Source: Candidatus Marinamargulisbacteria bacterium
GTDB taxonomy: Bacteria; Margulisbacteria; Marinamargulisbacteria; UBA817
Reading direction: 5' to 3'
DNA: 64,000 nt
Assembly: GCA_049889215.1 (NCBI GenBank)
Contig: JBMHDV010000027.1
Span: 29,594-93,593, forward strand
Part shown: in pieces, positions 1 through 64,000 of the stretch
Position numbering within the stretch: position 1 is the stretch's first letter
Layout of the letters: each line of letters begins with the position of its first letter
Notes under the pieces: generated by a model
The model's database searches: none
The model's input: only the letters and a program-made list of their open reading frames with translations
Told to the model about the DNA's origin: nothing
Position numbers and translations under genes: made by a program

Positions 1-1478
1 AGTTTAAACCGGATGCAACCATTTTTGATACAGTTGAATTTGGGGTTAGCACGATTGCACATCGACTAAAAGAATTGGCCTACTTGAACAGAGGACTTCG
101 CATCAATTTTTATAATTTCAGAGATCATGAAACTGAAGATGAAGCAAAAGAAACCTTTGGGTTTGAAGGTGGAATAGCATCGTATGTTGAAGACTTAAAT
201 CAAAACAAAGAAGCGTTATTTGTTCCGCCAATTTATTTAAAAAAGAGTCGAGAACTCTACGAAGTTGAAGTTGCAATCCAATATGTATCGGATCACTATG
301 ATGAACAAATTGCATCGTTTGCGAATAACATCCGAACAAAAGAAGGTGGTACTCACCTTTCAGGATTTCGAACAGCATTAACACGAGTCATCAATTCATT
401 TGCTAAAAAATATGACCTGATTAAAAAAGATAAAACCAGCGCACTAACCGGACAAGATTTACGAGAAGGATTAACCGCTGTTATTAGTGTTAAATTGCAG
501 AACCCTCAATTTGAAGGGCAAACAAAAACAAAACTTGGTAACTCAGAAATCAAAGGGGTTGTTGATTCATTACTGGATGAAGGTCTAACCGATTATATTG
601 AAACAAATCCAAAAGTTGCAAAGTTAATTATCACCAAAGCATTGCAGGCGCAACGTGTTCGTGAAGCAGCTAGAAAAGCGCAAGATTTAGCACGTCGTAA
701 ATCAAGCTTAGAAAGCACGACATTGCCAGGTAAGCTTGCAGATTGTACGGAAAAAGATCCTTCTAAATGTGAAATTTTCTTGGTTGAGGGAGATTCAGCC
801 GGAGGGTCAGCGAAACAAGGCCGTGACAGAAACTTCCAGGCAATATTGCCACTACGAGGTAAAGTATTAAACGTCGAAAAATCACGATTAGACAAGATCC
901 TAGCCAATGAAGAAATTCGATCATTAATTACCGCTGTGGGACCAGAAGCACTTAAAAGTTTATCAACTGAAAAGCAAAATACTGAACAAGAAGAAAATGA
1001 ATTAACTAGCGAGAGTGTATTAGAAAAACTTCGTTACCATAAAATCGTCATCATGACGGATGCGGACGTTGATGGTGCTCACATACGAACGCTCTTACTT
1101 ACCTTCTTTTTTAGATATGCAAGAGAATTAGTTGAAGCTGGTGCACTTTACATTGCACAGCCACCACTTTACTTAATTCGTCAGGGTAAAGGTGGAATTT
1201 ACGCCTATAATGACAAAGAGTTGGATGAGAAACTAAAAGAACTCGGCAAAGACCGTGAAAAAGTAAACATTCAGCGTTATAAAGGATTGGGAGAAATGAA
1301 CCCAGACCAATTATGGGATACTACACTAAACCCTGAAAAGCGTAGCATGCTACAGGTAAATATCCACGACGCAGAAGTCGCAGATGAAATATTTTCTCTA
1401 CTCATGGGAAGTAAAGTTGACCCAAGAAAAGAATTTATCGAGAAATATGCCGGCACTGTCCGTTGGATTGACGTATAA
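1..1478 (+). CDS. gyrB: DNA gyrase subunit B, C-terminal part (5' end upstream of window)
   Basis: Reading frame open from base 3 into the listed ORF; translation carries GyrB Toprim/C-terminal motifs ([54 protein letters not shown]); stop TAA 1476-1478. Confidence 0.95.
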
Positions 1479-1483
1479 GGAGA

Positions 1484-4123
1484 ATGACTATGGATAACGA
1501 CGATTTACAACAAGGCGATTTATTTAATACACCAGAAGAAACCAACGAGGGGACAGCAAATGAATCAGTAGCTGAAACACCTGCAGTAGACGCCGCTGGT
1601 GATGGAGACGAGCCCATCGATAACATTAATCCAATTAATATTGATGACGAAATGAAATCATCATATTTAGAATATGCGATGTCTGTTATTGTTGGACGAG
1701 CATTACCTGATGCTCGCGATGGTTTAAAACCAGTTCACCGACGAATACTATATTCAATGTATGAGTCAGGTTACACATCATCAAAGCCATACAAAAAATG
1801 TGCACGTATTGTTGGTGACGTATTAGGACGCTATCACCCACATGGTGATACGGCAGTATACGACTCTTTGGTTCGTATGGCACAAGACTTTTCGATGAGA
1901 TATCAACTCATTGATGGCCAAGGAAACTATGGATCCATTGACGGTGATAACGCAGCGGCAATGCGATATACAGAAGCACGTATGGCAAAACTTAGTATGG
2001 AATTACTGCATGATATCGAAAAAGAAACCGTAGATTTTTCCCCAAACTTTGACGAATCATTGGATGAACCAACCGTTTTACCGTCTCGATTACCAATGTT
2101 ACTTTTAAATGGTACGTCGGGTATCGCAGTTGGAATGGCAACCAATATCCCGCCACACAACTTAACAGAAGTGATTAACGGTGTGAATTTCTACATCGAT
2201 AACCCTGAAGCTGGTGTACCTGAGCTTATGGAACACATCAAAGGGCCAGACTTTCCGACTGCTGGGATAATTTGTGGTCAGGCTGGCATCATCAGTGCAT
2301 ATGAAACTGGTCGAGGTATTATTACCCTACGTTCCAAAACCCATTTTGAAGAAAACAAAAAAAGAAAATCAATTATTGTCACAGAAATTCCTTATCAGGT
2401 GAATAAAGCAAACGTCATCATGAAGATTGCAGAGTTAGTAAATGATAAAAAGATCAATGGTATTTCTGATTTACGAGATGAATCTGATCGAAAAGGTTTA
2501 CGAATTTATATTGAATTAAAACGTGATGCTCAAGAAGAAATTATTTTAAATCAATTATTCAAACATACTCAGCTGCAAACATCATTTGGAATCAATATCG
2601 TTGCCCTTGTAAATGGACAGCCAAAAACTCTAAATTTAAAAGAGATTTTCTATCATTATGTTAACCACCGTAAAGAAATTATTAGAAAACGAACAGAATA
2701 TGATCTTAAAATCGCAAAAAACCGTTTACATATTTTAGAAGGTTTACGAATAGCACTTCAAAACATTGATGCAATTATTGAATTAATTAAAAAATCAGAA
2801 GATGCACATGTTGCTCGAAAAGCATTGATTGAAAACTATAGCTTAAGTGAAAAGCAAGCCAATGCAATCTTAGAAATGAGACTGCAACGCTTAACAGGAC
2901 TTGAGCAAGAAAAAATTGAAAATGAGTACAACGAATTAAAATTAAAAATTGCAGACCTTGAAGATATTCTTGTAAATGCACCTCGAGTACTATCCATCAT
3001 TAAAGAAGAGCATAATGAATTAAAAGATCGATTTGGAGACGAACGACGCACTGAAATCGGTGAAGATGTTAGTCAGGTAGATTTAGAAGATTTAATCCCA
3101 AAACAAACGGTAGCAATTTTACGCACAAAAAATGGATTTATTAAACGCATGCCTGTGTCCAACTTTAGAAGCCAACTTCGTGGTGGACGTGGTGTGAGTG
3201 GTATCTCTACAAGAGAAGAAGATATTATTAAACAAATTCTGGTAACGAATAGCCATGACTTCCTACTCTGTTTTACATCAACAGGAAAAGTGCACAAAAT
3301 AAAAGCTTATCAAATTCCAGAATCATCACGAACAAGTAAGGGATTATCAATAAATCATTTACTTGAATTAGATGAAAACGAAAAAATAACCAGCGTTATT
3401 CCAGTAAATACTTTTGAAACATCAACATTTCTACTTATGTGTACATCAAAAGGTGTCATTAAAAAGACAGAATTATCATCATTTAGTTACTTCAAAACAA
3501 GGGCTATTCGAGCCATTAACTTAGATGAAGGTGATGAACTATCATGGGTATTGCAATCCACGGGAGATAAAGACATTATTCTGTCTACCTCTGCTGGTAT
3601 GGTTATCCGCTTTGATGAAAAACAAGTTCGTGCAATGGGACGTACATCTCGAGGTGTTCGAGCAATAAAAATTAAACCGGATGATACATTGGTCAGTGTT
3701 AGTTTAATTGACCCAGATACCACGAAAGAATACTTATTATTATTGACCACCAAAGGATACGGTAAAAACATTCGAGTTGATGAATTCAAGGTCCAGAATA
3801 GAGGCGGTATTGGTGTTAAAGCATTAAAGTTTAGAAAAACCGTGCCAGGCGATAAAGTAACAGACGCAGAAGTTGTTGAACGTGATGACGAAGTGATTGT
3901 AGCAACATATAGTGGCAATATTTGCCGCCAAAAAGTTGCTAATATCTCCATCCAACGCAGAACATCTCAAGGCGTTAGAATCATTAAATTAGATGATAAA
4001 GACGAAGTAATTTCAATGGCTAAAGTAATTGAAGTAGACGAAGAAGAGCAACAAACTGCAGAAGCTTCAACTACACAAGTTGTTAGCTCAGCGTCAGTGT
4101 CACAGCCAGTTTCAACCAATTAA
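1484..4123 (+). CDS. gyrA: DNA gyrase subunit A
   Basis: 879-aa ORF starting 5 nt after gyrB; N-terminal [27 protein letters not shown] and active-site region [11 protein letters not shown] typical of GyrA. Confidence 0.95.
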
Positions 4124-4126
4124 AAA

Positions 4127-4145
4127 TAAAGGGGGGGACACCCTT
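4127..4145. terminator. Possible short bidirectional hairpin between convergent gyrA and yqeG-like gene
   Basis: aaggg / ccctt 5-bp stem with 7-nt loop (4128-4144) flanked by A-runs; weak. Confidence 0.25.
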
Positions 4146-4668
4146 AAAATGAACTTAATATGGAGGCTTGAAGCTTGTATTGTTGTTGCTTCAAAAAAGA
4201 GATATTCGAAACATCAATTGGATCAACATAAATTGACGACATCCCTGTGATATTCGCCAACAAAACATCAGTAAATAACTGATCGCCAATTAAAACAGCT
4301 TCACTAACATCAATGTTATAATCCTGAATTAAACGTCTCATGGTAAAAACAAATGGCTTACATGCAAATGTTACAGCAGGTAAGTTTAACTGCTTTGATA
4401 CATGTTGGATTCGATCAACACTTGAATTGTTAGAAATTAAAATAATATTATCAAAGTCATGGGTCGCAATTGCATTAAACAAATTTAATGACTGCAATGA
4501 GACAGCTGTTTCTCCATATTTTATAATTGTATTATCAACATCAAAAAATAATGACTTAATGCCATCGGCTTTTAATAATTGAAAATCAATGTCAAAAATA
4601 GACTCATAAATCAGCCTTGGCCTTAAATAATCATATAAAATAGAATTAAATCCCGTGGATTTAGTCAT
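4144..4668 (-). CDS. HAD-IIIA family phosphatase (YqeG-like)
   Basis: HAD motif I FDVDNTI; 174 aa from ATG at 4668 fits YqeG-type proteins; the longer ORF to 4713 would overlap hisG by 53 nt; ATG overlaps hisG stop (ATGACTAA). Confidence 0.7.
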   Translation of the reverse strand: MTKSTGFNSILYDYLRPRLIYESIFDIDFQLLKADGIKSLFFDVDNTIIKYGETAVSLQSLNLFNAIATHDFDNIILISNNSSVDRIQHVSKQLNLPAVTFACKPFVFTMRRLIQDYNIDVSEAVLIGDQLFTDVLLANITGMSSIYVDPIDVSNISFLKQQQYKLQASILSSF

Positions 4669-5296
4669 TAACAAACTTGGAAAAACCATCATGAATGGCC
4701 TGAACATCAGCAAATTTAGTCATCATTGAAGATCGATTAGCAACCAACCGTGCCGTAGAGTAAAAGACCTCATCATACTCAATCAAGCCATTTTCCTTTA
4801 GTGTTTGACCAGTGGCTGTTAAATCACAAATAACATCTGCGACACCAGTCATTGGAGCCAACTCCATCGCACCATATAATTTGATTGGGACACAACGAAT
4901 TGATTTTTTTTGAAAATAATCCAAAGTTGCCATCTCATATTTAGTAGCAACACGAACATTATGCGATAAATATTTAGATTGATATGATTCTGGACCAGCA
5001 ATCACCAAACGGCAATCACCAAACTTTAAATCCAATAACTCTAATAAATCAGGAGACTGTTCTTCTAATACGTCCTTACCTACCACACCCATATCTGCAG
5101 CACCTTCTTCAACGTATACAGGAACGTCCCATGGTCGTACCTTCATTAACTGAATTTTTCCAGTAGTATCAATGGTAGATAACTGTCGTGATTCTGATAA
5201 GTCATTATCAAATACAATGCCCATTCCATCAAAGAATGACATGGCCTTTTTCCATAAATACCCTTTCGCACAGGCAATTGTTAGTGGTTTAGTCAT
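4661..5296 (-). CDS. hisG: ATP phosphoribosyltransferase, short form
   Basis: Translation MTKPLTIACAKGYL...RPWDVPVYVEEGAADMGVVGKDVL...CDLTATGQTLKENGL typical of HisG; start set at MTKPLT (ORF runs to 5443 but that extension passes through hisZ). Confidence 0.85.
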   Translation of the reverse strand: MTKPLTIACAKGYLWKKAMSFFDGMGIVFDNDLSESRQLSTIDTTGKIQLMKVRPWDVPVYVEEGAADMGVVGKDVLEEQSPDLLELLDLKFGDCRLVIAGPESYQSKYLSHNVRVATKYEMATLDYFQKKSIRCVPIKLYGAMELAPMTGVADVICDLTATGQTLKENGLIEYDEVFYSTARLVANRSSMMTKFADVQAIHDGFSKFVND

Positions 5297-6119
5297 TAAG
5301 AGCCCTTTCCAAATAATGTAATCGTATAGCAAAACCAAATGCGTTTGCAGAAGAACCAAATGCAGAAAGAACAGAGTCATAACGCCCACCTGAACCGATG
5401 ACCTTTCCATATGATGGGGAAACAATATCAAAATATACACCATTATAGAATGACAAATCCTTACATAATCCTCGATTTACCTTCACATTTGATATACCAG
5501 CATCAAGAAGTCCTGACATGAATGCAGTTAAATAAGACGATTGAGGCAAATCAGTTTGATCACCAATGGCTGGTAGTTTGGCTAGTCCTTTAAAATCACC
5601 CAATCGTAAATTATCAAGTTCCTCACTCGATAAATCTGAAAACAACTCAGGATGTGCAACATGAACTTCCGCATCTTTTAAACCAACCTTCTTGCAAATA
5701 TCATGCAACATCTTAATCATATTAATTTCATCAGAAAGTGATAAATCACCAATATGCTCAACACCGAATTGAAAGATTTCAGTTTCACCCAATAATGGAT
5801 CTTTACGAAACACCGGATCATGATAAAACAACTTCACTGGCATTTCTTCAACCAACCGACTGGTTGCAATGCGAGCAATCGGGGTTGTGTGATCAGGTCG
5901 TAAAATCAACCTTGAACCCGAACGATCAAAAAACATAATGCAATGGTCACTGAGTGCTCCCAATGCGGGTTGAAGTTGGTCGTAATGTTCAATTGATGGG
6001 GTAATAATCCGCCGATATTCTTGCTGTTGAACAACATCGACCATTTTTTGAATTAATAAATCACGCTGTTCAATATCATTTGGCAAATAATCCCTTAAGC
6101 CTAATGGAATGTGTTTCAT
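5289..6119 (-). CDS. hisZ: ATP phosphoribosyltransferase regulatory subunit (HisRS-like)
   Basis: N-terminus MKHIPLGLRDYLP and HisRS-like core without anticodon-binding domain; immediately upstream of short-form hisG, which needs HisZ. Confidence 0.8.
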   Translation of the reverse strand: MKHIPLGLRDYLPNDIEQRDLLIQKMVDVVQQQEYRRIITPSIEHYDQLQPALGALSDHCIMFFDRSGSRLILRPDHTTPIARIATSRLVEEMPVKLFYHDPVFRKDPLLGETEIFQFGVEHIGDLSLSDEINMIKMLHDICKKVGLKDAEVHVAHPELFSDLSSEELDNLRLGDFKGLAKLPAIGDQTDLPQSSYLTAFMSGLLDAGISNVKVNRGLCKDLSFYNGVYFDIVSPSYGKVIGSGGRYDSVLSAFGSSANAFGFAIRLHYLERALND

Positions 6120-6157
6120 ATATTAAAGAGTATCATATGCATGAATGGTTGCAATAC

Positions 6158-8476
6158 TTACTGAACAAGTTCTTTAGTAGAAATATGTTGAAACACACTG
6201 ATAGGAAGGTTTAATACCAACTCATTAACAGATAAATGATGAAAATTTACCGGTAAAAACTGCAAAAACTCTTTGAGTAATTCGCTATAATAATCCTCTT
6301 CTTGCATCCCCATAATCTGCATTCTTGCTTGATGCACTGGTTGAGATGCATTCGGTGGTTCATAATCTGGAAAAATAATGATCCCTGATAATGAATTTAA
6401 CTTAGAAACATCTGAAAAAAGTAAAAACTGAACCTGATGAGGACGATCTTTGTATTTCTGGCGTGTAATTCGATGAAGCTTTTTCTTCCAATACCTCATC
6501 TTTTGTTTTGACAAAACTACCACATGAACAGGGGCAAAAGATAGCTTTGATTGAATAAATGAAACAATCTCATGATCCGACCTAGCCATAATTGATACAC
6601 CAGGCTGTGAAGCATCATCAAAATGTTCATCAACCAGCTTTGAACCAATCTGCCAAGTAAAAAAGTCTGTACTCGTATAAACAGCAGCTGATTGATGAAT
6701 AATCACCCGTTGAGCATAATTCATTACATTTTGGAACAATTCGGTTGGAAAAATAGACAGTTTAACCAAACTACAATTGCTAGGGCGGTACTTCAGTGGA
6801 GATGCAATAAAAAGAACATCTCGATCACTAACATCCAATAATTGCTTTAACATAAAGCCAAAAGCATTAACTTTTAAAATGATATCCCGAATCCAAACCG
6901 ACAACTGCGGCACAATATAATATGACACACGACCAAGGATTGTTGTTAACTCTGTTATATGATGTTGAATTAAGTGAATGTGACCAATAATTTCTTGCCA
7001 CTCAAAGGTTTCCTTGACATTATCATTTACGTAAACCTCTCTCTGAGAATAATAGTGATTAACAGACAAGGCACCAATAAGAGCATCAAACTGTTGTAAC
7101 ATTTGGTTTTTTTCGTAATGAATTAAATCTATAGCATGTCGAATACGTGCAATATCCTGAATAAGTTTAAGCGGATGCTCTTCCTTCCTCGTCAAAAATC
7201 TAATCACAGATGAAAACTGAATGATCATATCATTCAAAAACTTAAATGAATATGATGATATTGATTGCTTAAATAACTCAGAGAAAACACCATCATAATT
7301 AGAGAAATGATAATACACAATAGCAAACAACGAACAAAATTTAGGCAATTGCATGGAAATCTGAGAAAATGTTTCTATATGACAAGAAACCGATTGATTT
7401 GATTGAAAAGCGGCTTCAATATGCAACGCTAAAAACGTCGTCTTTTCCATAGATTTTGAATCCATCGAAGAATCATTAATTTGGTAAAATCGTTGTTTTA
7501 AACTATCATTTAAATCATTCAAATAAAATGTTTTTGTCTGACGAAGCCAACCGATAATTGCAATTATTTCAACAACTTCAGAGTGAGATGCCGCTTGCTG
7601 CATAAGCCTCGGATAAAACGAATCAATATTGGGTGGAAAGGCATAGTTTGATGGAGAGTCAATAAAAGGCATATCCAACGAATACTTCGATCGCACAATA
7701 TAAATTGTTCGTTGATCATGATCAGTAACATACGATTGTAGTTGTGAATCATCCCCCAAACATCGCGTAGCATGACGCTGCCCAATACGATCAACATCAA
7801 ACTCAGCATACCCATGATGATCCATATCACGATCATGTTGATTATCTGGGGCACCAACTGAAAAAAAACGCAATACAAAACGAATAAGATGCTGTATTGA
7901 TTTCTGCTGAGACTGTTTAAGTAGTGCCACTTCAAACGTCGATATCTTTAACGAATAATGCTTAGAAAAATAATGCATTAATTGAGCCAACCCCATAGCA
8001 TCATCCAATGCACGGTGTGACTGAGCTTGAGAAATATCAAACTGATGGAATAGCTGCTGTAGTTGCAAGCTACGGATGGTTGGATGAAACCACTTAAAAA
8101 CATCTTGAGAGTCCACCCAAATAAATGATTCAGGAACAAGGTGATAATAATCACAAACAGACATGTAACTCATTCGATCTAAAAATGCGTTATGTGCGAT
8201 AATTGTTGAGTTTTTAATAAACTTATAAAAATCTAAATATACCTCAGTAAAAAGCGGGGCTTCATCCAGTGCATCGTGATCAATACCAGTTAAATTTAAA
8301 ACAAAATCACTAACACGCGTCTCAGGTTTCACCAATGTCGAATACGTCTTACCAATCACCCCATCAATAATCTCAACACAGCCAATTTCCATGATTAAGG
8401 ATTTGCCATCCAATGGATATGTTTCAAAATCTAAAACAACGACTCGATGCATAGTATTCATCATACCGGTGAACAA
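6158..8476 (-). CDS. DEDDh (DnaQ-like) 3'-5' exonuclease domain fused to ~600-aa C-terminal region of unknown function
   Basis: Exo I VVLDFETY, Exo II IIAHNAFLDR, Exo III HRALDDAMGLAQ in first ~170 aa; no Walker A or helicase motifs seen in the remainder. Confidence 0.7.
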   Translation of the reverse strand: MFTGMMNTMHRVVVLDFETYPLDGKSLIMEIGCVEIIDGVIGKTYSTLVKPETRVSDFVLNLTGIDHDALDEAPLFTEVYLDFYKFIKNSTIIAHNAFLDRMSYMSVCDYYHLVPESFIWVDSQDVFKWFHPTIRSLQLQQLFHQFDISQAQSHRALDDAMGLAQLMHYFSKHYSLKISTFEVALLKQSQQKSIQHLIRFVLRFFSVGAPDNQHDRDMDHHGYAEFDVDRIGQRHATRCLGDDSQLQSYVTDHDQRTIYIVRSKYSLDMPFIDSPSNYAFPPNIDSFYPRLMQQAASHSEVVEIIAIIGWLRQTKTFYLNDLNDSLKQRFYQINDSSMDSKSMEKTTFLALHIEAAFQSNQSVSCHIETFSQISMQLPKFCSLFAIVYYHFSNYDGVFSELFKQSISSYSFKFLNDMIIQFSSVIRFLTRKEEHPLKLIQDIARIRHAIDLIHYEKNQMLQQFDALIGALSVNHYYSQREVYVNDNVKETFEWQEIIGHIHLIQHHITELTTILGRVSYYIVPQLSVWIRDIILKVNAFGFMLKQLLDVSDRDVLFIASPLKYRPSNCSLVKLSIFPTELFQNVMNYAQRVIIHQSAAVYTSTDFFTWQIGSKLVDEHFDDASQPGVSIMARSDHEIVSFIQSKLSFAPVHVVVLSKQKMRYWKKKLHRITRQKYKDRPHQVQFLLFSDVSKLNSLSGIIIFPDYEPPNASQPVHQARMQIMGMQEEDYYSELLKEFLQFLPVNFHHLSVNELVLNLPISVFQHISTKELVQ

Positions 8477-8493
8477 AGGATATTTAAAAATAA

Positions 8494-9342
8494 TTATTCA
8501 AGGGACTGGAAAATAGTTAAAAATCGATCATGCCCTGACAAATCTTTTTTAAACAGCAACGAGGTATTCGTTGCAGCTGTTAAGTGCTGCCGTTGTTGAT
8601 AACCAATTTCGCAAATAAGATCATGCCCCCCTTCAGTCGCTCGACCAATTAAATCTAAAATTATGGCCATACCATTATTATCTGCAACAAGTGCAACTTT
8701 TGGCTCAAGTTTCACAACATCATCTAATAAAATATACTCATCATCAGAAATATAAGGGGGATTCGAAACAATAATACAATGAGCATTGGGTGGAACATCA
8801 AAACATTCAACATCAAAAAAATCGCTATGAAAAAATTCAATATTAGCCACATCATGCCGACGTTGGTTTATACAAGCAACATCAAATGCGTGTCGGGAAA
8901 TGTCCCACGCTTTGAATGAAATATTTGGAAACTGCAATGCCAAATCTATCGAAATTACGCCAGAACCAAAACCACACTCAAAAACATGAATGTCATGGCC
9001 CTTTAGATGTTGTATTCGTTTTGCAGCAATACCAACCAGTTCTTCTGTTTCTGGACGCGGAATTAAGACACCCGGTCGAACAAAATATGGTCGACCATTA
9101 AAGTAAGCTGATTCCAAAATATAACTCAAAGGTTCACCAGCAATGCATCGATCCACACATTGTTGGATGGATGTAATCTGGGTGGATGTTAGGGTATAGT
9201 CCTTTGAAAGCAATACCAGATATTTTTCATTTAAATGTTCTTCAATAATAAATAATACAGTCACTTCTGCATCTGGTAGTTGTGCAGCAATTACTTGGTT
9301 TACCCAATATCGATACGCTTGATCAATTCGATTATTGACCAA
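8494..9342 (-). CDS. prmC: Release factor glutamine N5-methyltransferase
   Basis: SAM-binding VFECGFGSG and catalytic NPPY motif; overlaps prfA stop by 11 nt, conserved prfA-prmC pairing. Confidence 0.85.
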
Positions 9343-10396
9343 TTTGTTTTAACTTTTCAATACGATCTGCTTTTTTTAGTGCGGAAATAATTGGCTCAAT
9401 ATCGCCTTGAATAATTTTATCAAGTGCATGAAGTGTTAATCCTATTCGATGATCAGTTACACGCCCTTGCGGATAATTATACGTTCGTATTTTTTCAGAT
9501 CGATCACCACTACCTACTTGAGATTTTCTTAAATCCGATTCCTTTTTACGTTGTTCAAATACTTGCTGCTCATAAATTTTTGCGCGTAATATACGCATAG
9601 CTTTATCTTTATTTTGAAATTGTGATCGTTCATCTTGGCATGCAACAACTGTATTTGTTGGAATGTGCGTTAATCGAACAGCTGAACTTGTTTTGTTCAC
9701 GTGCTGACCACCAGCACCAGACGCTCGATATGTATCGACACGAATATCTTTCATATTAATCTCAATGTCAACATCTTCAACCTCAGGCAATACAGCTACA
9801 GTGGCAGCAGACGTGTGAATACGACCGGAGCTTTCTGTCGCTGGGACACGTTGAACACGATGAGTACCGATTTCAAACTTAAGCTCACTATAAACACCGG
9901 CACCACTAACTGTAAATGAAACTTCCTTAATGCCCCCGATTTCCGTTAAATTTTGGGAAATAACCTCTATTGTCCACCCTCTCTTTTCAGCATAGCGTTG
10001 ATACATTTTTAATAAATCTTCAGCAAAAAGCGCCGCTTCATCGCCACCCGTACCCTGACGAATCTCAACGATCGCATTACGATGATCATCCGGATCTTTC
10101 GGAATTAAAAACAATTGAAGTTCATCATCCAAATGTTTTATTTTTGCATCAAGTTCAGCAATCTCCTCTTTGGCCATATCAGCCATTTCTGCATCGACCA
10201 AAAGCTCCTCTGCATCCGCACGCTGCTGTGTAAACGATCGAAAATCACGATACATTTCAACAAACGATTTTAACTCGGTATATTTCTGTGATAGTGTTTT
10301 GTACTTTTTTTGGTCTGAAATCACTTCAGGGTCTGAGAGTTGGCGCTCAACATCCTCATACTGAAGTTCTATTTCATCATATGATGCATTCGACAT
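9332..10396 (-). CDS. prfA: Peptide chain release factor 1
   Basis: GGQ motif ([22 protein letters not shown]) and RF1-type PxT tripeptide ([12 protein letters not shown]). Confidence 0.95.
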
Positions 10397-10407
10397 TCGT
10401 CAAAAAA

Positions 10408-10644
10408 TTACTTAGAAAACTTGGCGTATTTCTTTTTGAATTTTTCAACTCTGCCTTCAGAGTCAACAATTTTATTTTCACCAGTAAAAAATGGATGGCA
10501 ATTAGCACAAATATCAACACGTACATCAGATTTTGTTGAACCTGTTTTATACTCAGCGCCACATGCACAAGAAATAACAATATCATTATGATACTCAAAT
10601 GTTATATCGAATCCTTTTTTAGCTGCTTTTTGATTTTTACTCAT
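10408..10644 (-). CDS. rpmE: 50S ribosomal protein L31 (zinc-binding type)
   Basis: 78 aa with CxC...CxxCHPFFTG signature of L31. Confidence 0.9.
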
Positions 10645-10779
10645 AATATCTTATGAAATTAAGAGAGTTTAGCTTATTTGTCAATGCGTTTAATAAAACT
10701 TTGATGAAAATACTAACCCACATTTATATAAAAATTACGGCATTAACTCTAAAATTTGTTTAAAAATTAAAATCAAATG

Positions 10780-10788
10780 TGCTATATT
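10780..10788 (+). promoter_or_regulatory. Possible extended -10 element (TGcTATATT) only ~10 nt upstream of the anti-sigma ATG; leaderless or near-leaderless transcript possible
   Basis: tgtgctatatt at 10778-10788; ATG at 10799; no Shine-Dalgarno visible. Confidence 0.25.
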
Positions 10789-10798
10789 ATGAATAATT

Positions 10799-11254
10799 AT
10801 GTTACTTGAACGATTGAATGGTCAGCCTGAAAATGTAGAGTTTAGTATTCCTTGCATGTCCGATTATGTAGGTGTCGTTAGATTGGCAGTATCTGGTCTA
10901 GCAACTCGAATGAATTTTTCTATAGAAGAAATTGAAGATATTAAAATAGCTGTTTCCGAAGCTTGTACAAATTCAGTGCAATATGCATTTGATGACCCAT
11001 CTGAGCAACGTGTATTCATTACCTTTAATTTATTTAAAGATAAACTCGAAATTATTGTGAAAGATCATGGCAAAGGGTTTGAAGTTGAAACACTCGAAAG
11101 AACCCCTATTGAAGAACGTAAATTAGATGAGATTGATGAAAATGTCCCACGTCTTGGCCTGGGAATTACATTCATCAAAAGTTTAATGGATGAAACCAAC
11201 ATCACCTCACAAATTGGTGGTGGAACAACCATTCAAATGGCAAAACATATTTAA
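10799..11254 (+). CDS. Anti-sigma factor / Ser-protein kinase of the RsbW/SpoIIAB family (HATPase_c)
   Basis: N-box-like EACTNSVQYA, G1 box VKDHGKGF, G2 box GLGITFIKSLMDE, GGGTTI near C-terminus. Confidence 0.75.
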   Translation: MLLERLNGQPENVEFSIPCMSDYVGVVRLAVSGLATRMNFSIEEIEDIKIAVSEACTNSVQYAFDDPSEQRVFITFNLFKDKLEIIVKDHGKGFEVETLERTPIEERKLDEIDENVPRLGLGITFIKSLMDETNITSQIGGGTTIQMAKHI

Positions 11255-11260
11255 TAACCA

Positions 11261-11548
11261 TTGCTTAAGTTAATATTTATTTTTTTTATGTCCGTATCCT
11301 TCTACGTGTTTTACCAACGCAAATTATCACGCGTCTTGAAGCCGGGGTTTGTAACACCCATATCAGCAATTCTAACTCTAGTTTCATTAGCACCAATGGG
11401 ATTTATAGTTGGATTAATTAGCGTATACGCCATACCAAAACTATTAACAAAACAATCCAGTATGCATTCAATGATTTGCGCTAAATGTGGTACCCTATCC
11501 AAAAAGGGGGAATCCATATGCAGAAAGTGCAAAAACATGCTGTCCTAA
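11261..11548 (+). CDS. Small membrane protein with C-terminal zinc-ribbon (CxxC...CxxC)
   Basis: Two hydrophobic helices then CAKCG...CRKCKN; TTG start at 11261 or ATG ~11288; overlaps start of next gene by ~30 nt. Confidence 0.35.
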   Translation: MLKLIFIFFMSVSFYVFYQRKLSRVLKPGFVTPISAILTLVSLAPMGFIVGLISVYAIPKLLTKQSSMHSMICAKCGTLSKKGESICRKCKNMLS

Positions 11549-12780
11549 CAGACAATAATCAACCATTACCATATTCAGTTGAACAAATTAAATTGGTAAA
11601 ACAAAAATTAAACACAAAGCAAGAGACCGAAGTTCTTTATAATCAAACGCCAAAAAGTACGGCACCGTATTTACCAATATTCATTTTAACTTCAATAAAC
11701 CAACAATATTATGAGATAGAAATTAACCCATCAGAATCATACCGAATCACATGCAACCCATGGAAAGATGAAAACTTATTAAATCATCAGAAATTGATTA
11801 CGGTTTGTCCGACGCTTTTCATTTCATATTTAGCAAATCATCATCCAACAAATGCATGCATTGGGGCATTAAATATTCTGGCTACAATAATCGATCATTA
11901 TAATATTTCCGATCTTCATTTTATAAAATCAACCGTTATTTTTAAACAAAACCAACAAGAAAGATTCCGTTTAATTTTTGCTGAAACAGACATGAAGAAA
12001 CTGCGCTACTATTTAAAACTCCATGCTCATATGGATCCATCCAACACACAACAACCCCAAGATGGGTCCTTGTCGTTTAAATTTGAACATATTCAATTAG
12101 ATCTTAGAGTTGCCACTCTACCAACAAGAAATGAAGAAATGCTTTCTATCCGAGCTTTTAATCTGAAAAATAAAATAAAATCTTTAGCTGAATTAGGGTT
12201 TAACAGTAAAAAAGCCGCAGCAATTACACAAATGATTAAAAATAAAAACGGGTTAATCTTAATAACAGGCGCAACAGGTGCAGGAAAATCTACCACACTA
12301 TACGCACTATTAAAATTACTTAAAAAACGCCATGTTATTACAATTGAAGATCCCATTGAACAACCGCTCACAGATATTCATCAAACCAACATTAATAATA
12401 AAAAAGGTTATACATTGGATGTGGGTCTCAAAGCAATTTTACGACATAATCCGGATATCATAGCCATTGGTGAAATTCGTGATGCAAAAACTGCTGATAT
12501 TGTGTTGCAAGCAGCATATTCTGGGCACCTAGTGATCGCATCACTTCATACAAATTCAATAGAAGCAACATTGCTCAGATTACAAAGTTTAGGATGTTCA
12601 CCTTTTTTAATCAGTTATTGCTTACGAGGAATCATTGCACAAGACCTAATCAGTTCAGCAAACAATAACGTTAAACTGGTAAGCAGTATTCTATTATGTC
12701 AATCACCGTTTATAATAACTGACTTAAAAAAAGAATTAACGACTTTCATAAAACATAATACACTGCTTCATAATGATTGA
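11518..12780 (+). CDS. GspE/PilB/PilT-family secretion ATPase (ComGA-like), orphan
   Basis: Walker A GATGAGKST, Asp box VITIEDPIE, Walker B IIAIGEIRD, His box LVIASLHTNS; start set at ATG 11518 with AAGGGGG SD; N-terminal ~230 aa unassigned. Confidence 0.8.
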   Translation: MQKVQKHAVLTDNNQPLPYSVEQIKLVKQKLNTKQETEVLYNQTPKSTAPYLPIFILTSINQQYYEIEINPSESYRITCNPWKDENLLNHQKLITVCPTLFISYLANHHPTNACIGALNILATIIDHYNISDLHFIKSTVIFKQNQQERFRLIFAETDMKKLRYYLKLHAHMDPSNTQQPQDGSLSFKFEHIQLDLRVATLPTRNEEMLSIRAFNLKNKIKSLAELGFNSKKAAAITQMIKNKNGLILITGATGAGKSTTLYALLKLLKKRHVITIEDPIEQPLTDIHQTNINNKKGYTLDVGLKAILRHNPDIIAIGEIRDAKTADIVLQAAYSGHLVIASLHTNSIEATLLRLQSLGCSPFLISYCLRGIIAQDLISSANNNVKLVSSILLCQSPFIITDLKKELTTFIKHNTLLHND

Positions 12781-13336
12781 TATTATCTGCAACCAACTTT
12801 TAAATAATAAAATCGGAATTATTGCACATGATACATTGCCCGGTATTGTTGCAACAGCCACCGAAGAAAATGCAAAACGGATTCAACAAATCAAAGAGCG
12901 ATCTGAATCAAAGGGGTTTATTTTACTCATACCAACATTCAATCATATTCACCAATTTGCTACCAACATTTCATCTGATGCTTCAAAGTTAATGAACACA
13001 TACTGGCCAGGGCCACTTACTCTAATTTTTGAAAAGCAGCCTCAAGTATCACCACTACTTACTGGAAACAAAAGCACCATTGCCATTCGCCAACCAAATC
13101 ATCCATTATTAAACTCAATCTTAAATAAAATAAATCAGCCACTACTGTCCACCAGTGCTAACTTAAGTGGCGAATCAACATTATCTAATCAATTGCTAGC
13201 CGCGGTTGATTTTACGCATGGAAACATAGCTTTAACTAAGCACGCAGTAGCATCAACCATTGTAGATACAACTCAAAAGAATCTAGTCATTCTACGACAA
13301 GGTAAAGTTAAAATTGCTAATCATTCGATAGGTTAA
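12773..13336 (+). CDS. tsaC: L-threonylcarbamoyladenylate synthase (YrdC/YwlC family)
   Basis: 187 aa; YrdC-family motifs (PGPLTLIF, STSANLSGE). Confidence 0.75.
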   Translation: MIDIICNQLLNNKIGIIAHDTLPGIVATATEENAKRIQQIKERSESKGFILLIPTFNHIHQFATNISSDASKLMNTYWPGPLTLIFEKQPQVSPLLTGNKSTIAIRQPNHPLLNSILNKINQPLLSTSANLSGESTLSNQLLAAVDFTHGNIALTKHAVASTIVDTTQKNLVILRQGKVKIANHSIG

Positions 13337-14213
13337 GTAACCCTGATAAGTAGTTATATTCCCCTAAAAACCAATATGAAAATGAACGTAAAGCTGATGT
13401 TTTAGAATCACGTAATCGGTAAATCATTCGGAAAATAATATTCTGACGAGATAAACGTTTACGAATAAAAACAGAAATTGGATTCAATCCCAAAAACAAT
13501 TTTAATTCTGGGTGCTTCTGCATAAATATTTGAGCAGATTGGCCCATATTAAATTTCCGCTCGGCTTTTTCTTTATCGGAAATAACATGATAGTGATAGT
13601 TTATCGCCGTTTTAATATAGCGCAATGGAATCCCCCGCTTTTTAAACCGGTAACCCAACTCTAAATCTTCCCAACCATAATTCTTAAAATCTAGCGAAAA
13701 CCCCTTTTCAACAACAAACAAAGATTTAGGAAATGAAATATTTCCAGTTAAAAAGTAATACCAGTCCAATACATCTCCGTGACGATATTTAGTAGGAACT
13801 TGCGTATGTTTATCATTAACGCTAGGGGGCCAATCATAAGAATCTAAATTATAAGCCAAACCTTCAAAGCAACTAACATCCTGACTGGTCTGATGTGCAG
13901 TGTAATGTGCTTGAACAAAGTCAGGGCCTGGCACCATATCTGCATCAGAAATAACAATAATGTCACTTTTAGCCACTGCCACCCCAGCATTTCTTGCCTC
14001 AGCTTTACCCGAAGGGTTTTCACGTTGAATGAAGTTTAATTGAAACAATGATGGCGTTATATTAGCCACCATATCAGCTGTACCATCCGTCGAAAACGAG
14101 TCAACAACAATTACTTCAAAAGCAAGCTGAGTCACCTGCTTACTGTAACCATCTAGAACACGTTTTAAACGATCACATTGATTATAAGACCCAATAACAA
14201 CACTAATGTCCAT
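13317..14213 (-). CDS. Family 2 glycosyltransferase
   Basis: N-terminal [10 protein letters not shown]...VDSFSTDGT and DxD-like VISDADM motif of GT-A fold GT2 enzymes. Confidence 0.8.
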   Translation of the reverse strand: MDISVVIGSYNQCDRLKRVLDGYSKQVTQLAFEVIVVDSFSTDGTADMVANITPSLFQLNFIQRENPSGKAEARNAGVAVAKSDIIVISDADMVPGPDFVQAHYTAHQTSQDVSCFEGLAYNLDSYDWPPSVNDKHTQVPTKYRHGDVLDWYYFLTGNISFPKSLFVVEKGFSLDFKNYGWEDLELGYRFKKRGIPLRYIKTAINYHYHVISDKEKAERKFNMGQSAQIFMQKHPELKLFLGLNPISVFIRKRLSRQNIIFRMIYRLRDSKTSALRSFSYWFLGEYNYLSGLLNLSND

Positions 14214-15594
14214 TTTTTTGGGCGTCTTTCCAATAGATCAGAGGTGTTAAAATATACATACCAAAAATCATAACAAGAATGTCATATACATAAAAATTTT
14301 GGCCAGACTTTCCACGGATTAACATAGCAATAGAAAGCAATGTGAAAATAAACGCGGGGAATTGAACAAACCGTAAAAACCGTCGCTTAGCTGCCATATG
14401 ACGATGTGGATAAGGAAATCGAGACACCATTAAAACAGCCATCAAAACAATCACAGCCATAAAAACATACTCAGAATTAAACAACACCGAAATCTTAGAA
14501 AAAATAACAATGGAGGCAGCAAAAGGCGAAGGAATACCATCAAAGTAATCAGAATGCCCTTTTTCAGCAAATCGGATCAATCGATAACCTGTAGCTACTA
14601 AATATAACGCAGCTAACCCAAGTGCCCCAATCATAGAATATTGATCTAAATGCACGTAAATAACAGTCGAAGGAAGTAAGCCAAAACTTACAAAGTCAGC
14701 AATTGTATCCAGCTTAGCACCCAATGGTGTAGACGCATTTAAACGACGCGCAATCGAACCATCTACTGCATCTAAAACAACACAGATTACCAAAAAAAGT
14801 GCAGCAAATCGAAACTGCAAATTTAATGCAAAATAAATGCCAATCATACCAAAAACAACATTAGTAACTGATACAAAGTTTGGAATTAATGAACGTAATG
14901 CTTGCCGCGCTTTATCTTCGTCATTATTGTAACGTTTTAAATGCAGCCCCCATAAAAAGTGGTCAAAATAATCTATAAACGACCAAATGGTTAGCGCAAC
15001 AACTGTATAAATTAAAAACAGAAATACCCCCTGAGGCCATATCATAACCCAGTCAATTAACCATTGAATTGGCTGGAAAAAAACAGGAATATCAACTTTT
15101 TGAACTGGAACAATCCCGAATAGTATACCGCACACGGGAAATGTAAGGGCTGTTTTCAGCTTACCTGTAAATTGAGCAGGAATAGAATCCCCTCCATTTT
15201 GTACTGAATAAACACGCAACCCCATCATAGCAAACTCTCGAGCTAAAATAATAAAAACAGGAAACGACGTAATCACCTGCATCTCCAACAACGGTAAGAA
15301 TAAAAGAACAAGAATCTTATCAGCCAATGGATCGAGAATTTTACCTAACTCAGACTCAATTTTTAATCGACGAGCAATCCAACCGTCCAAATAATCCGTT
15401 AAACAAATCACTGTGTAAAAGAGAATAACAAGGATTTGGGTAAAGTTGGTTGTATACGGTGTCATCCAAAATATACACCCAACCCCAACGATACGTAAAA
15501 TCGTTATAATATTAGCTAGCTGATTCAACGATTTGCTCCTTTTTTTATATTTGTTACAAACATTATAGTTTTGAAAGTGTTTCCAAGCAAACAA
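14203..15594 (-). CDS. Tandem CDP-alcohol phosphatidyltransferase fusion: N-terminal PgsA-like plus C-terminal PssA-like domain
   Basis: Two complete D-G-x2-A-R-x8-G-x3-D-x3-D signatures: [27 protein letters not shown] and [31 protein letters not shown]. Confidence 0.8.
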
Positions 15595-15620
15595 ACAATA
15601 CAGGACTTAGCATCTGGCTG

Positions 15621-15650
15621 TTGACGATTATTCACACCACAAAGTATAAT
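15621..15650 (+). promoter_or_regulatory. Sigma-70-type promoter for rpmH operon
   Basis: TTGACG (15621-15626), 18-nt spacer, TATAAT (15645-15650); SD AAGGA ~8 nt before ATG 15675. Confidence 0.5.
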
Positions 15651-15674
15651 CCTAAGTCTAGTAAGGAAAAGATT

Positions 15675-15809
15675 ATGAAAAGAACATTTCAACCAAATAA
15701 TCGTAAACGTAAAAAAACACATGGCTTCTTAGTTCGAATGAGAAGTGTTGGTGGACGTCGCGTATTAAATAATCGTCGCCGAAAAGGCCGCCATAAAATC
15801 GCTGTTTAA
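15675..15809 (+). CDS. rpmH: 50S ribosomal protein L34
   Basis: [44 protein letters not shown], near-consensus L34; listed ORF start 15621 is an upstream extension. Confidence 0.95.
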
Positions 15810-15814
15810 TATCA

Positions 15815-16171
15815 TTGAAATTAACTCGTTATCGATTTAAAAAAAACGAAATATCTAAATTTCTAAAACAAAGTTTTGTTGTTAGATCCCCTTATGTAAC
15901 TATTCATTATCAATTCTCTGATAAAAAGCATTTTGCATTTGTCTGTCCAAAACGAAACGGAAATGCAGTTAAACGTAACAAAATAAAGCGCCAATTAAAA
16001 GCCTTGTTTTGTATGATTTACCCTCATCTTCAAAAAAACATAAGTTTAATTTTAATCGCTAAAAAAGAATTTAGTGAACGCCCCTTTCAAAACCATATGA
16101 ACATGCTATTATTAAGTTTAAAAAAAAGTGAATTAACCAATGAAACGGATTCTATTAGTATTAATAACTAG
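15815..16171 (+). CDS. rnpA: Ribonuclease P protein component
   Basis: Basic ~118-aa protein directly after rpmH with RnpA-like KLTR..RFKKN and RNR-like motif region (KRNKIKRQLK); TTG start. Confidence 0.85.
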   Translation: MKLTRYRFKKNEISKFLKQSFVVRSPYVTIHYQFSDKKHFAFVCPKRNGNAVKRNKIKRQLKALFCMIYPHLQKNISLILIAKKEFSERPFQNHMNMLLLSLKKSELTNETDSISINN

Positions 16172-16367
16172 CTATCAAAAATTAATCTCCCCGCTCCTTA
16201 TCCCTCGCTGTCGATTTTACCCATCATGTTCAAATTATGCTAAAGATGCCATTGAATTAAATGGACCGCTGATTGGAATTACACAGACAATTAAACGTCT
16301 TAGTCGGTGTCACCCGTTTTCACAAGGTGGCATCGATTTTGCAACAAAAAAAGGAGCAAACCAATGA
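16140..16367 (+). CDS. yidD: Membrane protein insertion efficiency factor
   Basis: 75 aa with YQKLISPLL...CRFYPSCSNYAKDAIE...CHPF signature; conserved position between rnpA and yidC. Confidence 0.85.
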   Translation: MKRILLVLITSYQKLISPLLIPRCRFYPSCSNYAKDAIELNGPLIGITQTIKRLSRCHPFSQGGIDFATKKGANQ

Positions 16368-17014
16368 ATCCAATAACGTATTTAACTGACAGTGTCATGA
16401 TCCCATTTTTACAATTCTCGTATCAAAACATTTACCCAAACTTTGGATTAGGAATCATAATTTTAACAATCTTAGTCAAAGTCATTCTCTACCCGCTTAC
16501 AAAACAACAATTTGAGTCCATGAAAAAAATGCAAGAAATGATGCCAACATTTAAAAAGCTTAGAGAAAAACATAAAAATAACCCCCAGCAGTTACAAATG
16601 GAAACCATGAAAATTTACAAGGAGCACAAAATTAACCCATTGGGTGGTTGTCTTCCAATGTTAGTCCAACTGCCATTTTTATTTGCTCTTTTTTACACAA
16701 TGAATGGTGCGAGTTTTGAGGCATTAATTTCACAAAATAATGTTTTTCCTGGTTTAACATCATTCTGGCTAGCAAATTTGTCACAACCCGATTCTCTATT
16801 TATACTGCCAATAATTATTGGATTATCGACCTACCTTGGCCAAAAAATGTCAACAGTCGATGCAAGCCAGCAAAAAATATTAATGTTTATGCCTGTGCTG
16901 ATGGTTGTTATTTCCTTTAAAATGCCAGCAGGTGTTTTATTATATTGGGCAATTTCTCAAATCATCTCATCCGGACAACAAATTATCATTATGAAAAATG
17001 GAAAGGAAAACTAA
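16364..17014 (+). CDS. yidC: Membrane protein insertase YidC/Oxa1 family (short form)
   Basis: ATG 16364 overlaps yidD stop (ATGA), SD AAAGGAG upstream; hydrophobic core with conserved LPMLVQLPFLFALF region. Confidence 0.9.
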   Translation: MNPITYLTDSVMIPFLQFSYQNIYPNFGLGIIILTILVKVILYPLTKQQFESMKKMQEMMPTFKKLREKHKNNPQQLQMETMKIYKEHKINPLGGCLPMLVQLPFLFALFYTMNGASFEALISQNNVFPGLTSFWLANLSQPDSLFILPIIIGLSTYLGQKMSTVDASQQKILMFMPVLMVVISFKMPAGVLLYWAISQIISSGQQIIIMKNGKEN

Positions 17015-17016
17015 TT

Positions 17017-17535
17017 ATGGTATTTAATTTATTTAAATCATCAGAAAAAACTGACCAAGAACCGATCACGATATCAAGTGAAATGAAAGACGATGCAAAA
17101 GCATTTGTTGAAGGTATTTTAGAAAAAGCAAATTTTAATTCAATTGTTGCAATCAACAATGACACAGATGATGTCATTTACATTATGATTGATGATGAAT
17201 ATGAAACAGCTAGAATTATTGGAAAAGATGGCCAAACATTAACATCTATACAAGTTTTAACTCAATCGTATCTTACTAAAAAATATAGCCAATATGTTCC
17301 AATATTTGTTGACTGCAACGAATACTTTTCATACCGAATTGAAAAAGCACAAAATAAAGCAAAGGAACTTGAAGATAAATTATCAGATGAACGTCCATCC
17401 ATTGAGTTATTTCCGATGACCGCTTTAGAAAGACGCGCAATTCATACGCTGTATAAGGATGATACAAGAGTAAAAACTCATAGTGTTGGAGAAGGAGAAG
17501 ATCGTAGAATCATTCTTTCTCTAAAAGATGCATGA
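17017..17535 (+). CDS. khpB: RNA-binding protein Jag/KhpB (KH and R3H domains)
   Basis: ATG 17017 with SD; KH-like IIGKDGQTLTSIQ and R3H-like C-terminus; conserved position after yidC. Confidence 0.8.
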   Translation: MVFNLFKSSEKTDQEPITISSEMKDDAKAFVEGILEKANFNSIVAINNDTDDVIYIMIDDEYETARIIGKDGQTLTSIQVLTQSYLTKKYSQYVPIFVDCNEYFSYRIEKAQNKAKELEDKLSDERPSIELFPMTALERRAIHTLYKDDTRVKTHSVGEGEDRRIILSLKDA

Positions 17536-18869
17536 ATATCAGCGATACCATCGCAGCAATTGCAACACCCCTAGTTCCTTCAGCAATTGGAATTATTCGC
17601 ATTAGCGGCCCAAACGTATCTGATGTAATTCAACATTGCTTTGGAAAGAATATTAATGAGTTATCACCAAAGCAGATGAATCGTGGCATATTCATTGATA
17701 AAGATAAAGCAGAACTAGATGACTGTTGTTATGTTTATTATAAGAGCCCATCCTCTTATACAGGCGAAGATAGCTGCGAGATTTTTGCACATGGAAGCGT
17801 ATATATTTTAAAAACAATGTTATCGTCCATATGTCTTATTGAAAATTGCCGTATTGCTAAACACGGTGAATTCACTCAACGTGCATTTATAAATGGAAAA
17901 ATACCATTATCAAAAGCAGAATCCATTATTGATATTATTGAATCTAATTCACAGACAGCACACGATATAGCACTCAACCAGTACAAAGGTTACGTATATC
18001 AAACAATAACCCGTTGTCGTCAAAAACTCATGCAATGCTTAGAAAAAGTTGAAGCATCATTAGAGTTTCCTGACGAAGTCGGCAATATCAAAGATACAAC
18101 AGTGGCCAATGACGTTGAATCAATTAACAGCGAGTTAGTGCCAATCATTAAAGCCAGTGATTACGGATCAACATTAAAAAATGGGCTTAAGTTCGTCATT
18201 ATTGGAAAGCCAAATGCCGGAAAATCATCCCTACTTAATGCATTAGCTGGTGAAAATCGTAGCATTGTAACAAACACTCCAGGAACAACGCGAGACTACA
18301 TCGATGTATCAATTGAATATAATGGTGTATTAATACAAATTATCGACACTGCAGGATTACGAGATACCTCAAATAATATCGAACAACTCGGGATTGATAA
18401 AATTTCAGAACTTTCAGAAAGTACAGACGGCATTATACAACTCATGGACATTCAGGAAGATACAGCCCCGATTAAAACAACATTTGGACATAATAAACCA
18501 ATATTACAAGTTTTTAATAAAATAGACACACAACCAACGGGATTTAAACAAGAACCCGATTTTCATTATATTTCCTGCACAACAAAACAAGGAATAATGG
18601 AATTAAAAGAATCATTAATCACAACATTTATCTCACCAGAAGATTATAAGCCAACTCAAATGTTATGCAATATTCGCCAAATTACAGAACTTAATAAAGC
18701 AAAAAAATACATTGAGCAAACCCTGCAACGCCTAAACGAAAATGCAGAGTTGGATATTGTTGCAATCGATATCCATGATGCAATTAAATGTCTAGCAAAT
18801 ATCACAGGCGAAGATTATACTGAAGAACTTTTGGATGGTATCTTTGCTAATTTTTGTATCGGAAAATAA
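17532..18869 (+). CDS. mnmE: tRNA modification GTPase MnmE
   Basis: N-terminal DTIAAIATP, G-domain GKPNAGKSSLLNAL...DTAGLRDT, C-terminal CIGK. Confidence 0.95.
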   Translation: MNISDTIAAIATPLVPSAIGIIRISGPNVSDVIQHCFGKNINELSPKQMNRGIFIDKDKAELDDCCYVYYKSPSSYTGEDSCEIFAHGSVYILKTMLSSICLIENCRIAKHGEFTQRAFINGKIPLSKAESIIDIIESNSQTAHDIALNQYKGYVYQTITRCRQKLMQCLEKVEASLEFPDEVGNIKDTTVANDVESINSELVPIIKASDYGSTLKNGLKFVIIGKPNAGKSSLLNALAGENRSIVTNTPGTTRDYIDVSIEYNGVLIQIIDTAGLRDTSNNIEQLGIDKISELSESTDGIIQLMDIQEDTAPIKTTFGHNKPILQVFNKIDTQPTGFKQEPDFHYISCTTKQGIMELKESLITTFISPEDYKPTQMLCNIRQITELNKAKKYIEQTLQRLNENAELDIVAIDIHDAIKCLANITGEDYTEELLDGIFANFCIGK

Positions 18870-18871
18870 AA

Positions 18872-19612
18872 TTAAATTTGGGAAATATTATTTTTGTCAC
18901 TAGAAGATAAATGGCTCGACAAATCATCAACTTTTGATTCTAATCCAGCCATTAAGTTTTTGGTGCGAATTTGAGTATGATGAAACTTTTTTAAACGCTT
19001 TTGAAATTCATCAAAAACCAATTTATTACGTCGATTCAAATATTGAAATGTTAAAAATATGGCAACAACCTGAATAAAGATAAATAAAGAAAACTGCAAT
19101 AACATCACAAAAAATGAATTACTGGAAAAAATAGAAAGAAATCCAACCAGTGGAGATGATGTGCCCATCTCATCAACATACTCATTTGTATTAGCAACCA
19201 CATCATTTGATACCATCGCTTTTAATGCAGAGTATATATTCGAGCGCCATTGAGACGCCAACTGGTAAGCAGATAAATCAGACCCAATAACATCTGATGG
19301 TGTAACACGATACAATTCAACATTATCCACATAAGCGACATAATCAGCCTTGTTTCGACTCCGTCGAATACGAATATGATTTAATTTTGCAGACTGACGG
19401 CCCAAGTCATTTAATGTTTTAAAAATCTTCTCAGAGCGTTCAAATGATGACGAAAACACTTGTTTTGTACCTACGTCTTTAACACGTATTACAATTTGTC
19501 CATTGATTTTAATAACAGGTATTAACTGTTGGTTTTCAACAATGGTAGATAATTGATAATCATTTGCAAACAAATGAACAGATAAAAATAATATGGTTAA
19601 AATTAGCTTCAT
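18872..19612 (-). CDS. Bitopic membrane protein of unknown function (signal peptide, periplasmic domain, one TM, short cytoplasmic tail); candidate sigma-factor partner
   Basis: N-terminal hydrophobic leader MKLILTILFLSVHLFA, second hydrophobic segment FFVMLLQFSLFIFIQVVAIFL; 5 nt downstream of sigma gene. Confidence 0.5.
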   Translation of the reverse strand: MKLILTILFLSVHLFANDYQLSTIVENQQLIPVIKINGQIVIRVKDVGTKQVFSSSFERSEKIFKTLNDLGRQSAKLNHIRIRRSRNKADYVAYVDNVELYRVTPSDVIGSDLSAYQLASQWRSNIYSALKAMVSNDVVANTNEYVDEMGTSSPLVGFLSIFSSNSFFVMLLQFSLFIFIQVVAIFLTFQYLNRRNKLVFDEFQKRLKKFHHTQIRTKNLMAGLESKVDDLSSHLSSSDKNNISQI

Positions 19613-19617
19613 TTACG

Positions 19618-20349
19618 TTATTTATAGTTTAATTGTTTTAAGCGAGATCGTAAACGAAGAATTGCTTTTGTATGGATTTGAGATACTCGTGATTCACTCA
19701 CCTGTAAAATTAAGCCAATCTCACGTAAAGTAAGTTCCTCAAAATAATACAACACCAAGACCTTTTTTTCTTGCTCAGGTAATTCATGGACAACACGCTT
19801 AACCAGATCTTTTTGTTCTTTCTTCTCAAAAAACACTTCTGGTGTAATCATTTTTTGATCTTCAATTGTATCTGCAAAACTAGCTGTATTATTATCAGCA
19901 TATGTTGGCTCATCCAACGATATCAAAAAGGATCGTGATACCTCTGCCATCATTTTATGCAGCTTTTCTTTACTAATCCCCATTTCATCAGCGAGCTCAT
20001 CATCAGATGCAGCCCCACCTTCTTTTCGAATTTCAATCGCTTTTGTTGCTTGTTCTATTTGGCGCGCTTTTCGGCATAATGTTTGGCCACCTAATGTATA
20101 TCGTCGCAGCTCATCTAAAATTGCTCCTCGGATTCGGGGAACAGAATATGTTTTAAACTGAACACCTTTACTCACATCAAACTTCTTGGCTGCGTCAATA
20201 AGGCCCATACTACCAATAGCATGTAGATCATCCTTAGTAACCCCTGGTGGTAAATTCATTGTTAGTCGATTAACAACAAACTTAACCAAGTATAAGTGGC
20301 TTATTACGAGTTGTTTTTCATTCTTCAAGGATGACATGCTATCTGGCAA
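19618..20349 (-). CDS. fliA: RNA polymerase sigma factor, sigma-28 (FliA/SigD) family
   Basis: Region 2 SMGLIDAAKKFD..FKTYSVPRIRGAILDELRR and region 4.2 ELTLREIGLILQVSESRVSQIHTKAILRLR, close to FliA-type region 4. Confidence 0.85.
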   Translation of the reverse strand: MPDSMSSLKNEKQLVISHLYLVKFVVNRLTMNLPPGVTKDDLHAIGSMGLIDAAKKFDVSKGVQFKTYSVPRIRGAILDELRRYTLGGQTLCRKARQIEQATKAIEIRKEGGAASDDELADEMGISKEKLHKMMAEVSRSFLISLDEPTYADNNTASFADTIEDQKMITPEVFFEKKEQKDLVKRVVHELPEQEKKVLVLYYFEELTLREIGLILQVSESRVSQIHTKAILRLRSRLKQLNYK

Positions 20350-21244
20350 CTTGACCTCCTCGAAGCTTTGTTATGGTTAACAACAAAGGACTAGCAATAA
20401 ATAACGATGAATATGTACCTGTAATCAAACCAACAATAAGCACTGTTGAAAATACTTTCAATGACATTCCAGCGAAAAAGAAAATACTAAACACAACAAT
20501 ACCCGTTGAAATTGATGTATGTATTGATCTGGGCAACATCTCATTAACAGCTTGGTTTAAGACTTCTTTAGAAAACTCTTCCTGGTCATTCATGCGCATT
20601 TTCTCACGAACACGATCAAATATTACAATCGTATCATTAATCGAATACCCCAATACAGTTAATAATGCAGCAATATATGCCGTACTTAATTCAACTTTTA
20701 GCAAAGCTGTCATTGCAAGGATAATCAGTGCATCGTGCAGCAATGCGATGATTGATGAAATCCCAAATATAAATTCAAACCGCCACGAACAATACATTAG
20801 TATCGCAACTGCAACAGAAATTAATATAATAAAACTGGTCTTTCGTAATTGCTCACCAATCGATGGTCCAATTACATCAACTTCCAATACCTCGAATTCT
20901 CCAAATTCTTTTTTAATCGCATTAAATAGTTGATTTCGAACATTAACATCGACTTGTTGTGTCTTTAATAAAATGTCACCAACACCTGATGTTTGAATCG
21001 AAAGCTTTTTTAAGCCCAAGCTACTAAACATTTCTCTTAGACGCGTTTCATATTGTTGTGGTGCAGAATCAAAACGTAACGTCATTGTAGATCCACCTGT
21101 AAAATCAATCCCCATATTAAAAATATGATTAAACGCTCTAAAGTTTTGTATCATTGCAACAATACCGATGCCAATTACAACTGTAGAAATTAAATACCAT
21201 AACCGTCGTTTTTTTATAAATTCAATCATTTGTGATTCCTCCAA
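20339..21244 (-). CDS. secF: Protein translocase subunit SecF
   Basis: MGIDFTGGS motif, six-TM pattern, directly after secD with 23-nt overlap. Confidence 0.9.
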   Translation of the reverse strand: MEESQMIEFIKKRRLWYLISTVVIGIGIVAMIQNFRAFNHIFNMGIDFTGGSTMTLRFDSAPQQYETRLREMFSSLGLKKLSIQTSGVGDILLKTQQVDVNVRNQLFNAIKKEFGEFEVLEVDVIGPSIGEQLRKTSFIILISVAVAILMYCSWRFEFIFGISSIIALLHDALIILAMTALLKVELSTAYIAALLTVLGYSINDTIVIFDRVREKMRMNDQEEFSKEVLNQAVNEMLPRSIHTSISTGIVVFSIFFFAGMSLKVFSTVLIVGLITGTYSSLFIASPLLLTITKLRGGQVAR

Positions 21245-22553
21245 TTAATACCCGTTTTGGAAGATTCTTAAACCTTAAAATTAATTCAACTAAAACTTTG
21301 GTCACAAATAACGACGAAAACATACTAACCATAACACCAATACTCAACGTTAATGCAAAACCCTTAATCGAACCAGTTCCAAGCCAAAAAAGCACCATAG
21401 CAGCAAATAATGTCGTAACATTCGAATCCAAAATAGCAACAAATGCTTTAGAAAAACCTTCATTTACTGCAGAATAAACAGACTCACCTCGATCCATTTC
21501 TTCACGAATACGGGCAAATATAATAATGTTTGCATCAACAGCCATCCCTAAAGTTAAAATTAAACCTGCAATACCTGGCAATGTTAAGGTCGCATCCATC
21601 ATTTTAAGAATACCCATGGTTAAAATTCCATAATATGTTAAGGCTAATACGGCCATTGCACCAAAGGTACGAAAAAATACCATCATGTAAATAACCACGC
21701 CTATCAAAGCTATCATTCCAGCGCGCTTACCACTAGTGATTGAATCCATACCCAATGTCGGACCAATCAAACGATTTGACAAAATTTCTACAGGAACAGG
21801 CAACGATCCTGCACGAAGCTTAATCACTAAGTCTTTCACTTCTTGAGTAGTAAATGAACCTGAAATTACCGCACTACCACCAGCAATTGGTTCATTAACA
21901 TTTGGCGCCGAAATTAATGCACCATCCAATAAAATTGCTAAAGGGCGTCCAACATTATTCTTAGTGGCCTGAAAAAACAACTCTGTACCTTCTGAATCAA
22001 ACTTGATATTAACCATCGGCTGACCATAATTATCTGCACCAGCAAAAGCCTCTTTAAGGTTATTGCCTTGCAAAACCTTCTTTTTTAGTATTAACGGGCG
22101 CAAGATCATCTCACCATTTGCAAGACCTTGCTCCAAATACAAAATTTTTGCATTTTTACCTAATAATATATCTTTTTCTTCCTGGGACAATCGTTCAAGG
22201 TTCTGAGGTGCCCACTCTGCTTCATGAAAGGTCAACTGTGCAGTCTCACCAATCAATGACAATGCACGATCAATATCACTAATGCCAGGTAACTCGACAA
22301 TCACTTGAGTTAATCCTTTTCGCTGAATGACAGGTTCAGTTAACCCCAAGGCATTAATTCGTCCTCGAATAACATCAATAACCCCCAAGATGTCATCATT
22401 AGTTATCTCACGACCATCCACTTCTTTTGCCTCCAAAACAACAGATACGCCGCCCCTCAAATCAAGGCCTAAATTAAATGGCTTAGTGGTAAGCACCCAA
22501 ATAGATGCAGCCAAAATAATACTCGCTAAAAAAAATCGTTTAATTAGTGTCAT
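21222..22553 (-). CDS. secD: Protein translocase subunit SecD
   Basis: LGLDLRGGVSVVLEA...periplasmic domain then C-terminal TM bundle typical of SecD. Confidence 0.9.
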   Translation of the reverse strand: MTLIKRFFLASIILAASIWVLTTKPFNLGLDLRGGVSVVLEAKEVDGREITNDDILGVIDVIRGRINALGLTEPVIQRKGLTQVIVELPGISDIDRALSLIGETAQLTFHEAEWAPQNLERLSQEEKDILLGKNAKILYLEQGLANGEMILRPLILKKKVLQGNNLKEAFAGADNYGQPMVNIKFDSEGTELFFQATKNNVGRPLAILLDGALISAPNVNEPIAGGSAVISGSFTTQEVKDLVIKLRAGSLPVPVEILSNRLIGPTLGMDSITSGKRAGMIALIGVVIYMMVFFRTFGAMAVLALTYYGILTMGILKMMDATLTLPGIAGLILTLGMAVDANIIIFARIREEMDRGESVYSAVNEGFSKAFVAILDSNVTTLFAAMVLFWLGTGSIKGFALTLSIGVMVSMFSSLFVTKVLVELILRFKNLPKRVLIGGITND

Positions 22554-22614
22554 AATAATTTCCTAGAAATTTTCTATATTATAACTAATCTTTAAACAAA
22601 ATAACTAGAAATTA

Positions 22615-24099
22615 TCAGATTGATTTTAAATGAGGAAAGAATAATACGTCTCGAATGGATGCTGCGTTGGTTAGAAGCATAACAACACGATCAATACCAA
22701 TACCCAATCCACCTGTTGGTGGCATTCCATACGATAACGCCTCAATAAAATCATCATCCATTTGATGCGCCTCTTCAAATCCAGCTTCTCGTGCTTTCTG
22801 TTGCGCTTCCAGCCGTTCTTTTTGATCAATCGGATCATTTAACTCGGTAAACGCATTGGCAATTTCCATCTTATTGATAATTAATTCAAACCGCTCAACA
22901 TATGCTGGGTTATTACGGTTCTTTTTGGCCAATGGCGATGTTTCTAATGGATAGTCAACAATAAACGTTGGTTGGATTAGGTGATTTTCAACAAATGCAT
23001 CATACACTTCATTAATAAGTTCGCCTTTCGGTGCATCTGATCCAAATTCCAAACCTTTTGTTTTTAGAAGTGCCAACATGTCATTATTGGATGCTGTATC
23101 AATGTCCAATCCAGAATGCTCTAAAATTGCATCACGCATTGTCACGCGTTTAAACGGTAGACTAAAATCCAAAGATTGTCCTTGATACTCAATTGTTTCG
23201 GAACCATAAGTCGATACAACCAAGTGGTTCATTAACTGTTCTGTTAATGCCATCATGTCAGAATAATCAGCATACGCTTGATACAGTTCCAATAATGTAT
23301 ACTCTGGGTTGTGTTTAAATGATACCCCTTCATTTCGAAACACACGTCCGATTTCAAAAATCTTTTCAAAACCACCAACAATGAGCCGTTTTAAGTGGAG
23401 TTCTAGTGCAATACGTAAATACAAATTCTGCTTAAGTTCGTTATGGTGCGTCGTAAATGGTCGGGCCGATGCACCACCATAAATATGATGCAATACGGGT
23501 GTTTCAACCTCCATAAACGATTGATCCGCCAAAAAGTTACGAATATCATGAATCACACTGGAACGCTTTTTAAACACATCCATTACATCTGGATTAGCAA
23601 TTAAATCAACGTAACGACGTCTGTAACGCGCTTCCTTATCTTGCAATCCATGGTATTTTTCTGGCAACGGATGCAATGACTTAGTTAATAGTTCAAACGA
23701 ATCCACATTAATCGTAATTTCACCACGCCGCGTGCAAAACAACGACCCAGTTACACCAACAATGTCACCAACATCCAACATTTCAAATTGTGCAAACGAT
23801 GGTAAATCATTCACCGAAGCATACAGCTGAACACTACCCGATGCGTCAGACACATTAGCAAAAATGGCTTTACCATGACCACGTTTGGCCTTGATTCTTC
23901 CACATACTTGCACTGTATGATCAGATTTTTCTCCAGCACCCAATCCATCAACCAACGCCAAAGCATCGGCAATGTGATGGGATCGATCATACCCATAAGC
24001 AAATGGTTCGATATTTTGTTCACGATAGGTATCTAGCTTATTTAGCCGGACATCAAATTCAGATTCTGTGGTTTGTGTTGTTTCTTGACTCATACTCAA
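22615..24099 (-). CDS. lysS: Lysine--tRNA ligase (class II)
   Basis: N-terminal OB-fold region and class II motifs (FMEVETPVL, RVFRNEG, GGLGIGIDRVVMLL). Confidence 0.95.
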   Translation of the reverse strand: MSMSQETTQTTESEFDVRLNKLDTYREQNIEPFAYGYDRSHHIADALALVDGLGAGEKSDHTVQVCGRIKAKRGHGKAIFANVSDASGSVQLYASVNDLPSFAQFEMLDVGDIVGVTGSLFCTRRGEITINVDSFELLTKSLHPLPEKYHGLQDKEARYRRRYVDLIANPDVMDVFKKRSSVIHDIRNFLADQSFMEVETPVLHHIYGGASARPFTTHHNELKQNLYLRIALELHLKRLIVGGFEKIFEIGRVFRNEGVSFKHNPEYTLLELYQAYADYSDMMALTEQLMNHLVVSTYGSETIEYQGQSLDFSLPFKRVTMRDAILEHSGLDIDTASNNDMLALLKTKGLEFGSDAPKGELINEVYDAFVENHLIQPTFIVDYPLETSPLAKKNRNNPAYVERFELIINKMEIANAFTELNDPIDQKERLEAQQKAREAGFEEAHQMDDDFIEALSYGMPPTGGLGIGIDRVVMLLTNAASIRDVLFFPHLKSI

Positions 24100-24176
24100 A
24101 TGATACTCATTTTTAACCCGCCAAACAATAGGCAGCCGATTTTCATTGCAACCATAAATTATGCTAAGGTAGTGGT

Positions 24177-24473
24177 ATGGAATACATTATCGCGGTAGCT
24201 GCAGCTGCCATTTATTTATTTGTATCAGCAGGGTCACCTAATTCTAACCTGGAGAGCAACTATAAAGAGCTAACTGTAAACTCACGTTTTGGGCACAATG
24301 AAACCAAAGTCATAAACAATAAAAATTACACCTGGGTTGACCAAGCCAATGTGAAACTCGACGAGGCTGGTGTGATTCGCGATGACCGAGGACGGCCATA
24401 CAAGATAAATTCAGCTGGTTACATTGTCATTGACACTCAAAAAGTCAATCAAGAAAACGCCAGTTCAAGTTAA
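24177..24473 (+). CDS. Small hypothetical protein with N-terminal hydrophobic segment
   Basis: 98-aa ORF, ATG with AAGG upstream; no recognisable motif. Confidence 0.4.
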   Translation: MEYIIAVAAAAIYLFVSAGSPNSNLESNYKELTVNSRFGHNETKVINNKNYTWVDQANVKLDEAGVIRDDRGRPYKINSAGYIVIDTQKVNQENASSS

Positions 24474-24533
24474 GACGGCCAGGCATACGCCTGACTTACT
24501 TTAATAACTTAACGATGACAAATGATTTCAAAA

Positions 24534-25388
24534 TCAGTCGGATTTAACACCACAAAAACCAATACTAGTCTCGAGAGCTTTTAGCTTACTCAATTTCTTA
24601 TTATCGATATTGTAATGCTTTTGAATTTCTTTAAGTTTTCTATTGATTAAGTTTTTGATACGTAAAATCTTTTGATTTGATTCACCACAGTCAAGCTCTA
24701 CATCACCAGCTTTTGTTAATTCAGAAGTTTCTTGAACTCCTTCAAGTATTTCAAATATTTCACGTAAATCGCGAAGATAATCTGCTGTAATTTCTTTTTT
24801 AATTATTTCATTCTCTAATTTTTGAATTTGATCTTCAGATTTACTTTTTATAGCAGACTTAATTAGTGATACAATTTTTTTGATAATTTTTCCCTCATTA
24901 CAAGATCCATCAAGAACCAAGAGACCAACAGAAAACCATTGGGCAGCAGCCAAACCAACACCAGTTTGAGCTGTCTCTTTAACACGCGAAACTTTTGTAT
25001 CAACAACCTTAATATCATCTTGCTGTTGATGCAACTGATCATTAATCGCTTTTTTATTGGCTGCTTCAACATAATCATCAAGACGGCGACAAACGTCTTC
25101 TACTACTGTTGATTCCAATTCATTTGTGTATTTTACATGACTATCTTTAATTAATGCATCATCTTCTTTATATTGAAAGTTCCCTTCAATTATTTGAGTA
25201 CCATTACGTTCTGAGTAACCTGCCAAAACACTAAAAGGGGGATTAGCATACGTTTTAACATAGTTTTGATGGGATTGACCCAAACTTGCTTTCACAGCCT
25301 CATGGCAAGATGTTCCACGTAAATTTCGTTGTCCACTAGCTCCAGTGAATAATACTGCAGCAAATGCTAATGCCGATCGTAATCTCAT
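24534..25388 (-). CDS. Secreted hypothetical protein (signal peptide, coiled-coil-rich, 5 Cys)
   Basis: Start set at MRLRSALAFAAVLFTGASG preceded by GGAGG SD; listed ORF start 25403 is a TTG extension. Confidence 0.5.
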   Translation of the reverse strand: MRLRSALAFAAVLFTGASGQRNLRGTSCHEAVKASLGQSHQNYVKTYANPPFSVLAGYSERNGTQIIEGNFQYKEDDALIKDSHVKYTNELESTVVEDVCRRLDDYVEAANKKAINDQLHQQQDDIKVVDTKVSRVKETAQTGVGLAAAQWFSVGLLVLDGSCNEGKIIKKIVSLIKSAIKSKSEDQIQKLENEIIKKEITADYLRDLREIFEILEGVQETSELTKAGDVELDCGESNQKILRIKNLINRKLKEIQKHYNIDNKKLSKLKALETSIGFCGVKSD

Positions 25389-25500
25389 AAATTTTTCCTC
25401 CAAAATTTTACTTATACATAAGCTATCGTAAAAAAATATAAAATAGTTTCGTTTTTAATAAAAAAAACCAATTAATTGTTTCATATTTTTTACATTATGG

Positions 25501-25548
25501 GAATCCTAAATGAGCACCGCATGCGAAAAGTAACAATGATATCTCATC
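25501..25548. repeat. 48-bp direct repeat, copy 1
   Basis: gaatcctaaatgagcaccgcatgcgaaaagtaacaatgatatctcatc; matches copy 2 at 46/48. Confidence 0.8.
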
Positions 25549-25621
25549 TATCATACATGTTCACCAGCCCTTTTTTGGAGAGAGATCGCGGCACTTTTCA
25601 AAATAGGAGCGCAGTTTAGGT

Positions 25622-25669
25622 GAATCCTAAATGAGCACCGCAGGTGAAAAGTAACAATGATATCTCATC
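25622..25669. repeat. 48-bp direct repeat, copy 2 (ends 10 nt from tRNA-Leu 3' end)
   Basis: gaatcctaaatgagcaccgcaggtgaaaagtaacaatgatatctcatc; 73-bp spacer between copies. Confidence 0.8.
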
Positions 25670-25679
25670 AAAAATGGGT

Positions 25680-25763
25680 TGGTGCGCGTGGAGGGACTTG
25701 AACCCCCACGTCAAAGACACTAGATCCTAAGTCTAGCGCGTCTACCAATTTCGCCACACGCGC
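25680..25763 (-). tRNA. tRNA-Leu (anticodon UAG), type II with long variable arm
   Basis: Reverse complement folds as cloverleaf: 7-bp acceptor stem GCGCGTG/CACGCGC, anticodon loop CTTAGGA, T-loop TTCAAGT, encoded 3' CCA. Confidence 0.85.
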
Positions 25764-25844
25764 AGGGTATTCATATATTACCAGGTTAACAAAAAGATGC
25801 AAAGAATGATAAATTAGAAATAGATTAGATTTAAAGGAGAGATC

Positions 25845-26210
25845 ATGACTTGTCGAGGAATTCGAGGCGCAATAACCGCAGAAAACAACACAGCAGAAGA
25901 CATTCAGACTGCATCAGTGACCCTATTAAATCACATGATTAAAGCAAACAAGATTGAAGAAGATGATATTGTATCGATTTTATTTTCTGTGACTGAAGAC
26001 TTAAACGCAACGTTCCCGGCACGTGCGGCACGTGACATGGGATTAACAGATACACCGCTGCTCTGCTTTCATGAAATGAAGGTACCGGACGGCCTAGAAA
26101 AATGCATTCGCATTTTGATGCATGTTAACTCAAACAAATCGATTAAAGACATTGAACACTGTTATTTGGAAGGGGCAGCAAAATTGCGCCCGGACATTTC
26201 GAAGGCATGA
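25845..26210 (+). CDS. aroH: Chorismate mutase, AroH class
   Basis: 121 aa, RGIRGAIT...FPARAARDMG...LEKCIRILMHV pattern of monofunctional AroH-type enzymes; SD AAGGAGA. Confidence 0.85.
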   Translation: MTCRGIRGAITAENNTAEDIQTASVTLLNHMIKANKIEEDDIVSILFSVTEDLNATFPARAARDMGLTDTPLLCFHEMKVPDGLEKCIRILMHVNSNKSIKDIEHCYLEGAAKLRPDISKA

Positions 26211-27040
26211 ACCAACTCTGCATCATTGGCTGTGGGCTGATTGGCGGCTCATTTGCAGCCTTGGTAAAAAAGCACCATCCGGATCTTGCCATTCAAGGGA
26301 TTGGCCGACGACAAGAGCCACTCAAAGCCGCACAAGAGCGGGGCATTATTGACGACTATGCCCTAGACATCAATACCAGCAAGGTTCAAACAGCTGACAT
26401 TATTGTTATTGCCAGTCCAATTGCAACCGTACTCCCAATAATTAGTAACTTAACAGCAACCATAAACGAAACAAAAACCATCATCGAATTTTCGAGCGTA
26501 AAGTCATTTTTAAATGACCCGGTGGTAACAAATTCCCATCACACGATTATTGGCATGCACCCCATGGGCGGCCTGGACGTGCAAGGCTTGGAGAATGCTG
26601 CTGCAACCGTGTTAGAAAACTGCCCGATGATTGTGTTTAATGAGGATCCAATCAACTCATTTATTGCATCTTGTAGCTTCAATTTAATTTCCTGCCCATC
26701 ATATGAGATTCACGATGAATGGATGATGCAAGTGTCCCATGGCCCCTACATTTTAGCCAGTGTACTGCCAAACATCTTATCAAAAAAATCAAACGACGAA
26801 CGTCGCCAATTACAAAGCATAAGTGCCGGCGGATTCCGCGATACTACCCGCGTCAGCAACAGCGCCATCGAATGGGGTTTGGACGTATTAACTGGCAACA
26901 AAAAAAACGCAATCGTCTTTATAGATCAAATCACACACGCCCTAACTCAATTAAAATCCCACTTAGAAAACGACCAACAAAGCGACCTAAGTGACTGGCT
27001 AACCGCAGCCAAAACCACCCGTAGCACCATTGTTAACTAA
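26207..27040 (+). CDS. tyrA: Prephenate/arogenate dehydrogenase
   Basis: N-terminal Rossmann IIGCGLIGGSFA and TyrA-like core; start overlaps aroH stop. Confidence 0.85.
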   Translation: MNQLCIIGCGLIGGSFAALVKKHHPDLAIQGIGRRQEPLKAAQERGIIDDYALDINTSKVQTADIIVIASPIATVLPIISNLTATINETKTIIEFSSVKSFLNDPVVTNSHHTIIGMHPMGGLDVQGLENAAATVLENCPMIVFNEDPINSFIASCSFNLISCPSYEIHDEWMMQVSHGPYILASVLPNILSKKSNDERRQLQSISAGGFRDTTRVSNSAIEWGLDVLTGNKKNAIVFIDQITHALTQLKSHLENDQQSDLSDWLTAAKTTRSTIVN

Positions 27041-27605
27041 TCAGTCATTTAAAGACATGGTCACCAAGCAATCTACCATTGAGGTTGCCAAACGGTTGCT
27101 GGGTCATGAACTCGTCTACAATGGCCCCAAAGGCCACGTTGGTGGAATCATTACTGAAACCGAAGCATACACCGAAGATGACCCAGCATGTCATGCCTAC
27201 AAAGGCAAAAAAACACAACGAAATGCCCCCATGTTTTTAGCTGCTGGCCACATTTACATCTATTTTATTTACGGCATGTACCATTGCCTAAATGTAGTAA
27301 CAGAAAAAGAAGGTATTGGTGCAGCCGTTCTAATTCGAGAACTGCACCCCACCGTTGGCATCGACATCATTCAACAGCATCGGGCAACCATAAAAAAACA
27401 GCGTGATTGGCTCAACGGACCCAGTAAATTAATGATGGGCCTTGGCATTCCACCAGAGCTCAATGGTAGCGATGCATTGTCCAGCAACTGCCCCATTTCA
27501 TTGAGACCAAAAGACACCCCAAAAGGCATACAAACACTGCCACGCATTGGCATTTCGTCCGCCAAGGATCGGTTATGGCGATTTCGTTACAACGTTAATT
27601 CGTGA
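27030..27605 (+). CDS. mpg: DNA-3-methyladenine glycosylase (Mpg/AAG family)
   Basis: ITETEAYTEDDPACHAYKGKKTQRNAPMF...GHIYIYFIYGMYHCLNVV signature. Confidence 0.85.
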   Translation: MLTNQSFKDMVTKQSTIEVAKRLLGHELVYNGPKGHVGGIITETEAYTEDDPACHAYKGKKTQRNAPMFLAAGHIYIYFIYGMYHCLNVVTEKEGIGAAVLIRELHPTVGIDIIQQHRATIKKQRDWLNGPSKLMMGLGIPPELNGSDALSSNCPISLRPKDTPKGIQTLPRIGISSAKDRLWRFRYNVNS

Positions 27606-28702
27606 CGCAAGCACGCTGCAATTTTTTCAGCAGCCATTTGATAATGATCCGATAACGGCGTCCAATCAAAGTCATTATCATTCAAAATAGCCGACACCCC
27701 CTGGGCAATGGTTTCAGCCTGATTTGAATCAATAAAATGGGTTGTTGCGCCATCAATTAACTGATGCTGTTGTTGAAATCGCTGCTTGGTGGACTGTGGT
27801 CCACACCCAACAAAAGATATCAGGTCCCGTTTGGCATGCATGGCTTGTTCATTGGCCGTACCAGCCAAACCAATCACAACACTGGACGCTTGCAAAACAT
27901 CAAAAAACGCATACGACACACGAACACAAATGTCAGATTGTGAAAATTTAAAATAAAAGCCCTGCGCATCCTTCTCCAATAGCCATGGTAAATCAGCAAT
28001 AACGGTTGTTAATTCAGCATGTTTAAAATGAGGCGATAACGAAAACACAAACGACCATGGGGCATCCAATGTCAATTGTGAAACAACCGTTAACATCAAG
28101 GCCATATTTTGAATGGCCTCCTGGCGTGAACCTGGCAATAACGCAATGGTCATTGGCACACCGCGCTCAACATTCGACGTCATGGCATCAAACATCGGAT
28201 TCCCAAAATAACGAGAAGGGATGCCAGCATTTAAAAAGCGTTGGTGGGTAGCTTCATCACGCGGAAACACCAATGATGCTTTGGATCGAATATACTTAAG
28301 TTCAATTGCATAATGGGGAATCACACGTTCAGACTTTGCCGTTGGAAAAAACACAATGGGAATATCTGACTGTGAGGCAGCCATAAACAAAGCAAAGACA
28401 TCACCAACCACCAACTGCACATCCGCTGTCCCTGTAGCCAATGCCTGTCGCTGTTTTTGAAATTGCCATAATAAGCCGGACCGCAAATCAGCCAACAAAT
28501 CTCGCAGTCGCAATAAAAAACCACCACTGGGCAACACTGGCTGGGTAATGGTTGGTTGTATCCCCAACTGCTGATAGGCATTGCCGTCACCAACCAAAGG
28601 GTACACATCAAACGTCGCACTCGTTAAGCCAATCGCTTCAATAATTCGAGTTGAAATTAAATCTTCACCAAACCCATTACTTACGATTCGAATATGTGTC
28701 AT
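27587..28702 (-). CDS. LpxB-like glycosyltransferase (lipid-A-disaccharide synthase family, GT19-like)
   Basis: N-terminal IVSNGFGEDLIS, central IALLPGSRQEAIQNM, C-terminal GLAGTANEQ resembling LpxB blocks; assignment by motif only. Confidence 0.6.
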   Translation of the reverse strand: MTHIRIVSNGFGEDLISTRIIEAIGLTSATFDVYPLVGDGNAYQQLGIQPTITQPVLPSGGFLLRLRDLLADLRSGLLWQFQKQRQALATGTADVQLVVGDVFALFMAASQSDIPIVFFPTAKSERVIPHYAIELKYIRSKASLVFPRDEATHQRFLNAGIPSRYFGNPMFDAMTSNVERGVPMTIALLPGSRQEAIQNMALMLTVVSQLTLDAPWSFVFSLSPHFKHAELTTVIADLPWLLEKDAQGFYFKFSQSDICVRVSYAFFDVLQASSVVIGLAGTANEQAMHAKRDLISFVGCGPQSTKQRFQQQHQLIDGATTHFIDSNQAETIAQGVSAILNDNDFDWTPLSDHYQMAAEKIAACLRHELTL

Positions 28703-29256
28703 TGTTTTAAAATGAAATCAGTCACTACCGCCAACACATCATCCCCAATAAACGATGGTTCACAGCTGCCATCGAACTCTGTTTGACGGCCATTGCCAGT
28801 TCGTACCAATGCAGCTGCCACACCGGCATGTTTGCCCGCATCAATATCAACGGCTGAATCACCAACCATCACCAACTCATCAGCTGTAAAGTTAAATCCC
28901 TTCATCACACGTTGAATCATGCCCGGGTTTGGCTTTCGATCATTGGACTCTTTTTTATACTGACCAATCCCGTGCTCAGGGTGACACGGGCAATAATAGG
29001 TCTGAGTAATTGGACAACTATTTTCTTCAAAAAGTCGTTCAATGTAATGCTCAACCACTTTGTAATCGTCTTCCGAAAAGTAACCACGGCCAATCCCGGA
29101 CTGATTGGTAGCAACAAATACCTTAACGCCCAAATGATGAAGTTGTTGAAGTGCATCAAAAACACCTGGAATCACCTGCACATCCACCAACTTATGCAAG
29201 TAGGGCACATGCTCAATAAGCGTGCCATCACGATCAAAAATAACCCCTTTAATCAT
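28699..29256 (-). CDS. gmhB: D,D-heptose 1,7-bisphosphate phosphatase-like HAD-IIIA enzyme
   Basis: HAD motif I FDRDGTL, zinc motif CPCHPEH, RKPNPGM motif. Confidence 0.75.
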   Translation of the reverse strand: MIKGVIFDRDGTLIEHVPYLHKLVDVQVIPGVFDALQQLHHLGVKVFVATNQSGIGRGYFSEDDYKVVEHYIERLFEENSCPITQTYYCPCHPEHGIGQYKKESNDRKPNPGMIQRVMKGFNFTADELVMVGDSAVDIDAGKHAGVAAALVRTGNGRQTEFDGSCEPSFIGDDVLAVVTDFILKQ

Positions 29257-30166
29257 TTATATTTGCTGTTGGCGATTTTGAAAATGGCTCATTTGAATTT
29301 ACTTTTTTCTTAAAATACTGTTGAATTGACCGCGTTAAATGATCGGCTTCATCTGCCGTAAATATGGCTGTTTTTCGTTTTGTTTCAATGTAACTTAATG
29401 CATCATATTCATCCCCATAATAAGATAAATCTACAATGGTCAATAAAGCATTAAAATACCCATCATCAAACGAAAATAACGGGTCATTAACCTTAAATAT
29501 TTTAATATTATTGGTTGGAAAAATCATCGCAGATGTTGTCGCGCTCCCAGTAGGAATAATGGCATAAAAATCGGTTAATGGAATCAATGACTCCTGATTG
29601 TACGATTCCTTTTGTAGATGTTGAGAATAAAGTACTGACACTAAATGTGTATATGGAGAAACTTTAATATCCTTTGTTGGAACAGTATCTGCCAAATGAA
29701 ATAAATACCGTGACTTAGACTGATAATGAACAAATGAATAAATATCATATTTGGGCCGAATCTTTCTAAACTGCGTTAATAACTTATAATTGTCGGTCAC
29801 CACTTCTTGAAACTGAAAATAACCTTGTTGATAATGCGACGAATCAACCACATTTCGTTTTTGATCATAGTTGGTAACAACCAAGGTATTTTTTGTTCCG
29901 ACCAACTCAACAATCGCTTCCGCACTGCCCCAAGCAATCGTTTCGTATCCCTTTTCAAAAATCAAACCTTTTGCCTGTGCATAAATCGATACAACATTGG
30001 TTGATACTGGCATGGCATCCCAACCAAAAGGTTCAAAATCCTCATGCTGCACTATCAGATTGACGGACTTAAAAATTGAATTTGTGGACTGATTGGATAT
30101 GTCTTGGGCGACCTTGCCACAACCAACCATCAAGCAAAAAATTAAGCAAATCAACAAGCGGATCAT
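29249..30166 (-). CDS. Putative lipoprotein of unknown function
   Basis: Signal peptide with lipobox-like LMVGC; co-oriented and overlapping with gmhB-like gene. Confidence 0.5.
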   Translation of the reverse strand: MIRLLICLIFCLMVGCGKVAQDISNQSTNSIFKSVNLIVQHEDFEPFGWDAMPVSTNVVSIYAQAKGLIFEKGYETIAWGSAEAIVELVGTKNTLVVTNYDQKRNVVDSSHYQQGYFQFQEVVTDNYKLLTQFRKIRPKYDIYSFVHYQSKSRYLFHLADTVPTKDIKVSPYTHLVSVLYSQHLQKESYNQESLIPLTDFYAIIPTGSATTSAMIFPTNNIKIFKVNDPLFSFDDGYFNALLTIVDLSYYGDEYDALSYIETKRKTAIFTADEADHLTRSIQQYFKKKVNSNEPFSKSPTANIND

Positions 30167-30219
30167 AGCCTTAATTTTAACAAATAAATAGAACTGAAGA
30201 AATACTGGAAATAGAGCTG

Positions 30220-30906
30220 TTACGGAAGTGGCGATTCAGACGTCCCTGACACCTTGTAGTCATCAACCACTGGCGGGGAAACATCATCTACTGGTCGAGC
30301 CGAATAACCCGATTGATGCCTAGCTCGATTTGAGATTCGAGTTAGTCCTTTTGATAATGCATCAAAATTTGCATTTGATAACACCATTTGGTCATTCACA
30401 AAATGCAATATTTTATAAGCAATATCTTCAATCTCATTTTTAGCTGATTTTAATAATTCCGGGTGCAATTTTTCACTACCATTATCCATAATCATGGTGC
30501 CAGGCGGGACGACCTGGGATGTTCCGGAAAGCATCATATCCGGATCTTGCGGATTAGCGAGACTGGATTCCATTGCTAGCAACCCTTTATTACCACCCTG
30601 CGACTTGCCACTATTCGCCAATGATGGATCATCGCCAAATAGCTTTTTTGATAACTTTTTTAAGCCGGTGATCATGTCATCAATTTCTGGTTTAAACTCA
30701 GGTAAATGCTCTGCTATTTCACCCATTAAAGTAACCAATTTACTAATGTCGCCACGTTGAATGCCATCATTAATCAAAACTGTTATTAACTTTAGAATCT
30801 GGTCAATTTCGTCAATCTGACCTTGAGATAAACCAAACGGGTTACCAGCCACCGCATCAGAAATCGTATTTATAAAACTCTTTACGCTATCTACCATGGA
30901 CATCAT
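30220..30906 (-). CDS. Hypothetical protein
   Basis: 228-aa ORF, no signal peptide, no recognisable motif. Confidence 0.45.
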   Translation of the reverse strand: MMSMVDSVKSFINTISDAVAGNPFGLSQGQIDEIDQILKLITVLINDGIQRGDISKLVTLMGEIAEHLPEFKPEIDDMITGLKKLSKKLFGDDPSLANSGKSQGGNKGLLAMESSLANPQDPDMMLSGTSQVVPPGTMIMDNGSEKLHPELLKSAKNEIEDIAYKILHFVNDQMVLSNANFDALSKGLTRISNRARHQSGYSARPVDDVSPPVVDDYKVSGTSESPLP

Positions 30907-30998
30907 TAGCCCTCCTAATATAATATCGACAAAAATCCCAAAAAAAATGTACTCAAATTCATTAATCTATTTTAATGGTTTTCTAGTACAATAATACC

Positions 30999-33026
<2,028 letters not shown>

Positions 33027-33029
33027 ACT

Positions 33030-34133
33030 CTAGAGAAGGTGTCCCAACACCTCATCCAATACCAAAAAGCCCTGATGGGTAATCATAAAATCATCCTCTG
33101 AAACATCCAAAACACCCAAATCAGCCATCTTACGTAATTCAGTTGAGAACTGCTGCGGCATATCAATACCAAATTGCTGTTGAACATGCTCAAACACCAA
33201 CGGTTCGCGCAAGCGCAACCGCGCCCCAATATAATCCGTCCACTCATTAGTTGTACCCTTAGCAAAAGCCGCAGGCAATTGATTCAAGTATCCCTCTATA
33301 TCAGGAATATTTTCATAGCGTCGCCCATCAAAAAAGCTATGGGCACCAGCTCCCAATCCAATGGTTGGATTTGACAATAAATATTTGGCATTATGCACCG
33401 CCATGCGGCCAGGCTTACAAAAATTAGATACCTCGTAATGCTCATAGCCATTTTCAAGCATCACCTGCTGAATCAATTGGTACTGATCCGCCTGATGATC
33501 GTCATTCACAGTCAAGCCCTGGGCACTAAATGGGGTATTCGGCTCCACTGCCAAGGCATAAATGGCCAAATGATCAAATTCATACCCTAAAAAGGTTGTT
33601 AACGAATGCCTTAACTGAGTGTTAGTTTGGATGGGATGCCCAAAAATAATATCCACATTCACGTTATTGATCCCCACGTCAGTCACCTGATCAATAAACG
33701 CCAAAGTATCACTAACCGTATGATTGCGGCCATACTGATCCAATACCGCCTGATTAAATGATTGGGCACCAATGCTTAACCGGTTTACCCCCATATCTTT
33801 ATAAAAGGTGAGCTTTGATTTGGCATGGACACCTGGATTCACCTCCATGGTAAACTCACACTCATCCGCTACATTAAACCGATCGTAAATAGCACTAACA
33901 AGGTGCTCAAAGGTGGCTTTCGCCAGCACATTGGGCGTACCACCACCAAAGTAAATAGTATCCACAGGAATTCGGCCATACTGTTGGGCATACCAATCAA
34001 TTTCAGCCAAACCGTTCGATAAAAATACGGACTCTAAATCTTTGTTTACTGGAACTTTATAAAACGCACAATACGGGCATAGTTTCATGCAAAATGGGAC
34101 ATGAACATATAAACCTGTTGAAGTTAAGTTCAA
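33030..34133 (-). CDS. hemW: Radical SAM HemN/HemW-family protein (heme chaperone / coproporphyrinogen dehydrogenase-like)
   Basis: CxxxCxYC cluster motif (CMKLCPYC), GGGTP motif, HemN-like core. Confidence 0.85.
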   Translation of the reverse strand: MNLTSTGLYVHVPFCMKLCPYCAFYKVPVNKDLESVFLSNGLAEIDWYAQQYGRIPVDTIYFGGGTPNVLAKATFEHLVSAIYDRFNVADECEFTMEVNPGVHAKSKLTFYKDMGVNRLSIGAQSFNQAVLDQYGRNHTVSDTLAFIDQVTDVGINNVNVDIIFGHPIQTNTQLRHSLTTFLGYEFDHLAIYALAVEPNTPFSAQGLTVNDDHQADQYQLIQQVMLENGYEHYEVSNFCKPGRMAVHNAKYLLSNPTIGLGAGAHSFFDGRRYENIPDIEGYLNQLPAAFAKGTTNEWTDYIGARLRLREPLVFEHVQQQFGIDMPQQFSTELRKMADLGVLDVSEDDFMITHQGFLVLDEVLGHLL

Positions 34134-34138
34134 CTGAA

Positions 34139-35176
34139 TTAATCAGTAATCAATGCTTTTTTGAAGACTTCAATTTCGTCGAGTGCTTTACCGGTACCCA
34201 ACGCAACACATTTTAATGGGTCCTCAGCAATGCGAGTAACGATATTGGTTTGTTCTTGAATATGACGATCCAAGCCTTTTAACAAGGCACCACCACCAGC
34301 AAGCGTAATACCCAAATCCATAATATCAGATGATAATTCTGGGGGCGTCTTTTCTAATGTTTGGCGAATACCATCAACAATTGTTGTAATGGTATCTTTT
34401 AAGGCTTCTCGAATTTCTAATGATGTAAATGTAAATGTTTTAGGTAATCCAGACACCAAGTCACGACCACGGACTTCCATGGACTTTTCTTCTTCACATT
34501 CAGTAGCAGACCCCAACTGGATTTTTACATCCTCAGCAGTTCGCTCACCAATCAATAAACGATAGTTTTCACGGCAGTGGGATATAATGGCTTCATCCAT
34601 TTCGTCACCAGCCACTCGAATTGACTTGGCAACAACAATACCACCCAAAGAAATAATAGCAACCTCTGTTGTACCACCACCAATGTCTACAACCATACTA
34701 CCTGATGGTTCTGATACTGGTAACGATGCACCTATCGCCGCAGCCATTGGCTCTTCCAATAAATAGGCTTCACTTGCACCAGCTTGATACGCTGCATCTA
34801 ATACAGCACGTTTTTCAACACCAGTAATCCCGGATGGAATACCAATAATGATACGTGGTTTTGCAACAAATAGCTTACGATCCAATGCCTTACGAATGAA
34901 GTGCTTCAACATGGTTTCAGTAATATCAAAATCAGCAATAACACCATCACGAAGTGGACGAACTGCCACAACATTACCCGGCGTACGACCGATCATCCGC
35001 TTGGCATCATCACCAACCGCTAAAACAAGATTCTTTTTAGAGTCCAAAGCGACAACAGAAGGTTCTTGAATAACAACCCCTTTACCACGAACAAATACAA
35101 GCACGTTGGCTGTACCTAAATCAATACCTAAATCACAATTTAATGAGGGAAACAACTTAACCAATGCACGGCGCAT
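34139..35176 (-). CDS. mreB: Rod shape-determining protein MreB
   Basis: [14 protein letters not shown] phosphate-1 motif and actin-fold motifs; start set at ATG 35176 with AAGGAG SD (ORF extends to 35218). Confidence 0.95.
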
Positions 35177-35242
35177 AGAAAACTCCTTGAAAGTAGTATG
35201 TAAATTATACCAGATCAAGAAACCTTCGAAAAGTACTTAAAT

Positions 35243-35890
35243 TTATGGAACAACCGCGACTTTACCGCGACCAATCACTTTACCCTCGTGAATGAAAAGG
35301 TAAAAATAAACGCCTGCAGACATCTCATAGCCATTTAACTCTTCTTTATTAAAATCGATCTCATTTTTACCGCCTCGGCCACACGAACTATTTGCTGGGC
35401 ATTCTTTGCGCCAAATGCGATGCCCAAACACATCATACATTTGCACTTCCATGTCAAATGCCTTAGATAGAGTGTAGTACAGCGTACCTCCATTTTTGCC
35501 TGTTGCTTTGTTTACATTAGAAAATCGAAATGGGTTTGGGTAAAACAAAGGCTCCGTCGTTAGTCGAGATTCCGTATTTTCAAGCATCGCGATATCATCA
35601 ACAGATAAATCACCGTTAGCCAGGTCATAACCAAAGGTATTAAATACAACACGACCTACAACAACCCCATCACTGTACGAAACACCACTATTAACAAACC
35701 AGAGCCCTCGAACATCCAACGATCCATCTTGACTGGATGCAATCACATTGGACTTACTAACGTTACCACTCTGAGATGTCGCCTTAATTGCCGTATTAAT
35801 ATCAAATGAGGATATCGAAACCTTCGCTGAAACGCTAAATGTCGTTGCAACAATAAATGTAAATAAATAAATATACTGATTAAAAGGCAT
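35243..35890 (-). CDS. Secreted protein with C-terminal T9SS/FlgD-Ig-like sorting-type domain
   Basis: Signal peptide; C-terminal ~90 aa: YPNPF...VQMYDVFGHRIW...SAGVYFYLFIHEGKVIGRGKVAVVP. Confidence 0.55.
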   Translation of the reverse strand: MPFNQYIYLFTFIVATTFSVSAKVSISSFDINTAIKATSQSGNVSKSNVIASSQDGSLDVRGLWFVNSGVSYSDGVVVGRVVFNTFGYDLANGDLSVDDIAMLENTESRLTTEPLFYPNPFRFSNVNKATGKNGGTLYYTLSKAFDMEVQMYDVFGHRIWRKECPANSSCGRGGKNEIDFNKEELNGYEMSAGVYFYLFIHEGKVIGRGKVAVVP

Positions 35891-35918
35891 TATTTCCCCC
35901 TCTACCTAATAATATTCC

Positions 35919-35943
35919 CGATGTTTTTGAATTTAAAACATCG
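35919..35943 (-). terminator. Hairpin downstream of metG
   Basis: Perfect 9-bp inverted repeat cgatgtttt / aaaacatcg with 7-nt loop, 17 nt after metG stop. Confidence 0.35.
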
Positions 35944-35959
35944 AAGAAAATTAATATAT

Positions 35960-37588
35960 TTATGCGTTAGCTAAAATTAATTTCTCGACATCCTCTAGTG
36001 TTAGCCGCTTTAAAACATGTTGATACGGCTGAACCGAAGAATGAGTAACATGCGAATTTAAATCAGCCCATTGCTGTTGGGGAAGATTTAAAAAAGCAAA
36101 TAGCTTGGATGTAATTGTTGGTAACACTGGGGATAAATAAATCGATAGTATTCGTAACGCATTTAATGCCACAGAACACACCTTCCTAGCCGCCTCTGGA
36201 TCATCTTTAACCAACGCCCACGGCGCCTTTTCATCAATGTATTTATTGGCCAAATCCGCACACTCCATAATACGACGCATGCACTTATTAGTTTCTAACG
36301 CATCATAAGCAGCTTTAATATCATCTGCAGCGGCCAAAACCTCAGCCAACATGACCTGACCATCGGTATCTAAATCGCCTAGCTGACCATCCAGCTTTTT
36401 AGTAACAATTGACCCAGTTCTACTGGCAATATTCACAAACTTGCCTAAAACATCTGAATTAATTTTAGTTACAAAATCATCAAGGTTAAAATCGATGTCA
36501 TCCATGGATGACGTTAACTTTGCTGCATAATAATAGCGCAAAATATCCGTATCCAATTGCTGGGCATAATCGCGAGCCAAAATAAATGTGCCTCGGCTTT
36601 TGGACATTTTCTCACCATTTACTGTTAAAAAGCCATGAATATGTACCTTTTTTGGTTGATTAAAACCAGCAACCGCCAACATTGCCGGCCAAAAAAGTGT
36701 GTGAAAATACATAATGTCTTTACCAATGAAGTGATGAATTTCAACATCATCATTCTTCCAAAATGCGTCATGAGATTGCTGACGTGTGGTTGCCCAAGCC
36801 TCGGTGGTCGCAATATACCCAATAGGGGCATCCAACCACACATAAAAGTATTTATCATCTGTTCCTGGAATCTTAAAGCCAAAATACGGTGCATCGCGCG
36901 AAATATCCCACGGCTTTAATTCACCATCCAACCATTCATTTAGCTTGTTTTTCACTGGCTGAGTAACAGGGTCGGTGGCCAACCAATCAACAATGGCACT
37001 TCGATAATGCTCTAAATTGAAGAAATAGTGCGTAGAATCTTTTAACACCGGTGGCTGTCCGGATAATACAGATACCGGATCAATCAAATCCGTTGCTGAA
37101 TACGTCGCATAGCATTTTTCACAGGCATCCCCATATTGATCCTCAGCACCACATTTTGGGCAAGTCCCTTTAATGTAACGATCCGCCAAAAATAGCCCCT
37201 TATCTTCATCAAAATACTGCTGAATATCTTTTTTTATAATGCCACCATCTGCATGCGCAGAATTATAAACATGTTCAGATAACACACGATTTTCATCACT
37301 ATGAGTTGAGTAATAATGATCATACGAAATATTAAATTGCTCGAAATCAGCGATATGTTGCTGTTTGACCCGTTCAATAAATTCCTCTGGCCGTACACCT
37401 TCGCTTTCAGCGCTTAACATAATGGCAGTACCATGCGCATCATCTGCACACATGTAATAACACTGATGCCCCACTAATTTTTGGAATCGAACAAAAATAT
37501 CGGTTTGAACATGCTCCACCATATGCCCCAAATGAATGTCGCCATTTGCATAGGGTAGTGCACTAGTTACAAGAAAGGTTTTTGACAT
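35960..37588 (-). CDS. metG: Methionine--tRNA ligase
   Basis: HIGH-type motif (PYANGDIHLGH), zinc knuckles CPKCG...CEKC, KMSKS. Confidence 0.95.
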   Translation of the reverse strand: MSKTFLVTSALPYANGDIHLGHMVEHVQTDIFVRFQKLVGHQCYYMCADDAHGTAIMLSAESEGVRPEEFIERVKQQHIADFEQFNISYDHYYSTHSDENRVLSEHVYNSAHADGGIIKKDIQQYFDEDKGLFLADRYIKGTCPKCGAEDQYGDACEKCYATYSATDLIDPVSVLSGQPPVLKDSTHYFFNLEHYRSAIVDWLATDPVTQPVKNKLNEWLDGELKPWDISRDAPYFGFKIPGTDDKYFYVWLDAPIGYIATTEAWATTRQQSHDAFWKNDDVEIHHFIGKDIMYFHTLFWPAMLAVAGFNQPKKVHIHGFLTVNGEKMSKSRGTFILARDYAQQLDTDILRYYYAAKLTSSMDDIDFNLDDFVTKINSDVLGKFVNIASRTGSIVTKKLDGQLGDLDTDGQVMLAEVLAAADDIKAAYDALETNKCMRRIMECADLANKYIDEKAPWALVKDDPEAARKVCSVALNALRILSIYLSPVLPTITSKLFAFLNLPQQQWADLNSHVTHSSVQPYQHVLKRLTLEDVEKLILANA

Positions 37589-37661
37589 AAAGAAAAGTAT
37601 AGCACATTCAATTCAAAAGCCATGAATGCTTATAATACAGTTAATCGACTCAGCCTTTGCT

Positions 37662-38717
37662 TTACAGCCGGGCATGGGATAGCGATGGAACTACGGGTTG
37701 CCAATGAATGCCACTATTTAACAAGCACCGTGACTGGGGATTGGCATTCACTAAACTTTGCACATCATCACTCGACAACTGTCCAACCGTATCTTCATTA
37801 ATATTTTGATTCGAGTATGTAAATTTCTGAACTAAGTATCTTTTATTGGGATCTACACGACTACCACGATCTTTTATGATAAATTGCGGAACACCTGAGC
37901 TTTTTTTTGCATTCACACGAACAGCTGCAATGGCACATATATCAGCAAATTGACCAGCAGGATTGCCTGAATACCGCTTATTTTCAAAATAATTACCAAT
38001 TAAATCGTTTAAATGGCACCCCGGCATTAATAAATCAAAATGCCCCTCCCACGTGTCCTCCACTTCTTTGCGAACTTCATCTAAAAAATCTAAATACCCA
38101 TCACCTCTTAACTTTAAATGGTGGTCCTCTGTAAGCGGTCCCCCATTTAATGGCTCAACCGATGCCGCTCGTAATAAACAATGACCACAACCAGCTGTTT
38201 GTAGAATCCACAAATCATTTCTTTTTTGTTTCAATTCACTATAAGTTGGAGGCTGCTTTGGATCACAATGATAAGTTCGATACTGCCTAATATTATGTAA
38301 CGCAGTGGCCACATTCAATTGCGCATTCAGTTTTGTTGATTGTGAATCATCAAAGTTGTTACCTTCTTCCATTGGTTGATCTAGACTCTGGATAATTTGA
38401 TCGTTTAAACGATTGATTTGCTGATCAAGTAATTTGTAATTAGGCGTTGGTTTCAATGCCTGATTGACGGCCAATGAAATTTCTTCCGCTTCTTTAGGTT
38501 CAAATTCATAGAGTTGTTGCGGCAGAATAGCCAACTTTAATGAGTCAATAAAATCACGCTGAACAGGCGTTAGCTGTTGATTGTCAAACTTCTCCAACTG
38601 CCCCCCTGTAATATCACCCTGATCTAGCAACTGATTCAACTGTTGCTCCACTGTTGTTCCCTGAGTGCCTTGTTTTGATATCCCATGATGAGGATTAGGC
38701 CCTATAAACATGCTCAT
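37662..38717 (-). CDS. Hypothetical protein with Cys/His motif pair (GCGHCLLRA ... EGHFDLL); possible papain-fold (OTU-like) hydrolase or thiol-disulfide protein
   Basis: 351-aa ORF, Gln-rich N-terminus, motifs read directly from translation. Confidence 0.45.
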   Translation of the reverse strand: MSMFIGPNPHHGISKQGTQGTTVEQQLNQLLDQGDITGGQLEKFDNQQLTPVQRDFIDSLKLAILPQQLYEFEPKEAEEISLAVNQALKPTPNYKLLDQQINRLNDQIIQSLDQPMEEGNNFDDSQSTKLNAQLNVATALHNIRQYRTYHCDPKQPPTYSELKQKRNDLWILQTAGCGHCLLRAASVEPLNGGPLTEDHHLKLRGDGYLDFLDEVRKEVEDTWEGHFDLLMPGCHLNDLIGNYFENKRYSGNPAGQFADICAIAAVRVNAKKSSGVPQFIIKDRGSRVDPNKRYLVQKFTYSNQNINEDTVGQLSSDDVQSLVNANPQSRCLLNSGIHWQPVVPSLSHARL

Positions 38718-40238
38718 AATTTAGATGCTCCTTTACATAAGGGATTATCGATCAAGGCGAAGCAAACCTTTAAAATTGACAAAGCAACACAAAAGTGTAC
38801 AATAAATGAACATATGGATCATGATAATCAACTGGTTGATATCAACCAACTGTTTAATCATTGGATGACACAAATTGAAACCAATGAGCATTACAAAGAA
38901 CTCAGTCACGATGAACTCAGTCGAATTCAACAAAATTCGAAAGACTTTTTATCAAGGTGCATGACGTCCACACCTGAATTAAAAAACATTGATCCAAATG
39001 CGGTAAAACCGTTATTAGAATTCCTTCGTAACATACGAAAGGTTCATGAACAGCAAGGCCTATCCATTCGAGATACCACCCTGCTGACGTTGTCTTTAAA
39101 ATCCAGCCTTACTGAATATTTAAAAACGTTGGATAAAAGCACGCCAATATTTGATGAGCTTAATCACCTACTGGATATGTTTAGCATTTTATCATTTGAA
39201 CTTTATTCCCATGAACAAGAGTCCCTAATTGGTCAGCAAGCCGAACAAATTAAATACCTACAAACCACCGAGGGACAAGCGTTTGGTACTTTGATCGGAC
39301 AATCTCATGCAATGAAAATTGTCTACCAAGCCATTGGCCTAATTTTAGAAAACGATGTCAGTGTATTACTGCAAGGTGAAAGTGGCACAGGTAAAGACGT
39401 CATAGCCAATGTTATCCATCAACACTCCAACAGAAAGCACCATCCTTTTATTGCGATCAATTGCGGTGCCATACCAGATAACTTGATCGAATCCGAACTT
39501 TTTGGTCATGAACAAGGGGCCTTTACGGGTGCTGATAAAGAACGTATCGGAAAATTTGAACTCGCAAATGACGGCACCATCTTCCTTGATGAAATTAGTG
39601 AATTAAGCTTGGATCAACAAACAAAACTTTTACGTGTCATTCAAAACCAGGAAGTTGAACGAATTGGAGGAAGCAAAAAAATCCCAATTAATGTTCGAAT
39701 TATTGCCGCATCCAATCAACCACTAGAAACATTGGTCGACGAAAAAAAGTTTCGAATGGACTTATTTTATAGAATCAACGTGTTCCCAATACATTTGCCA
39801 AAATTAATTGACCGCGAAAACGATGTTTTACTCCTTGCCAACCATTTTATTGAAAAATATAGCCAAAAAATGAAAATCCCCATCGCAAACTTAACTCAAT
39901 CGGGTGCAAACCACTTAATAAACCAACGCTGGCCAGGGAATATTCGAGAACTTGAGAATACCATTCAACGCGCCATTATTATTGCCAATGGAAAAGACAT
40001 TACTGATCGCATCCTTAGTTACACACCAGGACAAACATCCATAATCCCACAATTACCCACACCCACACCTAAGATACCCCCCCCTTTTGAAGTGCAATCG
40101 CTCGAAGAAAATGAAGCCAAATTTATTCAGCAAACACTACAACACTTTAAAGGGAACATTAAAAAAACAGCAGAAACGCTAAAGGTATCTCGAACGACGC
40201 TTTACAACAAATGCAAAAAGTATAAAATTGAAATTTAA
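38685..40238 (+). CDS. Sigma-54-dependent transcriptional activator (AAA+ with GAFTGA, C-terminal Fis-type HTH), non-receiver N-terminal domain
   Basis: Walker A GESGTGKD, GAFTGA, Walker B IFLDEISEL, arginine finger region, C-terminal TAETLKVSRTTLYNKCKK; true start may be ATG 38814. Confidence 0.85.
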   Translation: MMRIRPYKHAHNLDAPLHKGLSIKAKQTFKIDKATQKCTINEHMDHDNQLVDINQLFNHWMTQIETNEHYKELSHDELSRIQQNSKDFLSRCMTSTPELKNIDPNAVKPLLEFLRNIRKVHEQQGLSIRDTTLLTLSLKSSLTEYLKTLDKSTPIFDELNHLLDMFSILSFELYSHEQESLIGQQAEQIKYLQTTEGQAFGTLIGQSHAMKIVYQAIGLILENDVSVLLQGESGTGKDVIANVIHQHSNRKHHPFIAINCGAIPDNLIESELFGHEQGAFTGADKERIGKFELANDGTIFLDEISELSLDQQTKLLRVIQNQEVERIGGSKKIPINVRIIAASNQPLETLVDEKKFRMDLFYRINVFPIHLPKLIDRENDVLLLANHFIEKYSQKMKIPIANLTQSGANHLINQRWPGNIRELENTIQRAIIIANGKDITDRILSYTPGQTSIIPQLPTPTPKIPPPFEVQSLEENEAKFIQQTLQHFKGNIKKTAETLKVSRTTLYNKCKKYKIEI

Positions 40239-40242
40239 TCGA

Positions 40243-40827
40243 TTATAAAAATGGAATCATTGCTCTATCAAGAGTAAATGAAAGATTTGCTTTTAGAAAT
40301 GCCATTGGATTTGGCACAGATCGGTCATAAGATCGCTGAACAGAGACTGCTAGATCTAAAAACACATTCTTTTTCCAGTGAATTCGCTGACCAAACTCAA
40401 CTGAAATCATTAAATCCCACGTTGAATAGTGATTAAAACCAAATAATCCTTGCAAATAAACATCTGAATCAATAAATCCTTTATCTAGGTATAATCGACC
40501 ACCTCCCATAATTCCCAGGTCGCCAGTTTGTGATTGAAATTGCTCCTGAGGATTGACATGGACATGCAATATAGTTGCCCAGCCAGCATTCCTTGCAGCT
40601 TCATAAGACAGTTGAATGTCTCCACGAGCAATCAACGCTTCCAAATTAGTAGAAATCATTTGTTTTTGTTTATTTTGTAACGAAATAACTTTCGATGATT
40701 TAGCTACAGAGGAAGGGTTCAATTGTATCGTTGATGAAGAAGAAGAACCCCCTTCTTCAAATAAAGTCTGGGCTGAAAGTGATGTGCTTAAAAAAACAGC
40801 AATAAAGAAAACATTAAAAAATCTCAT
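40243..40827 (-). CDS. Secreted hypothetical protein (possible outer-membrane protein)
   Basis: Signal peptide MRFFNVFFIAVFLSTSLSA; start set at internal Met to avoid overlap; ORF extends to 40863. Confidence 0.4.
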   Translation of the reverse strand: MRFFNVFFIAVFLSTSLSAQTLFEEGGSSSSSTIQLNPSSVAKSSKVISLQNKQKQMISTNLEALIARGDIQLSYEAARNAGWATILHVHVNPQEQFQSQTGDLGIMGGGRLYLDKGFIDSDVYLQGLFGFNHYSTWDLMISVEFGQRIHWKKNVFLDLAVSVQRSYDRSVPNPMAFLKANLSFTLDRAMIPFL

Positions 40828-40828
40828 A

Positions 40829-41824
40829 ATGTCTATTATAATCATCTTTAAGCAAGGATGCATTAACTTTCTTATGTTTTACTTAATCACTGGTGAAAAC
40901 ACCACTTTAATTGAAGATGAAAAAAACAGAATTCTGACAGAATTCAAAGACATTCCCTTTGAAGACAGTAAAACAACATCATTAAATGAATTTATTCATG
41001 CAACAGAAGCTTGTGATATGTTTTCCCCCCAAAAGGGGTTTATTTGTACCAATCCAAAGTGGCTAAAAAAAGTTGATAAAATTAATATTGCATCCTTAGA
41101 ACAATGCTTAAAAAACGCCCACAACTTTAAACTGCCCATTATCATTATTGCAACAAAAATAGATAAACGCTCTGCATGTTACAAACTATTTAAAAAACAA
41201 CATGCAATAGAACTGAATTGCCCAGAATTTAAAGAATGGGAAAGCCAAAAAGTCATTGATTGGATATTATCTTATTGTCAAAATCAAGGAACAACCATTA
41301 ATTCAAAATCAGCACAAATGCTAATTAATGCATACGGCAACAATCTTGGCATAATCAAACAAGAAATTAACAAGTGCTTAATTACAATTTTACCTGAAAA
41401 AACCATTACTGAAGAACACCTTCTTCACGCATCTAGCAATTCAATGGGCGAGTATAATCAACTATCCAGTGCTATAAAAACAGGAAACATACAAAATATC
41501 CTTAAACACATATTTAATCTTTTAGAACAAAAAGAAGACGCCCACAAAATTATGAACCAACTTGTGTTTCAAATCAACCAACTCATACCGTTAAGTCTAG
41601 GGGACACTCAACAAATGCAGTCCGATCAATTGGCAACCAAGCTAGGCAAACATCCTTTTTTCATTAAAAAACAACTGGAAAGCCTTCAAAAAAATACATT
41701 GAAGCATAAACTGCCCAATATCATTCAAAAATTAGGTGCAATGGATCTGGCTATTAAATCTGGGAAACAAAGTGCAAAACAAGCACTCATTGATCTTTCA
41801 AACCTCCTAAAATATCAAATATAA
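40829..41824 (+). CDS. holA: DNA polymerase III delta subunit-like
   Basis: N-terminal FYLITGEN and overall helical delta-subunit pattern; start set at ATG 40829 (ORF begins 40616). Confidence 0.6.
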   Translation: MSIIIIFKQGCINFLMFYLITGENTTLIEDEKNRILTEFKDIPFEDSKTTSLNEFIHATEACDMFSPQKGFICTNPKWLKKVDKINIASLEQCLKNAHNFKLPIIIIATKIDKRSACYKLFKKQHAIELNCPEFKEWESQKVIDWILSYCQNQGTTINSKSAQMLINAYGNNLGIIKQEINKCLITILPEKTITEEHLLHASSNSMGEYNQLSSAIKTGNIQNILKHIFNLLEQKEDAHKIMNQLVFQINQLIPLSLGDTQQMQSDQLATKLGKHPFFIKKQLESLQKNTLKHKLPNIIQKLGAMDLAIKSGKQSAKQALIDLSNLLKYQI

Positions 41825-41876
41825 TCAATGCATAAAACACCCTATAATGAGCGATACTCATATTAGAGGTAGATAT

Positions 41877-42209
41877 ATGGATGAATTTAAGGTCAATAAT
41901 CAATTTGAACAAAAACTAAACAAAAAAAATGAACTGTCAAAACAAGAACGCGATGAATTTGAGTCTGAATTAGAAGAAATCAATCGACTAATCGAACAAA
42001 ATCTTGATGATGACTCAGAGATCACAGAAACAAAAACCACCACTGTTGATCCAATCAAAGAACCAACCAATCCCACAACAACCATTGCCGATAAAAGCAA
42101 TGAATTAGGGAATGCTAAATGGCACCGCGAACAACTACAACGACAAGAGATATTCAAAAACAGTGATCCACACGGCAAAAACAAAAAAGCAGCCGGCGAA
42201 GACATTTAA
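41877..42209 (+). CDS. Small acidic hypothetical protein
   Basis: ATG 41877 preceded by AGAGG; TATAAT-like box at 41843-41848. Confidence 0.35.
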   Translation: MDEFKVNNQFEQKLNKKNELSKQERDEFESELEEINRLIEQNLDDDSEITETKTTTVDPIKEPTNPTTTIADKSNELGNAKWHREQLQRQEIFKNSDPHGKNKKAAGEDI

Positions 42210-42470
42210 ATGTCAGACATTGGCCCTATCTCTGCCGATCTCCCATCTCTTGCAGAAGAGGTAATAAATTCACCTGACACAATTTCGACAACTTGTCGCG
42301 CATGTGTTGAGTCATCATCATCGGTTGATGAACTTAGCGATAAACTAAAGATACTTGAAGAAAGCATAGGAAACAGCTCGCCAGCAACAATTCAAATGAT
42401 CAATGAAATCAAAACAATGATTGAATCAGATACGAGTTTATCAGAAATCCAATCCAAACTGTCCAGTTAA
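42210..42470 (+). CDS. Small Ser-rich hypothetical protein
   Basis: 86-aa ORF immediately following previous ORF. Confidence 0.3.
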   Translation: MSDIGPISADLPSLAEEVINSPDTISTTCRACVESSSSVDELSDKLKILEESIGNSSPATIQMINEIKTMIESDTSLSEIQSKLSS

Positions 42471-44122
42471 AATGTTTGAGACACATTGAAGTGAACCATA
42501 AGCTCATCATTTCCAAAACCAAAATCCAATCGTAAAGGTATCACAGACTCTAACAATCGAACACCAAATCCGTACCCTCGATACAATTGATCAAACAATT
42601 GATTGAATTCATCATTTATAAATCCACCATCTAAAAATAAAACTCCAGCAATATTTTGTGATAATCGTTGCCTTAATTCAAAATTAAAAGATAAACGATA
42701 GTTTCCAAGAAAAGAAAACTCATTGTATCCTCTCAGTGAATTTGCGCCACCTAACGAAAACCGCTCAGTTTCAAATGTTGATTCTTGGCCTAATTTTTTA
42801 TATCTACCCCCAAAAAGTTGAACTGCAAATGTCGATTGATTAAGCGTATAAAAGTAAGCATTTGTTAGACGAAACCGATGAAATGAAATCCCACCTAAAT
42901 CAATAAGTCCCAAGTTGCCTCCAATATCATAATTCAATGCAATTCGATGCCCAAATGTGGGATATTGAAAATGATCAACTTTGTTTTGATCCAATAAAAA
43001 AGAGATGGATCGTGTGGTATAGCCAGAAAAGTCACCGTCATCTTGCGGAACTACAGTCTCATTGCGTAAGGTGGTGGCAATTGCCAAATATTGACGCTTA
43101 ATTTGATGCATGAACGACACTGCACCACCTGAACGAATAGTTTTATAAATAGTTAAATCCTCTTGATAAACTTCAGAAAGAAATCTTTTGTAAAAACTAA
43201 TGTCAAATGAAACTGGAAAAGAATTAAATAACCAAGGTTGATTATATCGAAATTTATACGCTCGAGTCTCTACATTGTTTAAATAACCCAACTGGAATTG
43301 CAACTCTATAAAATCTGTGTAAATAAACCGGTTGTACCACTTAAGCTTAGAAAATAGAGCCACACCTTTATCATCTTCCAATTCCTCTAAACCAATATCC
43401 AACATATTTTGCTTTCGCTCCCTTATCTGATACGCTAATCGAACATTATCCGATGAAACCATCTCAATGGTTGGTCCGTTGACACTACTAAAGTTTGACA
43501 ATTGCGATAATGATTCAAGATCAATATCTAAAATTCGCCGATTGAGCTGATCACCGTTTGATAACAAAAGTTCACGATAAATAACCCAAGACGGGGTTGT
43601 ATCCAATCCCATAACGACAATCTCACTGATTGTAGGTGACTCAATCATAATCGTCATTGTTCCAGCATCAGAAACCGAAATTGATTTAACGGATGCGGTA
43701 ATATATCCCCAATCAACCAATTGTTTATTAATTGCAGCAACATCATCTTTTAAATATTTAAAGTTTAAATAGTCACCAGATGTATGAGCCATCACCATCG
43801 TCAGTTGACGCATTGGAATTGGAGAACCAACAACATGAATTTTTGTTATCACCGGGTTATACTGAATATTAACAACTAACCGACTACCTCGCTTCTTCTT
43901 ATCAAATTGAAATGTTATGGATTGATATACACCATTCTGTCGAATTTGATTTAAAAAAGCTTCAACTTGCTGCTCAGATGAAATCACCCCATTAAACCGA
44001 GAATTTATCTTTGAAATCAAAAACTGATCATCTGTCCCAGTCACAGCAACCGACTGAATAAAGGCCGAATGAGCAGCAGTAGAAAAATAAATAAATAAAA
44101 AGATATTAAAAAGAATACGCAT
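42467..44122 (-). CDS. Omp85-family outer membrane protein (BamA/TamA-like)
   Basis: Signal peptide, POTRA-like N-terminal region, C-terminal beta-barrel ending in aromatic residue (NVSQTF). Confidence 0.75.
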   Translation of the reverse strand: MRILFNIFLFIYFSTAAHSAFIQSVAVTGTDDQFLISKINSRFNGVISSEQQVEAFLNQIRQNGVYQSITFQFDKKKRGSRLVVNIQYNPVITKIHVVGSPIPMRQLTMVMAHTSGDYLNFKYLKDDVAAINKQLVDWGYITASVKSISVSDAGTMTIMIESPTISEIVVMGLDTTPSWVIYRELLLSNGDQLNRRILDIDLESLSQLSNFSSVNGPTIEMVSSDNVRLAYQIRERKQNMLDIGLEELEDDKGVALFSKLKWYNRFIYTDFIELQFQLGYLNNVETRAYKFRYNQPWLFNSFPVSFDISFYKRFLSEVYQEDLTIYKTIRSGGAVSFMHQIKRQYLAIATTLRNETVVPQDDGDFSGYTTRSISFLLDQNKVDHFQYPTFGHRIALNYDIGGNLGLIDLGGISFHRFRLTNAYFYTLNQSTFAVQLFGGRYKKLGQESTFETERFSLGGANSLRGYNEFSFLGNYRLSFNFELRQRLSQNIAGVLFLDGGFINDEFNQLFDQLYRGYGFGVRLLESVIPLRLDFGFGNDELMVHFNVSQTF

Positions 44123-47100
44123 AACTTAACGACCACCTCGGATCAAACACCGTTACCTCTGAATACTCATTTGCATTCTTCAAACTCACTGAAAAATTGG
44201 GTTGAAAATAATACGTAACATCAACTCGAGTCAACTTTACACCTCTAGCATTTTCATTAACATAGTCTGTTGATAAATTTAGATCCGAGCGTAATGTTAA
44301 AAACAATTTCTCTTTATATAGATTTGATACAGTTTGAATACCAAATAAATCCTCATTAATTTTGCTATCTGAATCTGAACTAAGAATTGTTCGGCCAAAG
44401 TCATAATTTAACCTTAAATCATAAAGACCAACCCGCTTTGCAAAACGCCGCTCATACGGTCGTAATGAACTTCGGATAAATGTATTAATACGATCTCGTC
44501 CATAATTAGTGAAATCCGTCTCCTCTGAATTAGAAATAATTTTGGGTAGTAATAGATTAAGGCCGTAATAGCTAGCTTGCGAACCACTAACATCTGTTTG
44601 CATTAAATCAACATCATACGTCCCATAAAGCTCATATTCTGGAAACGTCAAAAAAGCATTATTTAACCCAAAATCAAAAACAGTCACCTTAGCCGCTGTA
44701 CCCGACAAATCTCCATTAATCGATAACCCAATGGCATCATAAGGCAACGTATCATTTCGAACATTTTTTGAAGACACTTGAGTATCTATTTTTCGTAGCG
44801 CCCTTAAATTCAACGCCACCATCATTTGCTGAAAACCGTCATCTTGAATCGGAGATAGATCCACACGCTGATCTGTGACATACTCCGGGACATCTTTAAA
44901 AAAATGGTTTTGTTGTGACTTTGGCATTAACTCATAAACACCATCAAAAATAGAAATAGATCCATCATAAAAATATAAACTTGTCGTAAATTGAGGGGAA
45001 TTAATTGAACCGGATATTTGAAAGGGGGCTGAGCGATTCTTTTCATCCAATTCCAGAAAAATGTTATTAGCAAATCTAAAAATGCCATCACCTACCAAAC
45101 TTCCTTGTATATAGTTCCCAGAACCAAGTGTTGTTGTTAAATCCAATAAAATTCTAGGCTTTGTTTTATTTTTAGTACGCTTTGGCAAATTAAAAATACC
45201 GTCTCGAAAAATAAGGCTTCCAGACAATTGAGGTCCGGATTCATTGGCCTTACCAAGGCTATACTTAATGTTTTCCAAAGCGTTTTTTTCCCAATAAAGC
45301 GTCTGGTCCCCCTGAAATTTGATTTGGTTTGCAAGAACGTCACCAGAAAAAAAGACAGGAAAGTTCATCGAAAAAAATGTGTCTTTCATTGTTAGGTTAT
45401 AGGCAACTTTGGCTTTCTTTTTCATTAAATCGATAGGACCTAAGTCAATATCTCCAGAAATATTAAACTCATTTTTCTTGTTTTCCCGAGTGACTCGTCT
45501 AAAGGTATGGTCTCCTTGCCATATAACATTTAATACATCCAGACTTAGCACAGATGAATCAACACGATAACGATATCTTGGAACTTGAATGACAGATGAT
45601 TGCCCATCATTAGAGGACACTACCCTTAATTCAAAATCATTAAAATCAACATCCAATGAACGAACGGACAAATTATGAATTGGACCAACAAATTTCCACT
45701 TCACATACCCAGTATTATAAAGACTTTCAATATATGCTGAGGCACCTGAAAAAATATTTAATGACGCATCAGAAAATTCAAATCCCATATCCAACCATTT
45801 ATCTTTATAGTTATATTCACCAAGAAGAAAACCGTTATAGTTTTTACCCAAATATTGCATTAACGAATTCGTAATCTCATGAGTGTTTTTCTCCTTATTA
45901 TACGACAAATCTATTGCAAGAGATTCAACTTCGACCTTATTGAACACCAACTGATCAACATAAAAGTTATAATTTTCAATAGAGTCAGTTATATCTTTTG
46001 ACTTTAATTGCATCAAATCGGCCTGGACCATTTGCATGTAATCAAAATCCGTTAAAATAATATCAATTTTGTTTTTGCCTAAATCACGATTATTAATCGA
46101 TAAATACCCACTAAGTAATCCTTTAATTTTATTGTCAGCCAATGCTTTTTTCTGATATTGAGAGTAAAATTGCATAAAGCTTTGAAGGTTATCATGCTGA
46201 TATTTGTGATAATCAAATGCTTCATTGAAAAAAAACTCATTTTCTTGTGATTGCATTGTAAAATCATCAAGTTTTTTAATTATTGTGTAATAAATATCAG
46301 ACACAGTATTTAAATTTAGATTGGCTGCCTTCATGTTCAAATCATAAAATGAATAAAATGTATCAGAAGATGCGGTTTTAGAGAAATCTATAGAGCCATT
46401 TGCCAAAAATCGTCCTCGATTTAATTGAACTTGAAACTGATCAAAAGTTAGCGTATCGCCCAATTTTTTACCATCAAATAAAAGATACTGGATTGGAATG
46501 CCATCCAATTCCAAATCCATGGACTCTACTAAACCATCAAAATTTAAATCTGATAGATCCCCAAAAAAACGCCCCTTTACACTAACATCACCCAATAATT
46601 TCTGACGCGAAAAAAAGTCCAAAGCATCCAATCTAAAAAAACCTTTCTTCTTTTGCGTAACATCGAATGCCCCTTTTGAGCTTAATGAACCAGCTAAATC
46701 TAACTCATGAAGCCCACTAAGACGACATTGATTAATGGTAATTTCCCCGCCATTCGTCTCAACTTCTAAAAATACATCACCAAGTTGACCATATTGTAGC
46801 TTAAACCCCTGAATATTTAATTTTGATTTAAAGTTTAGCTCTGATGCGTGATCATACAATAAATAACCAGTAGCAACACCGCCAAAGGATCCAAATAACT
46901 GAGAATTAGTAAGTTTCGGCAATAACATTAAGTCAAACTGATCAAAATTTAAATCCAAAAGAATCGGTTTTTTCTGGTATAACTTAACCTCACCACTTAA
47001 CTTAGTTGTCCCATACACTAAATCATTAATTTTAAATTTATGGCGCTGATTATCAAATTGATAACCTAAATCGAAAGCGTCAAATCGTTGATTATTGTAG

Positions 47101-48809
47101 GCAATGCCACGCCCTTTTAGCTGACTTTCAAACACCCCATTAAAGCCCTGCTCTGACCAAGAAACCTCACCTTTAGATTCCATTTCTTCCAAATAATACG
47201 CCTGCTGATCTGGCTGAGCTAGTTGCCCAAGGCCTGACTGATTAAACGATAAACCAGCTGAACTTAACTTTCCCGAAAACTCAAGGGCTTGGCCATTCGA
47301 CAAATAAACACTAAAAACAGGCAATTTCAACACTTGTTTTTCCTGCCTCAAAATAGCTTTTATTTTTTTTATTGTAATTCCATAAAAAGTTAAATTTAAT
47401 TGATCAAGATTAAATTCGGTTTGATTGTTTTTAGAGTCTGAGGCAAGATAAATATTTGCTGTCACTTCTGAATTAAGTACAGGAACAAAAAGAGGTAATC
47501 CTGCCAATTCAATATGATAATCATTCTTATAAATATTACCCGATACCTCATAAGATGATGATGACAAAGAGGTGAGATACCCTGGTTGACCGTCTTTTGC
47601 CACCAACTTTAAATTTACCGGATCGATATTAATCAGCTTGGATTTAATTTCACTTGTTTTAAGATAAGTGGTAAAAGTTGGGCGTTGAAACAAACCCGTC
47701 AATTTAACCATAACTGATGCATCAAAATCTAAATCAGTTGGTGGCGCTAACTTTAAATATGAAAACACATCTTCTGGTTGAATGACACCGTCAGATGCCA
47801 TCGATAAATTAAACCGTCGGTTATAAAAAGAAATGTCCCCAGAAACATTAAACGGAACATCATGAATCATTGCCCGAATGTTTTTTAATATTAAGGAAGC
47901 TTCATTATGATTTGAAAAAACAACCTGACCAGATACATTTTTCAAAGGCACCTTAAATCGAGCTGGATTAATGGATAAATAATCAAAATTAATAGCAATA
48001 TTATAGAAAAACCTCTTTTTAATTGCTTTATTTGAATTGCTCTTTATTTGACCTGAAATCTGTAAAAAGTCATCAGAAATATTAACTTTTGAAAATGGGA
48101 CTAAATATGATGCCCAGTCATCCGTCACTAATGAAACAGCTTTAAAATCATACAAGTATTCAGTCCCCTGAATTTCACCCTGAATTGAACTTCGATCAGC
48201 AGATCCAGCAATAGAAAAATCAAAATCTAGCTTCACCTTTCTTGATGAATCAAATGCAATTGTCCCTTGCCCACTTGAAAAGGAAGACGAAAACTCCTGG
48301 GCGACTTTTCCCCAACCTCTAACATCCGTATACGTACCAGATATGTCGTTAAATTGAATTGTTAATCGTGATGGAGATGCCCCGCTCTCACCACTTTTCG
48401 AAGATAATGCTTTAACAAACTCAATGATATTAACTTTTTTTGATTCTAAGCGATTAACATTTAACAGAACCCCGTTAACATTTACTTTACCAATAATATC
48501 CGACAGACCATTGGTGATGAACCGCAATGACGGATAAATCGTAACTAAATCAGCTTTAATAAAATACGTTTGGTTCTTTACAGGTGCTTGACTGTAAATC
48601 ACTACATCTTTTAAAACAATTCCAGAAAACAAGTTTCCCGATAATTGTCTAAAATCGATAGGCCTAGCCAAAGCACGCTCAATACTTTTTTCTAAATTAT
48701 CTTTCGCTATTTTATTAATAAAAGGAACTTTTAACGCGTATCCTGATACCAAAGAAAAAACTAAAAATACAAAAGCAAAAAAAGTAGTCAGCCGAAACAA
48801 TCGTTTCAT
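44106..48809 (-). CDS. TamB/AsmA-like giant translocation-and-assembly protein
   Basis: 1567 aa, N-terminal signal-anchor, beta-rich repetitive body, C-terminal DUF490-like segment; directly upstream of Omp85 gene with 17-nt overlap. Confidence 0.7.
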   Translation of the reverse strand: MKRLFRLTTFFAFVFLVFSLVSGYALKVPFINKIAKDNLEKSIERALARPIDFRQLSGNLFSGIVLKDVVIYSQAPVKNQTYFIKADLVTIYPSLRFITNGLSDIIGKVNVNGVLLNVNRLESKKVNIIEFVKALSSKSGESGASPSRLTIQFNDISGTYTDVRGWGKVAQEFSSSFSSGQGTIAFDSSRKVKLDFDFSIAGSADRSSIQGEIQGTEYLYDFKAVSLVTDDWASYLVPFSKVNISDDFLQISGQIKSNSNKAIKKRFFYNIAINFDYLSINPARFKVPLKNVSGQVVFSNHNEASLILKNIRAMIHDVPFNVSGDISFYNRRFNLSMASDGVIQPEDVFSYLKLAPPTDLDFDASVMVKLTGLFQRPTFTTYLKTSEIKSKLINIDPVNLKLVAKDGQPGYLTSLSSSSYEVSGNIYKNDYHIELAGLPLFVPVLNSEVTANIYLASDSKNNQTEFNLDQLNLTFYGITIKKIKAILRQEKQVLKLPVFSVYLSNGQALEFSGKLSSAGLSFNQSGLGQLAQPDQQAYYLEEMESKGEVSWSEQGFNGVFESQLKGRGIAYNNQRFDAFDLGYQFDNQRHKFKINDLVYGTTKLSGEVKLYQKKPILLDLNFDQFDLMLLPKLTNSQLFGSFGGVATGYLLYDHASELNFKSKLNIQGFKLQYGQLGDVFLEVETNGGEITINQCRLSGLHELDLAGSLSSKGAFDVTQKKKGFFRLDALDFFSRQKLLGDVSVKGRFFGDLSDLNFDGLVESMDLELDGIPIQYLLFDGKKLGDTLTFDQFQVQLNRGRFLANGSIDFSKTASSDTFYSFYDLNMKAANLNLNTVSDIYYTIIKKLDDFTMQSQENEFFFNEAFDYHKYQHDNLQSFMQFYSQYQKKALADNKIKGLLSGYLSINNRDLGKNKIDIILTDFDYMQMVQADLMQLKSKDITDSIENYNFYVDQLVFNKVEVESLAIDLSYNKEKNTHEITNSLMQYLGKNYNGFLLGEYNYKDKWLDMGFEFSDASLNIFSGASAYIESLYNTGYVKWKFVGPIHNLSVRSLDVDFNDFELRVVSSNDGQSSVIQVPRYRYRVDSSVLSLDVLNVIWQGDHTFRRVTRENKKNEFNISGDIDLGPIDLMKKKAKVAYNLTMKDTFFSMNFPVFFSGDVLANQIKFQGDQTLYWEKNALENIKYSLGKANESGPQLSGSLIFRDGIFNLPKRTKNKTKPRILLDLTTTLGSGNYIQGSLVGDGIFRFANNIFLELDEKNRSAPFQISGSINSPQFTTSLYFYDGSISIFDGVYELMPKSQQNHFFKDVPEYVTDQRVDLSPIQDDGFQQMMVALNLRALRKIDTQVSSKNVRNDTLPYDAIGLSINGDLSGTAAKVTVFDFGLNNAFLTFPEYELYGTYDVDLMQTDVSGSQASYYGLNLLLPKIISNSEETDFTNYGRDRINTFIRSSLRPYERRFAKRVGLYDLRLNYDFGRTILSSDSDSKINEDLFGIQTVSNLYKEKLFLTLRSDLNLSTDYVNENARGVKLTRVDVTYYFQPNFSVSLKNANEYSEVTVFDPRWSLSYAYSF

Positions 48810-48812
48810 AAA

Positions 48813-49880
48813 TTAACGATTTTGACGAGAATAAATGGACTGGAATACTGCATCGTAAGTAGCCTCAACAACCTCTGGAACTGTTGATACTTTAATGGCA
48901 TGATCTGGATCTTTAAGCCCGTGACCAGTTATAATTGAAACAATCGTTTCCGATGATTTAAACTGATACTTTTCAGCCATTTCAACAACTCCTGCAATTG
49001 CCACAGCACAAGCTGGCTCACAAAAAACACCATCTTCTTGAGCAAGCATCTGCTGATATTTAGTAATTTTATCATCTGATACCATTCCTATATGGCCATT
49101 CGACTCATCTCTTGCAGCAACTGCATACTGCCAACTCGCAGGGTTTCCTATGCGAATTGCTGTTGCAATTGTTTCAGGCTCTTCAACAACATGCCCTCTA
49201 ACTATCGGCGCGGCGCCTTCAGCTTGAAATCCAACCATTTTTGGTAAAGACGCAATTTTGCCCATGGTTTTGTACTCATTATAACCTTTCCAATACGCGG
49301 TTATATTTCCTGCATTGCCGACTGGCATAAAATGATAATCTGGCGCTTTACCTAGTTGGTCAACAATCTCAAAAGCACCTGTTTTCTGTCCCTCAATACG
49401 ATATGGATTTACAGAATTGACCAATGCAATTGGTTCCTTTTCAGCAATTTCACGTACGATATTTAAAGCAACATCAAAATTCCCATTAATCTGAATCACT
49501 CTTGCCCCGTGCATCATTGCCTGAGACAATTTACCTAAAGCAATCTTGCCTTTTGGAATTAAAACAATACAGTCCATCTTTGCTTTCGCTGCATAGGCTG
49601 CAGCTGAGGCTGAGGTGTTACCCGTTGATGCACAGATAATGGTTTTCATACCATCTTCTTTTGCTTTTGTTACAGCCATGCACATCCCACGATCCTTAAA
49701 TGAACCCGTTGGATTTAACCCCTCAAATTTCACATACCACTGAGCATCAATCCCCAATGACTTTGCTAAGTTATTGACAGGTATTAAAGGTGTATTTCCC
49801 TCATTAAGAGACACAACAGGTGTCTTGGCACTTACCGGCAAAAACTCTCTATATTCTTCAACTAAACCTTTCCACAACAT
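48813..49880 (-). CDS. thrC: Threonine synthase
   Basis: PLP-lysine motif NPTGSFKDRGM, CASTGNTSASAAAYAA, overall ThrC pattern. Confidence 0.9.
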   Translation of the reverse strand: MLWKGLVEEYREFLPVSAKTPVVSLNEGNTPLIPVNNLAKSLGIDAQWYVKFEGLNPTGSFKDRGMCMAVTKAKEDGMKTIICASTGNTSASAAAYAAKAKMDCIVLIPKGKIALGKLSQAMMHGARVIQINGNFDVALNIVREIAEKEPIALVNSVNPYRIEGQKTGAFEIVDQLGKAPDYHFMPVGNAGNITAYWKGYNEYKTMGKIASLPKMVGFQAEGAAPIVRGHVVEEPETIATAIRIGNPASWQYAVAARDESNGHIGMVSDDKITKYQQMLAQEDGVFCEPACAVAIAGVVEMAEKYQFKSSETIVSIITGHGLKDPDHAIKVSTVPEVVEATYDAVFQSIYSRQNR

Positions 49881-49887
49881 AATTATG

Positions 49888-50466
49888 TCACCTCTCTAAT
49901 AAATTATACCTAAAATCATCGTCCATGATGTAAGGTTCTTGTTTTATTTCTTTTATTTTTTTTAAATCCACTTGATGTTCATCAGCCGAATTTTTATACA
50001 TGGTCATAACTTTGTACCCAAATGTTGTAATCCTTTTTGTTATTGGCGTAGACTCAAACAAGTCAGCTTTCAAGCTCGATATAAATGTTAACACTACTGT
50101 TACTATTAGAACAGCTTTTAGTACATTCAAAACAGCACCTGAAATTCTTAAAATGAAATTAATACCTGTTAGCTTAAAAAATAACGTCGCCAATTTAGCA
50201 AAAAAATAAGTCATTATATAAAAAAGAACCCATAGCATTAAAAAGAAATAAATCGACGATTCATCGAATGGAATCGAAATAAAGCCACTAATGAAAGTAT
50301 AGGCCTTCTGTCGAAAAAGCCAAGCAAATAACCAAGCACCATAAATTCCAAAAATACTGACCAAAACATGAAATAGGCCGTACCTTAAACCAACAAATGC
50401 AGCATAAGAAACATAACCCAATATGACAGTATCTAGAAGTTGGCCACTAATCATGACCAGAAACAA
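49888..50466 (-). CDS. CvpA-family membrane protein
   Basis: 192 aa, four hydrophobic helices, CvpA-like arrangement. Confidence 0.5.
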   Translation of the reverse strand: MFLVMISGQLLDTVILGYVSYAAFVGLRYGLFHVLVSIFGIYGAWLFAWLFRQKAYTFISGFISIPFDESSIYFFLMLWVLFYIMTYFFAKLATLFFKLTGINFILRISGAVLNVLKAVLIVTVVLTFISSLKADLFESTPITKRITTFGYKVMTMYKNSADEHQVDLKKIKEIKQEPYIMDDDFRYNLLER

Positions 50467-51595
50467 AACCTCGGATATTATTTACGGCTGTTTTAAGCAA
50501 ATCAAAATCGGTCGCGATGCATGATCTTATGTAGCCCTCGCCACAATCCCCAAATACACTACCTGGAACAACAGCCACATTAGCCGCTTCCAATAATTTT
50601 TGAGCAAATGATAGTGATGTCATTCCCATTGATTGAATAGAAGAAAAACAATATAAGCCACCTGCTGGCATTATGGTTTTTAATCCCATTTGATTCATGT
50701 GATCAGTAAAATATCTCGCACGTGTCATATATGAGTTTTTCATAGCATTTACTTCATCAAATGAGTTTTTACATGCCTCTACAGCGGCAAATTGAGATAA
50801 AGTAGGCGCACACAATGCAGAATATTGATGAATTTTATTTATCATTTCAATAACATATTCCGGAGCTGCAACATAACCAATGCGCCAGCCAGTCATAGAG
50901 TGGGCCTTTGAAAAACCGTTGAGATAAATTAAATTATCTCGACATTTTTTTATTCGAGCAATTGAAAAAAATGGGTCAAAACTTAAATCTGCATAAATTT
51001 CATCAGTAATAATTAAAAGATTATTATCTAATGCAAAATCAGCGATCTCTTCTAATGTTGACTGAGGTATTGATTGCCCTGTTGGATTATTGGGGTATGA
51101 CAATACGATGGCTTTAGTTTTAGGTGTTAATGCTGCCTTCATATCAGCAATTAGCGGTATAAAGTCTGATTTTGATGTGTCAATAGAAACAACCTTGCCC
51201 CCACATAATTCAATTAATGGTCGGTAACAAACATACGATGGCTCCGGTAATAAAATTTCATCTCCAGGGTTTATCACTGACCGAAATACAATATCTACAC
51301 CCTCAGATACACCATTGGTTATTAACAGCTCATCTGAAGAATAAACAATGTTAAATTGATGATATAAATATTGACTTATCGCCTCCCTCAAGGCAAGTAA
51401 ACCTCGGTTTGAAGTATAGGTTGTTGATCCACTTTCAATACGATAAATAGCCTCATCGCGAATATTCCAAGGCGTTGAAAAATCAGGCTCTCCAACACCA
51501 AGAGAAATTACATCTTTAGAATTCATTACCAAATCAAAAAAGACACGAATCCCAGACGGAGGTATCTGCTTAACTCGTTCTGAAAAAAATGTCAT
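50447..51595 (-). CDS. PLP-dependent class I aminotransferase (AlaT/AspB-like)
   Basis: PLP-lysine motif NGFSKAHSMTGWRIGY, SYPNNPTG; 4-nt overlap with upstream Lrp gene, resembling AlaR-AlaT pairs. Confidence 0.85.
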   Translation of the reverse strand: MTFFSERVKQIPPSGIRVFFDLVMNSKDVISLGVGEPDFSTPWNIRDEAIYRIESGSTTYTSNRGLLALREAISQYLYHQFNIVYSSDELLITNGVSEGVDIVFRSVINPGDEILLPEPSYVCYRPLIELCGGKVVSIDTSKSDFIPLIADMKAALTPKTKAIVLSYPNNPTGQSIPQSTLEEIADFALDNNLLIITDEIYADLSFDPFFSIARIKKCRDNLIYLNGFSKAHSMTGWRIGYVAAPEYVIEMINKIHQYSALCAPTLSQFAAVEACKNSFDEVNAMKNSYMTRARYFTDHMNQMGLKTIMPAGGLYCFSSIQSMGMTSLSFAQKLLEAANVAVVPGSVFGDCGEGYIRSCIATDFDLLKTAVNNIRGFVSGHD

Positions 51596-52083
51596 GGCAA
51601 AATTGGCAGTCGATTAACGGAGTTTTCAGCTTCCATTAAAACACCATTTTCTTTATAAGATTTGAAAATAAAATGGGTGGTGGTTGATTTAACATTTTCT
51701 ATTGTTGCTAACTTATCAAAAACAAAATGTGCGATATCTTTATGGTCTTTACCTTCAACAACAACCAAGAAATCATATTTACCTGAAACAAGAAAATGTG
51801 ATTTCACATTTGGAAAACAATAAACCTTTTTAGCAATTGAGTCATATCCAGTATCTTTTTCTGGCCGGATACTTAATTCAACCAATGCCTTAATTGAAGA
51901 TGTTTGAATTAAATTTTCGTTAATGACAGTTGTAAACTGACAAATAATTCCAGCAGACTTCATCTCATCAATATGCTTAATCACATCATCAACATTTAAA
52001 TTAACCATACTGGCTAATTCGTCATTTGTATATCGAGAGTTTTGCAATAATAGATCCAAAATCATTCTTTTATTTTTATCCAT
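51592..52083 (-). CDS. Lrp/AsnC-family transcriptional regulator
   Basis: N-terminal HTH (LDLLLQNSRYTNDELASMVNLNVDDV) and C-terminal RAM domain. Confidence 0.85.
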   Translation of the reverse strand: MDKNKRMILDLLLQNSRYTNDELASMVNLNVDDVIKHIDEMKSAGIICQFTTVINENLIQTSSIKALVELSIRPEKDTGYDSIAKKVYCFPNVKSHFLVSGKYDFLVVVEGKDHKDIAHFVFDKLATIENVKSTTTHFIFKSYKENGVLMEAENSVNRLPILP

Positions 52084-52163
52084 ACATAAAAAGTATAATT
52101 TTATAGCAAATAAGTAAATAAAATTAAGCGCTGAGACGTATGAATTAATAGTAAAGTTTTAAT

Positions 52164-52514
52164 TTAAATCACCGTAGCAAGAATTTCTTTGTTAGAAACC
52201 GTTTGCTTATTAAACACATGATCAATATCATAGGCGTCCATTTCTTTTAAGGATAACTCAATCGACTGAGAGCTTAGAAAATTAACTCTAGACAAACAAG
52301 GCTTTGTTTTAATTTGCCGCACAAACTCTAAACCATTCATATTTGGCAACATTAATTCAGTAAAAATAACATCAACACTAGTTCGAGCTAAAAAAAGCAT
52401 TGCGTCTTTGGGGCAAAATAGCGAATATACCTCAACTGGATATTTCGCTAATAATTCAATAAAGCGACAGTGAACACTTACATCAACATCAATAATTAAA
52501 ATTCGTTGATTCAA
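52164..52514 (-). CDS. Orphan receiver (REC) domain protein with Glu in place of the phospho-acceptor Asp
   Basis: ILIIDVDV acidic pocket, DVIFTELMLPNMNGLEF aligning to CheY ISDWNMPNMDGLEL with D57 replaced by E; TTG start. Confidence 0.6.
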   Translation of the reverse strand: MNQRILIIDVDVSVHCRFIELLAKYPVEVYSLFCPKDAMLFLARTSVDVIFTELMLPNMNGLEFVRQIKTKPCLSRVNFLSSQSIELSLKEMDAYDIDHVFNKQTVSNKEILATVI

Positions 52515-52537
52515 ACTAATCCTTTTAGAAGAGGTTT

Positions 52538-52565
52538 AGTTCTAGTATAACAAAGAATTAGAACT
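52538..52565. promoter_or_regulatory. Inverted repeat in divergent promoter region between REC and XRE genes (candidate operator)
   Basis: agttcta ... tagaact, 7-bp arms with 14-bp spacer. Confidence 0.25.
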
Positions 52566-52616
52566 CATTCAATTCTACTTATTTACAATCACGATAATTT
52601 TTTTTATAATTTTAAT

Positions 52617-53267
52617 ATGGGAAGATTTGGATCAACACTTAAGCGACTTCGTGAAAATAGAAGCATATCAAAAGTTAAACTTGCTAAATGCATTGGCACT
52701 TCCGACGCATACATTCGCCAAGTTGAAAACCAAGGCTACAAACCACCAACATTTGATCTTTGTGAGAAGATATCTTCAGAACTATCATTAACTAATAACG
52801 AGAAACTTGAACTTTATGAAGCTGCTTTTATGGAAAGAATCGAATCTGAAAAAGAATTTTATAGCTTATTAAAAAATTCTATTTTTTCAAGCAGAAACCT
52901 TCCATCTACAGCATCAACAAATGTGATTACCGCAAGGTTAAAACTGCGCCAAACAGTTAAAGAAGATTTATCTTCTATTTCTTATGATGTAGAGCGTATA
53001 TTTTTTGATTATTTCCAAAAAAGCAACATTTCTATCGATAACATTGTAATTAATCAATCAAGCGTTACTTTAAATATAATGGATCAAGAAGCAACAACAG
53101 TTGAAGCAAATTTACCGAATATAATGAAACTGATTTCAAGCAAAATTAAAAGTGATTTTCCAAATTTTGCTGTCGCACCTTCGATTTGGGACAGTAATTT
53201 CGAAGTCATAAAAATATCAGAAACAGCCCAAGCCCGAACTGATAATCATGAATTATCTCGTGTTTAA
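52617..53267 (+). CDS. XRE-family HTH protein with uncharacterised C-terminal domain
   Basis: N-terminal LKRLRENRSISKVKLAKCIGTSDAYIRQVENQ HTH_XRE pattern; stop 9 nt before STAND gene. Confidence 0.7.
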   Translation: MGRFGSTLKRLRENRSISKVKLAKCIGTSDAYIRQVENQGYKPPTFDLCEKISSELSLTNNEKLELYEAAFMERIESEKEFYSLLKNSIFSSRNLPSTASTNVITARLKLRQTVKEDLSSISYDVERIFFDYFQKSNISIDNIVINQSSVTLNIMDQEATTVEANLPNIMKLISSKIKSDFPNFAVAPSIWDSNFEVIKISETAQARTDNHELSRV

Positions 53268-53276
53268 CCACGTTAA

Positions 53277-56200
53277 ATGAGTCCAACAAAATCAAATATT
53301 TTACAACTAACAAATATTTTAAATTCAAACCTAAATGAATTTTTAATTGTATCAATACAATTAATTCAAAAACTAAAACAAAGCAGCACATCGCCAAGTT
53401 TCATCACACCAGAGCAAATTATTTTAGAGAAAAGTAATAACAAGTATTCAATTGAAATAAATGACAATAAGGACAGTGACCCATTTGCAATAGACATCTA
53501 TAAATCACCTGAACAAAAAGAAAAAATTGATCGAGCCGTTGATCATCGATCCACATTTTACTCACTTGGTGTTATTTTTCACTTGATTTTAACTAAAGAA
53601 TATCCATTAAGCTTAGGAAACATTATTAGCATTAACTTTCCTTCAAACTCAACAGCGCCTCAATCTGTTCAACTCATTATTGAAAAATTATTGTGCCGGT
53701 ATCCCGAAGACCGCTACCAATCTTATGAAGGGCTTATATTAGATTTAGAAAAATGCTTAAATGCATTTGAAAAAACAGGTAATATCCCCCTATTCTTACC
53801 CGGAATAGATGACAAACCCATTGATCTAAAATTCGAACATTATTTATACGGCCGAGCAGTTGAAGTTGACTATATACAGAAATCAATTGAATCAATAAAA
53901 AAACAGAACAGTGCAGGACTTTTAATCATTCATGGTCCCTCGGGAATTGGTAAAACCCTACTTGCAAAGCATGTCATTAATAAGATAAATGTTGAAAACA
54001 AACTAGTCATTAAAACAAAACTAAATGCAACAAATGAATCGTCAATCGATTGTATTACAGATATTGTTTCAGCCATGGTAAATATTTCAAAAGAACACGC
54101 CTCTGATCGTAAACTGACAGAAAAACTAAAAAAAATAACCATAAAACATAACCGGTTATTGGAAACATTATTATCCAAAACAGAACTTGAATCACAAATT
54201 TCAAGAGAAACCATGCAATCAAAAACATTGAACTTAACTAATTTGCTTATCGACTTTTTCCAAATCATAACAGAAAAAAATACACTAATAATACAAATTG
54301 ATGACATTCAATGGTTAAATTCAGCCTCAAAAACCTCCTTAATGATGGCAACTTCCTATATTTCAAAAAATTTAATTACCATTGCTACATCCAGAAAAGA
54401 ATTTAAACCAAAAGCATCACTATTAAATCAACTATTTCCCAACGAAAAAATATCGGAAAACTTAATTGCTTCATTCAATAATTTAATTACATTTTTAGTG
54501 CCAGTGGCAGGATTAGGTATTCAAGAAATAACAGAACAAGTTCAAGATCTTTTACTGTGTAAAAAAGAAGAAGCCAATCGATTAGCAATTATTCTTCACA
54601 ACAAAACAGGTGGAAACCCTTTGTATATTCAAGAACTTTTAATTTCATTTAAAGAAAAAAATCTGCTTTGGCATGACAATAAATCAAAAGAGTGGACTTG
54701 GAAAATGTCAGAATTAGAAAAAGAAAAGGTAACAGAGAATGTTGCTGATCTTTTAATCAATAAAATTAAAACATTACCAATGACTACTCAAAAGATTTTG
54801 CATTATGCAAGTTTAATTGGAAATAAGTTTAATACATCAATAATTGCAAGCGCCCTTAAAGAAGATATGATTGCAATAGATCTAGCCCTATGGCATGCTT
54901 CAGCAAAAAAATTAATCGTATCAACCAATGAGCAACTAAAAGACCAAGAATATACGTTTTTACATGATAAAATTCAATCTGCCTGCCTTAATGATCAATT
55001 ATTTAATATCCTAGAATCCCATAAAATTATCGGAAAATCTTTATTGAAAAAATATGGGAAAGAAACATCAACAAACCATTTAACTAAAATTACATATCAC
55101 CTAAACCAAAGCGTTGGTCAATTGGATAATAATGAAATAAACGAACTCATTTATTTAAACCAAATCTGTGGTAATCAATTGTTAAAAAACTTGGTTGATC
55201 CGGACGCAGAAAAATACTTTTCAACAGCTATTAATCTCTACCATTCTTACTCAGTAAATAATACTTCTTTGCTAGAAAAGTTATATTTTTCAAATATAAC
55301 AGCTCATCAATTAAATGGTAGTACAACAAAAGCTCTAGAAATTATTAAAAAGATAAATAAAGAAATACCAAGTACAGAAAATTATCAAAAAACTCTGTTA
55401 ATACGGCTGATGATTATAACAAGTGAAACAAATTACAAAGACGCATTAACGCTTGGAATTTCGACACTGCGCTCATCAAGTCCAAATTTAAAACTTATCC
55501 CATCAACGCTTAGCATCGCTACTCAACTTATATCAACTACAATAAAGACATTTTTTAACATAAACCGACTAAAAGATCTGCCTCGAAAAAAATCGGAAAA
55601 AGCTATTTTTGAATCACAAATTCATTGTGAGTTAACTGACAGCGCATATTTTTTCAACAAAAAAACATATGTTCAATTAATTTGTAATAATATAAACCTT
55701 GTTTTTAAAAAGGGAATCTCAAAAGATACTCCTTTCATGCTGCTACAGTTCGCTAATTTACTTGTAATAAAGTTTAAACTATTTAATCTATCAAAAAAGA
55801 TATGCCAAATTGCACTAATCATTATTGAGGAATTTAAACACTCAAAATATACATTTCAAACTAGGTTTATATACTCAACTTTTATTTGCCGTTGGTTTGA
55901 AGATGAAGAAAACGTAATTAACGAACTTAATAAAAGTATAAAAAACTGCAAAGACAATAACCTTCTTTCATTTGCAATTTATTCAATTTTTCAAAATGTA
56001 CTGGTGATGCTAGGTGCAGGTAAGCCATTAGAAAATATCGAGAAATTTATTTTTAAACACAACCCATTTGTTTATTCTGTCGACTTTTTAGATACAATCC
56101 TTGCTCTAGAAATCTCAAAATGCTACATACAATCTCTTAAAAGTGGTCAAAAAAACTATCAATCATCCATATTTAATGAAAACATTGCCGTGAAAAAAAT

Positions 56201-56765
56201 GAAGGAAAATGGTTTAACTGTTTCATATGGCTGGTATATGAGCTCCAAATTAAAAACAAACTATTTTCTTGAAGATTTTGAAAATGCAAAAGCATTTGGA
56301 AATCAAACAGAAGAGTGTCTAGACTATTTATTGGGCCTAAACGAAGTGGAAGAGTTTCATTTATATCGATCACTTTCAATTTTGAATGATGCAACTAAAA
56401 GAAATCTTAAACTAACTAAAAGACAAAAAAAGCAAATTAAATCATCTATAAAATATTTTAAGCAATGGTCAAAACAAAATGCACAGAATTATGAACATAA
56501 ATACCAATTATTAACAGGGGCCCAACTTGAATATCAAAAAAAGTACAAAAAGGCTGAGTTATCATTCAAAAGAAGCCTAGAAATGGCCCATTTTAAAAAT
56601 CAAATTACGATAAAGGCACTAGCGTTGGAACACCTTGGAAAAATGAAAAAAAGACAGTGTGATCCAAACGCAAAATACATACTTCAAGATGCCATAAAAA
56701 GTTATTCAAAATGGGGAGCAAAAGAAAAAGAAAAACAACTTTCAAAAATACTTGAACAAATTTAA
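53277..56765 (+). CDS. STAND/AAA_16-type NTPase with N-terminal pseudokinase remnant and C-terminal helical repeats (PknK/MalT-like architecture without DNA-binding domain)
   Basis: Kinase C-lobe-like YKSPEQ...HRSTFYSLGVIFHLILT...YPEDRYQSYEGLILDL with HRD and DFG replaced; Walker A IHGPSGIGKTLL; Walker B LIIQIDDIQW; long helical C-terminus. Confidence 0.75.
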   Translation: MSPTKSNILQLTNILNSNLNEFLIVSIQLIQKLKQSSTSPSFITPEQIILEKSNNKYSIEINDNKDSDPFAIDIYKSPEQKEKIDRAVDHRSTFYSLGVIFHLILTKEYPLSLGNIISINFPSNSTAPQSVQLIIEKLLCRYPEDRYQSYEGLILDLEKCLNAFEKTGNIPLFLPGIDDKPIDLKFEHYLYGRAVEVDYIQKSIESIKKQNSAGLLIIHGPSGIGKTLLAKHVINKINVENKLVIKTKLNATNESSIDCITDIVSAMVNISKEHASDRKLTEKLKKITIKHNRLLETLLSKTELESQISRETMQSKTLNLTNLLIDFFQIITEKNTLIIQIDDIQWLNSASKTSLMMATSYISKNLITIATSRKEFKPKASLLNQLFPNEKISENLIASFNNLITFLVPVAGLGIQEITEQVQDLLLCKKEEANRLAIILHNKTGGNPLYIQELLISFKEKNLLWHDNKSKEWTWKMSELEKEKVTENVADLLINKIKTLPMTTQKILHYASLIGNKFNTSIIASALKEDMIAIDLALWHASAKKLIVSTNEQLKDQEYTFLHDKIQSACLNDQLFNILESHKIIGKSLLKKYGKETSTNHLTKITYHLNQSVGQLDNNEINELIYLNQICGNQLLKNLVDPDAEKYFSTAINLYHSYSVNNTSLLEKLYFSNITAHQLNGSTTKALEIIKKINKEIPSTENYQKTLLIRLMIITSETNYKDALTLGISTLRSSSPNLKLIPSTLSIATQLISTTIKTFFNINRLKDLPRKKSEKAIFESQIHCELTDSAYFFNKKTYVQLICNNINLVFKKGISKDTPFMLLQFANLLVIKFKLFNLSKKICQIALIIIEEFKHSKYTFQTRFIYSTFICRWFEDEENVINELNKSIKNCKDNNLLSFAIYSIFQNVLVMLGAGKPLENIEKFIFKHNPFVYSVDFLDTILALEISKCYIQSLKSGQKNYQSSIFNENIAVKKMKENGLTVSYGWYMSSKLKTNYFLEDFENAKAFGNQTEECLDYLLGLNEVEEFHLYRSLSILNDATKRNLKLTKRQKKQIKSSIKYFKQWSKQNAQNYEHKYQLLTGAQLEYQKKYKKAELSFKRSLEMAHFKNQITIKALALEHLGKMKKRQCDPNAKYILQDAIKSYSKWGAKEKEKQLSKILEQI

Positions 56766-56810
56766 TAATTCAGTATTGAAAAGCAAGACTAAAGTGAATA
56801 TTATATAATA

Positions 56811-57329
56811 ATGCTTATTGACTTATTTGATGAAGAAAAAGAAAACCCAGATGATTATATATCATTTTTAGTATTTGAGCCTGCCTCACTAAGAATTCCT
56901 GATAATGACTTATTATTAATTGGTGACCCAGTCACAGACTTATTTAAAAAAGTAAATTTATCAGATAGTTTTAATTCATCCCTTCCAGATCAAATTTTAA
57001 AAAACCGCTTACAGAGAATAGAAATGATGATCGATTTACTCAAAAATAACGATGGTCTTATCATGACCAAATTTTTAAACAAAATTTGGAGAAGATATAG
57101 CTTTTTTAGTAACTTAGGTGAGCTATTTGTTACTCAAGGTGAACTTAAAAGATTAGTTCCGGATTACTCATTTAACGAAAACCCAATTTTAGAACGTTTC
57201 ATTTTAGAAGAGATCGACGAATCCGAAGATAATAATGAGGATGAAAACGACGATGAAAAGGAAAGTGAAACAACTGAAAATTCAGACTCTAAATCATCTT
57301 CAAAAAAAAGTGAAGTTGAAAGTAAGTAA
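56811..57329 (+). CDS. Hypothetical protein with strongly acidic C-terminal tail
   Basis: 172-aa ORF ending EEIDESEDNNEDENDDEKESETTENSD. Confidence 0.4.
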   Translation: MLIDLFDEEKENPDDYISFLVFEPASLRIPDNDLLLIGDPVTDLFKKVNLSDSFNSSLPDQILKNRLQRIEMMIDLLKNNDGLIMTKFLNKIWRRYSFFSNLGELFVTQGELKRLVPDYSFNENPILERFILEEIDESEDNNEDENDDEKESETTENSDSKSSSKKSEVESK

Positions 57330-57340
57330 GATTAAGTCTT

Positions 57341-58366
57341 TTGTCTTTTTCCTTATCTGATTTTGATTATTATCTACCAGATGCTCAAATCGCTCATACA
57401 CCCACTGAAAGAAGAGATAAATCTAAATTATTAAAATACAACAAATTAACAAAAGAAGTATCAGATCATACATTTGATGAATTTAGTGATTTAATCCCAA
57501 ACAATAGTGTTATCGTCTTTAATAATACAAAAGTACTGAAAGCTAGAGTAATATGCTACCGTGAGTCAGGTGCAAAAATAGAGTGTTTTTTTTTAAAAAA
57601 AATATCTGAAAAGAGATGGGAAGTTATAATAAAAAACAGTCGTCGAATTTCGAATAATGAAACACTAATCATCGATAAAAAAAACAGCATAAAAGTAATC
57701 GAAAAAAAAGACAAATGCGCCATTGTTTGCATAAAAAGTAACATGGAAGATTTTGAGTTTCTTGAAAATTTTGGAAAAACACCGCTTCCTCCATATATTA
57801 AAACCAAAGATCCAGATAAATTCCATGAACGATACCAAAGCATTTTTGCATCAAACCCCGGTGCTGTTGCCGCACCAACAGCAAGCTTACATTTTACAGA
57901 TAAAATATTTTCTCAACTTAAGTCAAAAAATATCGAAATATTATATGTTACCCTACATATTGGCTTAGGAACGTTTAATCCAATAACAAAAGAAAATATA
58001 ATTGATCATAAAATGCATAAAGAAAACTATTCCATAACTAAATCTACAGCAGCGAAATTAAACCAGGCAAAAAAAGAAAAAAAACCAATTTTTGCCGTGG
58101 GTACAACCGTTGCACGTTGCTTGGAATCAAATATCAAAGATAACCTATTTTCAGAACAAACAACAGACACAGACCTTTATATTTTTCCTGGCTATGAATA
58201 TAAAGGGATTGATGGCTTACTAACCAACTTTCACTTGCCTAAATCATCACTTTTTATTTTAGTTGCAGCCATGATTGGCCTTAAAAATATTCAAGATATT
58301 TATCAACATGCCATTGAACATGACTATCGTTTTTTTAGTTTTGGAGACGCAATGTTAATTTCATAA
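57341..58366 (+). CDS. queA: S-adenosylmethionine:tRNA ribosyltransferase-isomerase
   Basis: N-terminal FDYYLPDAQIAHTP, central TPLPPYIK, C-terminal QueA pattern. Confidence 0.9.
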   Translation: MSFSLSDFDYYLPDAQIAHTPTERRDKSKLLKYNKLTKEVSDHTFDEFSDLIPNNSVIVFNNTKVLKARVICYRESGAKIECFFLKKISEKRWEVIIKNSRRISNNETLIIDKKNSIKVIEKKDKCAIVCIKSNMEDFEFLENFGKTPLPPYIKTKDPDKFHERYQSIFASNPGAVAAPTASLHFTDKIFSQLKSKNIEILYVTLHIGLGTFNPITKENIIDHKMHKENYSITKSTAAKLNQAKKEKKPIFAVGTTVARCLESNIKDNLFSEQTTDTDLYIFPGYEYKGIDGLLTNFHLPKSSLFILVAAMIGLKNIQDIYQHAIEHDYRFFSFGDAMLIS

Positions 58367-61300
58367 TGGGATTTCGATGGCTAGCTTTAATATGTTTTCT
58401 TCATATTTCAATATGCGGCTCACAAATTTACATGCCAGGTTACCCCAAATATTCCATCATTACTTCGCATAATATAGAAGAACAGGCAACAACCAACAAT
58501 GTCTATCCAAAAGTAGATTCCTCGGGTTTTGTAGAGATGAAATTTTCTGGCCGGAATTATACGAAAGATCTAAATAAACTAGAAACAATCCGACAAGATC
58601 CATATTACAAAAAAATTCCAAATGAAGTTCAACCTGGCTCAAATAGTTTTAAAACTCGATATTTAATCGACTTAAATGGAGAACTTGATGAAAGTACATC
58701 TGTAAACGTTCATATTCAAAAGGAGCCAGAATTCCCAGGAGTTTATAACGTTAATATCAAACATAAGAAATCTGAAATTAGCTTTGGCGATTATAAAACT
58801 AACTACTCATCAGGTGAGTTTGTTAATGTGGAAAAATATCTTAATGGAGCTCAAGTTAGCTACACTGATGATCAATGGTACGGAAAAAGCAGTATTGGAT
58901 CAGAAAAGTCTGAGCCACAAAAGTTTGAAACATTTGGTAATAATTCAAAAACTTATAAAGTAGGGCGATCTTTTTTACTCGAAGGTTCAGTTATCGTTTA
59001 TGTAAATGGAGGTAATAATCCACTCACTGAAAACGTAGATTATACAGTGAATTATTATGATGGTTCTGTCACATTCAAAAAAGCAAAAACAAAGGTGGAT
59101 TTTATTCAGATTATTTATGAATTTACGAATCCAATTCAAGATTTTATACCTGCGCTTTCTCGCAAAGATTTTGTTGGATTAACATATATTTACAACCCAT
59201 CACAAAATGTTAATATCAACGAATTTATTTTGAAAAATGCCACAACAAATATACATATTTCAGATAACAAGGAAATACTTGAAAACCGCATCAAATTAAA
59301 AAAGTTACCGATAGAATTGGGCAGTGAAATAATTTACCACAACTCCAACCAATTAACGCAATCAAATGATTATCATATTGACTATAACTCTGGCATCATT
59401 CGATTTATTAAGAAGCCTTTAATAATCGATGATAGATTAAAAATTAGTTACACATATTTTGAAACAGGTAAATCTGAAGATCGATTTATTGGTAATGGTA
59501 CGCCTGGCCCCTATAAATTAAAGCATAAACATCCAATTACAGAATCATTAGAAATTCACTTGGGAGGTAAGCAGGCACGTGAATTTATTGATTATATTTA
59601 TAAAAAAGAAACAAATAGTATTCAGTTTATGTATGAAGTTTACTCTAATAAATTAATTAGAGTCACTTATAGATACAAAAAAGTTCAACAATCAAAAGTT
59701 AGCTTTAAAGATAGTCCCGTATCATACTCAGTCACATATCTTAATGAGTCAAATCGCATTAGAAAAGATGAATTGCAAAGCAAAGAAAACATAACCCCAA
59801 GCTCAATTACTGGAGTAAACAATAATATTATTGTTCTTCCAGATAACCCAATAGACTCAAATAAACCAATTCAATTAACCATTAATGGTTCAGATATTAG
59901 TGAATCAGAATATAGCGTCAATTATTACGAAGGCACAATCACCGTTTTAAATCAGTCAAATTTAACTCTTAATAATGTAAAAGTAAGCTACTCTAGTCAA
60001 AATAGTATTAATTCCGAACACTCCATTCAAGGATTAAGTATTTCTCAATACAATCAAGATCAAATCAAATTTAAGTCACTCCCAATAAAATACGATGGAA
60101 TACAAAAAATAACTCTATACTCACCTGAAGAAATGGTATTAGAAGAAGGTACAGAATACGAAATAATGTACATCAATAATGGCGAAAACTTTACCGACAT
60201 CCAAATTAAGTTCTTGCTAGGAAACTATTCTAGATTAACCAAATACCCATCAGGGTCCGATGTCATAAAATTTGATTACCTTTATACCCCATCGTCTGAT
60301 GACATACAATCAGAATCAAAACATGAAATAATTGACGTGCGATTAAAAAAGAAGATAAGGGATAACTGGAATATTTTTACTGAAATAGCAAATAGTAAAT
60401 ATAACTTTTCAAAAGCCACAGAATTTAAAAAAGAAACATTTAAAAATAACCAACCAAATAATATATATCAATTAAGTAATTCGCCCATTGAAGAAAACTC
60501 TGAGCTGGTATTTATTAATGGGTTTTCTCAATCAAAAGATAATGACTACTACATCAACTATGAACAAGGAATAATAACATTCATTAATAAAACAATCCCT
60601 GACGGTCAAACAGTTGAAATTTCATACAATTACTTCTTATCAAAAACAGCAAACATTGGGGATGCTAATGCATATTCAATTGAATCTGAATACAGCCCAA
60701 CATCATCAGTTATTATAAAAAACAAAATGAATAGTGTAGACCCAACGTTTCTGCCCATTGGTAATGCAAATATATCAAAGGGGATGTCAACTCAATCACA
60801 CGAAATAAACTGGAAATTTAACAAAAATGAATCAGCTCACTTTTTTTATAATAACGAAAAAATTAAAAATATTAACAATGAAAAGGTTTACGAAAAGAAC
60901 AGCTATATTTCAAAACTCGAACTTCAAGCGCTTGTATTTAAAACTACACATGAAATTCGATATGACGATATTGCATCAAGCGAAAATTACAAAGAAACAC
61001 CGAAAAAAATTATTGAATATAACAATGACATTATCTTAGACAACTTTAACGATCGTTGGACATTATCTAATCGAATATCTCAAAAAAATGAATCCGTGTC
61101 CTCCACAACCTCTCTTAATTCACTAATTGCATCAACAAAACTTAATTATTTAAAAACATTTGGCTATAAAAATTTGATAAAAGAAAGCACATTTAGCCCA
61201 TTTATTGGTATTGAATTAGATAAAACAAATACATCAACATTAAGCACTTACAATGAAAAAAGAATAGAAAATTTTGGATTGAATATAGATAGCACATTAA

Positions 61301-63018
61301 TATCAGATATTAAAAACACATCAAATTTTGAGAAAAGTATTCATAAAATTTATTTTATAGACAATAAACAGTTTATTTCTCCTTACTACAACTATAACTC
61401 TTTTACTCAAATTTCCCCGTTTGAATGGTTGAATACTAATATTAATATTAATCATGAGGAAAGTATTAGCCCAATACCAGGAATAGAAGATAAAGTTGAA
61501 GATCGCCAAGGATACAATATTGTGAGAATTGCCAATGATGCATTTCTTGAATATTCAAATGTCCCTGATTTTATTTATAAACAATTTAAAAATAGTTACT
61601 CAAGCCTTGGTTATTTAAAAACGAAACGTCGAGAAAACAATGCTTTAAAAAAATATAAGGAAGATCGATTATTTACAACAATCAATAACCTTACTTTTGT
61701 TGAATGGGTAAAAATACCCAAAATTAAATATAACGCCTATGTATCTGATCTTGTAGATAAAAAAGAAACATCATATCAATCTGAAAGCATCTCAAAAACA
61801 GACTTTAAAGAAGTAAATACAAATTTTACAATTAAACCAAACGTAAATATTCTAAATAAGCTTTCATTTGATGGAGATTATAAATATTCCAAATCAACAT
61901 TAGACTCTCAACTAACATTAACCAGTGGAACAGTAAACAATACAGAATCCATTGTTTCAAAAGATCAACAAACCTATGGCTTAAACATCAACTTACCCAA
62001 TATCCCATTGGGGATAACTACTATCGCATCACCAACTCTCCGAATTGAAACAAAATGGAATAATACAATCGACAAAAACTCAACAAAATCATCCGATCAA
62101 GAAAATAACTCATTTTTAATCAATAATAGCTTTGTCTCAGCCAACGCACTAAATCTTCAATACCAACTGTTTAAAAAAACTAAAATCAAAAATACCTTTT
62201 TAAGTGAAAATTCTTTTTTTAACCGAAACAAAATAAGCTCATCAACTGGGTCATTATTCAAAACAAGACAATCAGCAGATCAATCGATTAAGTATCCAAT
62301 GTTTAATTTTCTTCAAAATACTGAATATATTAAATTTGAAGCCTTAAGACAATACAAAAATAATCAAATTAATATAATGCCAAAAACGATCAAGTCAAAT
62401 TATAATAACTTTCTATCATTGGATGAGTTATTAGCTTCTCACGAATCAATGTTAAACTTATCAAGATTTTTTTCTATTAATGGAAATATTGAATACAAAA
62501 AGTTAGATCAAAACTCCACCAATGAAAATACCGAAAACCCTCACAAGCTATTCGAACAGAAAAAAGGAAGTGCTGGTGCGATTATTAAGCCACTTTCAGG
62601 CTTGGAGCTTCGTTATGACTATTCTTTAAAACAAATCAGTTCGAATACGATTGATACAAAACAAGGAAATGAAGAAAAAATTTCAATAATATATAACCCT
62701 ATAAAATACGACAATTTTGAAGTTCAATTTAATTTTTCTAAAGAAATAAACACAGGCAATGGCTTTAATGACATTCAAAAAGACATCTTATTTCAAACAA
62801 CAAACGAATCAATAGAATTAAATGTTATTCCAAGAAATGATGAGATTTACCTCAGTTCATTGAACCTAAACATAAATATTCCAAATAATATTAGTCCAAT
62901 TATCGAAAAAATATCATTTACAGGTGAAGGGTATTTTAAATATATTGTCGATCGAATTAATCCTGAAAACCAATTTTATATCAATGGCTTCCTATTTTCG
63001 TTTAAAATGGATTTATAA
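58366..63018 (+). CDS. Giant secreted/surface protein (1550 aa) with repeated ~50-aa beta-rich modules and beta-strand-like C-terminus
   Basis: Signal peptide MGFRWLALICFLHISICG; repeats such as VIVYVNGGNNPLTENVDYTVNYYDGSVTF, LVFINGFSQSKDNDYYINYEQGIITF; ATG overlaps queA stop (TAATG). Confidence 0.7.
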   Translation: MGFRWLALICFLHISICGSQIYMPGYPKYSIITSHNIEEQATTNNVYPKVDSSGFVEMKFSGRNYTKDLNKLETIRQDPYYKKIPNEVQPGSNSFKTRYLIDLNGELDESTSVNVHIQKEPEFPGVYNVNIKHKKSEISFGDYKTNYSSGEFVNVEKYLNGAQVSYTDDQWYGKSSIGSEKSEPQKFETFGNNSKTYKVGRSFLLEGSVIVYVNGGNNPLTENVDYTVNYYDGSVTFKKAKTKVDFIQIIYEFTNPIQDFIPALSRKDFVGLTYIYNPSQNVNINEFILKNATTNIHISDNKEILENRIKLKKLPIELGSEIIYHNSNQLTQSNDYHIDYNSGIIRFIKKPLIIDDRLKISYTYFETGKSEDRFIGNGTPGPYKLKHKHPITESLEIHLGGKQAREFIDYIYKKETNSIQFMYEVYSNKLIRVTYRYKKVQQSKVSFKDSPVSYSVTYLNESNRIRKDELQSKENITPSSITGVNNNIIVLPDNPIDSNKPIQLTINGSDISESEYSVNYYEGTITVLNQSNLTLNNVKVSYSSQNSINSEHSIQGLSISQYNQDQIKFKSLPIKYDGIQKITLYSPEEMVLEEGTEYEIMYINNGENFTDIQIKFLLGNYSRLTKYPSGSDVIKFDYLYTPSSDDIQSESKHEIIDVRLKKKIRDNWNIFTEIANSKYNFSKATEFKKETFKNNQPNNIYQLSNSPIEENSELVFINGFSQSKDNDYYINYEQGIITFINKTIPDGQTVEISYNYFLSKTANIGDANAYSIESEYSPTSSVIIKNKMNSVDPTFLPIGNANISKGMSTQSHEINWKFNKNESAHFFYNNEKIKNINNEKVYEKNSYISKLELQALVFKTTHEIRYDDIASSENYKETPKKIIEYNNDIILDNFNDRWTLSNRISQKNESVSSTTSLNSLIASTKLNYLKTFGYKNLIKESTFSPFIGIELDKTNTSTLSTYNEKRIENFGLNIDSTLISDIKNTSNFEKSIHKIYFIDNKQFISPYYNYNSFTQISPFEWLNTNININHEESISPIPGIEDKVEDRQGYNIVRIANDAFLEYSNVPDFIYKQFKNSYSSLGYLKTKRRENNALKKYKEDRLFTTINNLTFVEWVKIPKIKYNAYVSDLVDKKETSYQSESISKTDFKEVNTNFTIKPNVNILNKLSFDGDYKYSKSTLDSQLTLTSGTVNNTESIVSKDQQTYGLNINLPNIPLGITTIASPTLRIETKWNNTIDKNSTKSSDQENNSFLINNSFVSANALNLQYQLFKKTKIKNTFLSENSFFNRNKISSSTGSLFKTRQSADQSIKYPMFNFLQNTEYIKFEALRQYKNNQINIMPKTIKSNYNNFLSLDELLASHESMLNLSRFFSINGNIEYKKLDQNSTNENTENPHKLFEQKKGSAGAIIKPLSGLELRYDYSLKQISSNTIDTKQGNEEKISIIYNPIKYDNFEVQFNFSKEINTGNGFNDIQKDILFQTTNESIELNVIPRNDEIYLSSLNLNINIPNNISPIIEKISFTGEGYFKYIVDRINPENQFYINGFLFSFKMDL

Positions 63019-63101
63019 CGCCCAAATGATAAATTAAAATATAACACTAAACTTACTATGTGTTGAATTTATTCAGACATATTGTCAAACTAGTGGTAAA
63101 G

Positions 63102-64000
63102 ATGAAGTCAAAATTATACCTTTTATTCATTTGTTACCTTGTGACTATTAGTCAAATAAATATATTTGGAAAGCCAGTTGAAGTTGAATCAAAACTGTAC
63201 TTTTCTGAAAATCCTATTATTTTTGACCCGCCAATGATTCAAAAAGGTAACACACACATGATTCCAATTCGGTCACTGTTATCTTATTTTGATGGAACAA
63301 TAACTCAATCAAAAAAAAGTTACGCCTACACAATAACAGTAAATAACACATCATTTATCATTAAACAAAACAAAAAAGAATATACACAAAATTCAAGAAA
63401 GAACATTTTTAAAGAAGCACCGTTAAAATATAAAACAAGACTGTATGTCCCTTTAAAACAAATCTTAAATCAAATGGGATATAAAGTTGAAAATAAAAAT
63501 AATAATTTTTATGCATACACGACCCAAAAATCAACATCTGAAACAAATCAGAAAATCAAATTAATGTATAACTATAAACAATTAAAAAATAATATTCAGT
63601 CAATATACCTACCTATATCTGGTGTAAATTTACCATTAAAGAAACTCCAAGAACGAGGAAACCAGTATGTGGACTTATCGCCATTTTTGAAATTTCTTGG
63701 ATATAAGATATCAATTATAAAAAACAATGCAGTATTAAAAAAAGGAAATCAAGTTTACTCATTTAAGCATCTATCAAATGTCGTTCGAATTAATGTAGAA
63801 AACAGTGTAGTAAAAAAAACAATTCAATCAGCACCAATTATTAGAAATCAAACATTTTTTGTAAACATTCATTCGTTCCTTAATGATTTGGGCTACAGCT
63901 ATATCTTAAAAAATAACCAGCTTATCATTCTAAGAAAATTACATTTTATAGAGTTAAGTAACAACAATATAATCCTAAGTAAAAATAGCCAAATTAACTT
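63102..64000 (+). CDS. Secreted protein with repeated copper-amine-oxidase-N-terminal-like (stalk) modules, 3' end beyond window
   Basis: ATG 63102, open to window end; signal peptide; four repeats (HMIPIRSLLSYFDGTI, TRLYVPLKQILNQMGYKV, QYVDLSPFLKFLGYKI, TFFVNIHSFLNDLGYSY). Confidence 0.55.
   Translation, partial: MKSKLYLLFICYLVTISQINIFGKPVEVESKLYFSENPIIFDPPMIQKGNTHMIPIRSLLSYFDGTITQSKKSYAYTITVNNTSFIIKQNKKEYTQNSRKNIFKEAPLKYKTRLYVPLKQILNQMGYKVENKNNNFYAYTTQKSTSETNQKIKLMYNYKQLKNNIQSIYLPISGVNLPLKKLQERGNQYVDLSPFLKFLGYKISIIKNNAVLKKGNQVYSFKHLSNVVRINVENSVVKKTIQSAPIIRNQTFFVNIHSFLNDLGYSYILKNNQLIILRKLHFIELSNNNIILSKNSQIN

Follow-up and report, generated by a model that had tools for sequence, protein, structure and literature searches.

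The locus and its gene

The stretch of DNA analysed here (the window, 64,000 nucleotides from a Marinamargulisbacteria genome) carries on its minus strand an open reading frame, 6158..8476, which in its longest form opens at a TTG at 8476 and encodes 772 aa. Translation probably begins at the ATG at 8452 (M9 of this frame), because the identical NCBI protein has 764 aa and homologs begin with M-x-R-x-V-V-L-D-F-E-T; residue numbers of all parts follow the 772-aa numbering (Table 1). On the same strand the gene is preceded by prmC (8494..9342) and followed by hisZ (5289..6119), which agrees with the housekeeping context described before. This context is a conserved block at all loci examined, with gyrB/gyrA nearby at each of them and with length and synteny maintained, and the linkage rpmE-prfA-prmC is invariant for the family to which the gene belongs. 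A scan of 4000..11000 for promoters and terminators gave results no better than shuffles, and the operon structure is deduced solely from short intergenic gaps and conserved gene order. The identical protein is named 'PolC-type DNA polymerase III', a public annotation that is corrected by the assignment to ExoDinG, the 'dinG' of Bacillales.

Table 1. Features of the gene and of the domains of its product; aa numbers refer to the 772-aa frame.
Feature	Position	Strand	Remarks
CDS of the helicase-dead ExoDinG ortholog	6158..8452	-	764 aa from the probable start, ATG at 8452
DEDDh (DnaQ-like) 3'-5' exonuclease domain	7958..8449	-	aa 10-173
Exo I, D16/E18	8423..8431	-	inside the DEDDh exonuclease domain
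Exo II, H95-D100	8177..8194	-	inside the DEDDh exonuclease domain
Exo III, H154-D159	8000..8017	-	inside the DEDDh exonuclease domain
Segment between exonuclease domain and motor-domain-1-like fold	7775..7957	-	helices and short strands; boundaries approximate
Motor-domain-1-like RecA fold with inserted pseudo-FeS domain	7256..7774	-	aa 235-407; hhalign motif map, regex scan, fold match; boundaries approximate
Pseudo-FeS domain	7475..7627	-	aa 284-334
Arch domain	6821..7255	-	aa 408-552; long helices; boundaries approximate
Last strands of motor domain 1 and motor-domain-2-like RecA fold	6161..6820	-	aa 553-772

Domain architecture

The sole Pfam match of the whole protein is RNase_T (PF00929; aa 13-166, E 6e-24). 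The residues D16, E18, H95, D100, H154, and D159 align one-to-one with the catalytic D10, E12, H90, D95, H149, and D154 of S. aureus DinG (PMC12345164), and all six are invariant or nearly so in 17 homologs. The three DnaQ-type motifs named in the preliminary description are present, although Exo II, with its catalytic Asp in place, reads H-N-A-F-L-D and not literally H-N-A-x-F-D; with every catalytic residue kept and alignable to S. aureus DinG, the nuclease can still be predicted to be active.

The C-terminal 600 aa, formerly described as uncharacterised, are a degenerate helicase of the DinG/XPD family, consisting of motor domain 1 (MD1), a pseudo-FeS domain (pFeS), an Arch domain, and motor domain 2 (MD2). 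This assignment is based on fold, profile-profile homology, and positional orthology with a motif-complete ExoDinG. A confident match to a degenerate DinG helicase is precisely the outcome that the preliminary description had stated would contradict its reading. The AF2 model (pLDDT 85.7, pTM 0.82), whose only low-confidence loop (aa 214-222) lies in the segment that follows the exonuclease domain, places the four-domain XPD/DinG fold C-terminal to the nuclease, and its predicted structure is closest over the full length to S. aureus ExoDinG (9ii8/8zef; Foldseek E 1.6e-27, TMq 0.65), followed by E. coli DinG (E 1.9e-13), XPD, and CasDinG. When aligned with hhalign, the family matches canonical DnaQ-DinG with a probability of 99.95 (E 1e-37, 703 columns), and the C-terminal part alone matches the helicase part alone at 97.7% in local (E 2e-12, 438 columns) and 98.8% in global mode. 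In pairwise BLASTP, 348 aa of the pFeS/Arch region match the canonical ExoDinG P0056 at E 1e-7. The homology surfaced through fold search, profile-profile comparison, and synteny and not through sequence-profile libraries, to which the family is wholly invisible beyond its nuclease domain: scanned with Pfam, NCBIfam, and PADLOC, the C-terminal part and all family members yielded nothing consistent, and the C-terminal family profile had no match among all PDB sequences at E<=10.

The best-conserved signature of the family outside the nuclease, SH.E.VE...I..WLRQT.TF....LN..L..R, is found in the pseudo-FeS domain, where E300, E303, W310, L326, and R329 are invariant, and it is common to canonical ExoDinG (W..T.TGD.SEL). 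The family alignment contains no invariant or near-invariant Cys in aa 284-334, and the four conserved cysteines of the FeS domain of FeS-cluster DinG/XPD proteins are thus not present; this domain is therefore a pseudo-FeS domain like that of Bacillales ExoDinG. The only conserved cysteines are C108 in the exonuclease domain and C365 in MD1. The Arch domain carries a conserved ET.EWQE motif, of which W493 is invariant.

Orthology and distribution

A motif-complete ExoDinG (P0056) occupies the slot prfA-prmC-[X]-hisZ-hisG-HAD at a related locus (L014), where the wider neighborhood is also the same and the flanking genes are 41-62% identical. Since a canonical ExoDinG takes the identical slot in a related genome, the gene in the window is its positional ortholog, and common descent with canonical ExoDinG is established. 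With high confidence, we regard the gene as the Marinamargulisbacteria ortholog of ExoDinG, a fusion of a DnaQ-type DEDDh exonuclease with an SF2 helicase of the XPD/DinG family. When 1.84 billion representatives were searched exhaustively with an HMM of the C-terminal part, only the family itself and one canonical ExoDinG, P0049 (E 3e-4), were recovered; profile scores are highest on the clade of P0049 and P0056, several members of which are annotated as Margulisiibacteriota, and about zero on Bacillus-type proteins. The prfA of L014 is 57-60% identical to that of the dead-helicase clade, compared to 72-86% within the clade, which makes L014 an outgroup and indicates a single loss event. A GTDB genome scan with a single peptide pattern found three loci, all from Margulisiibacteriota/UBP8, which bears out the taxon without amounting to a census.

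Loss of the motor motifs

Walker A, DEAH, and motif VI (Q..GR..R) were found by regex scan in none of the 18 family members, whereas all but three of 120 canonical ExoDinGs match every motif under loose patterns; two of the exceptions (P0087, P0113) have an S-P-T-G variant of Walker A that lies outside the pattern, and in the third (P0076) the motif V pattern is unmatched. In the column-by-column map, Walker A and Ia are deleted and motifs II, III, V, and VI are substituted, so that the SF2 motifs I (GxGKS/T), II (DEAH), and VI (QGxGRxxR) of TIGR01407-type ExoDinG are missing, and in NCBIfam the whole protein reaches 90 bits, where the cut-off is 547.7. The deletion of the Walker A loop lies around aa 247-251 (hhalign motif map), VYYHFSNYD now stands at the former DEAH strand (aa 387-395, 7292..7318), and the former motif III has become V-H-Q-P/S. 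Motifs IV, V, and VI are lost from the motor-domain-2-like fold, which retains a remnant of motif Va, IIFPDYEPPNASQPVHQAR, at aa 699-719 (6320..6382), and the C-terminus ends short of the canonical D.R....Y contacts to ssDNA. Mapped on low-identity hhalign columns, and thus indicative only, most ssDNA contacts of S. aureus DinG are gone: K336/K338 are replaced by D/A/S and P, K801 by E/D, F804 is variable, R858 and Y864 are deleted, and only the position of F823 is usually kept. With most helicase-channel contacts absent from the sequence, the dead helicase scaffold may not bind ssDNA in the canonical track.

Conservation and alternative readings

The losses of all motor motifs and of most known DNA contacts, together with a length about 150 aa below that of canonical ExoDinG and the low conservation of MD2 (28% mean identity, the lowest of all regions), would fit a helicase part that is a decaying relic without a function of its own, heading for deletion next to an exonuclease domain that alone matters. 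We consider this quite improbable, because the dead helicase region is under purifying selection, with a dN/dS in a single close pair of 0.05 for Exo, 0.081 for the Arch domain, and 0.157 for the C-terminal region, and because the family keeps its full length of 742-771 aa without frameshifts to a clade depth of 72% prfA identity. The region is also folded confidently by AF2, and conservation is no longer centred on the motor domains but on pseudo-FeS and Arch, whose identities in the family (52% and 40%) are above those of their canonical counterparts (15% for Arch). A decaying pseudogene is rejected on dN/dS and clade-wide retention. The protein as a whole evolves rapidly, with 25-45% identity within a clade in which prfA is 72-86% identical.

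The name of the NCBI entry would suggest a replicative proofreading subunit or a fragment of a PolC-type polymerase, and the exonuclease domain does score against PolC and epsilon models about as well as DinG models (E 1e-24 against the PolC model, E 1e-14 against the T. maritima PolC exonuclease), while gyrB/gyrA are near at all loci. This identity is rejected on domain content and has very little probability left: the NCBIfam PolC matches are confined to the exonuclease segment (model positions 424-602 of 1445) and reach 86 bits where 873 is the cut-off, PHP, palm, and fingers domains were found neither with Pfam nor with NCBIfam, and the remainder of the protein has the DinG fold and is orthologous to ExoDinG. 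The preliminary description had likewise excluded a PolC fragment and had rightly reported the lack of Walker A, DEAH, and polymerase motifs.

It is extremely improbable that the helicase is a still-active motor relying on non-canonical nucleotide-binding residues. Both RecA-like folds are retained in the model, but the P-loop is deleted and not substituted, and all 18 members lack the acidic motif II residues as well as the motif VI arginine finger; no SF2 helicase is known to work without these three elements. A role in defence, similar to CasDinG or Cas-DEDDh, is rejected on the housekeeping context and the PADLOC results, which consist of matches to the generic DEDDh domain with none in the C-terminal part; a model match combined with a defence-island or CRISPR context was not found. 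That the C-terminal 600 aa joined to the DnaQ exonuclease are a novel domain of non-helicase type, as the lack of Pfam, NCBIfam, PADLOC, and PDB-sequence matches even with a family profile could imply, can practically be dismissed in view of the DinG helicase body recovered by fold search, profile-profile alignment, BLAST against P0056, and positional orthology; the known exonuclease–DinG helicase repair protein is present here in an unusual variant.

Proposed mechanism and meaning

ExoDinG is widespread. The roles proposed for it are the repair of crosslinks, the removal of R-loops, and the quality control of rRNA, and opinions differ on whether its helicase matters for its nuclease. The product of the gene in the window is very likely an ExoDinG ortholog with an inactivated motor, probably an ATP-independent exonuclease for which the helicase body may serve as scaffold. 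The motor was inactivated on the stem of the Marinamargulisbacteria lineage by deletion of the Walker A loop, replacement of DEAH and motifs III, V, and VI, and trimming of the C-terminal end of MD2, while all four domains of the DinG fold and the active site of the nuclease were retained.

The exonuclease activity itself is probably independent of ATP. This is plausible because the E465A variant of Listeria DinG retains 3'-5' exonuclease activity (PMC12774634) and because ssDNA degradation by B. subtilis DinG is neither stimulated nor inhibited by its ATPase (PMC12525004). The enzyme would be a metal-dependent exonuclease that degrades single-stranded DNA or RNA in the 3'-5' direction from a free 3' end; candidate substrates are ssDNA at forks that have stalled or been damaged, the RNA strand in R-loops, and rRNA that is still unprocessed. 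Neither the helicase nor the nuclease activity is dispensable for crosslink repair in S. aureus (PMC12345164), so this role cannot simply be inherited by the dead-helicase family. The dead helicase body could be a static scaffold on which the conserved pseudo-FeS and Arch surfaces, in place of a translocating motor, choose the substrate, present it, or offer a docking site to a partner, although we put forward such a scaffolding or gating role only tentatively, at somewhat less than an even chance.

A further reading, which we hold to be unlikely, is that the dead helicase has been repurposed, with selection now acting on pseudo-FeS and Arch in place of the motor, and that these two domains make up a novel recognition module which guides the exonuclease to one particular partner, an RNA or a protein. 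A candidate for this partner would be immature rRNA or the machinery of translation because of the invariant rpmE-prfA-prmC linkage and the reported role of Listeria DinG in rRNA quality control; if this were true, the protein would be a pseudoenzyme-guided RNase and not a DNA-repair enzyme. 

With its ExoDinG ortholog whose motor is inactivated, the lineage amounts to a natural separation-of-function experiment, in which the motor was removed and nuclease, pseudo-FeS, and Arch were kept under purifying selection across the whole clade. The clade-wide loss of the motor argues that at least one conserved function of ExoDinG requires neither ATP hydrolysis nor translocation, and that the accessory domains matter in their own right. 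A helicase-dead ExoDinG was not found described in the literature searched, the coverage of which is incomplete.

Comparison with known systems

In contrast to Pol III epsilon (DnaQ) and the PolC exonuclease, the protein has neither polymerase domains nor an epsilon-type C-terminal tail, but a DinG body instead. E. coli DinG, archaeal and eukaryotic XPD (Rad3), and CasDinG are active 5'-3' helicases, most of them with a 4Fe-4S cluster and none with an exonuclease domain, whereas the protein in the window lacks the cluster cysteines and the motor motifs. It shares with canonical ExoDinG, as known from S. aureus (PDB 8ZEF/9II8), B. subtilis, and L. monocytogenes, the order of Exo, linker, MD1 with pseudo-FeS insert, Arch, and MD2, the six identical active-site residues of the nuclease, and the best full-length structural match. 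It differs from canonical ExoDinG in the absence of the ATPase/helicase motifs I, Ia, II, III, V, and VI, in the loss of most mapped ssDNA contacts and a shorter chain, and in the conservation that moved from the motor domains to pFeS and Arch. Short DinG (sDinG) is similar as a DinG-like protein with seemingly incomplete sites for the binding of ATP and DNA, but it has no exonuclease, FeS, or pFeS domain and a compact Arch, while the family described here has Exo, pFeS, and a full Arch (PMC11981726). A class with a living nuclease and a dead helicase is absent from those distinguished in the same review of DinG proteins. The pseudo-exonuclease DinG (pExoDinG) of, for example, Caulobacter is likewise a two-module DinG fusion in which one module is inactivated and its fold kept (PMC11981726), and it is the mirror image of the protein in the window: pExoDinG combines a dead nuclease with a live helicase, the protein in the window a live nuclease with a dead helicase.

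Identity of the C-terminal region

The ORF carrying nuclease motifs between hisZ and prmC is present as in the preliminary description, with the same flanking genes, six catalytic residues and RNase_T (PF00929; aa 13-166, E 6e-24) as the sole Pfam domain of its product. The remaining 600 aa, which were taken there for an uncharacterised region, can be assigned with high confidence to a degenerate DinG helicase. Since profile comparison of the C-terminal part alone and a fold search with the full-length model both arrive at this match, the earlier interpretation is supported only in part: the predicted nuclease stands, the uncharacterised region does not.

Direct sequence searches do not reach this assignment. 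The C-terminal part has no Pfam match in 12 of 12 members of the family (the window protein and its homologs without helicase motifs) and no PADLOC match, and its family profile has no match at E<=10 among PDB sequences. Matches to the NCBIfam DnaQ-DinG, PolC and epsilon models are confined to the N-terminal part and lie far under the whole-protein cut-offs. A 17-sequence family alignment yielded a confident AlphaFold2 model (mean pLDDT 85.7, pTM 0.82), with weak segments limited to aa 1-8, 214-222 and 767-772. Its Foldseek matches in the PDB are led by two S. aureus ExoDinG structures, 9ii8_A (E 1.6e-27 and TMq 0.65 over about 900 alignment columns) and 8zef_A (E 7.9e-27), followed by E. coli DinG (6fwr, E 1.9e-13) and by XPD, CasDinG and Rad3/TFIIH (E 1e-12 to 1e-8). 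By hhalign, the family aligns to 22 canonical DnaQ-DinG proteins with a probability of 99.95 (E 1e-37, 703 columns), and with the nuclease domains removed from both sides with 97.7% locally (E 2e-12, 438 columns) and 98.8% globally. When the C-terminal profile was run exhaustively with HMMER against 1.84 billion cluster representatives, 33 proteins came back, namely the family, its fragments, the distant member P0029 and a single outsider, P0049 (E 3e-4). This outsider is a canonical DnaQ-DinG of 915 aa that contains Helicase_C_2, DEAD and ResIII domains and in which Walker A, DEAH and motif VI are present; several of its close relatives (P0052, P0063, P0071, P0081) are annotated as Candidatus Margulisiibacteriota. 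Scores of the C-terminal profile are highest on the clade of P0049 and P0056, at 36-19 bits, and near zero on Bacillus-type ExoDinGs; P0056 is a canonical ExoDinG described below.

The true start of the gene is most likely the ATG at 8452 and not the TTG at 8476, because all homologs open with M-x-R-x-V-V-L-D-F-E-T (residue numbers here follow the 772-aa form). An identical 764-aa NCBI protein from a Candidatus Marinamargulisbacteria MAG is labelled 'PolC-type DNA polymerase III', and homologs in JGI carry the name 'DNA polymerase III epsilon subunit'. Both labels describe the nuclease domain only and are hence misleading; the present analysis corrects the public annotation.

Features of the window
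Feature	Position	Strand	Length
GyrA	1484..4123	+	
hisG, as listed	4661..5443	-	260 aa
hisZ	5289..6119	-	
Window gene	6158..8476	-	772 codons
Anti-sigma kinase, small ORF, T2SSE ATPase	10799..12780	+	
Omp85/POTRA outer-membrane protein	42467..44122	-	
ORF upstream of Omp85/POTRA gene	44106..48809	-	1567 aa
AAA_16/STAND-type ATPase	53277..56765	+	1162 aa
ORF	57341..58366	+	341 aa
ORF	58366..63018	+	1550 aa

Degeneration and retention of the helicase

Walker A, the DEAH box and the Q..GR..R motif are found in none of the 18 family members scanned. With patterns loosened for known variants, all but three of 120 canonical ExoDinGs match every motif, the exceptions being P0087 and P0113, with an S-P-T-G Walker A variant outside the pattern, and P0076, with motif V unmatched. 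Column-by-column mapping shows that the G-T-G-K-S loop of motif I and L-Q-x-Q of motif Ia are deleted in the family, that D-E-A-H of motif II is replaced by N/H...F-N, that motifs III (S-A-T), V (S-F-W-E-G-x-D) and VI (Q-G-x-G-R-x-x-R) fall on variable positions, and that the final ~30 residues of motor domain 2 (MD2) are absent. Remnants are the Tyr of K-G-x-x-N-Y (Y278), the pseudo-FeS (pFeS) signature W..T.T....(D/E)L (W310, T314, D321), C-H in place of N-H ahead of the motif II strand, and the motif Va end P-x-x-x-A-R (P713, R718). The ssDNA contacts of experimental importance in S. aureus DinG (PMC12345164) were numbered from HMMER alignments and map to low-identity columns: K336 and K338 correspond to D/A/S and P, K801 to E/D, F804 to a variable position and F823 usually to F (L in the window protein), while R858 and Y864 lie within the deleted tail. 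Judged by these mappings together, erosion seems to have reached the canonical ssDNA track as well as the motor.

Three sequence measures indicate that the dead helicase part retains a function, since length is kept, dN/dS is low and the conservation ranking is inverted. Family proteins span 742-771 aa, with no frameshifts across the clade. For L003 versus L011, the sole pair of loci close enough (87% identity, dS 0.46), dN/dS is 0.05 in the nuclease, 0.157 in the whole C-terminal part, 0.081 in Arch and 0.184 in MD2. Mean pairwise identity in the family is 0.60 for Exo, 0.52 for pFeS, 0.40 for Arch, 0.35 for MD1 and 0.28 for MD2, and in canonical ExoDinGs 0.39 for Exo, 0.15 for Arch, 0.40 for MD1 and 0.43 for MD2; the family ranking is the inverse of the canonical one, ranks being comparable only within each set as the sets differ in taxonomic breadth.

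Nuclease domain and proposed activity

In the alignment, D16, E18, H95, D100, H154 and D159 pair with D10, E12, H90, D95, H149 and D154 of S. aureus DinG, whose roles are taken from PMC12345164, and all six are invariant or nearly so across the family. In the predicted model the nuclease is oriented on the DinG body much as in S. aureus DinG (full-length TMq 0.65). In published work the ExoDinG nuclease acts independently of the motor: ssDNA degradation by B. subtilis DinG is neither stimulated nor inhibited by its ATPase (PMC12525004). Because the nuclease domain is complete and published ExoDinG nucleases need no motor, the window protein is most likely a metal-dependent, ATP-independent 3'-5' exonuclease on free single-stranded 3' ends, in which the pFeS and Arch of the dead helicase would serve as a static module for selection or docking. 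Lacking a motor, it would be expected to halt on reaching a duplex, which is the behaviour of S. aureus DinG without ATP (PMC12345164).

Genomic context and ancestry

A gap of 17-41 nt separates the window gene from prmC, upstream, and one of 38 nt from hisZ, downstream, all three being on the same strand. Family loci have the order rpmE-prfA-prmC-[gene]-hisZ-hisG-HAD phosphatase with gyrA-gyrB convergent in all but one inverted lineage, and an anti-sigma kinase, T2SSE ATPase, Sua5 and glycosyltransferase on the other flank. In the inverted lineage, that of the family member P0015 (L006 4100..10976; L007), hisZ-hisG-HAD-gyrA-gyrB is turned around so that gyrB-gyrA directly follows the gene. 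The inversion spares prfA-prmC-[gene], and the stable linkage is therefore to prmC, not to hisZ.

The corresponding position in L014 (GCA_018700055.1), where prfA-prmC-[X]-hisZ-hisG-HAD is followed by rpmE, STAS, anti-sigma kinase, T2SSE and Sua5, is occupied by P0056, a 924-aa ExoDinG with AGTGIGKS, VVIFDEAH and QGIGRLIR. Between the window and L014, identity is 62% for prfA (BLASTP), 41% for hisZ, 35% for the nuclease domain (E 1e-19) and 20% over 348 aa of the pFeS/Arch region (E 1e-7). In MAFFT alignments prfA is 72-86% identical among dead-helicase genomes, whose family proteins evolve fast (25-45% identity within the clade), whereas it is 57-60% identical from those genomes to L014. L014 is thus an outgroup, and a single loss of the helicase motifs on the clade stem is the parsimonious reading. 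As the rpmE-prfA-prmC linkage is common to the live ortholog in L014, it is uninformative on the dead form specifically. In a non-marine Margulisiibacteriota genome (L009 6001..11574), a radical-SAM gene and then an FTCD gene separate a canonical ExoDinG from hisZ-hisG downstream, and in another (L008) a canonical ExoDinG comes after dnaA-dnaN-recF-dciA; the dinG-hisZ neighbourhood therefore predates motif loss but is not universal.

Other genes in the window and related loci

The SpoIIAB/RsbW-like anti-sigma kinase (HATPase_c_2), ~100-aa ORF and T2SSE-family ATPase adjoin rpmE-prfA in the window, L001, L003, L004 and L014, with dead and live helicases alike. L003 and L004 have no call for the small ORF, L014 has an extra STAS anti-anti-sigma gene, and L006/L007 lack the block and have a TPR protein instead. 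The listed hisG shares ~150 nt with the 3' end of hisZ; its true start is probably an internal Met, because homologous loci call a hisG of 211-212 aa that overlaps hisZ by a few bases only. GyrA has an acidic N-terminal extension of ~45 aa ahead of the conserved start of its N-terminal domain. The 1567-aa ORF, with no Pfam match at E<=1e-5, lies directly upstream of the Omp85/POTRA gene, with which it could form a TamB/TamA-like pair beyond Pfam's reach through divergence. The STAND-type ATPase is the first of a cluster of very large genes; the 341-aa and 1550-aa ORFs have no Pfam match.

Comparison with known DinG classes

The family is descended from ExoDinG and has its architecture in common, but fails the enzymatic definition of ExoDinG because the helicase motifs are lost. 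DinG-like proteins have been divided into classes that include ExoDinG, pExoDinG and sDinG, among others (PMC11981726). None of these classes pairs a live ExoDinG nuclease with a dead helicase, a combination that was not found in the literature search either, and the list of ExoDinG lineages in PMC12345164 is without Margulisbacteria. In pExoDinG the nuclease is dead and the helicase live, whereas here the nuclease is intact and the helicase dead; sDinG is possibly a non-ATPase but, unlike the family, has no nuclease (PMC11981726). The window protein does not represent a new type of system; it is a clean natural separation-of-function variant from an uncultured phylum.

Follow-up and report, generated by a model that had tools for sequence, protein, structure and literature searches.

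The window analysed here, a stretch of 64,000 nucleotides taken as a whole, contains a 463-codon open reading frame that reads without interruption from the window sequence at positions 14203-15594 of the minus strand. The frame holds a gene joining two CDP-alcohol phosphatidyltransferase domains, and the features of the window referred to in this work are as follows.

4144..4713, minus strand: YqeG/PgpP-family HAD phosphatase gene (TIGR01668, 106.3 bits against a cutoff of 89.1; PF09419 match)
13317..14213, minus strand: GT2 glycosyltransferase gene, 298 aa (PF00535, E = 3.7e-25)
14203..15528, minus strand: fusion gene as revised here, 441 aa plus stop, likely start TTG at 15528-15526
14206..14886, minus strand: PssA-like half, residues 215-441 (from TIGR00473, TIGR04217 and 7b1k/7pow)
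14695..14772, minus strand: second CDP-alcohol motif, D253-x2-D256-G257-x2-A260-R261-x8-G270-x3-D274-x3-D278
14887..14928, minus strand: junction, residues 201-214 (from AF2 secondary structure, composition and near-fixed length)
14929..15528, minus strand: PgsA-like half, residues 1-200 (from TIGR00560, 7drj/7drk and AF2 helices)
15319..15396, minus strand: first CDP-alcohol motif, D45-x2-D48-G49-x2-A52-R53-x8-G62-x3-D66-x3-D70, followed by K71
15529..15594, minus strand: 22 further in-frame codons at the 5′ end of the mechanical ORF
15675..15809, plus strand: rpmH (ribosomal protein L34, from its translation), first gene of a divergent rpmH-rnpA-yidC-jag-mnmE cluster

The initial annotation described a 463-aa polypeptide. 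The ORF is intact and does carry two domains, but the true start is likely to be the TTG at 15528, which shortens the product to 441 aa, because an AGGAG box (15536-15540) lies 7 nt 5′ of this codon and homologs of 439-443 aa, covering 95% of the 463-aa ORF, open at the same MNQLAN. The 22-codon extension, which holds the AGGAG box, is probably left untranslated.

Pfam analysis of the whole protein revealed PF01066 in two stretches (148.9 bits against a gathering cutoff of 22, E = 1.9e-43), placing the protein by its sequence in the CDP-alcohol phosphatidyltransferase superfamily. Both copies of the D-x2-DG-x2-AR-x8-G-x3-D-x3-D motif could be read directly, in agreement with the earlier claim of two complete signatures in one polypeptide. 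Across 59 homologs (40-87% identity), all eight residues of each motif (16 of 16 in the two halves together) and K71 are invariant.

A single frame of this kind could arise as an artefact, either because a sequencing or assembly error had merged two neighbouring genes or because one gene had recently duplicated internally, and this has some prior plausibility, adjacent lipid genes being common. Against the first possibility, the same two-domain architecture is shared by more than 120 protein clusters of 430-470 aa from separate assemblies (JGI, ENA, NCBI and Logan), with 40-99% identity to the fusion protein and with organism names, where the sources give them, that are mostly Candidatus Marinamargulisbacteria or Margulisiibacteriota. 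The same ORF was present at the DNA level in nine independent loci, the fusion was re-read at the DNA level in five relatives (45-81% identity) on independent contigs, and the junction is conserved at near-constant length. A scan of genome contigs with the single protein as query returned two close relatives and two single-domain matches. As for duplication, the two halves share just a 34-residue motif match (34.7 bits), and the N-terminal half shares 39% identity with a stand-alone PgsA from Verrucomicrobia over 130 residues. A frameshift or assembly artefact and an internal duplication were accordingly ruled out, and we give this explanation virtually no credence. The fusion thus recurs in related genomes, where some family members already carry JGI pipeline labels for both activities.

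The two halves were scanned separately against NCBIfam. The best model for the N-terminal half was pgsA (TIGR00560, 107.4 bits, 1.7 bits below the equivalog cutoff of 109.1), and the C-terminal half scored 97.5 bits against pssA (TIGR00473), 9.5 bits below the cutoff of 107. The whole protein scored 117.5 and 120.1 bits against the same two models, each value including a cross-match from the other half. Since the halves cross-match, the whole-protein pass of both equivalog cutoffs is inflated, the halves alone falling just short, and we do not take that pass at face value.

The closest solved structure to the N-terminal half by sequence is S. aureus PgsA (SaPgsA; 7drj, E = 1.1e-16). Foldseek comparison of this half, taken from an AF2 model of the fusion protein (pLDDT 85.4), with 7drj/7drk gave a TM-score of 0.74-0.77 at a probability of 1.00 and 28% identity. 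From the model and the composition, the half is predicted to have a six-transmembrane-helix fold like that of SaPgsA, plus a short helix (149-162) between TM5 and TM6 that SaPgsA lacks. In SaPgsA, the phosphate and 2′-OH of glycerol-3-phosphate (G3P) are bound by K83, R110, R118, K137 and T138 (PMC8640168). The alignment gives K71, R97, R105, K125 and T126 as their counterparts, all invariant or at least 90% conserved in the 59 homologs, and a putative SaPgsA-type cationic G3P-phosphate pocket is kept; Y181 of SaPgsA falls outside the alignment. The half is therefore PgsA-like, as first annotated, by best HMM, by nearest structure in both sequence and fold, and by acceptor-site residues. SaPgsA is a stand-alone homodimer of ~190 aa, whereas the present domain makes up the first half of a 441-aa protein; it further differs from SaPgsA in having an unusually conserved TM3-TM4 segment.

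When the C-terminal half was scanned alone, the top-scoring models were pssA and the archaetidylserine synthases TIGR04217 and NF038087 (99.0 and 92.4 bits against cutoffs of 200 and 240, respectively), the latter profiles being matched over their full length. Its closest solved structure by sequence is M. jannaschii PSS (MjPSS; 7b1k, E = 7.6e-12), and Foldseek comparison of the modelled half with 7pow/7b1k gave TM-scores of 0.80-0.81. The half is predicted to comprise eight helices and a two-strand sheet (328-330 and 372-374); together with the horizontal helix at 204-214, this reproduces the fold of MjPSS (7B1K/7B1L/7POW), with its N-terminal horizontal helix and cytoplasmic β1/β2 sheet. The Ser1 site of MjPSS consists of D62, S63, D66 and F105, and R101 and R104 are essential (PMC8633023). 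Their aligned counterparts are D274, T275, D278, F320, R316 and R319, and apart from T275 each is invariant or conserved to at least 90% in the 59 homologs; the serine (Ser1) site residues of MjPSS and its R-x2-R-F element are kept. Identity to MjPSS is 22-24%, and two differences stand out: position 275 is Thr in the present sequence and its subclade, with Ser as the family consensus, and the position of the Mg ligand Ser65 is Ala throughout the fusion family.

These differences bear on whether the C-terminal half accepts serine. Both halves could be active with the second using another acceptor (threonine, choline, glycerol, inositol phosphate or other), so that the protein would make PGP and a lipid other than PS. 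Such a reading would fit the score of 97.5 against a pssA cutoff of 107, the scores far under the archaetidylserine synthase cutoffs, the Thr and Ala substitutions, and a faster evolution than that of the N-terminal half (mean identity 42% against 62%). On the other side, pssA and archaetidylserine synthase remain the best models at ~98 bits, compared with 53.6 bits for phosphatidylcholine synthase and 41.4 bits for inositol-phosphate transferases; D274, D278, F320 and the R316-x2-R319-F320 element are conserved; and the family consensus at 275 is the serine of MjPSS. Ala is presumably also found at the Ser65 position in B. subtilis PssA, which counts against the substitution being a sign of another acceptor. 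The cutoffs of NF045887, NF045883 and NF053678 were not reached on the relevant halves (53.6 against 300, 25 against 170 and 66.1 against 240 bits), and by curated cutoff the halves are not phosphatidylcholine synthase, PIP synthase or CAP-type cardiolipin synthase. We regard a non-serine acceptor as improbable and take the C-terminal half to be PssA-like of type II (the CDP-alcohol family), the subfamily first proposed, on the strength of its top HMMs, its closest structure and its conserved acceptor-site residues.

The halves are joined by a linker of 4 residues, YNND (200-203, of which residue 200 still belongs to the N-terminal part). The PSS-like half then opens with an amphipathic horizontal helix (204-214). 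In 55 of 59 sequences, S183 and P216 are separated by 32 residues. Model and composition put both DG-x2-AR motifs at cytoplasmic helix ends, and six membrane spans in the PgsA-like half would make the join cytoplasmic; the model thus has both active sites facing the cytoplasm.

Where it could be measured, dN/dS was ~0.035 for the N-terminal half (dS being saturated against relative L007) and 0.11-0.14 for the C-terminal half. These sequence-based ratios indicate purifying selection on both halves and bear on another reading, in which only one half works and the other is a structural dimer partner or regulator, or in which the N-terminal half is a CAP-type cardiolipin synthase (ClsA) making cardiolipin from PG and CDP-diacylglycerol. 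CDP-alcohol enzymes need a dimer partner, so that a degenerate one is conceivable, and the N-terminal half also matches the ClsA model (66.1 bits), though ~41 bits behind pgsA. With eight invariant catalytic-motif residues in each half of 59 sequences, dN/dS well under 1 in both, and a full cationic G3P-phosphate pocket (K71, R97, R105 and K125) in the first, we hold this reading to be very improbable, and retain two active transferases as the working interpretation.

The initial annotation had also placed the GT2 glycosyltransferase in the same operon. The start of the GT2 gene and the stop of the fusion gene share 11 nt, and linkage is found only in relatives of at least 51% identity. GT2 adjoins the fusion gene in four loci (L001, L002, L007 and L008) and follows a GT9 gene in L009; it is absent beside the fusion gene in L005, L006, L010, L011 and the P0048 place, which was listed without DNA. 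Because the linkage is limited in this way, it lies outside any conserved system: GT2 is a co-transcribed neighbour and no conserved partner, and a functional partnership, for example in glycolipid head-group chemistry, was rejected as unsupported. The GT2 gene reached no specific NCBIfam cutoff. Its context points to envelope-glycan synthesis, since the gene between the fusion gene and GT2 in L009 is of the GT9 heptosyltransferase family and a GmhB-like gene occurs within the window.

On the other side, the divergent rpmH cluster also stands beside the fusion gene in L005, L007, L009 and the P0048 place, and this synteny is therefore conserved. A sigma-70 promoter scan of the 146-bp divergent intergenic region found a promoter-like site for rpmH (15621-15650) and no convincing one for the fusion gene. 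No psd, cdsA or other lipid gene adjoins the fusion gene in ten neighbourhoods, the window included, and none was found among the scanned window ORFs of at least 150 aa. The YqeG/PgpP-family gene lies in the same window, ~10 kb from the fusion gene and not adjacent to it. YqeG has been identified as PgpP, the PGP phosphatase (PMC11804483), and by sequence its relative here is a candidate for the step from PGP to PG after the PgsA half.

CDP-diacylglycerol (CDP-DAG) is the branch point at which flux is split between anionic lipids (PG and cardiolipin) and zwitterionic PE, for which PgsA and PssA, as a rule separate enzymes, compete. From the sequence evidence above, we consider it likely that the locus encodes one polytopic inner-membrane protein covalently joining both branch-point enzymes, PGP synthase and PS synthase. 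We infer both activities, and the protein is probably bifunctional. The N-terminal half would convert CDP-DAG and G3P to PGP and CMP, with PGP then dephosphorylated to PG by a PgpP-type phosphatase; the C-terminal half, as a type II PS synthase, would convert CDP-DAG and L-serine to PS and CMP, with PS presumably decarboxylated elsewhere to PE. A conserved single chain would hold the two competing enzymes together at one site and in a 1:1 ratio, so that the anionic and zwitterionic branches would share a local CDP-DAG pool. Marinamargulisbacteria are accordingly predicted to make PS, and PE too given a decarboxylase, besides PG. In cyanobacteria, which belong to the same NCBI clade, PG is the main phospholipid.

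The stand-alone enzymes form homodimers, and by analogy the two halves may associate within one chain as a pseudo-heterodimer. The horizontal helix of an MjPSS protomer touches helices 4 and 6 of its dimer partner (PMC8633023); in the fusion, where a tether of 4 residues connects this helix to TM6 of the PgsA domain, unlike in the stand-alone MjPSS homodimer, it would rest on that TM6 in the same manner. The most conserved block of the fusion family is TM3-TM4 of the PgsA half, the segment that forms the dimer interface in SaPgsA (PMC8640168). The AF2 model has a pTM of 0.71, where two roughly equal, unplaced halves were estimated to give ~0.5. We count the fixed spacing, this pTM and the conserved TM3-TM4 as indirect hints of a rigid coupling of the halves and of such a pseudo-heterodimer.

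A stronger version would make the pseudo-heterodimer obligate: each half would replace the homodimer partner of the other, the active sites would share a cytoplasmic cleft and a CDP-DAG entry region, with mechanical or allosteric coupling between them, the membrane's PG:PE ratio would be set by the protein itself, and the independent recurrence of the domain order in other phyla would reflect selection for coupling. We think this version unlikely. The protomers of SaPgsA work independently of each other (Hill coefficient ~1; PMC8640168), and fusion therefore need not mean catalytic coupling. Were this obligate version true, it would be a hard-wired solution to the balance of anionic and zwitterionic lipids. 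In E. coli, this balance is thought to be achieved by regulation of a peripheral PssA.

A CDP-alcohol transferase domain within a bifunctional chain has a precedent in the IPCT-DIPPS enzymes (NF041135; Archaeoglobus structures), where it still dimerises via TM3/TM4 (PMC8633023). Its partner there is a soluble cytidylyltransferase catalysing the preceding step of one pathway, whereas the present fusion joins two membrane transferases of parallel, competing steps; against NF041135 it scored weakly (25-34 bits against a cutoff of 580). Our literature search found no paper on a PgsA-PssA fusion or on phospholipid synthesis in Margulisbacteria, and the Margulisbacteria genome papers examined do not mention phospholipid synthesis. 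The fusion is real, conserved and uncharacterised, and is made from two well-known enzyme types. Because its building blocks and chemistry are known and pipelines label some members with both activities, the advance would be incremental unless coupling of the halves is demonstrated. The family offers a natural system for asking whether CDP-alcohol transferases need a dimer partner for catalysis, and it may lend itself well to structural studies of a heterodimeric CDP-alcohol transferase.

The order PgsA then PssA also occurs in distant proteins, among which we found no characterised member: P0215/P0289 (Verrucomicrobiota, 515 aa), P0180, P0178 and P0187 (363 aa), the last passing both equivalog cutoffs. 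One of the distant clusters carries the name Verrucomicrobiota. Their domains match the same two HMMs as those of the present fusion, from which they differ in sequence (29-35% identity), length and linker. The stand-alone PgsAs P0162 and P0165 are nearer to the present N-terminal half (42-50%) than the distant fusions are, which suggests, from these sequence comparisons, independent fusion events and separate origins of the distant PgsA-PssA proteins. A further distant tandem protein, P0185, contains an insert of ~250 aa.

The fusion gene lies on the minus strand as an uninterrupted ORF of 463 codons (14203-15594). PF01066 was found in two distinct stretches of it (Pfam, E = 1.9e-43, 148.9 bits, cutoff 22), and the motif D-x2-DG-x2-AR-x8-G-x3-D-x3-D is legible twice in its DNA, bearing out the initial annotation, which had described two complete CDP-alcohol phosphatidyltransferase signatures in a single polypeptide. 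An AGGAG box (15536-15540) stands 7 nt upstream of a TTG codon at 15528, and homologs of 439-443 aa start at the equivalent MNQLAN and span 95% of the 463-aa query. The mechanical ORF is therefore probably overlong by 22 codons; the 463 codons first annotated are intact, but the protein probably has 441 residues, the length adopted for numbering:

14203-15528, minus strand: fusion gene as revised, 441 aa from TTG 15528

Searching a 5.8-billion-protein collection revealed over 120 clusters of proteins 430-470 aa long, from JGI, ENA, NCBI and Logan assemblies, whose alignments span 92-97% of the query with identities of 40-99%. In DNA, nine independent loci hold the same single ORF (protein identity 45-81%). 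As all of these share the architecture, a frameshift or assembly error is excluded, and there is next to no chance that the ORF is an artefact. The named clusters are mostly Candidatus Marinamargulisbacteria or Candidatus Margulisiibacteriota, the latter placed within the Cyanobacteriota/Melainabacteria group. One full-length member (cluster P0071, 45% identity) is labeled 'Thermoproteota archaeon' at NCBI, probably a binning error, since every other named member is bacterial. Similarity between the N- and C-halves is confined to the 34-residue catalytic motif (34.7 bits), which rules out a recent internal duplication. Over a stretch of 130 residues the N-half shares 39% identity with a free-standing PgsA (186 aa) from a Verrucomicrobia MAG, and both results together point to fusion of two different subfamilies.

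The whole protein passed both NCBIfam models, pssA TIGR00473 (120.1 bits, cutoff 107) and pgsA TIGR00560 (117.5 bits, cutoff 109.1), but these passes are partly artefactual because each model also catches the other half. Scored alone, the N-half reached 107.4 bits with pgsA (cutoff 109.1), followed by CAP-type cardiolipin synthase (66.1). The C-half alone reached 97.5 with pssA (cutoff 107) and 99.0 with archaetidylserine synthase (cutoff 200), to whose profiles it aligns along their full length; the runners-up were phosphatidylcholine synthase (53.6) and inositol-phosphate transferases (at most 41.4). By sequence, pgsA and pssA/archaetidylserine synthase are thus the clear best matches, with the pgsA and pssA scores marginally under the curated equivalog thresholds and the archaetidylserine synthase score far under its own.

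Structure gave the stronger subfamily evidence. The sole solved relatives by sequence are S. aureus PgsA for the N-half (SaPgsA, 7DRJ, E = 1.1e-16) and M. jannaschii phosphatidylserine synthase for the C-half (MjPSS, 7B1K/7POW, E ~1e-11). From an alignment of 59 family members, AlphaFold2 gave a model (mean pLDDT 85.4, pTM 0.71) whose top PDB Foldseek matches were the same two proteins (TM-scores 0.81 for MjPSS and 0.77 for SaPgsA). In SaPgsA, K83, R110, R118 and K137 hold the glycerol-3-phosphate head-group phosphate and T138 bonds the 2'-OH (PMC8640168); in the HMMER alignment they correspond to K71, R97, R105, K125 and T126, each of which is invariant, or conserved to 90% or more, across the family, in keeping with the PgsA-like N-half of the initial annotation. 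In MjPSS, D62, S63, D66 and F105 coordinate the catalytic serine (Ser1), and R101 and R104 are essential (PMC8633023). The equivalents are D274, T275, D278, F320, R316 and R319; position 275 is Thr in this subclade and Ser in the family consensus, and the others are conserved. The C-half model also shares with MjPSS a predicted N-terminal horizontal amphipathic helix (204-214) and two predicted short strands (328-330 and 372-374) flanking half-length helices. The PssA-like assignment is likewise supported, and use of an acceptor other than serine by the C-half is unlikely.

All 16 motif residues are invariant across the 59 sequences: D45, D48, G49, A52, R53, G62, D66 and D70 in the N-half and D253, D256, G257, A260, R261, G270, D274 and D278 in the C-half. 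Against two relatives of 78-81% identity (loci L002 and L007), dN/dS was 0.11-0.14 for the C-half and, where measurable, ~0.035 for the N-half (whose dS was saturated in the comparison with L007), so purifying selection acts on both. The PgsA-like half is the better conserved (mean identity 62% vs 42%). It is very unlikely that one half is inactive or that the N-half is a cardiolipin synthase. We consider it likely that the protein is a bifunctional CDP-diacylglycerol branch-point enzyme, combining phosphatidylglycerophosphate (PGP) synthase with type II phosphatidylserine synthase; the initial interpretation is supported as far as analysis of sequences allows. The underlying chemistry is textbook, and annotation pipelines already label both activities (the JGI pipeline gives several members both enzyme names), while the conserved pairing, in a single chain, of enzymes that compete at the branch point is uncharacterised and would offer a useful system for examining how lipid ratios are controlled and how CDP-alcohol transferases depend on being dimers. 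A full-text literature search of incomplete coverage returned no description of a PgsA-PssA fusion or of Margulisbacteria phospholipid synthesis, and two Margulisbacteria genome papers make no mention of phospholipids.

Homology and hydropathy gave the N-half six membrane helices and a 14-residue helix (149-162) too short to cross the bilayer, so the chain is predicted to be back in the cytoplasm near residue 199. Four linker residues, YNND, connect this point directly with the amphipathic helix and first TM helix (TM1) of the PSS-like half. The model and topology place both DG-x2-AR motifs where helices end on the cytoplasmic side, which matches the reference structures. Invariant S183 and P216 are separated by 32 residues in 55 of the 59 sequences (range 31-34) despite identity down to 40%, marking the junction as evolutionarily rigid. 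Of all 40-residue blocks in the protein, residues 61-100 are the most conserved; they comprise TM3-TM4 of the PgsA half, which in SaPgsA form the dimer interface (PMC8640168). When MjPSS dimerises, its horizontal helix rests on the partner protomer's helices 4 and 6; the equivalent helix here is tethered to the PgsA half at TM6. By our own estimate, well-folded halves mutually unplaced would give a pTM of ~0.5. The rigid junction, conserved TM3-TM4, tethered helix and pTM of 0.71 for two near-equal halves tentatively suggest that the halves might pack as an intramolecular pseudo-heterodimer.

Three features bear on the genomic context:

13317-14213: GT2 glycosyltransferase gene (PF00535), beginning 11 nt ahead of the fusion stop codon
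15675-15809: rpmH, divergent, upstream of the fusion gene, followed by rnpA, yidC, jag and mnmE
4144-4713, minus strand: YqeG/PgpP-family HAD-IIIA phosphatase ORF (TIGR01668, 106.3 against a cutoff of 89.1; PF09419, 'mitochondrial PGP phosphatase')

The GT2 gene does come next, as first annotated, and is directly downstream in four relatives of at least 78% identity (L001, L002, L007 and L008); it is missing from five neighbourhoods of at most 47% identity. It reached the cutoff of no specific NCBIfam model. In L009 (51% identity, 6337-8651) a GT9 gene (heptosyltransferase-family, PF01075) overlapping the fusion end separates fusion gene and GT2, which hints at a place for GT2 in LPS-core or envelope-glycan synthesis, and a GmhB-like heptose phosphatase gene occurs elsewhere in the window. 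Envelope-glycan synthesis is the more likely role of GT2, rather than phospholipid head-group chemistry. A divergent rpmH-rnpA-yidD-yidC-jag-mnmE cluster adjoins the fusion gene at 81%, 51% and 47% identity (L007, L009, L005 and the P0048 place, a neighbourhood listed without DNA) and is absent in L006, L010 and L011.

No psd, cdsA or cls adjoins the fusion gene in any neighbourhood examined or occurs among the scanned window ORFs of at least 150 aa. The YqeG-family ORF, ~10 kb away beside hisG and hisZ-like genes, is a candidate PGP phosphatase, as YqeG was recently shown to be PgpP (PMC11804483), and would complete the PG branch begun by the PgsA-like half.

The fusion family is narrow: when 1.84 billion representatives at 50% identity were scanned exhaustively with HMMER, only 35 reached E <=1e-30, of which ~17 are full-length members (36-66% identity). 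The scan also found distant proteins in PgsA-then-PssA order (P0178, P0180, P0215, P0189, P0196, P0255, P0265, P0185 and P0187). Among them, the P0215 cluster is named Verrucomicrobiota at NCBI, and P0187, a compact, Lys-rich protein of 363 aa, exceeds both cutoffs (pgsA 124.7, pssA 150.1 bits). The stand-alone PgsAs P0162 and P0165 are 42-50% identical to the N-half, whereas the distant fusions are 29-35% identical, which suggests that the fusion arose more than once. P0185 (730 aa) carries a ~250-residue insert between its PgsA-like (7-222) and PssA-like (485-630) domains.

In three relatives of 44-47% identity (L011, L005 and L010), the upstream neighbour is a divergent gene of the BolA family. 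In L011, BolA is fused to a phosphoglycerate-mutase (iPGM) domain and an LPG_synthase_C gene (PF09924) lies two genes downstream. These features occupy L011 3060-4964 and 7758-8807, L005 5691-5945 and L010 4728-4919. The context of L006 (6001-7356) is unlike that of the other members examined: its 44%-identical member P0082 lies just downstream of a 1793-aa NRPS gene, with neither rpmH cluster nor GT2, on a large contig (ENA ERZ25072979 contig_2, 8.78 Mb, locus GC 45%).

Other features of the window are:

10799-11254, plus strand: SpoIIAB-like anti-sigma kinase ORF, assigned by its L007 counterpart
11485-12780, plus strand: T2SSE-type ATPase, first ~170 residues without Pfam family match
42467-44122, minus strand: Omp85/POTRA protein, directly downstream of and overlapping the 1567-aa ORF
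44106-48809, minus strand: 1567-aa ORF without Pfam match
53277-56765: STAND-like AAA_16 ATPase, 1162 aa, preceded by an HTH_3 protein
57341-58366: queA, between the AAA_16 ATPase and the 1550-aa ORF
58366-63018: 1550-aa ORF without Pfam match

The order of the first two is syntenic in L007 and L009. The Omp85/POTRA pair (42467-48809) resembles a TamA/TamB arrangement and indicates a diderm envelope. GC content is 27-31% at 52000-64000, against 33-45% elsewhere.

What the first reader, a model, noticed from the sequence alone, without database searches (positions are those of the whole stretch)
18872..22553. Sigma-28-type sigma factor embedded in the secD-secF operon, followed by a bitopic membrane protein
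secD, secF, the FliA-like sigma gene and a 246-aa membrane protein are co-oriented with overlaps or 5-nt gaps (23-nt and 11-nt overlaps, then 5-nt gap), suggesting one transcript. No flagellar genes are in the window. The downstream protein has a signal peptide, a periplasmic domain, one TM helix and a short cytoplasmic tail, a topology compatible with a membrane-bound regulator of the sigma factor, but it has no FlgM or known anti-sigma motif.
Basis: inference. Interest (0 to 1): 0.45.

Follow-up and report, generated by a model that had tools for sequence, protein, structure and literature searches.

The report
Flagellar sigma-28 and partner behind secDF
In uncultured marine Marinamargulisbacteria the flagellar sigma factor FliA and a conserved single-pass membrane protein sit directly behind the secD-secF protein-export genes, and the membrane protein looks like a shortened relative of the poorly understood SwrB-like flagellar proteins rather than a recognisable anti-sigma factor.

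Summary
On the minus strand, secD, secF, a FliA/WhiG sigma-28 gene and a 246-aa membrane-protein gene ("X") overlap or nearly abut. No terminator or conserved internal promoter was found, and no flagellar gene lies in the 64 kb window.

The window comes from a Candidatus Marinamargulisbacteria MAG. The run lysS-secD-secF-fliA-X recurs in every pelagic relative examined, down to 51% sigma identity. The sigma is the ortholog of the fliA found in the flagellar superoperon of other Margulisbacteria. Published gene tables show that Marinamargulisbacteria carry flagellar genes elsewhere, so this is a relocated flagellar sigma, not one from a flagellum-less lineage.

X has a signal peptide, a 115-aa periplasmic domain with no solved-structure relative, one TM helix and a ~55-aa cytoplasmic helix. 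A profile search of 1.84 billion proteins found 45 relatives. The distant ones add a C-terminal DUF6115 HTH-like module, lie next to fliA, fliO or motAB, and match the "TM+HTH" flagellar protein. B. subtilis SwrB matches DUF6115 just below threshold. X lacks that module and shows no FlgM or anti-sigma signature.

Best reading: a sigma-28-coupled, SwrB-like flagellar membrane factor. A direct anti-sigma role remains possible but is unsupported.

The parts
22615..24099 (-). lysS (class II lysyl-tRNA synthetase), first gene of the conserved run
   Evidence: Pfam tRNA-synt_2 at 311 bits plus an OB fold. It lies upstream of secD in all pelagic relatives, with gaps ranging from an overlap to 61 nt.
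22554..22614 (-). 61-nt AT-rich lysS-secD spacer, the only real intergenic space in the run
   Evidence: Read directly. It contains TTATAAT, but no site passed the consensus promoter scan. In L007 and L009 this spacer is 2 nt or an overlap.
21222..22553 (-). secD
   Evidence: TIGR01129 at 420 bits; Pfam SecD_1st, SecDF_P1_head and SecD_SecF_C.
20339..21229 (-). secF (likely ATG start at 21229; the longest ORF starts at TTG 21244)
   Evidence: TIGR00966 at 268 bits. GGAGGA precedes the ATG, and the ATGATTGA overlap with the secD stop recurs in L001, L014 and L015.
20355..20360 (-). Shine-Dalgarno AGGAGG for the sigma gene, inside the 3' end of secF
   Evidence: It lies 5 nt upstream of TTG 20349. 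A GGAG followed by a TTG start recurs in L004, L014 and L015.
19618..20349 (-). fliA: FliA/WhiG-type sigma-28, 243 aa, TTG start
   Evidence: TIGR02479 at 227 bits against a 189.6 cut-off; Pfam regions 2, 3 and 4. It is 100% identical to an NCBI Marinamargulisbacteria MAG protein. It is 53% identical to the flagellar-cluster fliA of L011 and 60% identical to that of L019. Across relatives it is as conserved as lysS.
18872..19612 (-). X: 246-aa type-I membrane protein translationally coupled to fliA (5-nt gap, no Shine-Dalgarno)
   Evidence: 39 homologs at 41-80% identity, all from Marinamargulisbacteria-type MAGs or metagenomes. 45 relatives among 1.84 billion representatives. Junctions are given.
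19562..19612 (-). X residues 1-17: Sec signal peptide
   Evidence: K2, a hydrophobic core, and a small residue before N/D. The pattern is conserved in the alignment, and AlphaFold models it as a helix at residues 2-14.
19208..19561 (-). X residues 18-135: periplasmic beta3-alpha/beta3-alpha domain, the best conserved part of X
19154..19207 (-). X residues 136-153: variable, disordered linker
   Evidence: pLDDT is below 50 for residues 135-163, and the sequence is not conserved.
19043..19153 (-). X residues 154-190: conserved juxtamembrane segment (SPLxGFLSIFS) and the single TM helix, with invariant F177 and Q181
   Evidence: Alignment A1. The helix spanning residues 166-237 runs through the membrane in the model. 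The Q in the TM helix is kept in most of the distant long forms.
18875..19042 (-). X residues 191-246: cytoplasmic tail. It comprises NRRNK, an amphipathic helix carrying the RLKKF(H/Q) motif, a variable spacer and a terminal N-[IV]-S-N-[IL] peptide
   Evidence: Positive-inside residues follow the TM helix, and the helix has pLDDT near 80. It occupies the position of the first helix of the long forms. Tail-only profile comparison is not significant (P 0.02-0.04).
17532..18869 (+). mnmE, convergent; its stop lies 2 nt from the stop of X and marks the end of the run
   Evidence: ORF. The same convergent mnmE..rpmH block is seen in L006, L007, L009, L014 and L015.

Best explanation
This is a lineage-specific operon-like run, lysS-secD-secF-fliA-X, in pelagic Marinamargulisbacteria.

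fliA is the ordinary flagellar sigma-28. Other Margulisbacteria keep it in the flagellar superoperon (flhF-flhG-small TM protein-fliA-fapA...). Here it has moved behind secDF, together with its membrane partner X.

X is exported by Sec and anchored by one TM helix. It exposes a conserved 115-aa domain to the periplasm and a ~55-aa helix to the cytoplasm. It is a shortened relative of the flagellar 'TM+HTH' (DUF6115, SwrB-like) proteins that travel with fliA in other bacteria.

Shown:
- gene identities and tight junctions;
- conservation of the arrangement;
- homology of X to the long forms over the periplasmic domain and TM helix;
- genomic association of those long forms with fliA, fliO and motAB.

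Inferred:
- The genes are co-transcribed.
- X is translated by ribosomes finishing fliA, because it has no Shine-Dalgarno of its own.
- By analogy with B. subtilis SwrB, X acts at the membrane on the flagellar basal body or export gate. Sigma-28-dependent late genes would then fire only when the envelope-spanning structure is ready. On this view the periplasmic domain anchors or senses an envelope component such as peptidoglycan.
For: **Identity of the sigma**
- Scores above the FliA/WhiG family threshold.
- Closest relatives outside the clade are the flagellar-cluster fliA genes of L019 (flhF-flhG-99aa-sigma-FapA; 60% by BLASTP, 57% over the trimmed alignment) and of L011 (53%).
- L011 fell inside the secDF-linked clade in 2 of 100 bootstraps, and L020 in 0 of 100.

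**Flagella in the lineage**
- Supplementary Data 2 of PMC6349859 scores FlhA, FlhB, FliF, FliN, FlgC, FlgF, FlgH, FlgI, FlgE and FlgA as 'reliable' in at least one of the Marinamargulisbacteria genomes AA1A, AG2A and AG3B, mostly in AA1A (FlgG is reliable in AG2A only). [quoted passage not shown]
- The Marinamargulisbacterium R. eludens transcribes flagellar genes. It has a single 'sigma factor for flagellar operon', two genes after FlgC and followed by a hypothetical protein.

**Conservation**
- The run lysS-secD-secF-sigma-X is present in L001, L002, L006, L007, L008, L009, L014 and L015; short contigs L003-L005 show the secF-sigma-X or sigma-X part.
- Junctions are ATGA overlaps or 2-9-nt gaps, with one 37-nt gap.

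**X family**
- Profile hits P0172, P0179, P0187, P0191, P0193 and P0196 have E-values from 8e-30 to 8e-5 against 1.84 billion proteins.
- They are collinear with X through the TM helix and first cytoplasmic helix.
- They carry DUF6115 at the C-terminus.

**Contexts of the long forms**
- L013 and L017: directly after a FliA sigma; in L017, FliO lies directly before the sigma.
- L011: flhB-flhA-flhF-flhG-91aa-sigma-FapA-104aa-P0196...motA-motB.
- L010: the long form is followed by motA.
- PMC11607428 describes exactly this sub-module: sigma-28, FapA, YjfB and a 'TM + HTH' protein.

**Link to SwrB**
- SwrB's best Pfam hit is DUF6115 (E 7.9e-6, 26.7 bits against a cut-off of 27), covering profile positions 12-131.
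- The long-form tails align with the SwrB C-terminus in hhalign (probability 80%, P 1.4e-5).
- SwrB is single-pass with a cytoplasmic C-terminus, is encoded after sigD, and is needed for sigma-D-dependent expression.
Against: - X itself has no DUF6115 hit even at E up to 10. It lacks the HTH-like C-terminus, which is the best conserved part of that family and is required in SwrB (the L155P mutant).
- The tail of X is not significantly similar to the long-form tails or to SwrB when compared on its own (P 0.02-0.1). The link to SwrB is therefore transitive, and the function may have diverged.
- SwrB has no periplasmic domain.
- The function of the 'TM+HTH' proteins outside Bacillus is unknown.
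- No sigma-28 consensus promoter was found in the window or in 17 loci, so the regulon is not shown.
- I did not see a flagellar locus from a genome proven to carry the secDF-linked sigma. A second fliA paralog in those genomes is therefore not excluded.
- L019 falls inside the secDF-linked clade in 38 of 100 bootstraps.
Its length of 167 aa and residues H13, L48, F51, L53 and L155 agree with the paper.
Confidence: 0.5

Rival explanations
1. X is a membrane-anchored anti-sigma-28 factor. Its cytoplasmic helix would sequester FliA at the membrane until a periplasmic signal, or proteolysis, releases it. In this lineage it would replace or supplement FlgM.
For: - sigma and X are translationally coupled and adjacent in three unrelated genomic contexts: secDF, fliO and the flagellar superoperon.
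- A sigma apparently co-expressed with housekeeping genes needs post-translational control (inference).
- FlgM was scored 'reliable' in 5 Riflemargulisbacteria but absent in 3 Marinamargulisbacteria.
- The conserved 45-aa amphipathic tail and the terminal N-[IV]-S-N-[IL] peptide look like a docking element.
Against: - No FlgM, ASD, zf-HC2 or RskA signal, even at E up to 10.
- The topology is the reverse of known membrane anti-sigma factors.
- The periplasmic domain, not the tail, is the most conserved part.
- The only characterised relative of the wider family, SwrB, acts positively and indirectly on sigma-D.
- The FlgM HMM also misses the flagellated Saganbacteria and Melainabacteria in the same table, so its absence is weak evidence.
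Confidence: 0.2
2. X is an envelope or peptidoglycan-associated protein with no regulatory link to the sigma. The adjacency would be inherited gene order from the flagellar superoperon (for example a stator- or basal-body-associated scaffold) and nothing more.
For: - The periplasmic domain also occurs in three tandem copies, or fused to SPOR+Sel1, DPBB (RlpA-like) or BON domains, in proteins without any sigma link.
- Long forms lie next to motAB in L010 and L011.
- The periplasmic domain is the most conserved part of X.
Against: - When the sigma left the flagellar cluster, X (and no other neighbour) moved with it and stayed coupled across lineages whose X proteins are only about 30% identical.
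- L017 keeps only fliO-fliA-X together.
- A structural flagellar role is compatible with the best explanation and is not really distinct from it.
Confidence: 0.15
3. The sigma is a repurposed FliA/WhiG paralog with a non-flagellar regulon, as in Chlamydia sigma-28 or Streptomyces WhiG (from my own knowledge). It would perhaps control envelope or secretion genes, which would explain its place in the secDF operon. X would be its dedicated sensor.
For: - There is no flagellar gene within 64 kb.
- The sigma is as conserved as lysS.
- Flagellar mini-clusters with their own sigma (flhA-flhF-flhG-small ORF-sigma) exist in low-GC marine contigs of unknown affiliation (L020 and the P0210 contigs).
Against: - The L020 sigma is only 42% identical and never groups with the secDF-linked clade (0 of 100 bootstraps).
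- R. eludens has a single FliA-type sigma, and it sits by FlgC.
- The secDF-linked sigmas are closest to the flagellar-cluster fliA of L019 and L011.
- Relatives of X are flagellum-linked.
Confidence: 0.1
4. X is an accessory subunit of the SecDF translocon (YajC-like or chaperone-like), and the sigma gene is merely inserted between them.
For: Co-orientation and coupling with secDF across the pelagic clade.
Against: Homologs of X follow the sigma, not secDF, in L011, L013 and L017. In R. eludens, secF is followed by UvrD. There is no YajC or other Sec-related family hit.
Confidence: 0.03

Closest known systems
SwrB of Bacillus subtilis (gene immediately after sigD at the end of the fla/che operon)
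   Same: A single-pass membrane protein with a cytoplasmic C-terminal part, encoded directly downstream of the sigma-28-type sigma gene. It is tied to sigma-28-dependent expression. The long-form relatives of X share SwrB's C-terminal HTH-like motif and its DUF6115 match.
   Different: SwrB has no periplasmic domain, only a few residues outside the membrane. X lacks the DUF6115/HTH-like C-terminus and shows no direct sequence similarity to SwrB. X has a cleavable signal peptide and a 115-aa periplasmic domain.
Flagellar-associated 'TM + HTH' protein of the sigma-28/FapA/YjfB sub-module (PMC11607428); Pfam DUF6115 (PF19610)
   Same: X is homologous to the Margulisbacteria-type members (P0172, P0179, P0187, P0191, P0193, P0196) over the periplasmic domain and TM helix, and is collinear through the first cytoplasmic helix. 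It shares their linkage to fliA.
   Different: X ends about 55 residues after the membrane, so it has no coiled-coil extension and no HTH-like end. X lies in a secDF operon rather than a flagellar locus. The family itself has no established function outside Bacillus.
FlgM, the secreted anti-sigma-28 factor
   Same: A candidate post-translational partner of sigma-28. It was not detected in Marinamargulisbacteria by a KEGG HMM.
   Different: FlgM is a small soluble protein exported through the flagellum (my own knowledge). X is membrane-anchored and Sec-dependent, and it has no FlgM domain.
Membrane-anchored anti-sigma factors of ECF sigmas (RseA/RsiW type)
   Same: A bitopic protein encoded directly after, and translationally coupled to, its sigma gene.
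   Different: Those factors have an N-terminal cytoplasmic anti-sigma domain and a C-terminal extracytoplasmic domain, and they partner group-4 sigmas (my own knowledge). X has the opposite orientation, no ASD or zf-HC2 match, and a group-3 partner.
Flk of Salmonella
   Same: A single-pass membrane protein with a cytoplasmic bulk that influences the flagellar type III export checkpoint. The SwrB authors name it as functionally reminiscent of SwrB.
   Different: No sequence relationship was tested or expected. Flk is C-terminally anchored (my own knowledge) and lacks a periplasmic domain.

Membership tests
FliA/WhiG sigma-28 (TIGR02479) | Scores above the curated family threshold and has regions 2, 3 and 4 without region 1.1 | tested here: met
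   227.1 bits against a 189.6 cut-off. Pfam Sigma70_r2, r3 and r4 are present in a 243-aa protein.
FliA/WhiG sigma-28 (TIGR02479) | Orthology to the fliA of flagellar gene clusters in related organisms | tested here: met
   53% identity to the L011 fliA (flhF-flhG-...-fliA-fapA) and 60% (BLASTP) to that of L019. These are the nearest outgroups in a neighbour-joining tree. L011 falls inside the clade in 2 of 100 bootstraps and L019 in 38 of 100.
FliA/WhiG sigma-28 (TIGR02479) | The organism has a flagellum for the sigma to regulate | tested here: met
   Not in the window. Published tables list basal-body, rod, ring and hook genes in Marinamargulisbacteria AA1A, AG2A and AG3B and in R. eludens. 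This was not verified for this particular MAG.
FliA/WhiG sigma-28 (TIGR02479) | Drives TAAA-N15-GCCGATAA-type promoters of late flagellar genes | tested here: inconclusive
   No match beyond chance in the window (0 and 2 matches against 0.6 and 2.1 expected) and none in 17 loci. No late flagellar gene of this lineage was available to inspect.
DUF6115 / SwrB-like 'TM+HTH' flagellar proteins | Match to PF19610, including the C-terminal HTH-like motif (IYxLxxxGxSxxEIAxxLxxGxGEVxLxLxL) | tested here: not met
   No DUF6115 hit for X or for 7 other short forms at E up to 10. The alignment shows that X ends before the motif.
DUF6115 / SwrB-like 'TM+HTH' flagellar proteins | Significant homology to bona fide members over some other part of the protein | tested here: met
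   A profile built from short forms hits six DUF6115-positive proteins at E 8e-30 to 8e-5 in a search of 1.84 billion proteins. For P0172, P0179 and P0191 the alignments run through the TM helix and first helix. The tail on its own is not significant.
DUF6115 / SwrB-like 'TM+HTH' flagellar proteins | Single-pass protein with N-terminus out and C-terminus in, encoded next to or near the sigma-28 gene | tested here: met
   A signal peptide plus one TM helix followed by NRRNK. X lies 5 nt after fliA, and the junction is conserved. SwrB topology is described.
DUF6115 / SwrB-like 'TM+HTH' flagellar proteins | Promotes flagellar type III export and hook completion | not testable with these tools
   Needs genetics. 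Known only for B. subtilis SwrB.
FlgM anti-sigma-28 | FlgM domain (PF04316) in a small soluble protein | tested here: not met
   No hit at E up to 10. X is 246 aa and membrane-anchored.
Membrane anti-sigma factors (ASD / zf-HC2 / RskA type) | N-terminal cytoplasmic anti-sigma domain, then a TM helix, then an extracytoplasmic C-terminal domain | tested here: not met
   No such Pfam or NCBIfam hit, and the domain order is reversed.
Membrane anti-sigma factors (ASD / zf-HC2 / RskA type) | Direct binding to the cognate sigma | not testable with these tools
Needs AlphaFold-Multimer or two-hybrid.

The most novel reading that the evidence does not exclude
The sigma-28 gene and the X/'TM+HTH' gene form a portable two-gene regulatory module in which the membrane protein directly controls sigma-28. 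It would tether or release the sigma through its juxtamembrane helix and C-terminal peptide, in response to what its periplasmic domain senses. In pelagic Marinamargulisbacteria this module would have replaced FlgM and been wired to the constitutive lysS-secDF operon. That would reveal the long-sought molecular role of SwrB-class proteins as direct sigma-28 regulators.
Probability: 0.15. Interest if true: 0.65.

Novelty: new variant of a known kind. Interest (0 to 1): 0.4.

Why it matters
SwrB and the widespread 'TM+HTH' proteins encoded beside fliA have no known mechanism. This lineage supplies a natural minimal version: periplasmic domain, TM helix and one helix, with no HTH. That version has stayed glued to fliA even after both genes left the flagellar locus.

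This argues that the partnership with sigma-28, rather than flagellar gene order, is what selection maintains. It also shows which part of the protein is dispensable.

Two further points are smaller. The work defines a small periplasmic domain family with no solved relative. It also shows that a late flagellar sigma can be expressed from a housekeeping Sec operon, which implies post-translational control.

For anyone outside flagellar regulation or candidate-phylum genomics, this is a modest, lineage-restricted curiosity.

Tried and rejected
1. **'Relic sigma in a flagellum-less lineage'.** I favoured this midway and then rejected it after reading the gene tables of PMC6349859 and the R. eludens expression table.
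2. **Sigma-28 promoter searches.** TAAA-N14-16-CCGATA and a looser form, run on the window and on all loci, found nothing above chance.
4. **FlhA homolog search to find Marinamargulisbacteria flagellar loci.** The top hits are 52-60% identical, come from many phyla and are mostly unnamed. A cluster look-up gave no taxonomy. The FlhA contexts from the P0210 contigs and L020 are of unknown affiliation.
5. **GTDB genome scan.** With the family alignment it returned only 4 loci.
6. **Tail-only profile comparisons.** Short tail against long-form tail, and short tail against SwrB, were both not significant.
7. **Conserved internal promoter in the 3' end of secF.** None was found. The window's TTGAAA-17-TATTGT site at 20461 is not conserved.
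8. **RsbW-like protein at 10799-11254 as the real anti-sigma of FliA.** Made less likely because R. eludens also encodes a SigB-type sigma with RsbV and RsbU.
9. **Rfam scan of 15-26 kb.** Only a tRNA was found.
10. **YjfB identity of the 104-aa ORF in L011.** Could not be confirmed.

Full report
**1. Observation**

The minus strand between 18872 and 22553 carries four co-oriented ORFs:
- secD, 21222-22553.
- secF, 20339-21244 as the longest ORF.
- A 243-aa sigma factor, 19618-20349, with a TTG start.
- A 246-aa ORF, here called X, at 18872-19612.

SecD and SecF are unambiguous (TIGR01129 at 420 bits, TIGR00966 at 268 bits). The sigma scores 227 bits on TIGR02479 FliA_WhiG, above the 189.6 cut-off, and has Pfam regions 2, 3 and 4. 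X matches no Pfam or NCBIfam model, even at E up to 10.

The stated 23-nt overlap, 11-nt overlap and 5-nt gap are correct for the longest ORFs. Reading the sequence refines two points. secF most likely starts at ATG 21229, after GGAGGA, which gives an 8-nt ATGATTGA overlap. The sigma's TTG is preceded by AGGAGG at a 5-nt spacing. X has no Shine-Dalgarno of its own.

lysS (22615-24099) lies 61 nt upstream on the same strand. mnmE converges on X, with 2 nt between the two stop codons.

No terminator-like site lies on the minus strand inside the run. Promoter-like sites are not enriched (21 found against 24.2 +/- 4.6 expected).

Pfam scans of every ORF of at least 120 aa found no flagellar gene in the 64 kb.

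**2. Source and conservation**

The sigma is 100% identical to an NCBI protein from a Candidatus Marinamargulisbacteria MAG. All 39 word-search homologs of X (41-80% identity) come from Marinamargulisbacteria or Margulisiibacteriota MAGs and marine metagenomes.

In every pelagic relative whose context I could read, the order is lysS-secD-secF-sigma-X. These are L001, L002, L006, L007, L008, L009, L014 and L015; the short contigs L003, L004 and L005 show the secF-sigma-X or sigma-X part. The block usually converges on mnmE...rpmH, while genes further out differ.

The junctions stay tight:
- secD/secF: an ATGATTGA- or ATGATTAA-type overlap.
- secF/sigma: 8- or 11-nt overlaps, or gaps of 3-22 nt. 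A GGAG followed by a TTG start recurs in four genomes.
- sigma/X: ATGA overlaps in L001, L009 and L015; gaps of 2-9 nt in four others; 37 nt in L007.

An alignment of the 160 nt upstream of the sigma start in eight genomes shows no conserved sigma-70-type promoter.

Across these genomes the sigma is as conserved as lysS (for example 76% against 74% in L001). X is the fastest-evolving gene of the run, at 49% in L001 and about 30% in the most distant genomes.

**3. What the sigma is**

Outside the secDF-linked clade, the nearest sigmas sit in flagellar clusters:
- L019: flhF-flhG-99aa-sigma-FapA. Identity to the window sigma is 60% by BLASTP and 57% over the trimmed alignment.
- L011: a Candidatus Margulisiibacteriota MAG with flhB-flhA-flhF-flhG-91aa-sigma-FapA-104aa-P0196...motA-motB. 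Identity is 53%.

In a neighbour-joining tree these two are the immediate outgroups. L011 falls inside the secDF-linked clade in 2 of 100 bootstraps. L019 falls inside in 38 of 100, so its exact position is unresolved.

I first suspected a relic sigma in a flagellum-less lineage. The literature refutes that:
- Supplementary Data 2 of PMC6349859 scores FlhA, FlhB, FliF, FliN, FlgC, FlgF, FlgH, FlgI, FlgE and FlgA as 'reliable' in at least one of the Marinamargulisbacteria genomes AA1A, AG2A and AG3B, mostly in AA1A. FlgG is reliable in AG2A only.
- The placozoan symbiont R. eludens, a Marinamargulisbacterium, transcribes flagellar genes. By RAST annotation it has RpoD, RpoN, one SigB-type sigma and one 'sigma factor for flagellar operon' (peg.520). 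That gene lies two genes after FlgC and is followed by a hypothetical protein. Its secD and secF (pegs 793 and 794) are followed by UvrD.

The sigma is therefore most simply the flagellar FliA. In the pelagic clade it has been moved behind secDF.

In the same table FlgM is 'reliable' in five Riflemargulisbacteria and absent in the three Marinamargulisbacteria. It is also absent in the flagellated Saganbacteria and Melainabacteria, so the HMM is insensitive.

**4. Anatomy of X**

The alignment of 22 homologs and the AlphaFold models give a consistent layout:
- Residues 1-17: signal peptide.
- Residues 18-135: a beta-beta-beta-alpha/beta-beta-beta-alpha-alpha domain. The domain-only model has pLDDT 88 and pTM 0.83.
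- Residues 136-153: a variable, disordered linker.
- Residues 154-190: a conserved juxtamembrane segment and one TM helix, with invariant F177 and Q181.
- After the TM helix: NRRNK, then a helix running to about residue 237.

The periplasmic domain holds 29 of the 37 invariant columns. The short forms end in a conserved N-[IV]-S-N-[IL] peptide after a variable spacer.

**5. Relatives of X**

A profile of the family, searched against 1.84 billion representatives, found only 45 proteins. Most are short forms of 232-271 aa with the same layout and an R-L-D-K-L-Q-like motif after the TM helix.

Six more distant hits are longer, at 311-396 aa: P0172, P0179, P0187, P0191, P0193 and P0196, with E-values from 8e-30 to 8e-5. 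They are collinear with X through the TM helix and first cytoplasmic helix. They then add a coiled-coil stretch and a C-terminal Pfam DUF6115 match that ends in an HTH-like motif.

Their genomic contexts are informative:
- P0172 lies directly after a FliA-type sigma in L013 and L017. In L017, FliO (PF04347, 33.7 bits) lies directly before the sigma, and no secDF is nearby.
- P0196 lies in the L011 flagellar superoperon.
- P0193 is followed by motA.

Its length of 167 aa and residues H13, L48, F51, L53 and L155 agree with the SwrB paper. Its best Pfam hit is DUF6115, at E 7.9e-6 and 26.7 bits against a cut-off of 27, covering nearly the whole profile. The long-form tails align with the SwrB C-terminus in hhalign (probability 80%, P 1.4e-5).

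SwrB is a single-pass protein with a cytoplasmic C-terminus, encoded after sigD. It is needed for hook completion and sigma-D-dependent expression.

The periplasmic domain also occurs on its own in other architectures: three tandem copies (P0195), with SPOR and Sel1 (P0199), with an RlpA-like DPBB (P0194), and marginally with BON (P0197). This hints at an envelope or peptidoglycan association.

**6. Limits of the family assignment**

X itself gives no DUF6115 hit and lacks the HTH-like end. Its tail compared alone with the long-form tails or with SwrB is not significant (P 0.02-0.1). X is thus a homolog of the N-terminal two-thirds of the Margulisbacteria-type 'TM+HTH' proteins. It is not a DUF6115 member, and its link to SwrB is transitive.

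It has no FlgM or anti-sigma domain, and its orientation is the reverse of classical membrane anti-sigma factors.

**7. Mechanism**

Shown:
- X and fliA are kept adjacent and coupled in three unrelated surroundings: secDF, fliO and the flagellar superoperon.
- X has no ribosome-binding site of its own in most genomes.

Inferred:
- The genes are co-transcribed from lysS or secD onward. A late flagellar sigma would then be made along with housekeeping genes, which calls for post-translational control.
- X is translated by ribosomes that terminate on fliA.

I consider it most likely (0.5) that X is a SwrB-like flagellar membrane factor. On this view it acts on the basal body or export gate, coupling envelope-level assembly to sigma-28-dependent expression, and its periplasmic domain provides anchoring or sensing.

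The rivals are:
- Direct membrane anti-sigma-28 (0.2). It is attractive because of the coupling and the undetected FlgM, but it has no positive evidence.
- A purely structural envelope role (0.15).
- A repurposed non-flagellar sigma paralog (0.1).
- A SecDF accessory subunit (0.03).

Sigma-28 consensus promoters were not found in the window or in 17 loci, so the regulon is not shown.

**8. Caveats**

- I could not inspect a flagellar locus from a genome proven to carry the secDF-linked sigma.
- Low-GC marine contigs of unknown affiliation carry flhA-flhF-flhG-small ORF-sigma (L020 and the P0210 contigs). Their sigma is only 42% identical and never joins the clade. A second fliA in these genomes is still not formally excluded.
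- The tree is neighbour-joining only.
- Flagellar gene presence rests on published tables for other members of the class, not on this MAG.

**9. Verdict**

The anti-sigma mechanism and the implied non-flagellar role are not supported.

X is a new, shortened variant of a known but mechanistically obscure flagellar protein family, and it carries a periplasmic domain with no solved relative. Interest is moderate. The locus offers a natural dissection of SwrB-class proteins and an example of fliA wired into a housekeeping operon, but it is lineage-restricted and does not overturn current understanding.

Noticed in passing
window 10799-12780 (+): A 151-aa RsbW/SpoIIAB-type anti-sigma kinase (HATPase_c_2, 86.6 bits) has no STAS partner next to it. 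It is followed by a 95-aa membrane/zinc-ribbon-like ORF and a PilB-like T2SSE ATPase. R. eludens lists RsbV, RsbU and a SigB-type sigma, so this kinase probably serves a SigB-like sigma rather than FliA.
   Followed up: partly
window 18875-18895 (-), C-terminus of X; alignment: Short forms of X end in a conserved peptide, N-[IV]-S-N-[IL], after a variable spacer. It looks like a short docking or degradation motif. Its partner is unknown.
   Followed up: partly
L017 8665-10933: A detached mini-cluster fliO - fliA - long-form TM+HTH sits among housekeeping genes (aroA, ispF, parAB) in a Saanich Inlet MAG. FliO scores 33.7 bits on PF04347. The SwrB authors speculated about FliO as a SwrB target.
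   Followed up: partly
P0194, P0195, P0197, P0199 (proteins): The periplasmic domain of X is an autonomous module. It occurs in three tandem copies, or fused to SPOR+Sel1, RlpA-like DPBB or (marginally) BON domains. This suggests a peptidoglycan or envelope association.
   Followed up: partly
window 18869-18872: The mnmE and X stop codons are 2 nt apart on opposite strands, and no terminator-like site was found. Convergent transcripts must therefore overlap.
   Followed up: no
window 52000-64000: GC content drops to 27-31%, against 33-45% elsewhere. The stretch holds an HTH_3 protein, a 1162-aa AAA_16/STAND-like ATPase and a 1550-aa protein with a faint DUF2460 match. It may be an acquired or defence island.
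   Followed up: no
window 42467-48809 (-): An Omp85/POTRA protein (551 aa) lies next to a 1567-aa ORF with no Pfam hit. The pairing is reminiscent of TamA/TamB.
   Followed up: no
L011 9200-9676 (-): Between the long-form TM+HTH gene and motA lies a 158-aa ORF on the opposite strand. It has faint double-zinc-ribbon and sigma70_r4/HTH hits and is unexplained.
   Followed up: no
window 24100-25763: Upstream of lysS lie a 289-aa ORF (24534-25403, minus strand) and a 98-aa ORF (24177-24473, plus strand), neither with a family match. A tRNA gene sits at 25683-25763 (minus strand). No riboswitch or T-box lies before lysS.
   Followed up: partly

What the first reader, a model, noticed from the sequence alone, without database searches (positions are those of the whole stretch)
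52164..56765. Candidate undescribed signalling or defence module: atypical REC + XRE-HTH + pseudokinase-STAND ATPase
Three genes form a compact divergent unit. An orphan receiver domain sits on the minus strand; an XRE-HTH gene and a 1162-aa STAND ATPase sit on the plus strand, separated by 9 nt. A 7-bp inverted repeat lies in the shared promoter. The locus is visibly more AT-rich than the flanking housekeeping genes. STAND NTPases with helical sensor repeats serve as signal-integrating regulators (MalT, AfsR, PknK) and as antiphage sensors (Avs, bacterial NLR-like). Here the DNA-binding function is on a separate XRE protein and the usual N-terminal effector position holds a dead kinase fragment. 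I do not recognise this combination as a described system.
Basis: partly seen in the sequence, partly recalled or inferred. Interest (0 to 1): 0.7.

Follow-up and report, generated by a model that had tools for sequence, protein, structure and literature searches.

The report
Pseudokinase-STAND switch with domesticated-transposase regulator
In an uncultured marine Margulisbacteria genome, a large ATP-driven switch protein with a dead half-kinase at its tip is always encoded next to a DNA-binding protein built from an inactivated transposase, usually with a small receiver protein, and this looks like an undescribed but modestly surprising gene-regulation module rather than an antiviral defence system.

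Summary
The three genes exist exactly as described: REC 52164-52514(-), XRE 52617-53267(+), STAND 53277-56765(+), with a 9-nt gap. The domain calls hold, and the STAND fold is confirmed by a confident AlphaFold model. Two supporting observations fail. The 7-bp inverted repeat is expected by chance (P~0.3) and is not conserved. The locus is no more AT-rich than its downstream neighbours.

The genome is Marinamargulisbacteria. The trio sits at a fixed site (AsnC | trio | orf172-queA) in six of seven related loci; the seventh lacks REC. All flanks are housekeeping, with no PADLOC system and no viral hits.

The STAND protein is a stripped-down member of the huge kinase-AAA_16-GAF-output family ("dual protein kinases"). 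It has lost the kinase N-lobe, every catalytic residue and the output domains.

Best reading: a regulatory module in which the STAND switch controls a separate HTH-TnpA output. It is a new variant of a known kind. The defence reading is not supported.

The parts
52164..52514 (-). Orphan single-domain receiver (REC), 116 aa, TTG start preceded by AAGGA. The phospho-acceptor position is Glu ('FTELMLP'); Ser and Lys are kept at the other signature positions.
   Evidence: Pfam Response_reg E=7e-10. Orthologue alignment shows Glu in window/L019/L020/L022 and Asp in L001/L021. The gene is absent in L003.
52515..52616 (.). 102-bp divergent promoter region. The sigma70-like XRE promoter has TTTACA at 52582-52587 and TATAAT at 52605-52610, ending 7 nt before the ATG, so the mRNA may be leaderless. 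The REC promoter on the minus strand has TTGAAT at 52572-52567 and TATACT at 52549-52544.
   Evidence: Promoter scan scores 11/12 and 9/12. The blocks conserved among orthologues coincide with the REC -35 and -10 hexamers.
52538..52565 (.).
   Evidence: Present. Chance-level, P=0.31-0.37. Not conserved in L001, L003, L020, L021 or L022.
52617..52790 (+). XRE-type HTH domain of the 216-aa regulator (residues 1-58), followed by a long connecting helix (residues 60-89).
52923..53216 (+). C-terminal domain of the regulator (residues 103-200). It has the IS200/IS605 TnpA (Y1 HUH) fold but is catalytically dead: no HUH histidines ('VTLNIM') and no catalytic-Tyr helix.
53301..53786 (+). N-terminal kinase C-lobe remnant of the STAND protein (residues ~9-170, helices alphaE to alphaI). 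The N-lobe is absent and the catalytic loop and DFG are replaced; 'SPEQ' and 'YPEDRYQS' are retained.
   Evidence: NCBIfam PknB positions 174-271 and PADLOC PD-T4-6 C-terminal parts only. Alignment with P0117/P0114 shows an N-lobe deletion of about 80 aa. This is one of the best-conserved domains, 50% identical to P0001.
53844..55001 (+). STAND nucleotide-binding/oligomerisation module. The NBD has Walker A GPSGIGKT and Walker B IQIDDIQW. The helical domain has the GNPLY motif. The winged helix carries an FLHD (MHD-like) His.
   Evidence: AAA_16 E=4e-12. G220, G223, G225, K226, D342 and H563 are invariant across 65 family members. Foldseek PDB top hits are STAND-TPR 6mfv, Apaf-1 and MalT.
55002..56765 (+). 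C-terminal all-helical (TPR-like) sensor domain, residues 576-1162. It ends at the family's conserved '...WGA...' motif, exactly where relatives continue into GAF and output domains.
   Evidence: AF2 model pLDDT is mostly above 90 and all-helical. The C-terminal extension is 0 here, against 300-1500 aa in relatives.

Best explanation
This is a vertically inherited, chromosomal signal-transduction module of Marinamargulisbacteria. Its conserved core is two translationally coupled genes.

Gene 1 encodes a transcription factor. It has an XRE helix-turn-helix, a long helix, and a domesticated, catalytically dead IS200/IS605 TnpA domain. I infer that this domain serves as the dimerisation and/or partner-binding module.

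Gene 2 encodes a STAND ATPase switch. It descends from the kinase-AAA_16-GAF-output family ('dual protein kinases'). It has lost the kinase N-lobe, all catalytic residues and the C-terminal output domains. It keeps intact ATP-binding motifs, a 590-residue helical sensor and the substrate-docking C-lobe of the kinase.

Proposed mechanism (inferred, not shown): a cytoplasmic signal is read by the helical sensor and flips the STAND module from a closed ADP state to an open ATP state, which oligomerises. The exposed kinase C-lobe remnant then binds or releases the HTH-TnpA protein and/or the small receiver. This changes transcription from the divergent promoter and probably from other targets. Output is thus delivered in trans by the HTH-TnpA protein, in place of the fused GAF-histidine kinase, GGDEF or AraC outputs of relatives.

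The divergently transcribed orphan receiver is an accessory third partner. In this sub-clade its phospho-acceptor Asp is fixed as Glu, so it probably acts without phosphorylation.
For: Shown.
- Gene order AsnC-REC-XRE-STAND-orf172-queA is conserved in L001 and L019-L022, and XRE-STAND without REC in L003. STAND identity there is 29-42%, against 53-73% for the flanking genes.
- XRE and STAND are 9 nt apart here and overlap by 4-11 nt in L001, L003 and L024.
- Full-length homologues of the HTH-TnpA protein (E=1e-22, 3e-20, 7e-11) lie next to or within 1.3 kb of the nearest non-Margulis relatives P0117, P0114 and P0168. All three are pseudokinase-STANDs without output domains.
- In L026/L027 the HTH-TnpA gene is again divergent from a degenerate REC. 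Its intergenic region carries a perfect 23-bp palindrome plus a second related site, as expected for a dimeric HTH operator.
- Walker A/B, GxP and the WHD His are invariant.
- The STAND fold is confirmed.
- The kinase remnant is one of the most conserved domains, 50% identical.
- Relatives carry fused outputs including AraC HTH and REC, which shows that DNA-binding and receiver functions belong to this family's repertoire.
- Output-less members are nearly always pseudokinases: 21 of 22 against 136 of 207, Fisher p=0.003, in a biased sample.
- Housekeeping surroundings, no defence hits and no viral relatives.
Against: No physical or functional interaction between the three proteins has been tested; the linkage is purely genomic.

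No conserved operator could be identified in the Margulisbacteria intergenic regions. The conserved blocks there are explained by the REC promoter hexamers.

The partnership is not general. Three other short or output-less relatives (P0236, P0153, P0174) have no HTH-TnpA or REC neighbour, although the P0153 contig is very short.

In L026 and L028 the partner is separated from the STAND gene by 2 metabolic genes and lies on the opposite strand.

The L026 REC match is below Pfam's threshold.

The signal and the regulon are unknown.
Confidence: 0.5

Rival explanations
1. It is an antiphage STAND (Avs- or bacterial NLR-like) sensor whose expression is controlled by an adjacent XRE regulator. The helical domain would recognise a phage protein and oligomerisation would trigger a toxic response.
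Against: There is no effector: the N-terminal domain is a dead half-kinase and no nuclease, protease, TIR or pore domain is present. PADLOC gives no system match. The position is fixed and syntenic between housekeeping genes across deeply diverged genomes, with no neighbouring defence or mobile genes. There are no relatives in 2.9 million viral contigs. The parent family consists of signalling proteins with GAF-HK, GGDEF and cyclase outputs.
Confidence: 0.1
2. The genes are neighbours without forming one machine. The XRE-TnpA protein is an ordinary local (auto)regulator, the REC belongs to an unlinked two-component pathway, and the STAND protein acts alone as a scaffold or chaperone-like ATPase.
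For: REC is dispensable, being absent in L003. Several relatives of the STAND protein lack both partners. Synteny within one phylum of small genomes could simply reflect a lack of rearrangement, since the flanks are equally syntenic.
Against: The HTH-TnpA family is tiny: 21 clusters in 5.8 billion proteins by profile search. Yet it was found beside pseudokinase-STAND genes in four independent lineages with otherwise different neighbourhoods. Start/stop overlaps suggest translational coupling. The REC/HTH-TnpA divergent arrangement recurs in L026.
Confidence: 0.25
3. The STAND gene is a decaying remnant of a multidomain sensor kinase in a reduced genome, and is no longer functional.
For: It has lost the kinase N-lobe, the catalytic residues and GAF/output domains relative to most of the family. 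Marinamargulisbacteria genomes are small, 0.5-2 Mb (PMC6784892).
Against: A 3.5-kb ORF is intact in every accurately assembled orthologue (window, L001, L003) despite divergence of 58-71%. The ATPase motifs are invariant. The kinase remnant is more conserved than the protein average. The AF2 model is confident throughout, with mean pLDDT 86.6.
Confidence: 0.05
4. It is a transposition-related system. The TnpA-like protein would act on DNA, with the STAND ATPase as its regulator, by analogy with transposase/AAA+ pairs such as IstA/IstB or TnsB/TnsC.
For: The C-terminal domain of the XRE protein is homologous to the IS200/IS605 TnpA transposase.
Against: The HUH histidines and the catalytic tyrosine helix are missing in all members examined. 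The locus is single-copy and positionally fixed, and no TnpB was seen among neighbouring genes. No structured RNA was detected in the locus.
Confidence: 0.03

Closest known systems
Cyanobacterial 'dual protein kinases' (cbSTKIII: HstK/Alr2258, Pkn40, Pkn41), annotated by NCBI as 'trifunctional serine/threonine-protein kinase/ATP-binding protein/sensor histidine kinase'
   Same: Homologous over 93% of the window protein at 22-25% identity: kinase C-lobe, linker, AAA_16 NOD and the long helical domain up to the 'WGA' motif. Margulisbacteria are the sister lineage of Cyanobacteria (PMC6349859, PMC6784892).
   Different: The window protein lacks the kinase N-lobe (~85 aa), all catalytic residues, the GAF domain and any HisKA/HATPase, GGDEF, cyclase, PP2C or AraC output. 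It is paired with a separate HTH-TnpA protein instead.
MalT-type STAND transcription activators (MalT; also AfsR, GutR and PknK, from general knowledge)
   Same: A STAND NOD plus helical sensor controlling transcription. The MalT structure 8bob is among the best Foldseek matches, E=8e-8.
   Different: MalT carries its LuxR-type HTH on the same polypeptide and has no kinase-like domain. Here the HTH is on a separate XRE/TnpA-fold protein, and coupling between the two is inferred only.
Antiphage STAND NTPases (Avs, bacterial NLR-like/bNACHT)
   Same: Tripartite logic of N-terminal domain, STAND NTPase and C-terminal helical repeats, with structural similarity to Apaf-1 and NLRs.
   Different: No effector domain, no defence-island context, no PADLOC model match, and vertical inheritance at a housekeeping locus.
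IS200/IS605 TnpA, REP-associated tyrosine transposases (RAYT) and TIRYT Y1-HUH proteins
   Same: The C-terminal domain of the XRE protein has the same fold and detectable sequence homology, including the 'P-x-[IL]-W' strand. HTH-fused Y1 proteins are known (PMC6006769).
   Different: The known fusions carry C-terminal DnaA-like, HTH_23 or HTH_28 domains and retain catalytic motifs. Here the HTH is N-terminal and XRE-type, HUH and Tyr are lost, and the gene is linked to a STAND ATPase rather than to REP or IS ends.
Phosphorylation-independent (atypical) response-regulator receivers (e.g. ChxR, HP1043, NblR; from general knowledge)
   Same: A receiver fold with a substituted phospho-acceptor (Glu for Asp) and no cognate histidine kinase nearby.
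   Different: It is a stand-alone receiver with no output domain. Sister lineages (L001, L021) keep Asp, so the requirement for phosphorylation apparently differs within the clade.

Membership tests
STAND NTPases (Leipe et al. 2004 definition) | P-loop NTPase with Walker A and Walker B (hhhhDD) | tested here: met
   GPSGIGKT and IQIDDIQW; G220, G223, G225, K226 and D342 are invariant in a 65-sequence family alignment. AAA_16 E=4e-12.
STAND NTPases (Leipe et al. 2004 definition) | NBD followed by a helical domain (GxP) and a winged-helix domain with a conserved His, then a repeat 'sensor' arm | tested here: met
   GNPLY motif, with G446/N447/P448 nearly invariant, and the FLHD His563 invariant. 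The AF2 model (pLDDT 86.6) matches STAND-TPR 6mfv, Apaf-1 and MalT. Residues 576-1162 are all-helical.
STAND NTPases (Leipe et al. 2004 definition) | ATP-dependent oligomerisation on signal binding | not testable with these tools
   Needs biochemistry or cryo-EM.
Dual protein kinases / 'trifunctional STK-ATPase-sensor HK' (cbSTKIII) | Catalytically competent N-terminal Ser/Thr kinase domain (both lobes, VAIK Lys, HRD, DFG) | tested here: not met
   No N-lobe, and the catalytic loop reads 'SFITPEQII' and DFG reads 'IND'. Pfam Pkinase is not detected.
Dual protein kinases / 'trifunctional STK-ATPase-sensor HK' (cbSTKIII) | Central AAA_16 + long helical region homologous across the family | tested here: met
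   93% query coverage and E down to 1e-67 with family members. Profile search finds 5,572 clusters at E<=1e-30.
Dual protein kinases / 'trifunctional STK-ATPase-sensor HK' (cbSTKIII) | GAF domain followed by HisKA/HATPase (or another enzymatic output) | tested here: not met
   The protein ends at the 'WGA' motif, with a C-terminal extension of 0 aa. No GAF or HK Pfam hits.
Antiphage STAND systems (Avs / bNACHT and other PADLOC systems) | Match to a curated defence-protein model | tested here: not met
   PADLOC gives only partial PD-T4-6 (kinase C-lobe) and generic HTH hits.
Antiphage STAND systems (Avs / bNACHT and other PADLOC systems) | N- or C-terminal cell-killing effector domain | tested here: not met
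   No nuclease, protease, TIR, SIR2 or pore domain appears in Pfam or NCBIfam.
Antiphage STAND systems (Avs / bNACHT and other PADLOC systems) | Variable, island-like or mobile genomic context | tested here: not met
   Same site between asnC and queA in 7 loci. Housekeeping neighbours. No viral-contig relatives.
Antiphage STAND systems (Avs / bNACHT and other PADLOC systems) | Protection against phage | not testable with these tools
   Requires heterologous expression and a phage challenge.
IS200/IS605 TnpA (Y1 HUH transposases) | TnpA alpha/beta fold | tested here: met
IS200/IS605 TnpA (Y1 HUH transposases) | HUH metal-binding motif and catalytic tyrosine | tested here: not met
   HUH aligns to 'VTLNIM' and equivalents, with no His in any member. 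The alignment ends before the Tyr helix and the C-termini are not conserved.
IS200/IS605 TnpA (Y1 HUH transposases) | Association with IS ends or REP hairpins, and multiple copies | tested here: inconclusive
   Single fixed locus and no TnpB among neighbours. A genome-wide search for REP-like hairpins was not possible with a 64-kb window.
XRE-family transcription factors | Five-helix Cro/C1-type HTH | tested here: met
XRE-family transcription factors | Sequence-specific binding to a palindromic operator | tested here: inconclusive
   No conserved palindrome in the Margulisbacteria promoters. There is a strong 23-bp palindrome in L026 only.
Two-component response regulators | Receiver fold with an acidic pocket, phospho-acceptor Asp, Thr/Ser and Lys | tested here: not met
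   Response_reg E=7e-10, but the acceptor is Glu in the window, L019, L020 and L022; Ser and Lys are present. Asp is kept in L001 and L021.
Two-component response regulators | Cognate histidine kinase | tested here: inconclusive
   None adjacent, and none among the 10 ORFs scanned from the next 20 kb upstream (31-44 kb). The rest of the genome is not available.

The most novel reading that the evidence does not exclude
This would be a previously unrecognised three-part signalling system scattered across several uncultured bacterial lineages. A domesticated, catalytically dead IS200-type transposase domain fused to an XRE HTH serves as the detachable DNA-binding output of a pseudokinase-STAND ATPase. 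The retained kinase C-lobe acts purely as a docking surface, a phosphorylation-based relay having been converted into a binding-based one. A degenerate receiver is the third partner.
Probability: 0.4. Interest if true: 0.65.

Novelty: new variant of a known kind. Interest (0 to 1): 0.5.

Why it matters
If the genomic linkage reflects a physical one, three points follow.

First, a multidomain 'one-protein' sensor (kinase-STAND-GAF-output) can be dismantled into a minimal ATP switch plus a trans-acting transcription factor.

Second, it would be a rare bacterial case in which only the substrate-docking lobe of a protein kinase is kept as an adaptor.

Third, it would add a clear example of domestication of an IS200/IS605 transposase domain into a regulator.

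The module is retained in the very small genomes of Marinamargulisbacteria. This phylum has no cultured members and includes an intracellular animal symbiont (PMC6784892). The module may therefore be one of their few dedicated signal-integration devices.

The parent family has thousands of members, about two thirds of the sampled ones with degenerate kinase motifs, and is almost uncharacterised mechanistically. A minimal member would be a convenient entry point for studying it.

Tried and rejected
- Reference-genome scan with the single STAND sequence: no confirmed hits. I re-anchored on the conserved neighbour orf172 instead.
- Exact-sequence look-up of the window STAND protein: not on record.
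- Sequence search of PDB with the STAND protein: nothing at E<=0.01.
- Shared operator search among the Margulisbacteria divergent promoters: no k-mer of 7 or more is shared by at least 4 lineages. The aligned conserved blocks are the REC promoter hexamers.
- Idea that the XRE C-terminal half is the missing kinase N-lobe, from a split gene: rejected, because it is a TnpA fold.
- Idea that all short, N-lobe-less and output-less STANDs form one clade: rejected. P0168, P0236 and P0153 are each closest to full-length members.
- Idea that every output-less pseudokinase-STAND has the HTH-TnpA partner: rejected. P0236, P0153 and P0174 do not.
- Weak Pfam MC4 (ABC-3C) and NCBIfam LIC13197 hits in the XRE protein: treated as noise, E>0.003 and superseded by the Y1_Tnp assignment.
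- First literature search was too unspecific and one call had a syntax error.
- Cluster records gave no organism names for L024, L026 or L028.
- Rfam and tRNA scans found nothing in the locus.

Full report
OBSERVATION

REC is at 52164-52514 on the minus strand (116 aa, TTG start). The XRE gene is at 52617-53267 on the plus strand (216 aa). The STAND gene is at 53277-56765 on the plus strand (1162 aa), starting 9 nt after the XRE stop.

Pfam finds Response_reg (E=7e-10), HTH_3 (E=4e-6) and AAA_16 (E=4e-12, residues 190-354), with weaker NB-ARC, NACHT and nSTAND hits. The only kinase signal is to the C-terminal lobe: residues 75-163 match PknB model positions 174-271, and they match the C-terminal parts of the PADLOC PD-T4-6 kinase models.

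Two supporting details do not hold. The 7-bp inverted repeat (AGTTCTA 52538-52544 / TAGAACT 52559-52565) is real. However, a repeat at least that good appears in 31-37% of shuffled sequences, and it is absent from the orthologous promoters. The trio's GC content (0.29-0.33) is lower than that of the upstream thrC and aminotransferase genes, but it is the same as asnC, orf172, queA and the large downstream gene. There is no compositional island.

WHOSE GENOME, AND IS THE TRIO CONSERVED?

The STAND protein has a single close homologue in 5.8 billion proteins: P0001, 42% identical. Its contig shows identical gene order, asnC - REC - XRE - STAND - 170-aa ORF - queA.

I used the highly conserved neighbour orf172 as an anchor. 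This retrieved two reference MAGs labelled Candidatus Marinamargulisbacteria and Margulisiibacteriota. One of them, L003, has XRE-STAND at the same site but no REC. The other, L002, has an unrelated small ORF directly upstream of the anchor.

The XRE protein family comprises only 16 clusters, all from metagenomes. Four long contigs carrying it (L019-L022) again show asnC-REC-XRE-STAND-orf172-queA. These are error-prone long-read assemblies, and all of their genes appear fragmented.

Amino-acid identity between the window and L001 is 37% for REC, 44% for XRE and 42% for STAND. For AsnC, QueA, orf172 and the large downstream protein it is 65%, 59%, 73% and 53%.

The wider surroundings are housekeeping genes: Omp85/TamA-like, a TamB-like giant, HolA, a sigma54 activator, MetRS, MreB and TGT. 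Neither the STAND nor the XRE profile finds relatives in the viral contig collection. PADLOC reports no system.

The module is therefore vertically inherited and chromosomal. Its core is XRE+STAND, and REC is usually but not always present.

THE STAND PROTEIN

All other homologues are proteins of 1,500-2,000 aa. Their architecture is Pkinase-AAA_16-helical region-GAF followed by histidine kinase, GGDEF, cyclase, PP2C or AraC outputs, and some have a fused REC. They align over 93% of the window protein at 22-25% identity. NCBI names them 'trifunctional serine/threonine-protein kinase/ATP-binding protein/sensor histidine kinase'. In cyanobacteria they are the cbSTKIII 'dual protein kinases' (HstK, Pkn40, Pkn41), of which little more than expression patterns is known (PMC2176072).

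An exhaustive profile search finds 17,334 representative clusters at E<=1e-3 and 5,572 at E<=1e-30. Relative to them, the window protein starts about 85 residues later, so it has no kinase N-lobe. It ends exactly at the conserved 'WGA' motif that closes the helical region, so it has no GAF or output domain. The catalytic loop and DFG equivalents read 'SFITPEQII' and 'IND'.

Walker A (GPSGIGKT), Walker B (IDDIQW), the GNP motif and the winged-helix His (FLHD) are invariant or nearly so across 65 family members.

The AlphaFold model is confident, with mean pLDDT 86.6 and pTM 0.66. Its best PDB matches are a STAND-TPR protein (6mfv), Apaf-1, MalT (8bob), ORC/Cdc6 and plant NRC NLRs.

The kinase remnant is not decaying. 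It is 50% identical between the window and P0001, against 36% for the NBD and 38% for the sensor.

N-lobe-less and output-less forms arose repeatedly. P0168, P0236 and P0153 are each closest to full-length members, and L005 is an N-lobe-less form that still has GAF-GGDEF. Among 229 sampled members, 21 of 22 output-less proteins have a degenerate catalytic loop, against 136 of 207 output-bearing ones (Fisher p=0.003). The sample is biased, because it was retrieved with a pseudokinase-derived profile.

The partner of the distant short STAND P0168 (locus L024) is a 243-aa protein that overlaps the STAND start by 11 nt. It hits both HTH_3 and Y1_Tnp, the IS200-like transposase family (33 bits, cut-off 23). 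Three Margulisbacteria orthologues score just below threshold. The window XRE protein aligns with it over its full length (E=7e-11).

The AlphaFold model of the window protein has pLDDT 81.6. It shows a five-helix HTH, a long helix, and a beta-alpha-beta-beta-alpha-beta domain.

A profile of five C-terminal domains hits ISHp608 TnpA at E=1e-10. In that alignment the HUH histidines fall on non-histidine positions, and the match stops before the catalytic-tyrosine helix. The family alignment confirms that neither feature is conserved.

The domain is thus a domesticated, catalytically dead TnpA. Because IS200-type TnpA proteins are obligate dimers (established knowledge), the simplest inferred role is dimerisation and/or partner binding for the HTH.

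The 2018 survey of Y1-HUH proteins describes C-terminal DnaA-like and HTH_23/28 fusions. In my term search of that paper I found no N-terminal XRE fusion and no kinase or STAND link (PMC6006769).

THE ASSOCIATION RECURS OUTSIDE THE PHYLUM

The closest outgroups of the Margulisbacteria STAND clade are P0117 (1256 aa) and P0114 (1266 aa). They have both kinase lobes but degenerate motifs, and no output domain.

Each has a 241-242-aa HTH+Y1_Tnp gene 1.2-1.3 kb away on the opposite strand, beyond thioesterase, SDR or amidohydrolase genes. These proteins are full-length homologues of the window XRE protein (E=1e-22 and 3e-20).

In L026/L027 the HTH-TnpA gene is divergent from a 127-aa gene that is a degenerate receiver. 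It matches Response_reg over 100 of 111 positions at E=5.6e-4, which is below threshold. The 218-bp spacer there contains a perfect 23-bp palindrome plus a related second site.

The HTH-TnpA family is very small (21 clusters). Meeting it beside pseudokinase-STAND genes in four lineages with different GC content (0.29-0.46) and different neighbours is therefore hard to ascribe to chance. I could not quantify this with a census.

The link is not universal. P0236, P0153 (on a short contig) and P0174 lack both partners.

THE RECEIVER

The phospho-acceptor is Glu in the window, L019, L020 and L022 ('TEL'), and Asp in L001 and L021 ('CDI'). The substitution is therefore fixed in a sub-clade and is not a lesion.

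No histidine kinase is adjacent, and none is among the 10 ORFs I scanned from the next 20 kb upstream (31-44 kb). Some relatives of the STAND protein carry a fused REC.

PROMOTERS

A strong sigma70-like promoter (TTTACA-17-TATAAT) ends 7 nt before the XRE ATG, and no Shine-Dalgarno sequence is present, so the mRNA may be leaderless.

A back-to-back promoter for REC (TTGAAT-17-TATACT) accounts for the sequence blocks conserved among orthologues. Rfam finds no structured RNA in the locus.

INTERPRETATION

The best-supported reading (confidence about 0.5) is a regulatory module. A STAND ATP switch has been stripped of catalytic kinase and output domains. It communicates through its retained kinase C-lobe with a separate HTH-dead-TnpA transcription factor, and a phosphorylation-independent receiver is an accessory partner.

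Shown: the domain identities, the motif conservation, the synteny, the recurrence of the pairing, and the absence of defence hallmarks.

Inferred: every interaction, the direction of control, the signal, and the regulon.

Rivals are a defence reading (about 0.1), unlinked neighbours (about 0.25), gene decay (about 0.05) and a transposition-related role (about 0.03). The remainder is unassigned.

NOVELTY AND SCORE

Each building block is known: the STAND NOD, the XRE HTH, the receiver, the TnpA fold, and pseudokinases. The STAND protein belongs to a huge, catalogued family. What I could not find described is the combination of a half-kinase adaptor, an output-less STAND and a trans-acting HTH-dead-TnpA partner, with or without a degenerate REC.

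I rate it a new variant of a known kind, with interest 0.5. It is a coherent and moderately surprising architecture found in an uncultured phylum, but there is no functional evidence and the lineage distribution is narrow.

Noticed in passing
window 56811-57329 (+): orf172 has no Pfam or NCBIfam hit. It is 61-73% identical across Margulisbacteria (L001, L002, L003), has an acidic low-complexity tail, and always sits immediately upstream of queA. In L002 an unrelated ORF lies directly upstream of it, so it is not part of the module.
   Followed up: partly
window 44106-48809 (-) and 58366-63018 (+): Two giant ORFs (1567 and 1550 aa) have no solid Pfam match. The first lies next to an Omp85/POTRA gene (TamB-like position; DUF748 is faint in L022). 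The second has a hydrophobic N-terminus (signal-peptide-like by eye) and is 53% identical to its L001 orthologue.
   Followed up: partly
window 52582-52619: The XRE promoter's -10 hexamer ends 7 nt before the ATG, and there is no Shine-Dalgarno sequence, which suggests a leaderless transcript. In L001 the -10 lies slightly further upstream.
   Followed up: no
L026 7055-7106: There is a perfect 23-bp palindrome, AATAGTAATGA-G-TCATTACTATT, and a second AGTAAT-N5-ATTACT site between the HTH-TnpA gene and a degenerate REC gene. This is a good candidate operator for this regulator family. L028 has an imperfect AGTAAA...TTTACT counterpart.
   Followed up: partly
L026 5129-6305; L028 3562-4754 and 9718-10140: 4HBT-type thioesterase and short-chain dehydrogenase genes accompany the pseudokinase-STAND and HTH-TnpA genes in both out-of-phylum loci. 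They may be regulated targets.
   Followed up: no
L005 258-4802: A 1514-aa protein starts at the kinase C-lobe with a degenerate catalytic loop ('LYLTPQNIL') but retains GAF and GGDEF domains. Loss of the N-lobe therefore also occurs in output-bearing family members.
   Followed up: partly
family-wide (proteins P0002-P0259): About two thirds (157 of 229) of the sampled kinase-AAA_16 family members fail a strict catalytic-loop motif. This large 'kinase' family may be predominantly pseudokinases. The sample is biased towards relatives of a pseudokinase query.
   Followed up: partly
window 38685-40238 (+): A sigma54-dependent activator has an N-terminal region of about 200 aa with no Pfam hit at 1e-5. 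It is another signalling protein with an unassigned input domain.
   Followed up: no
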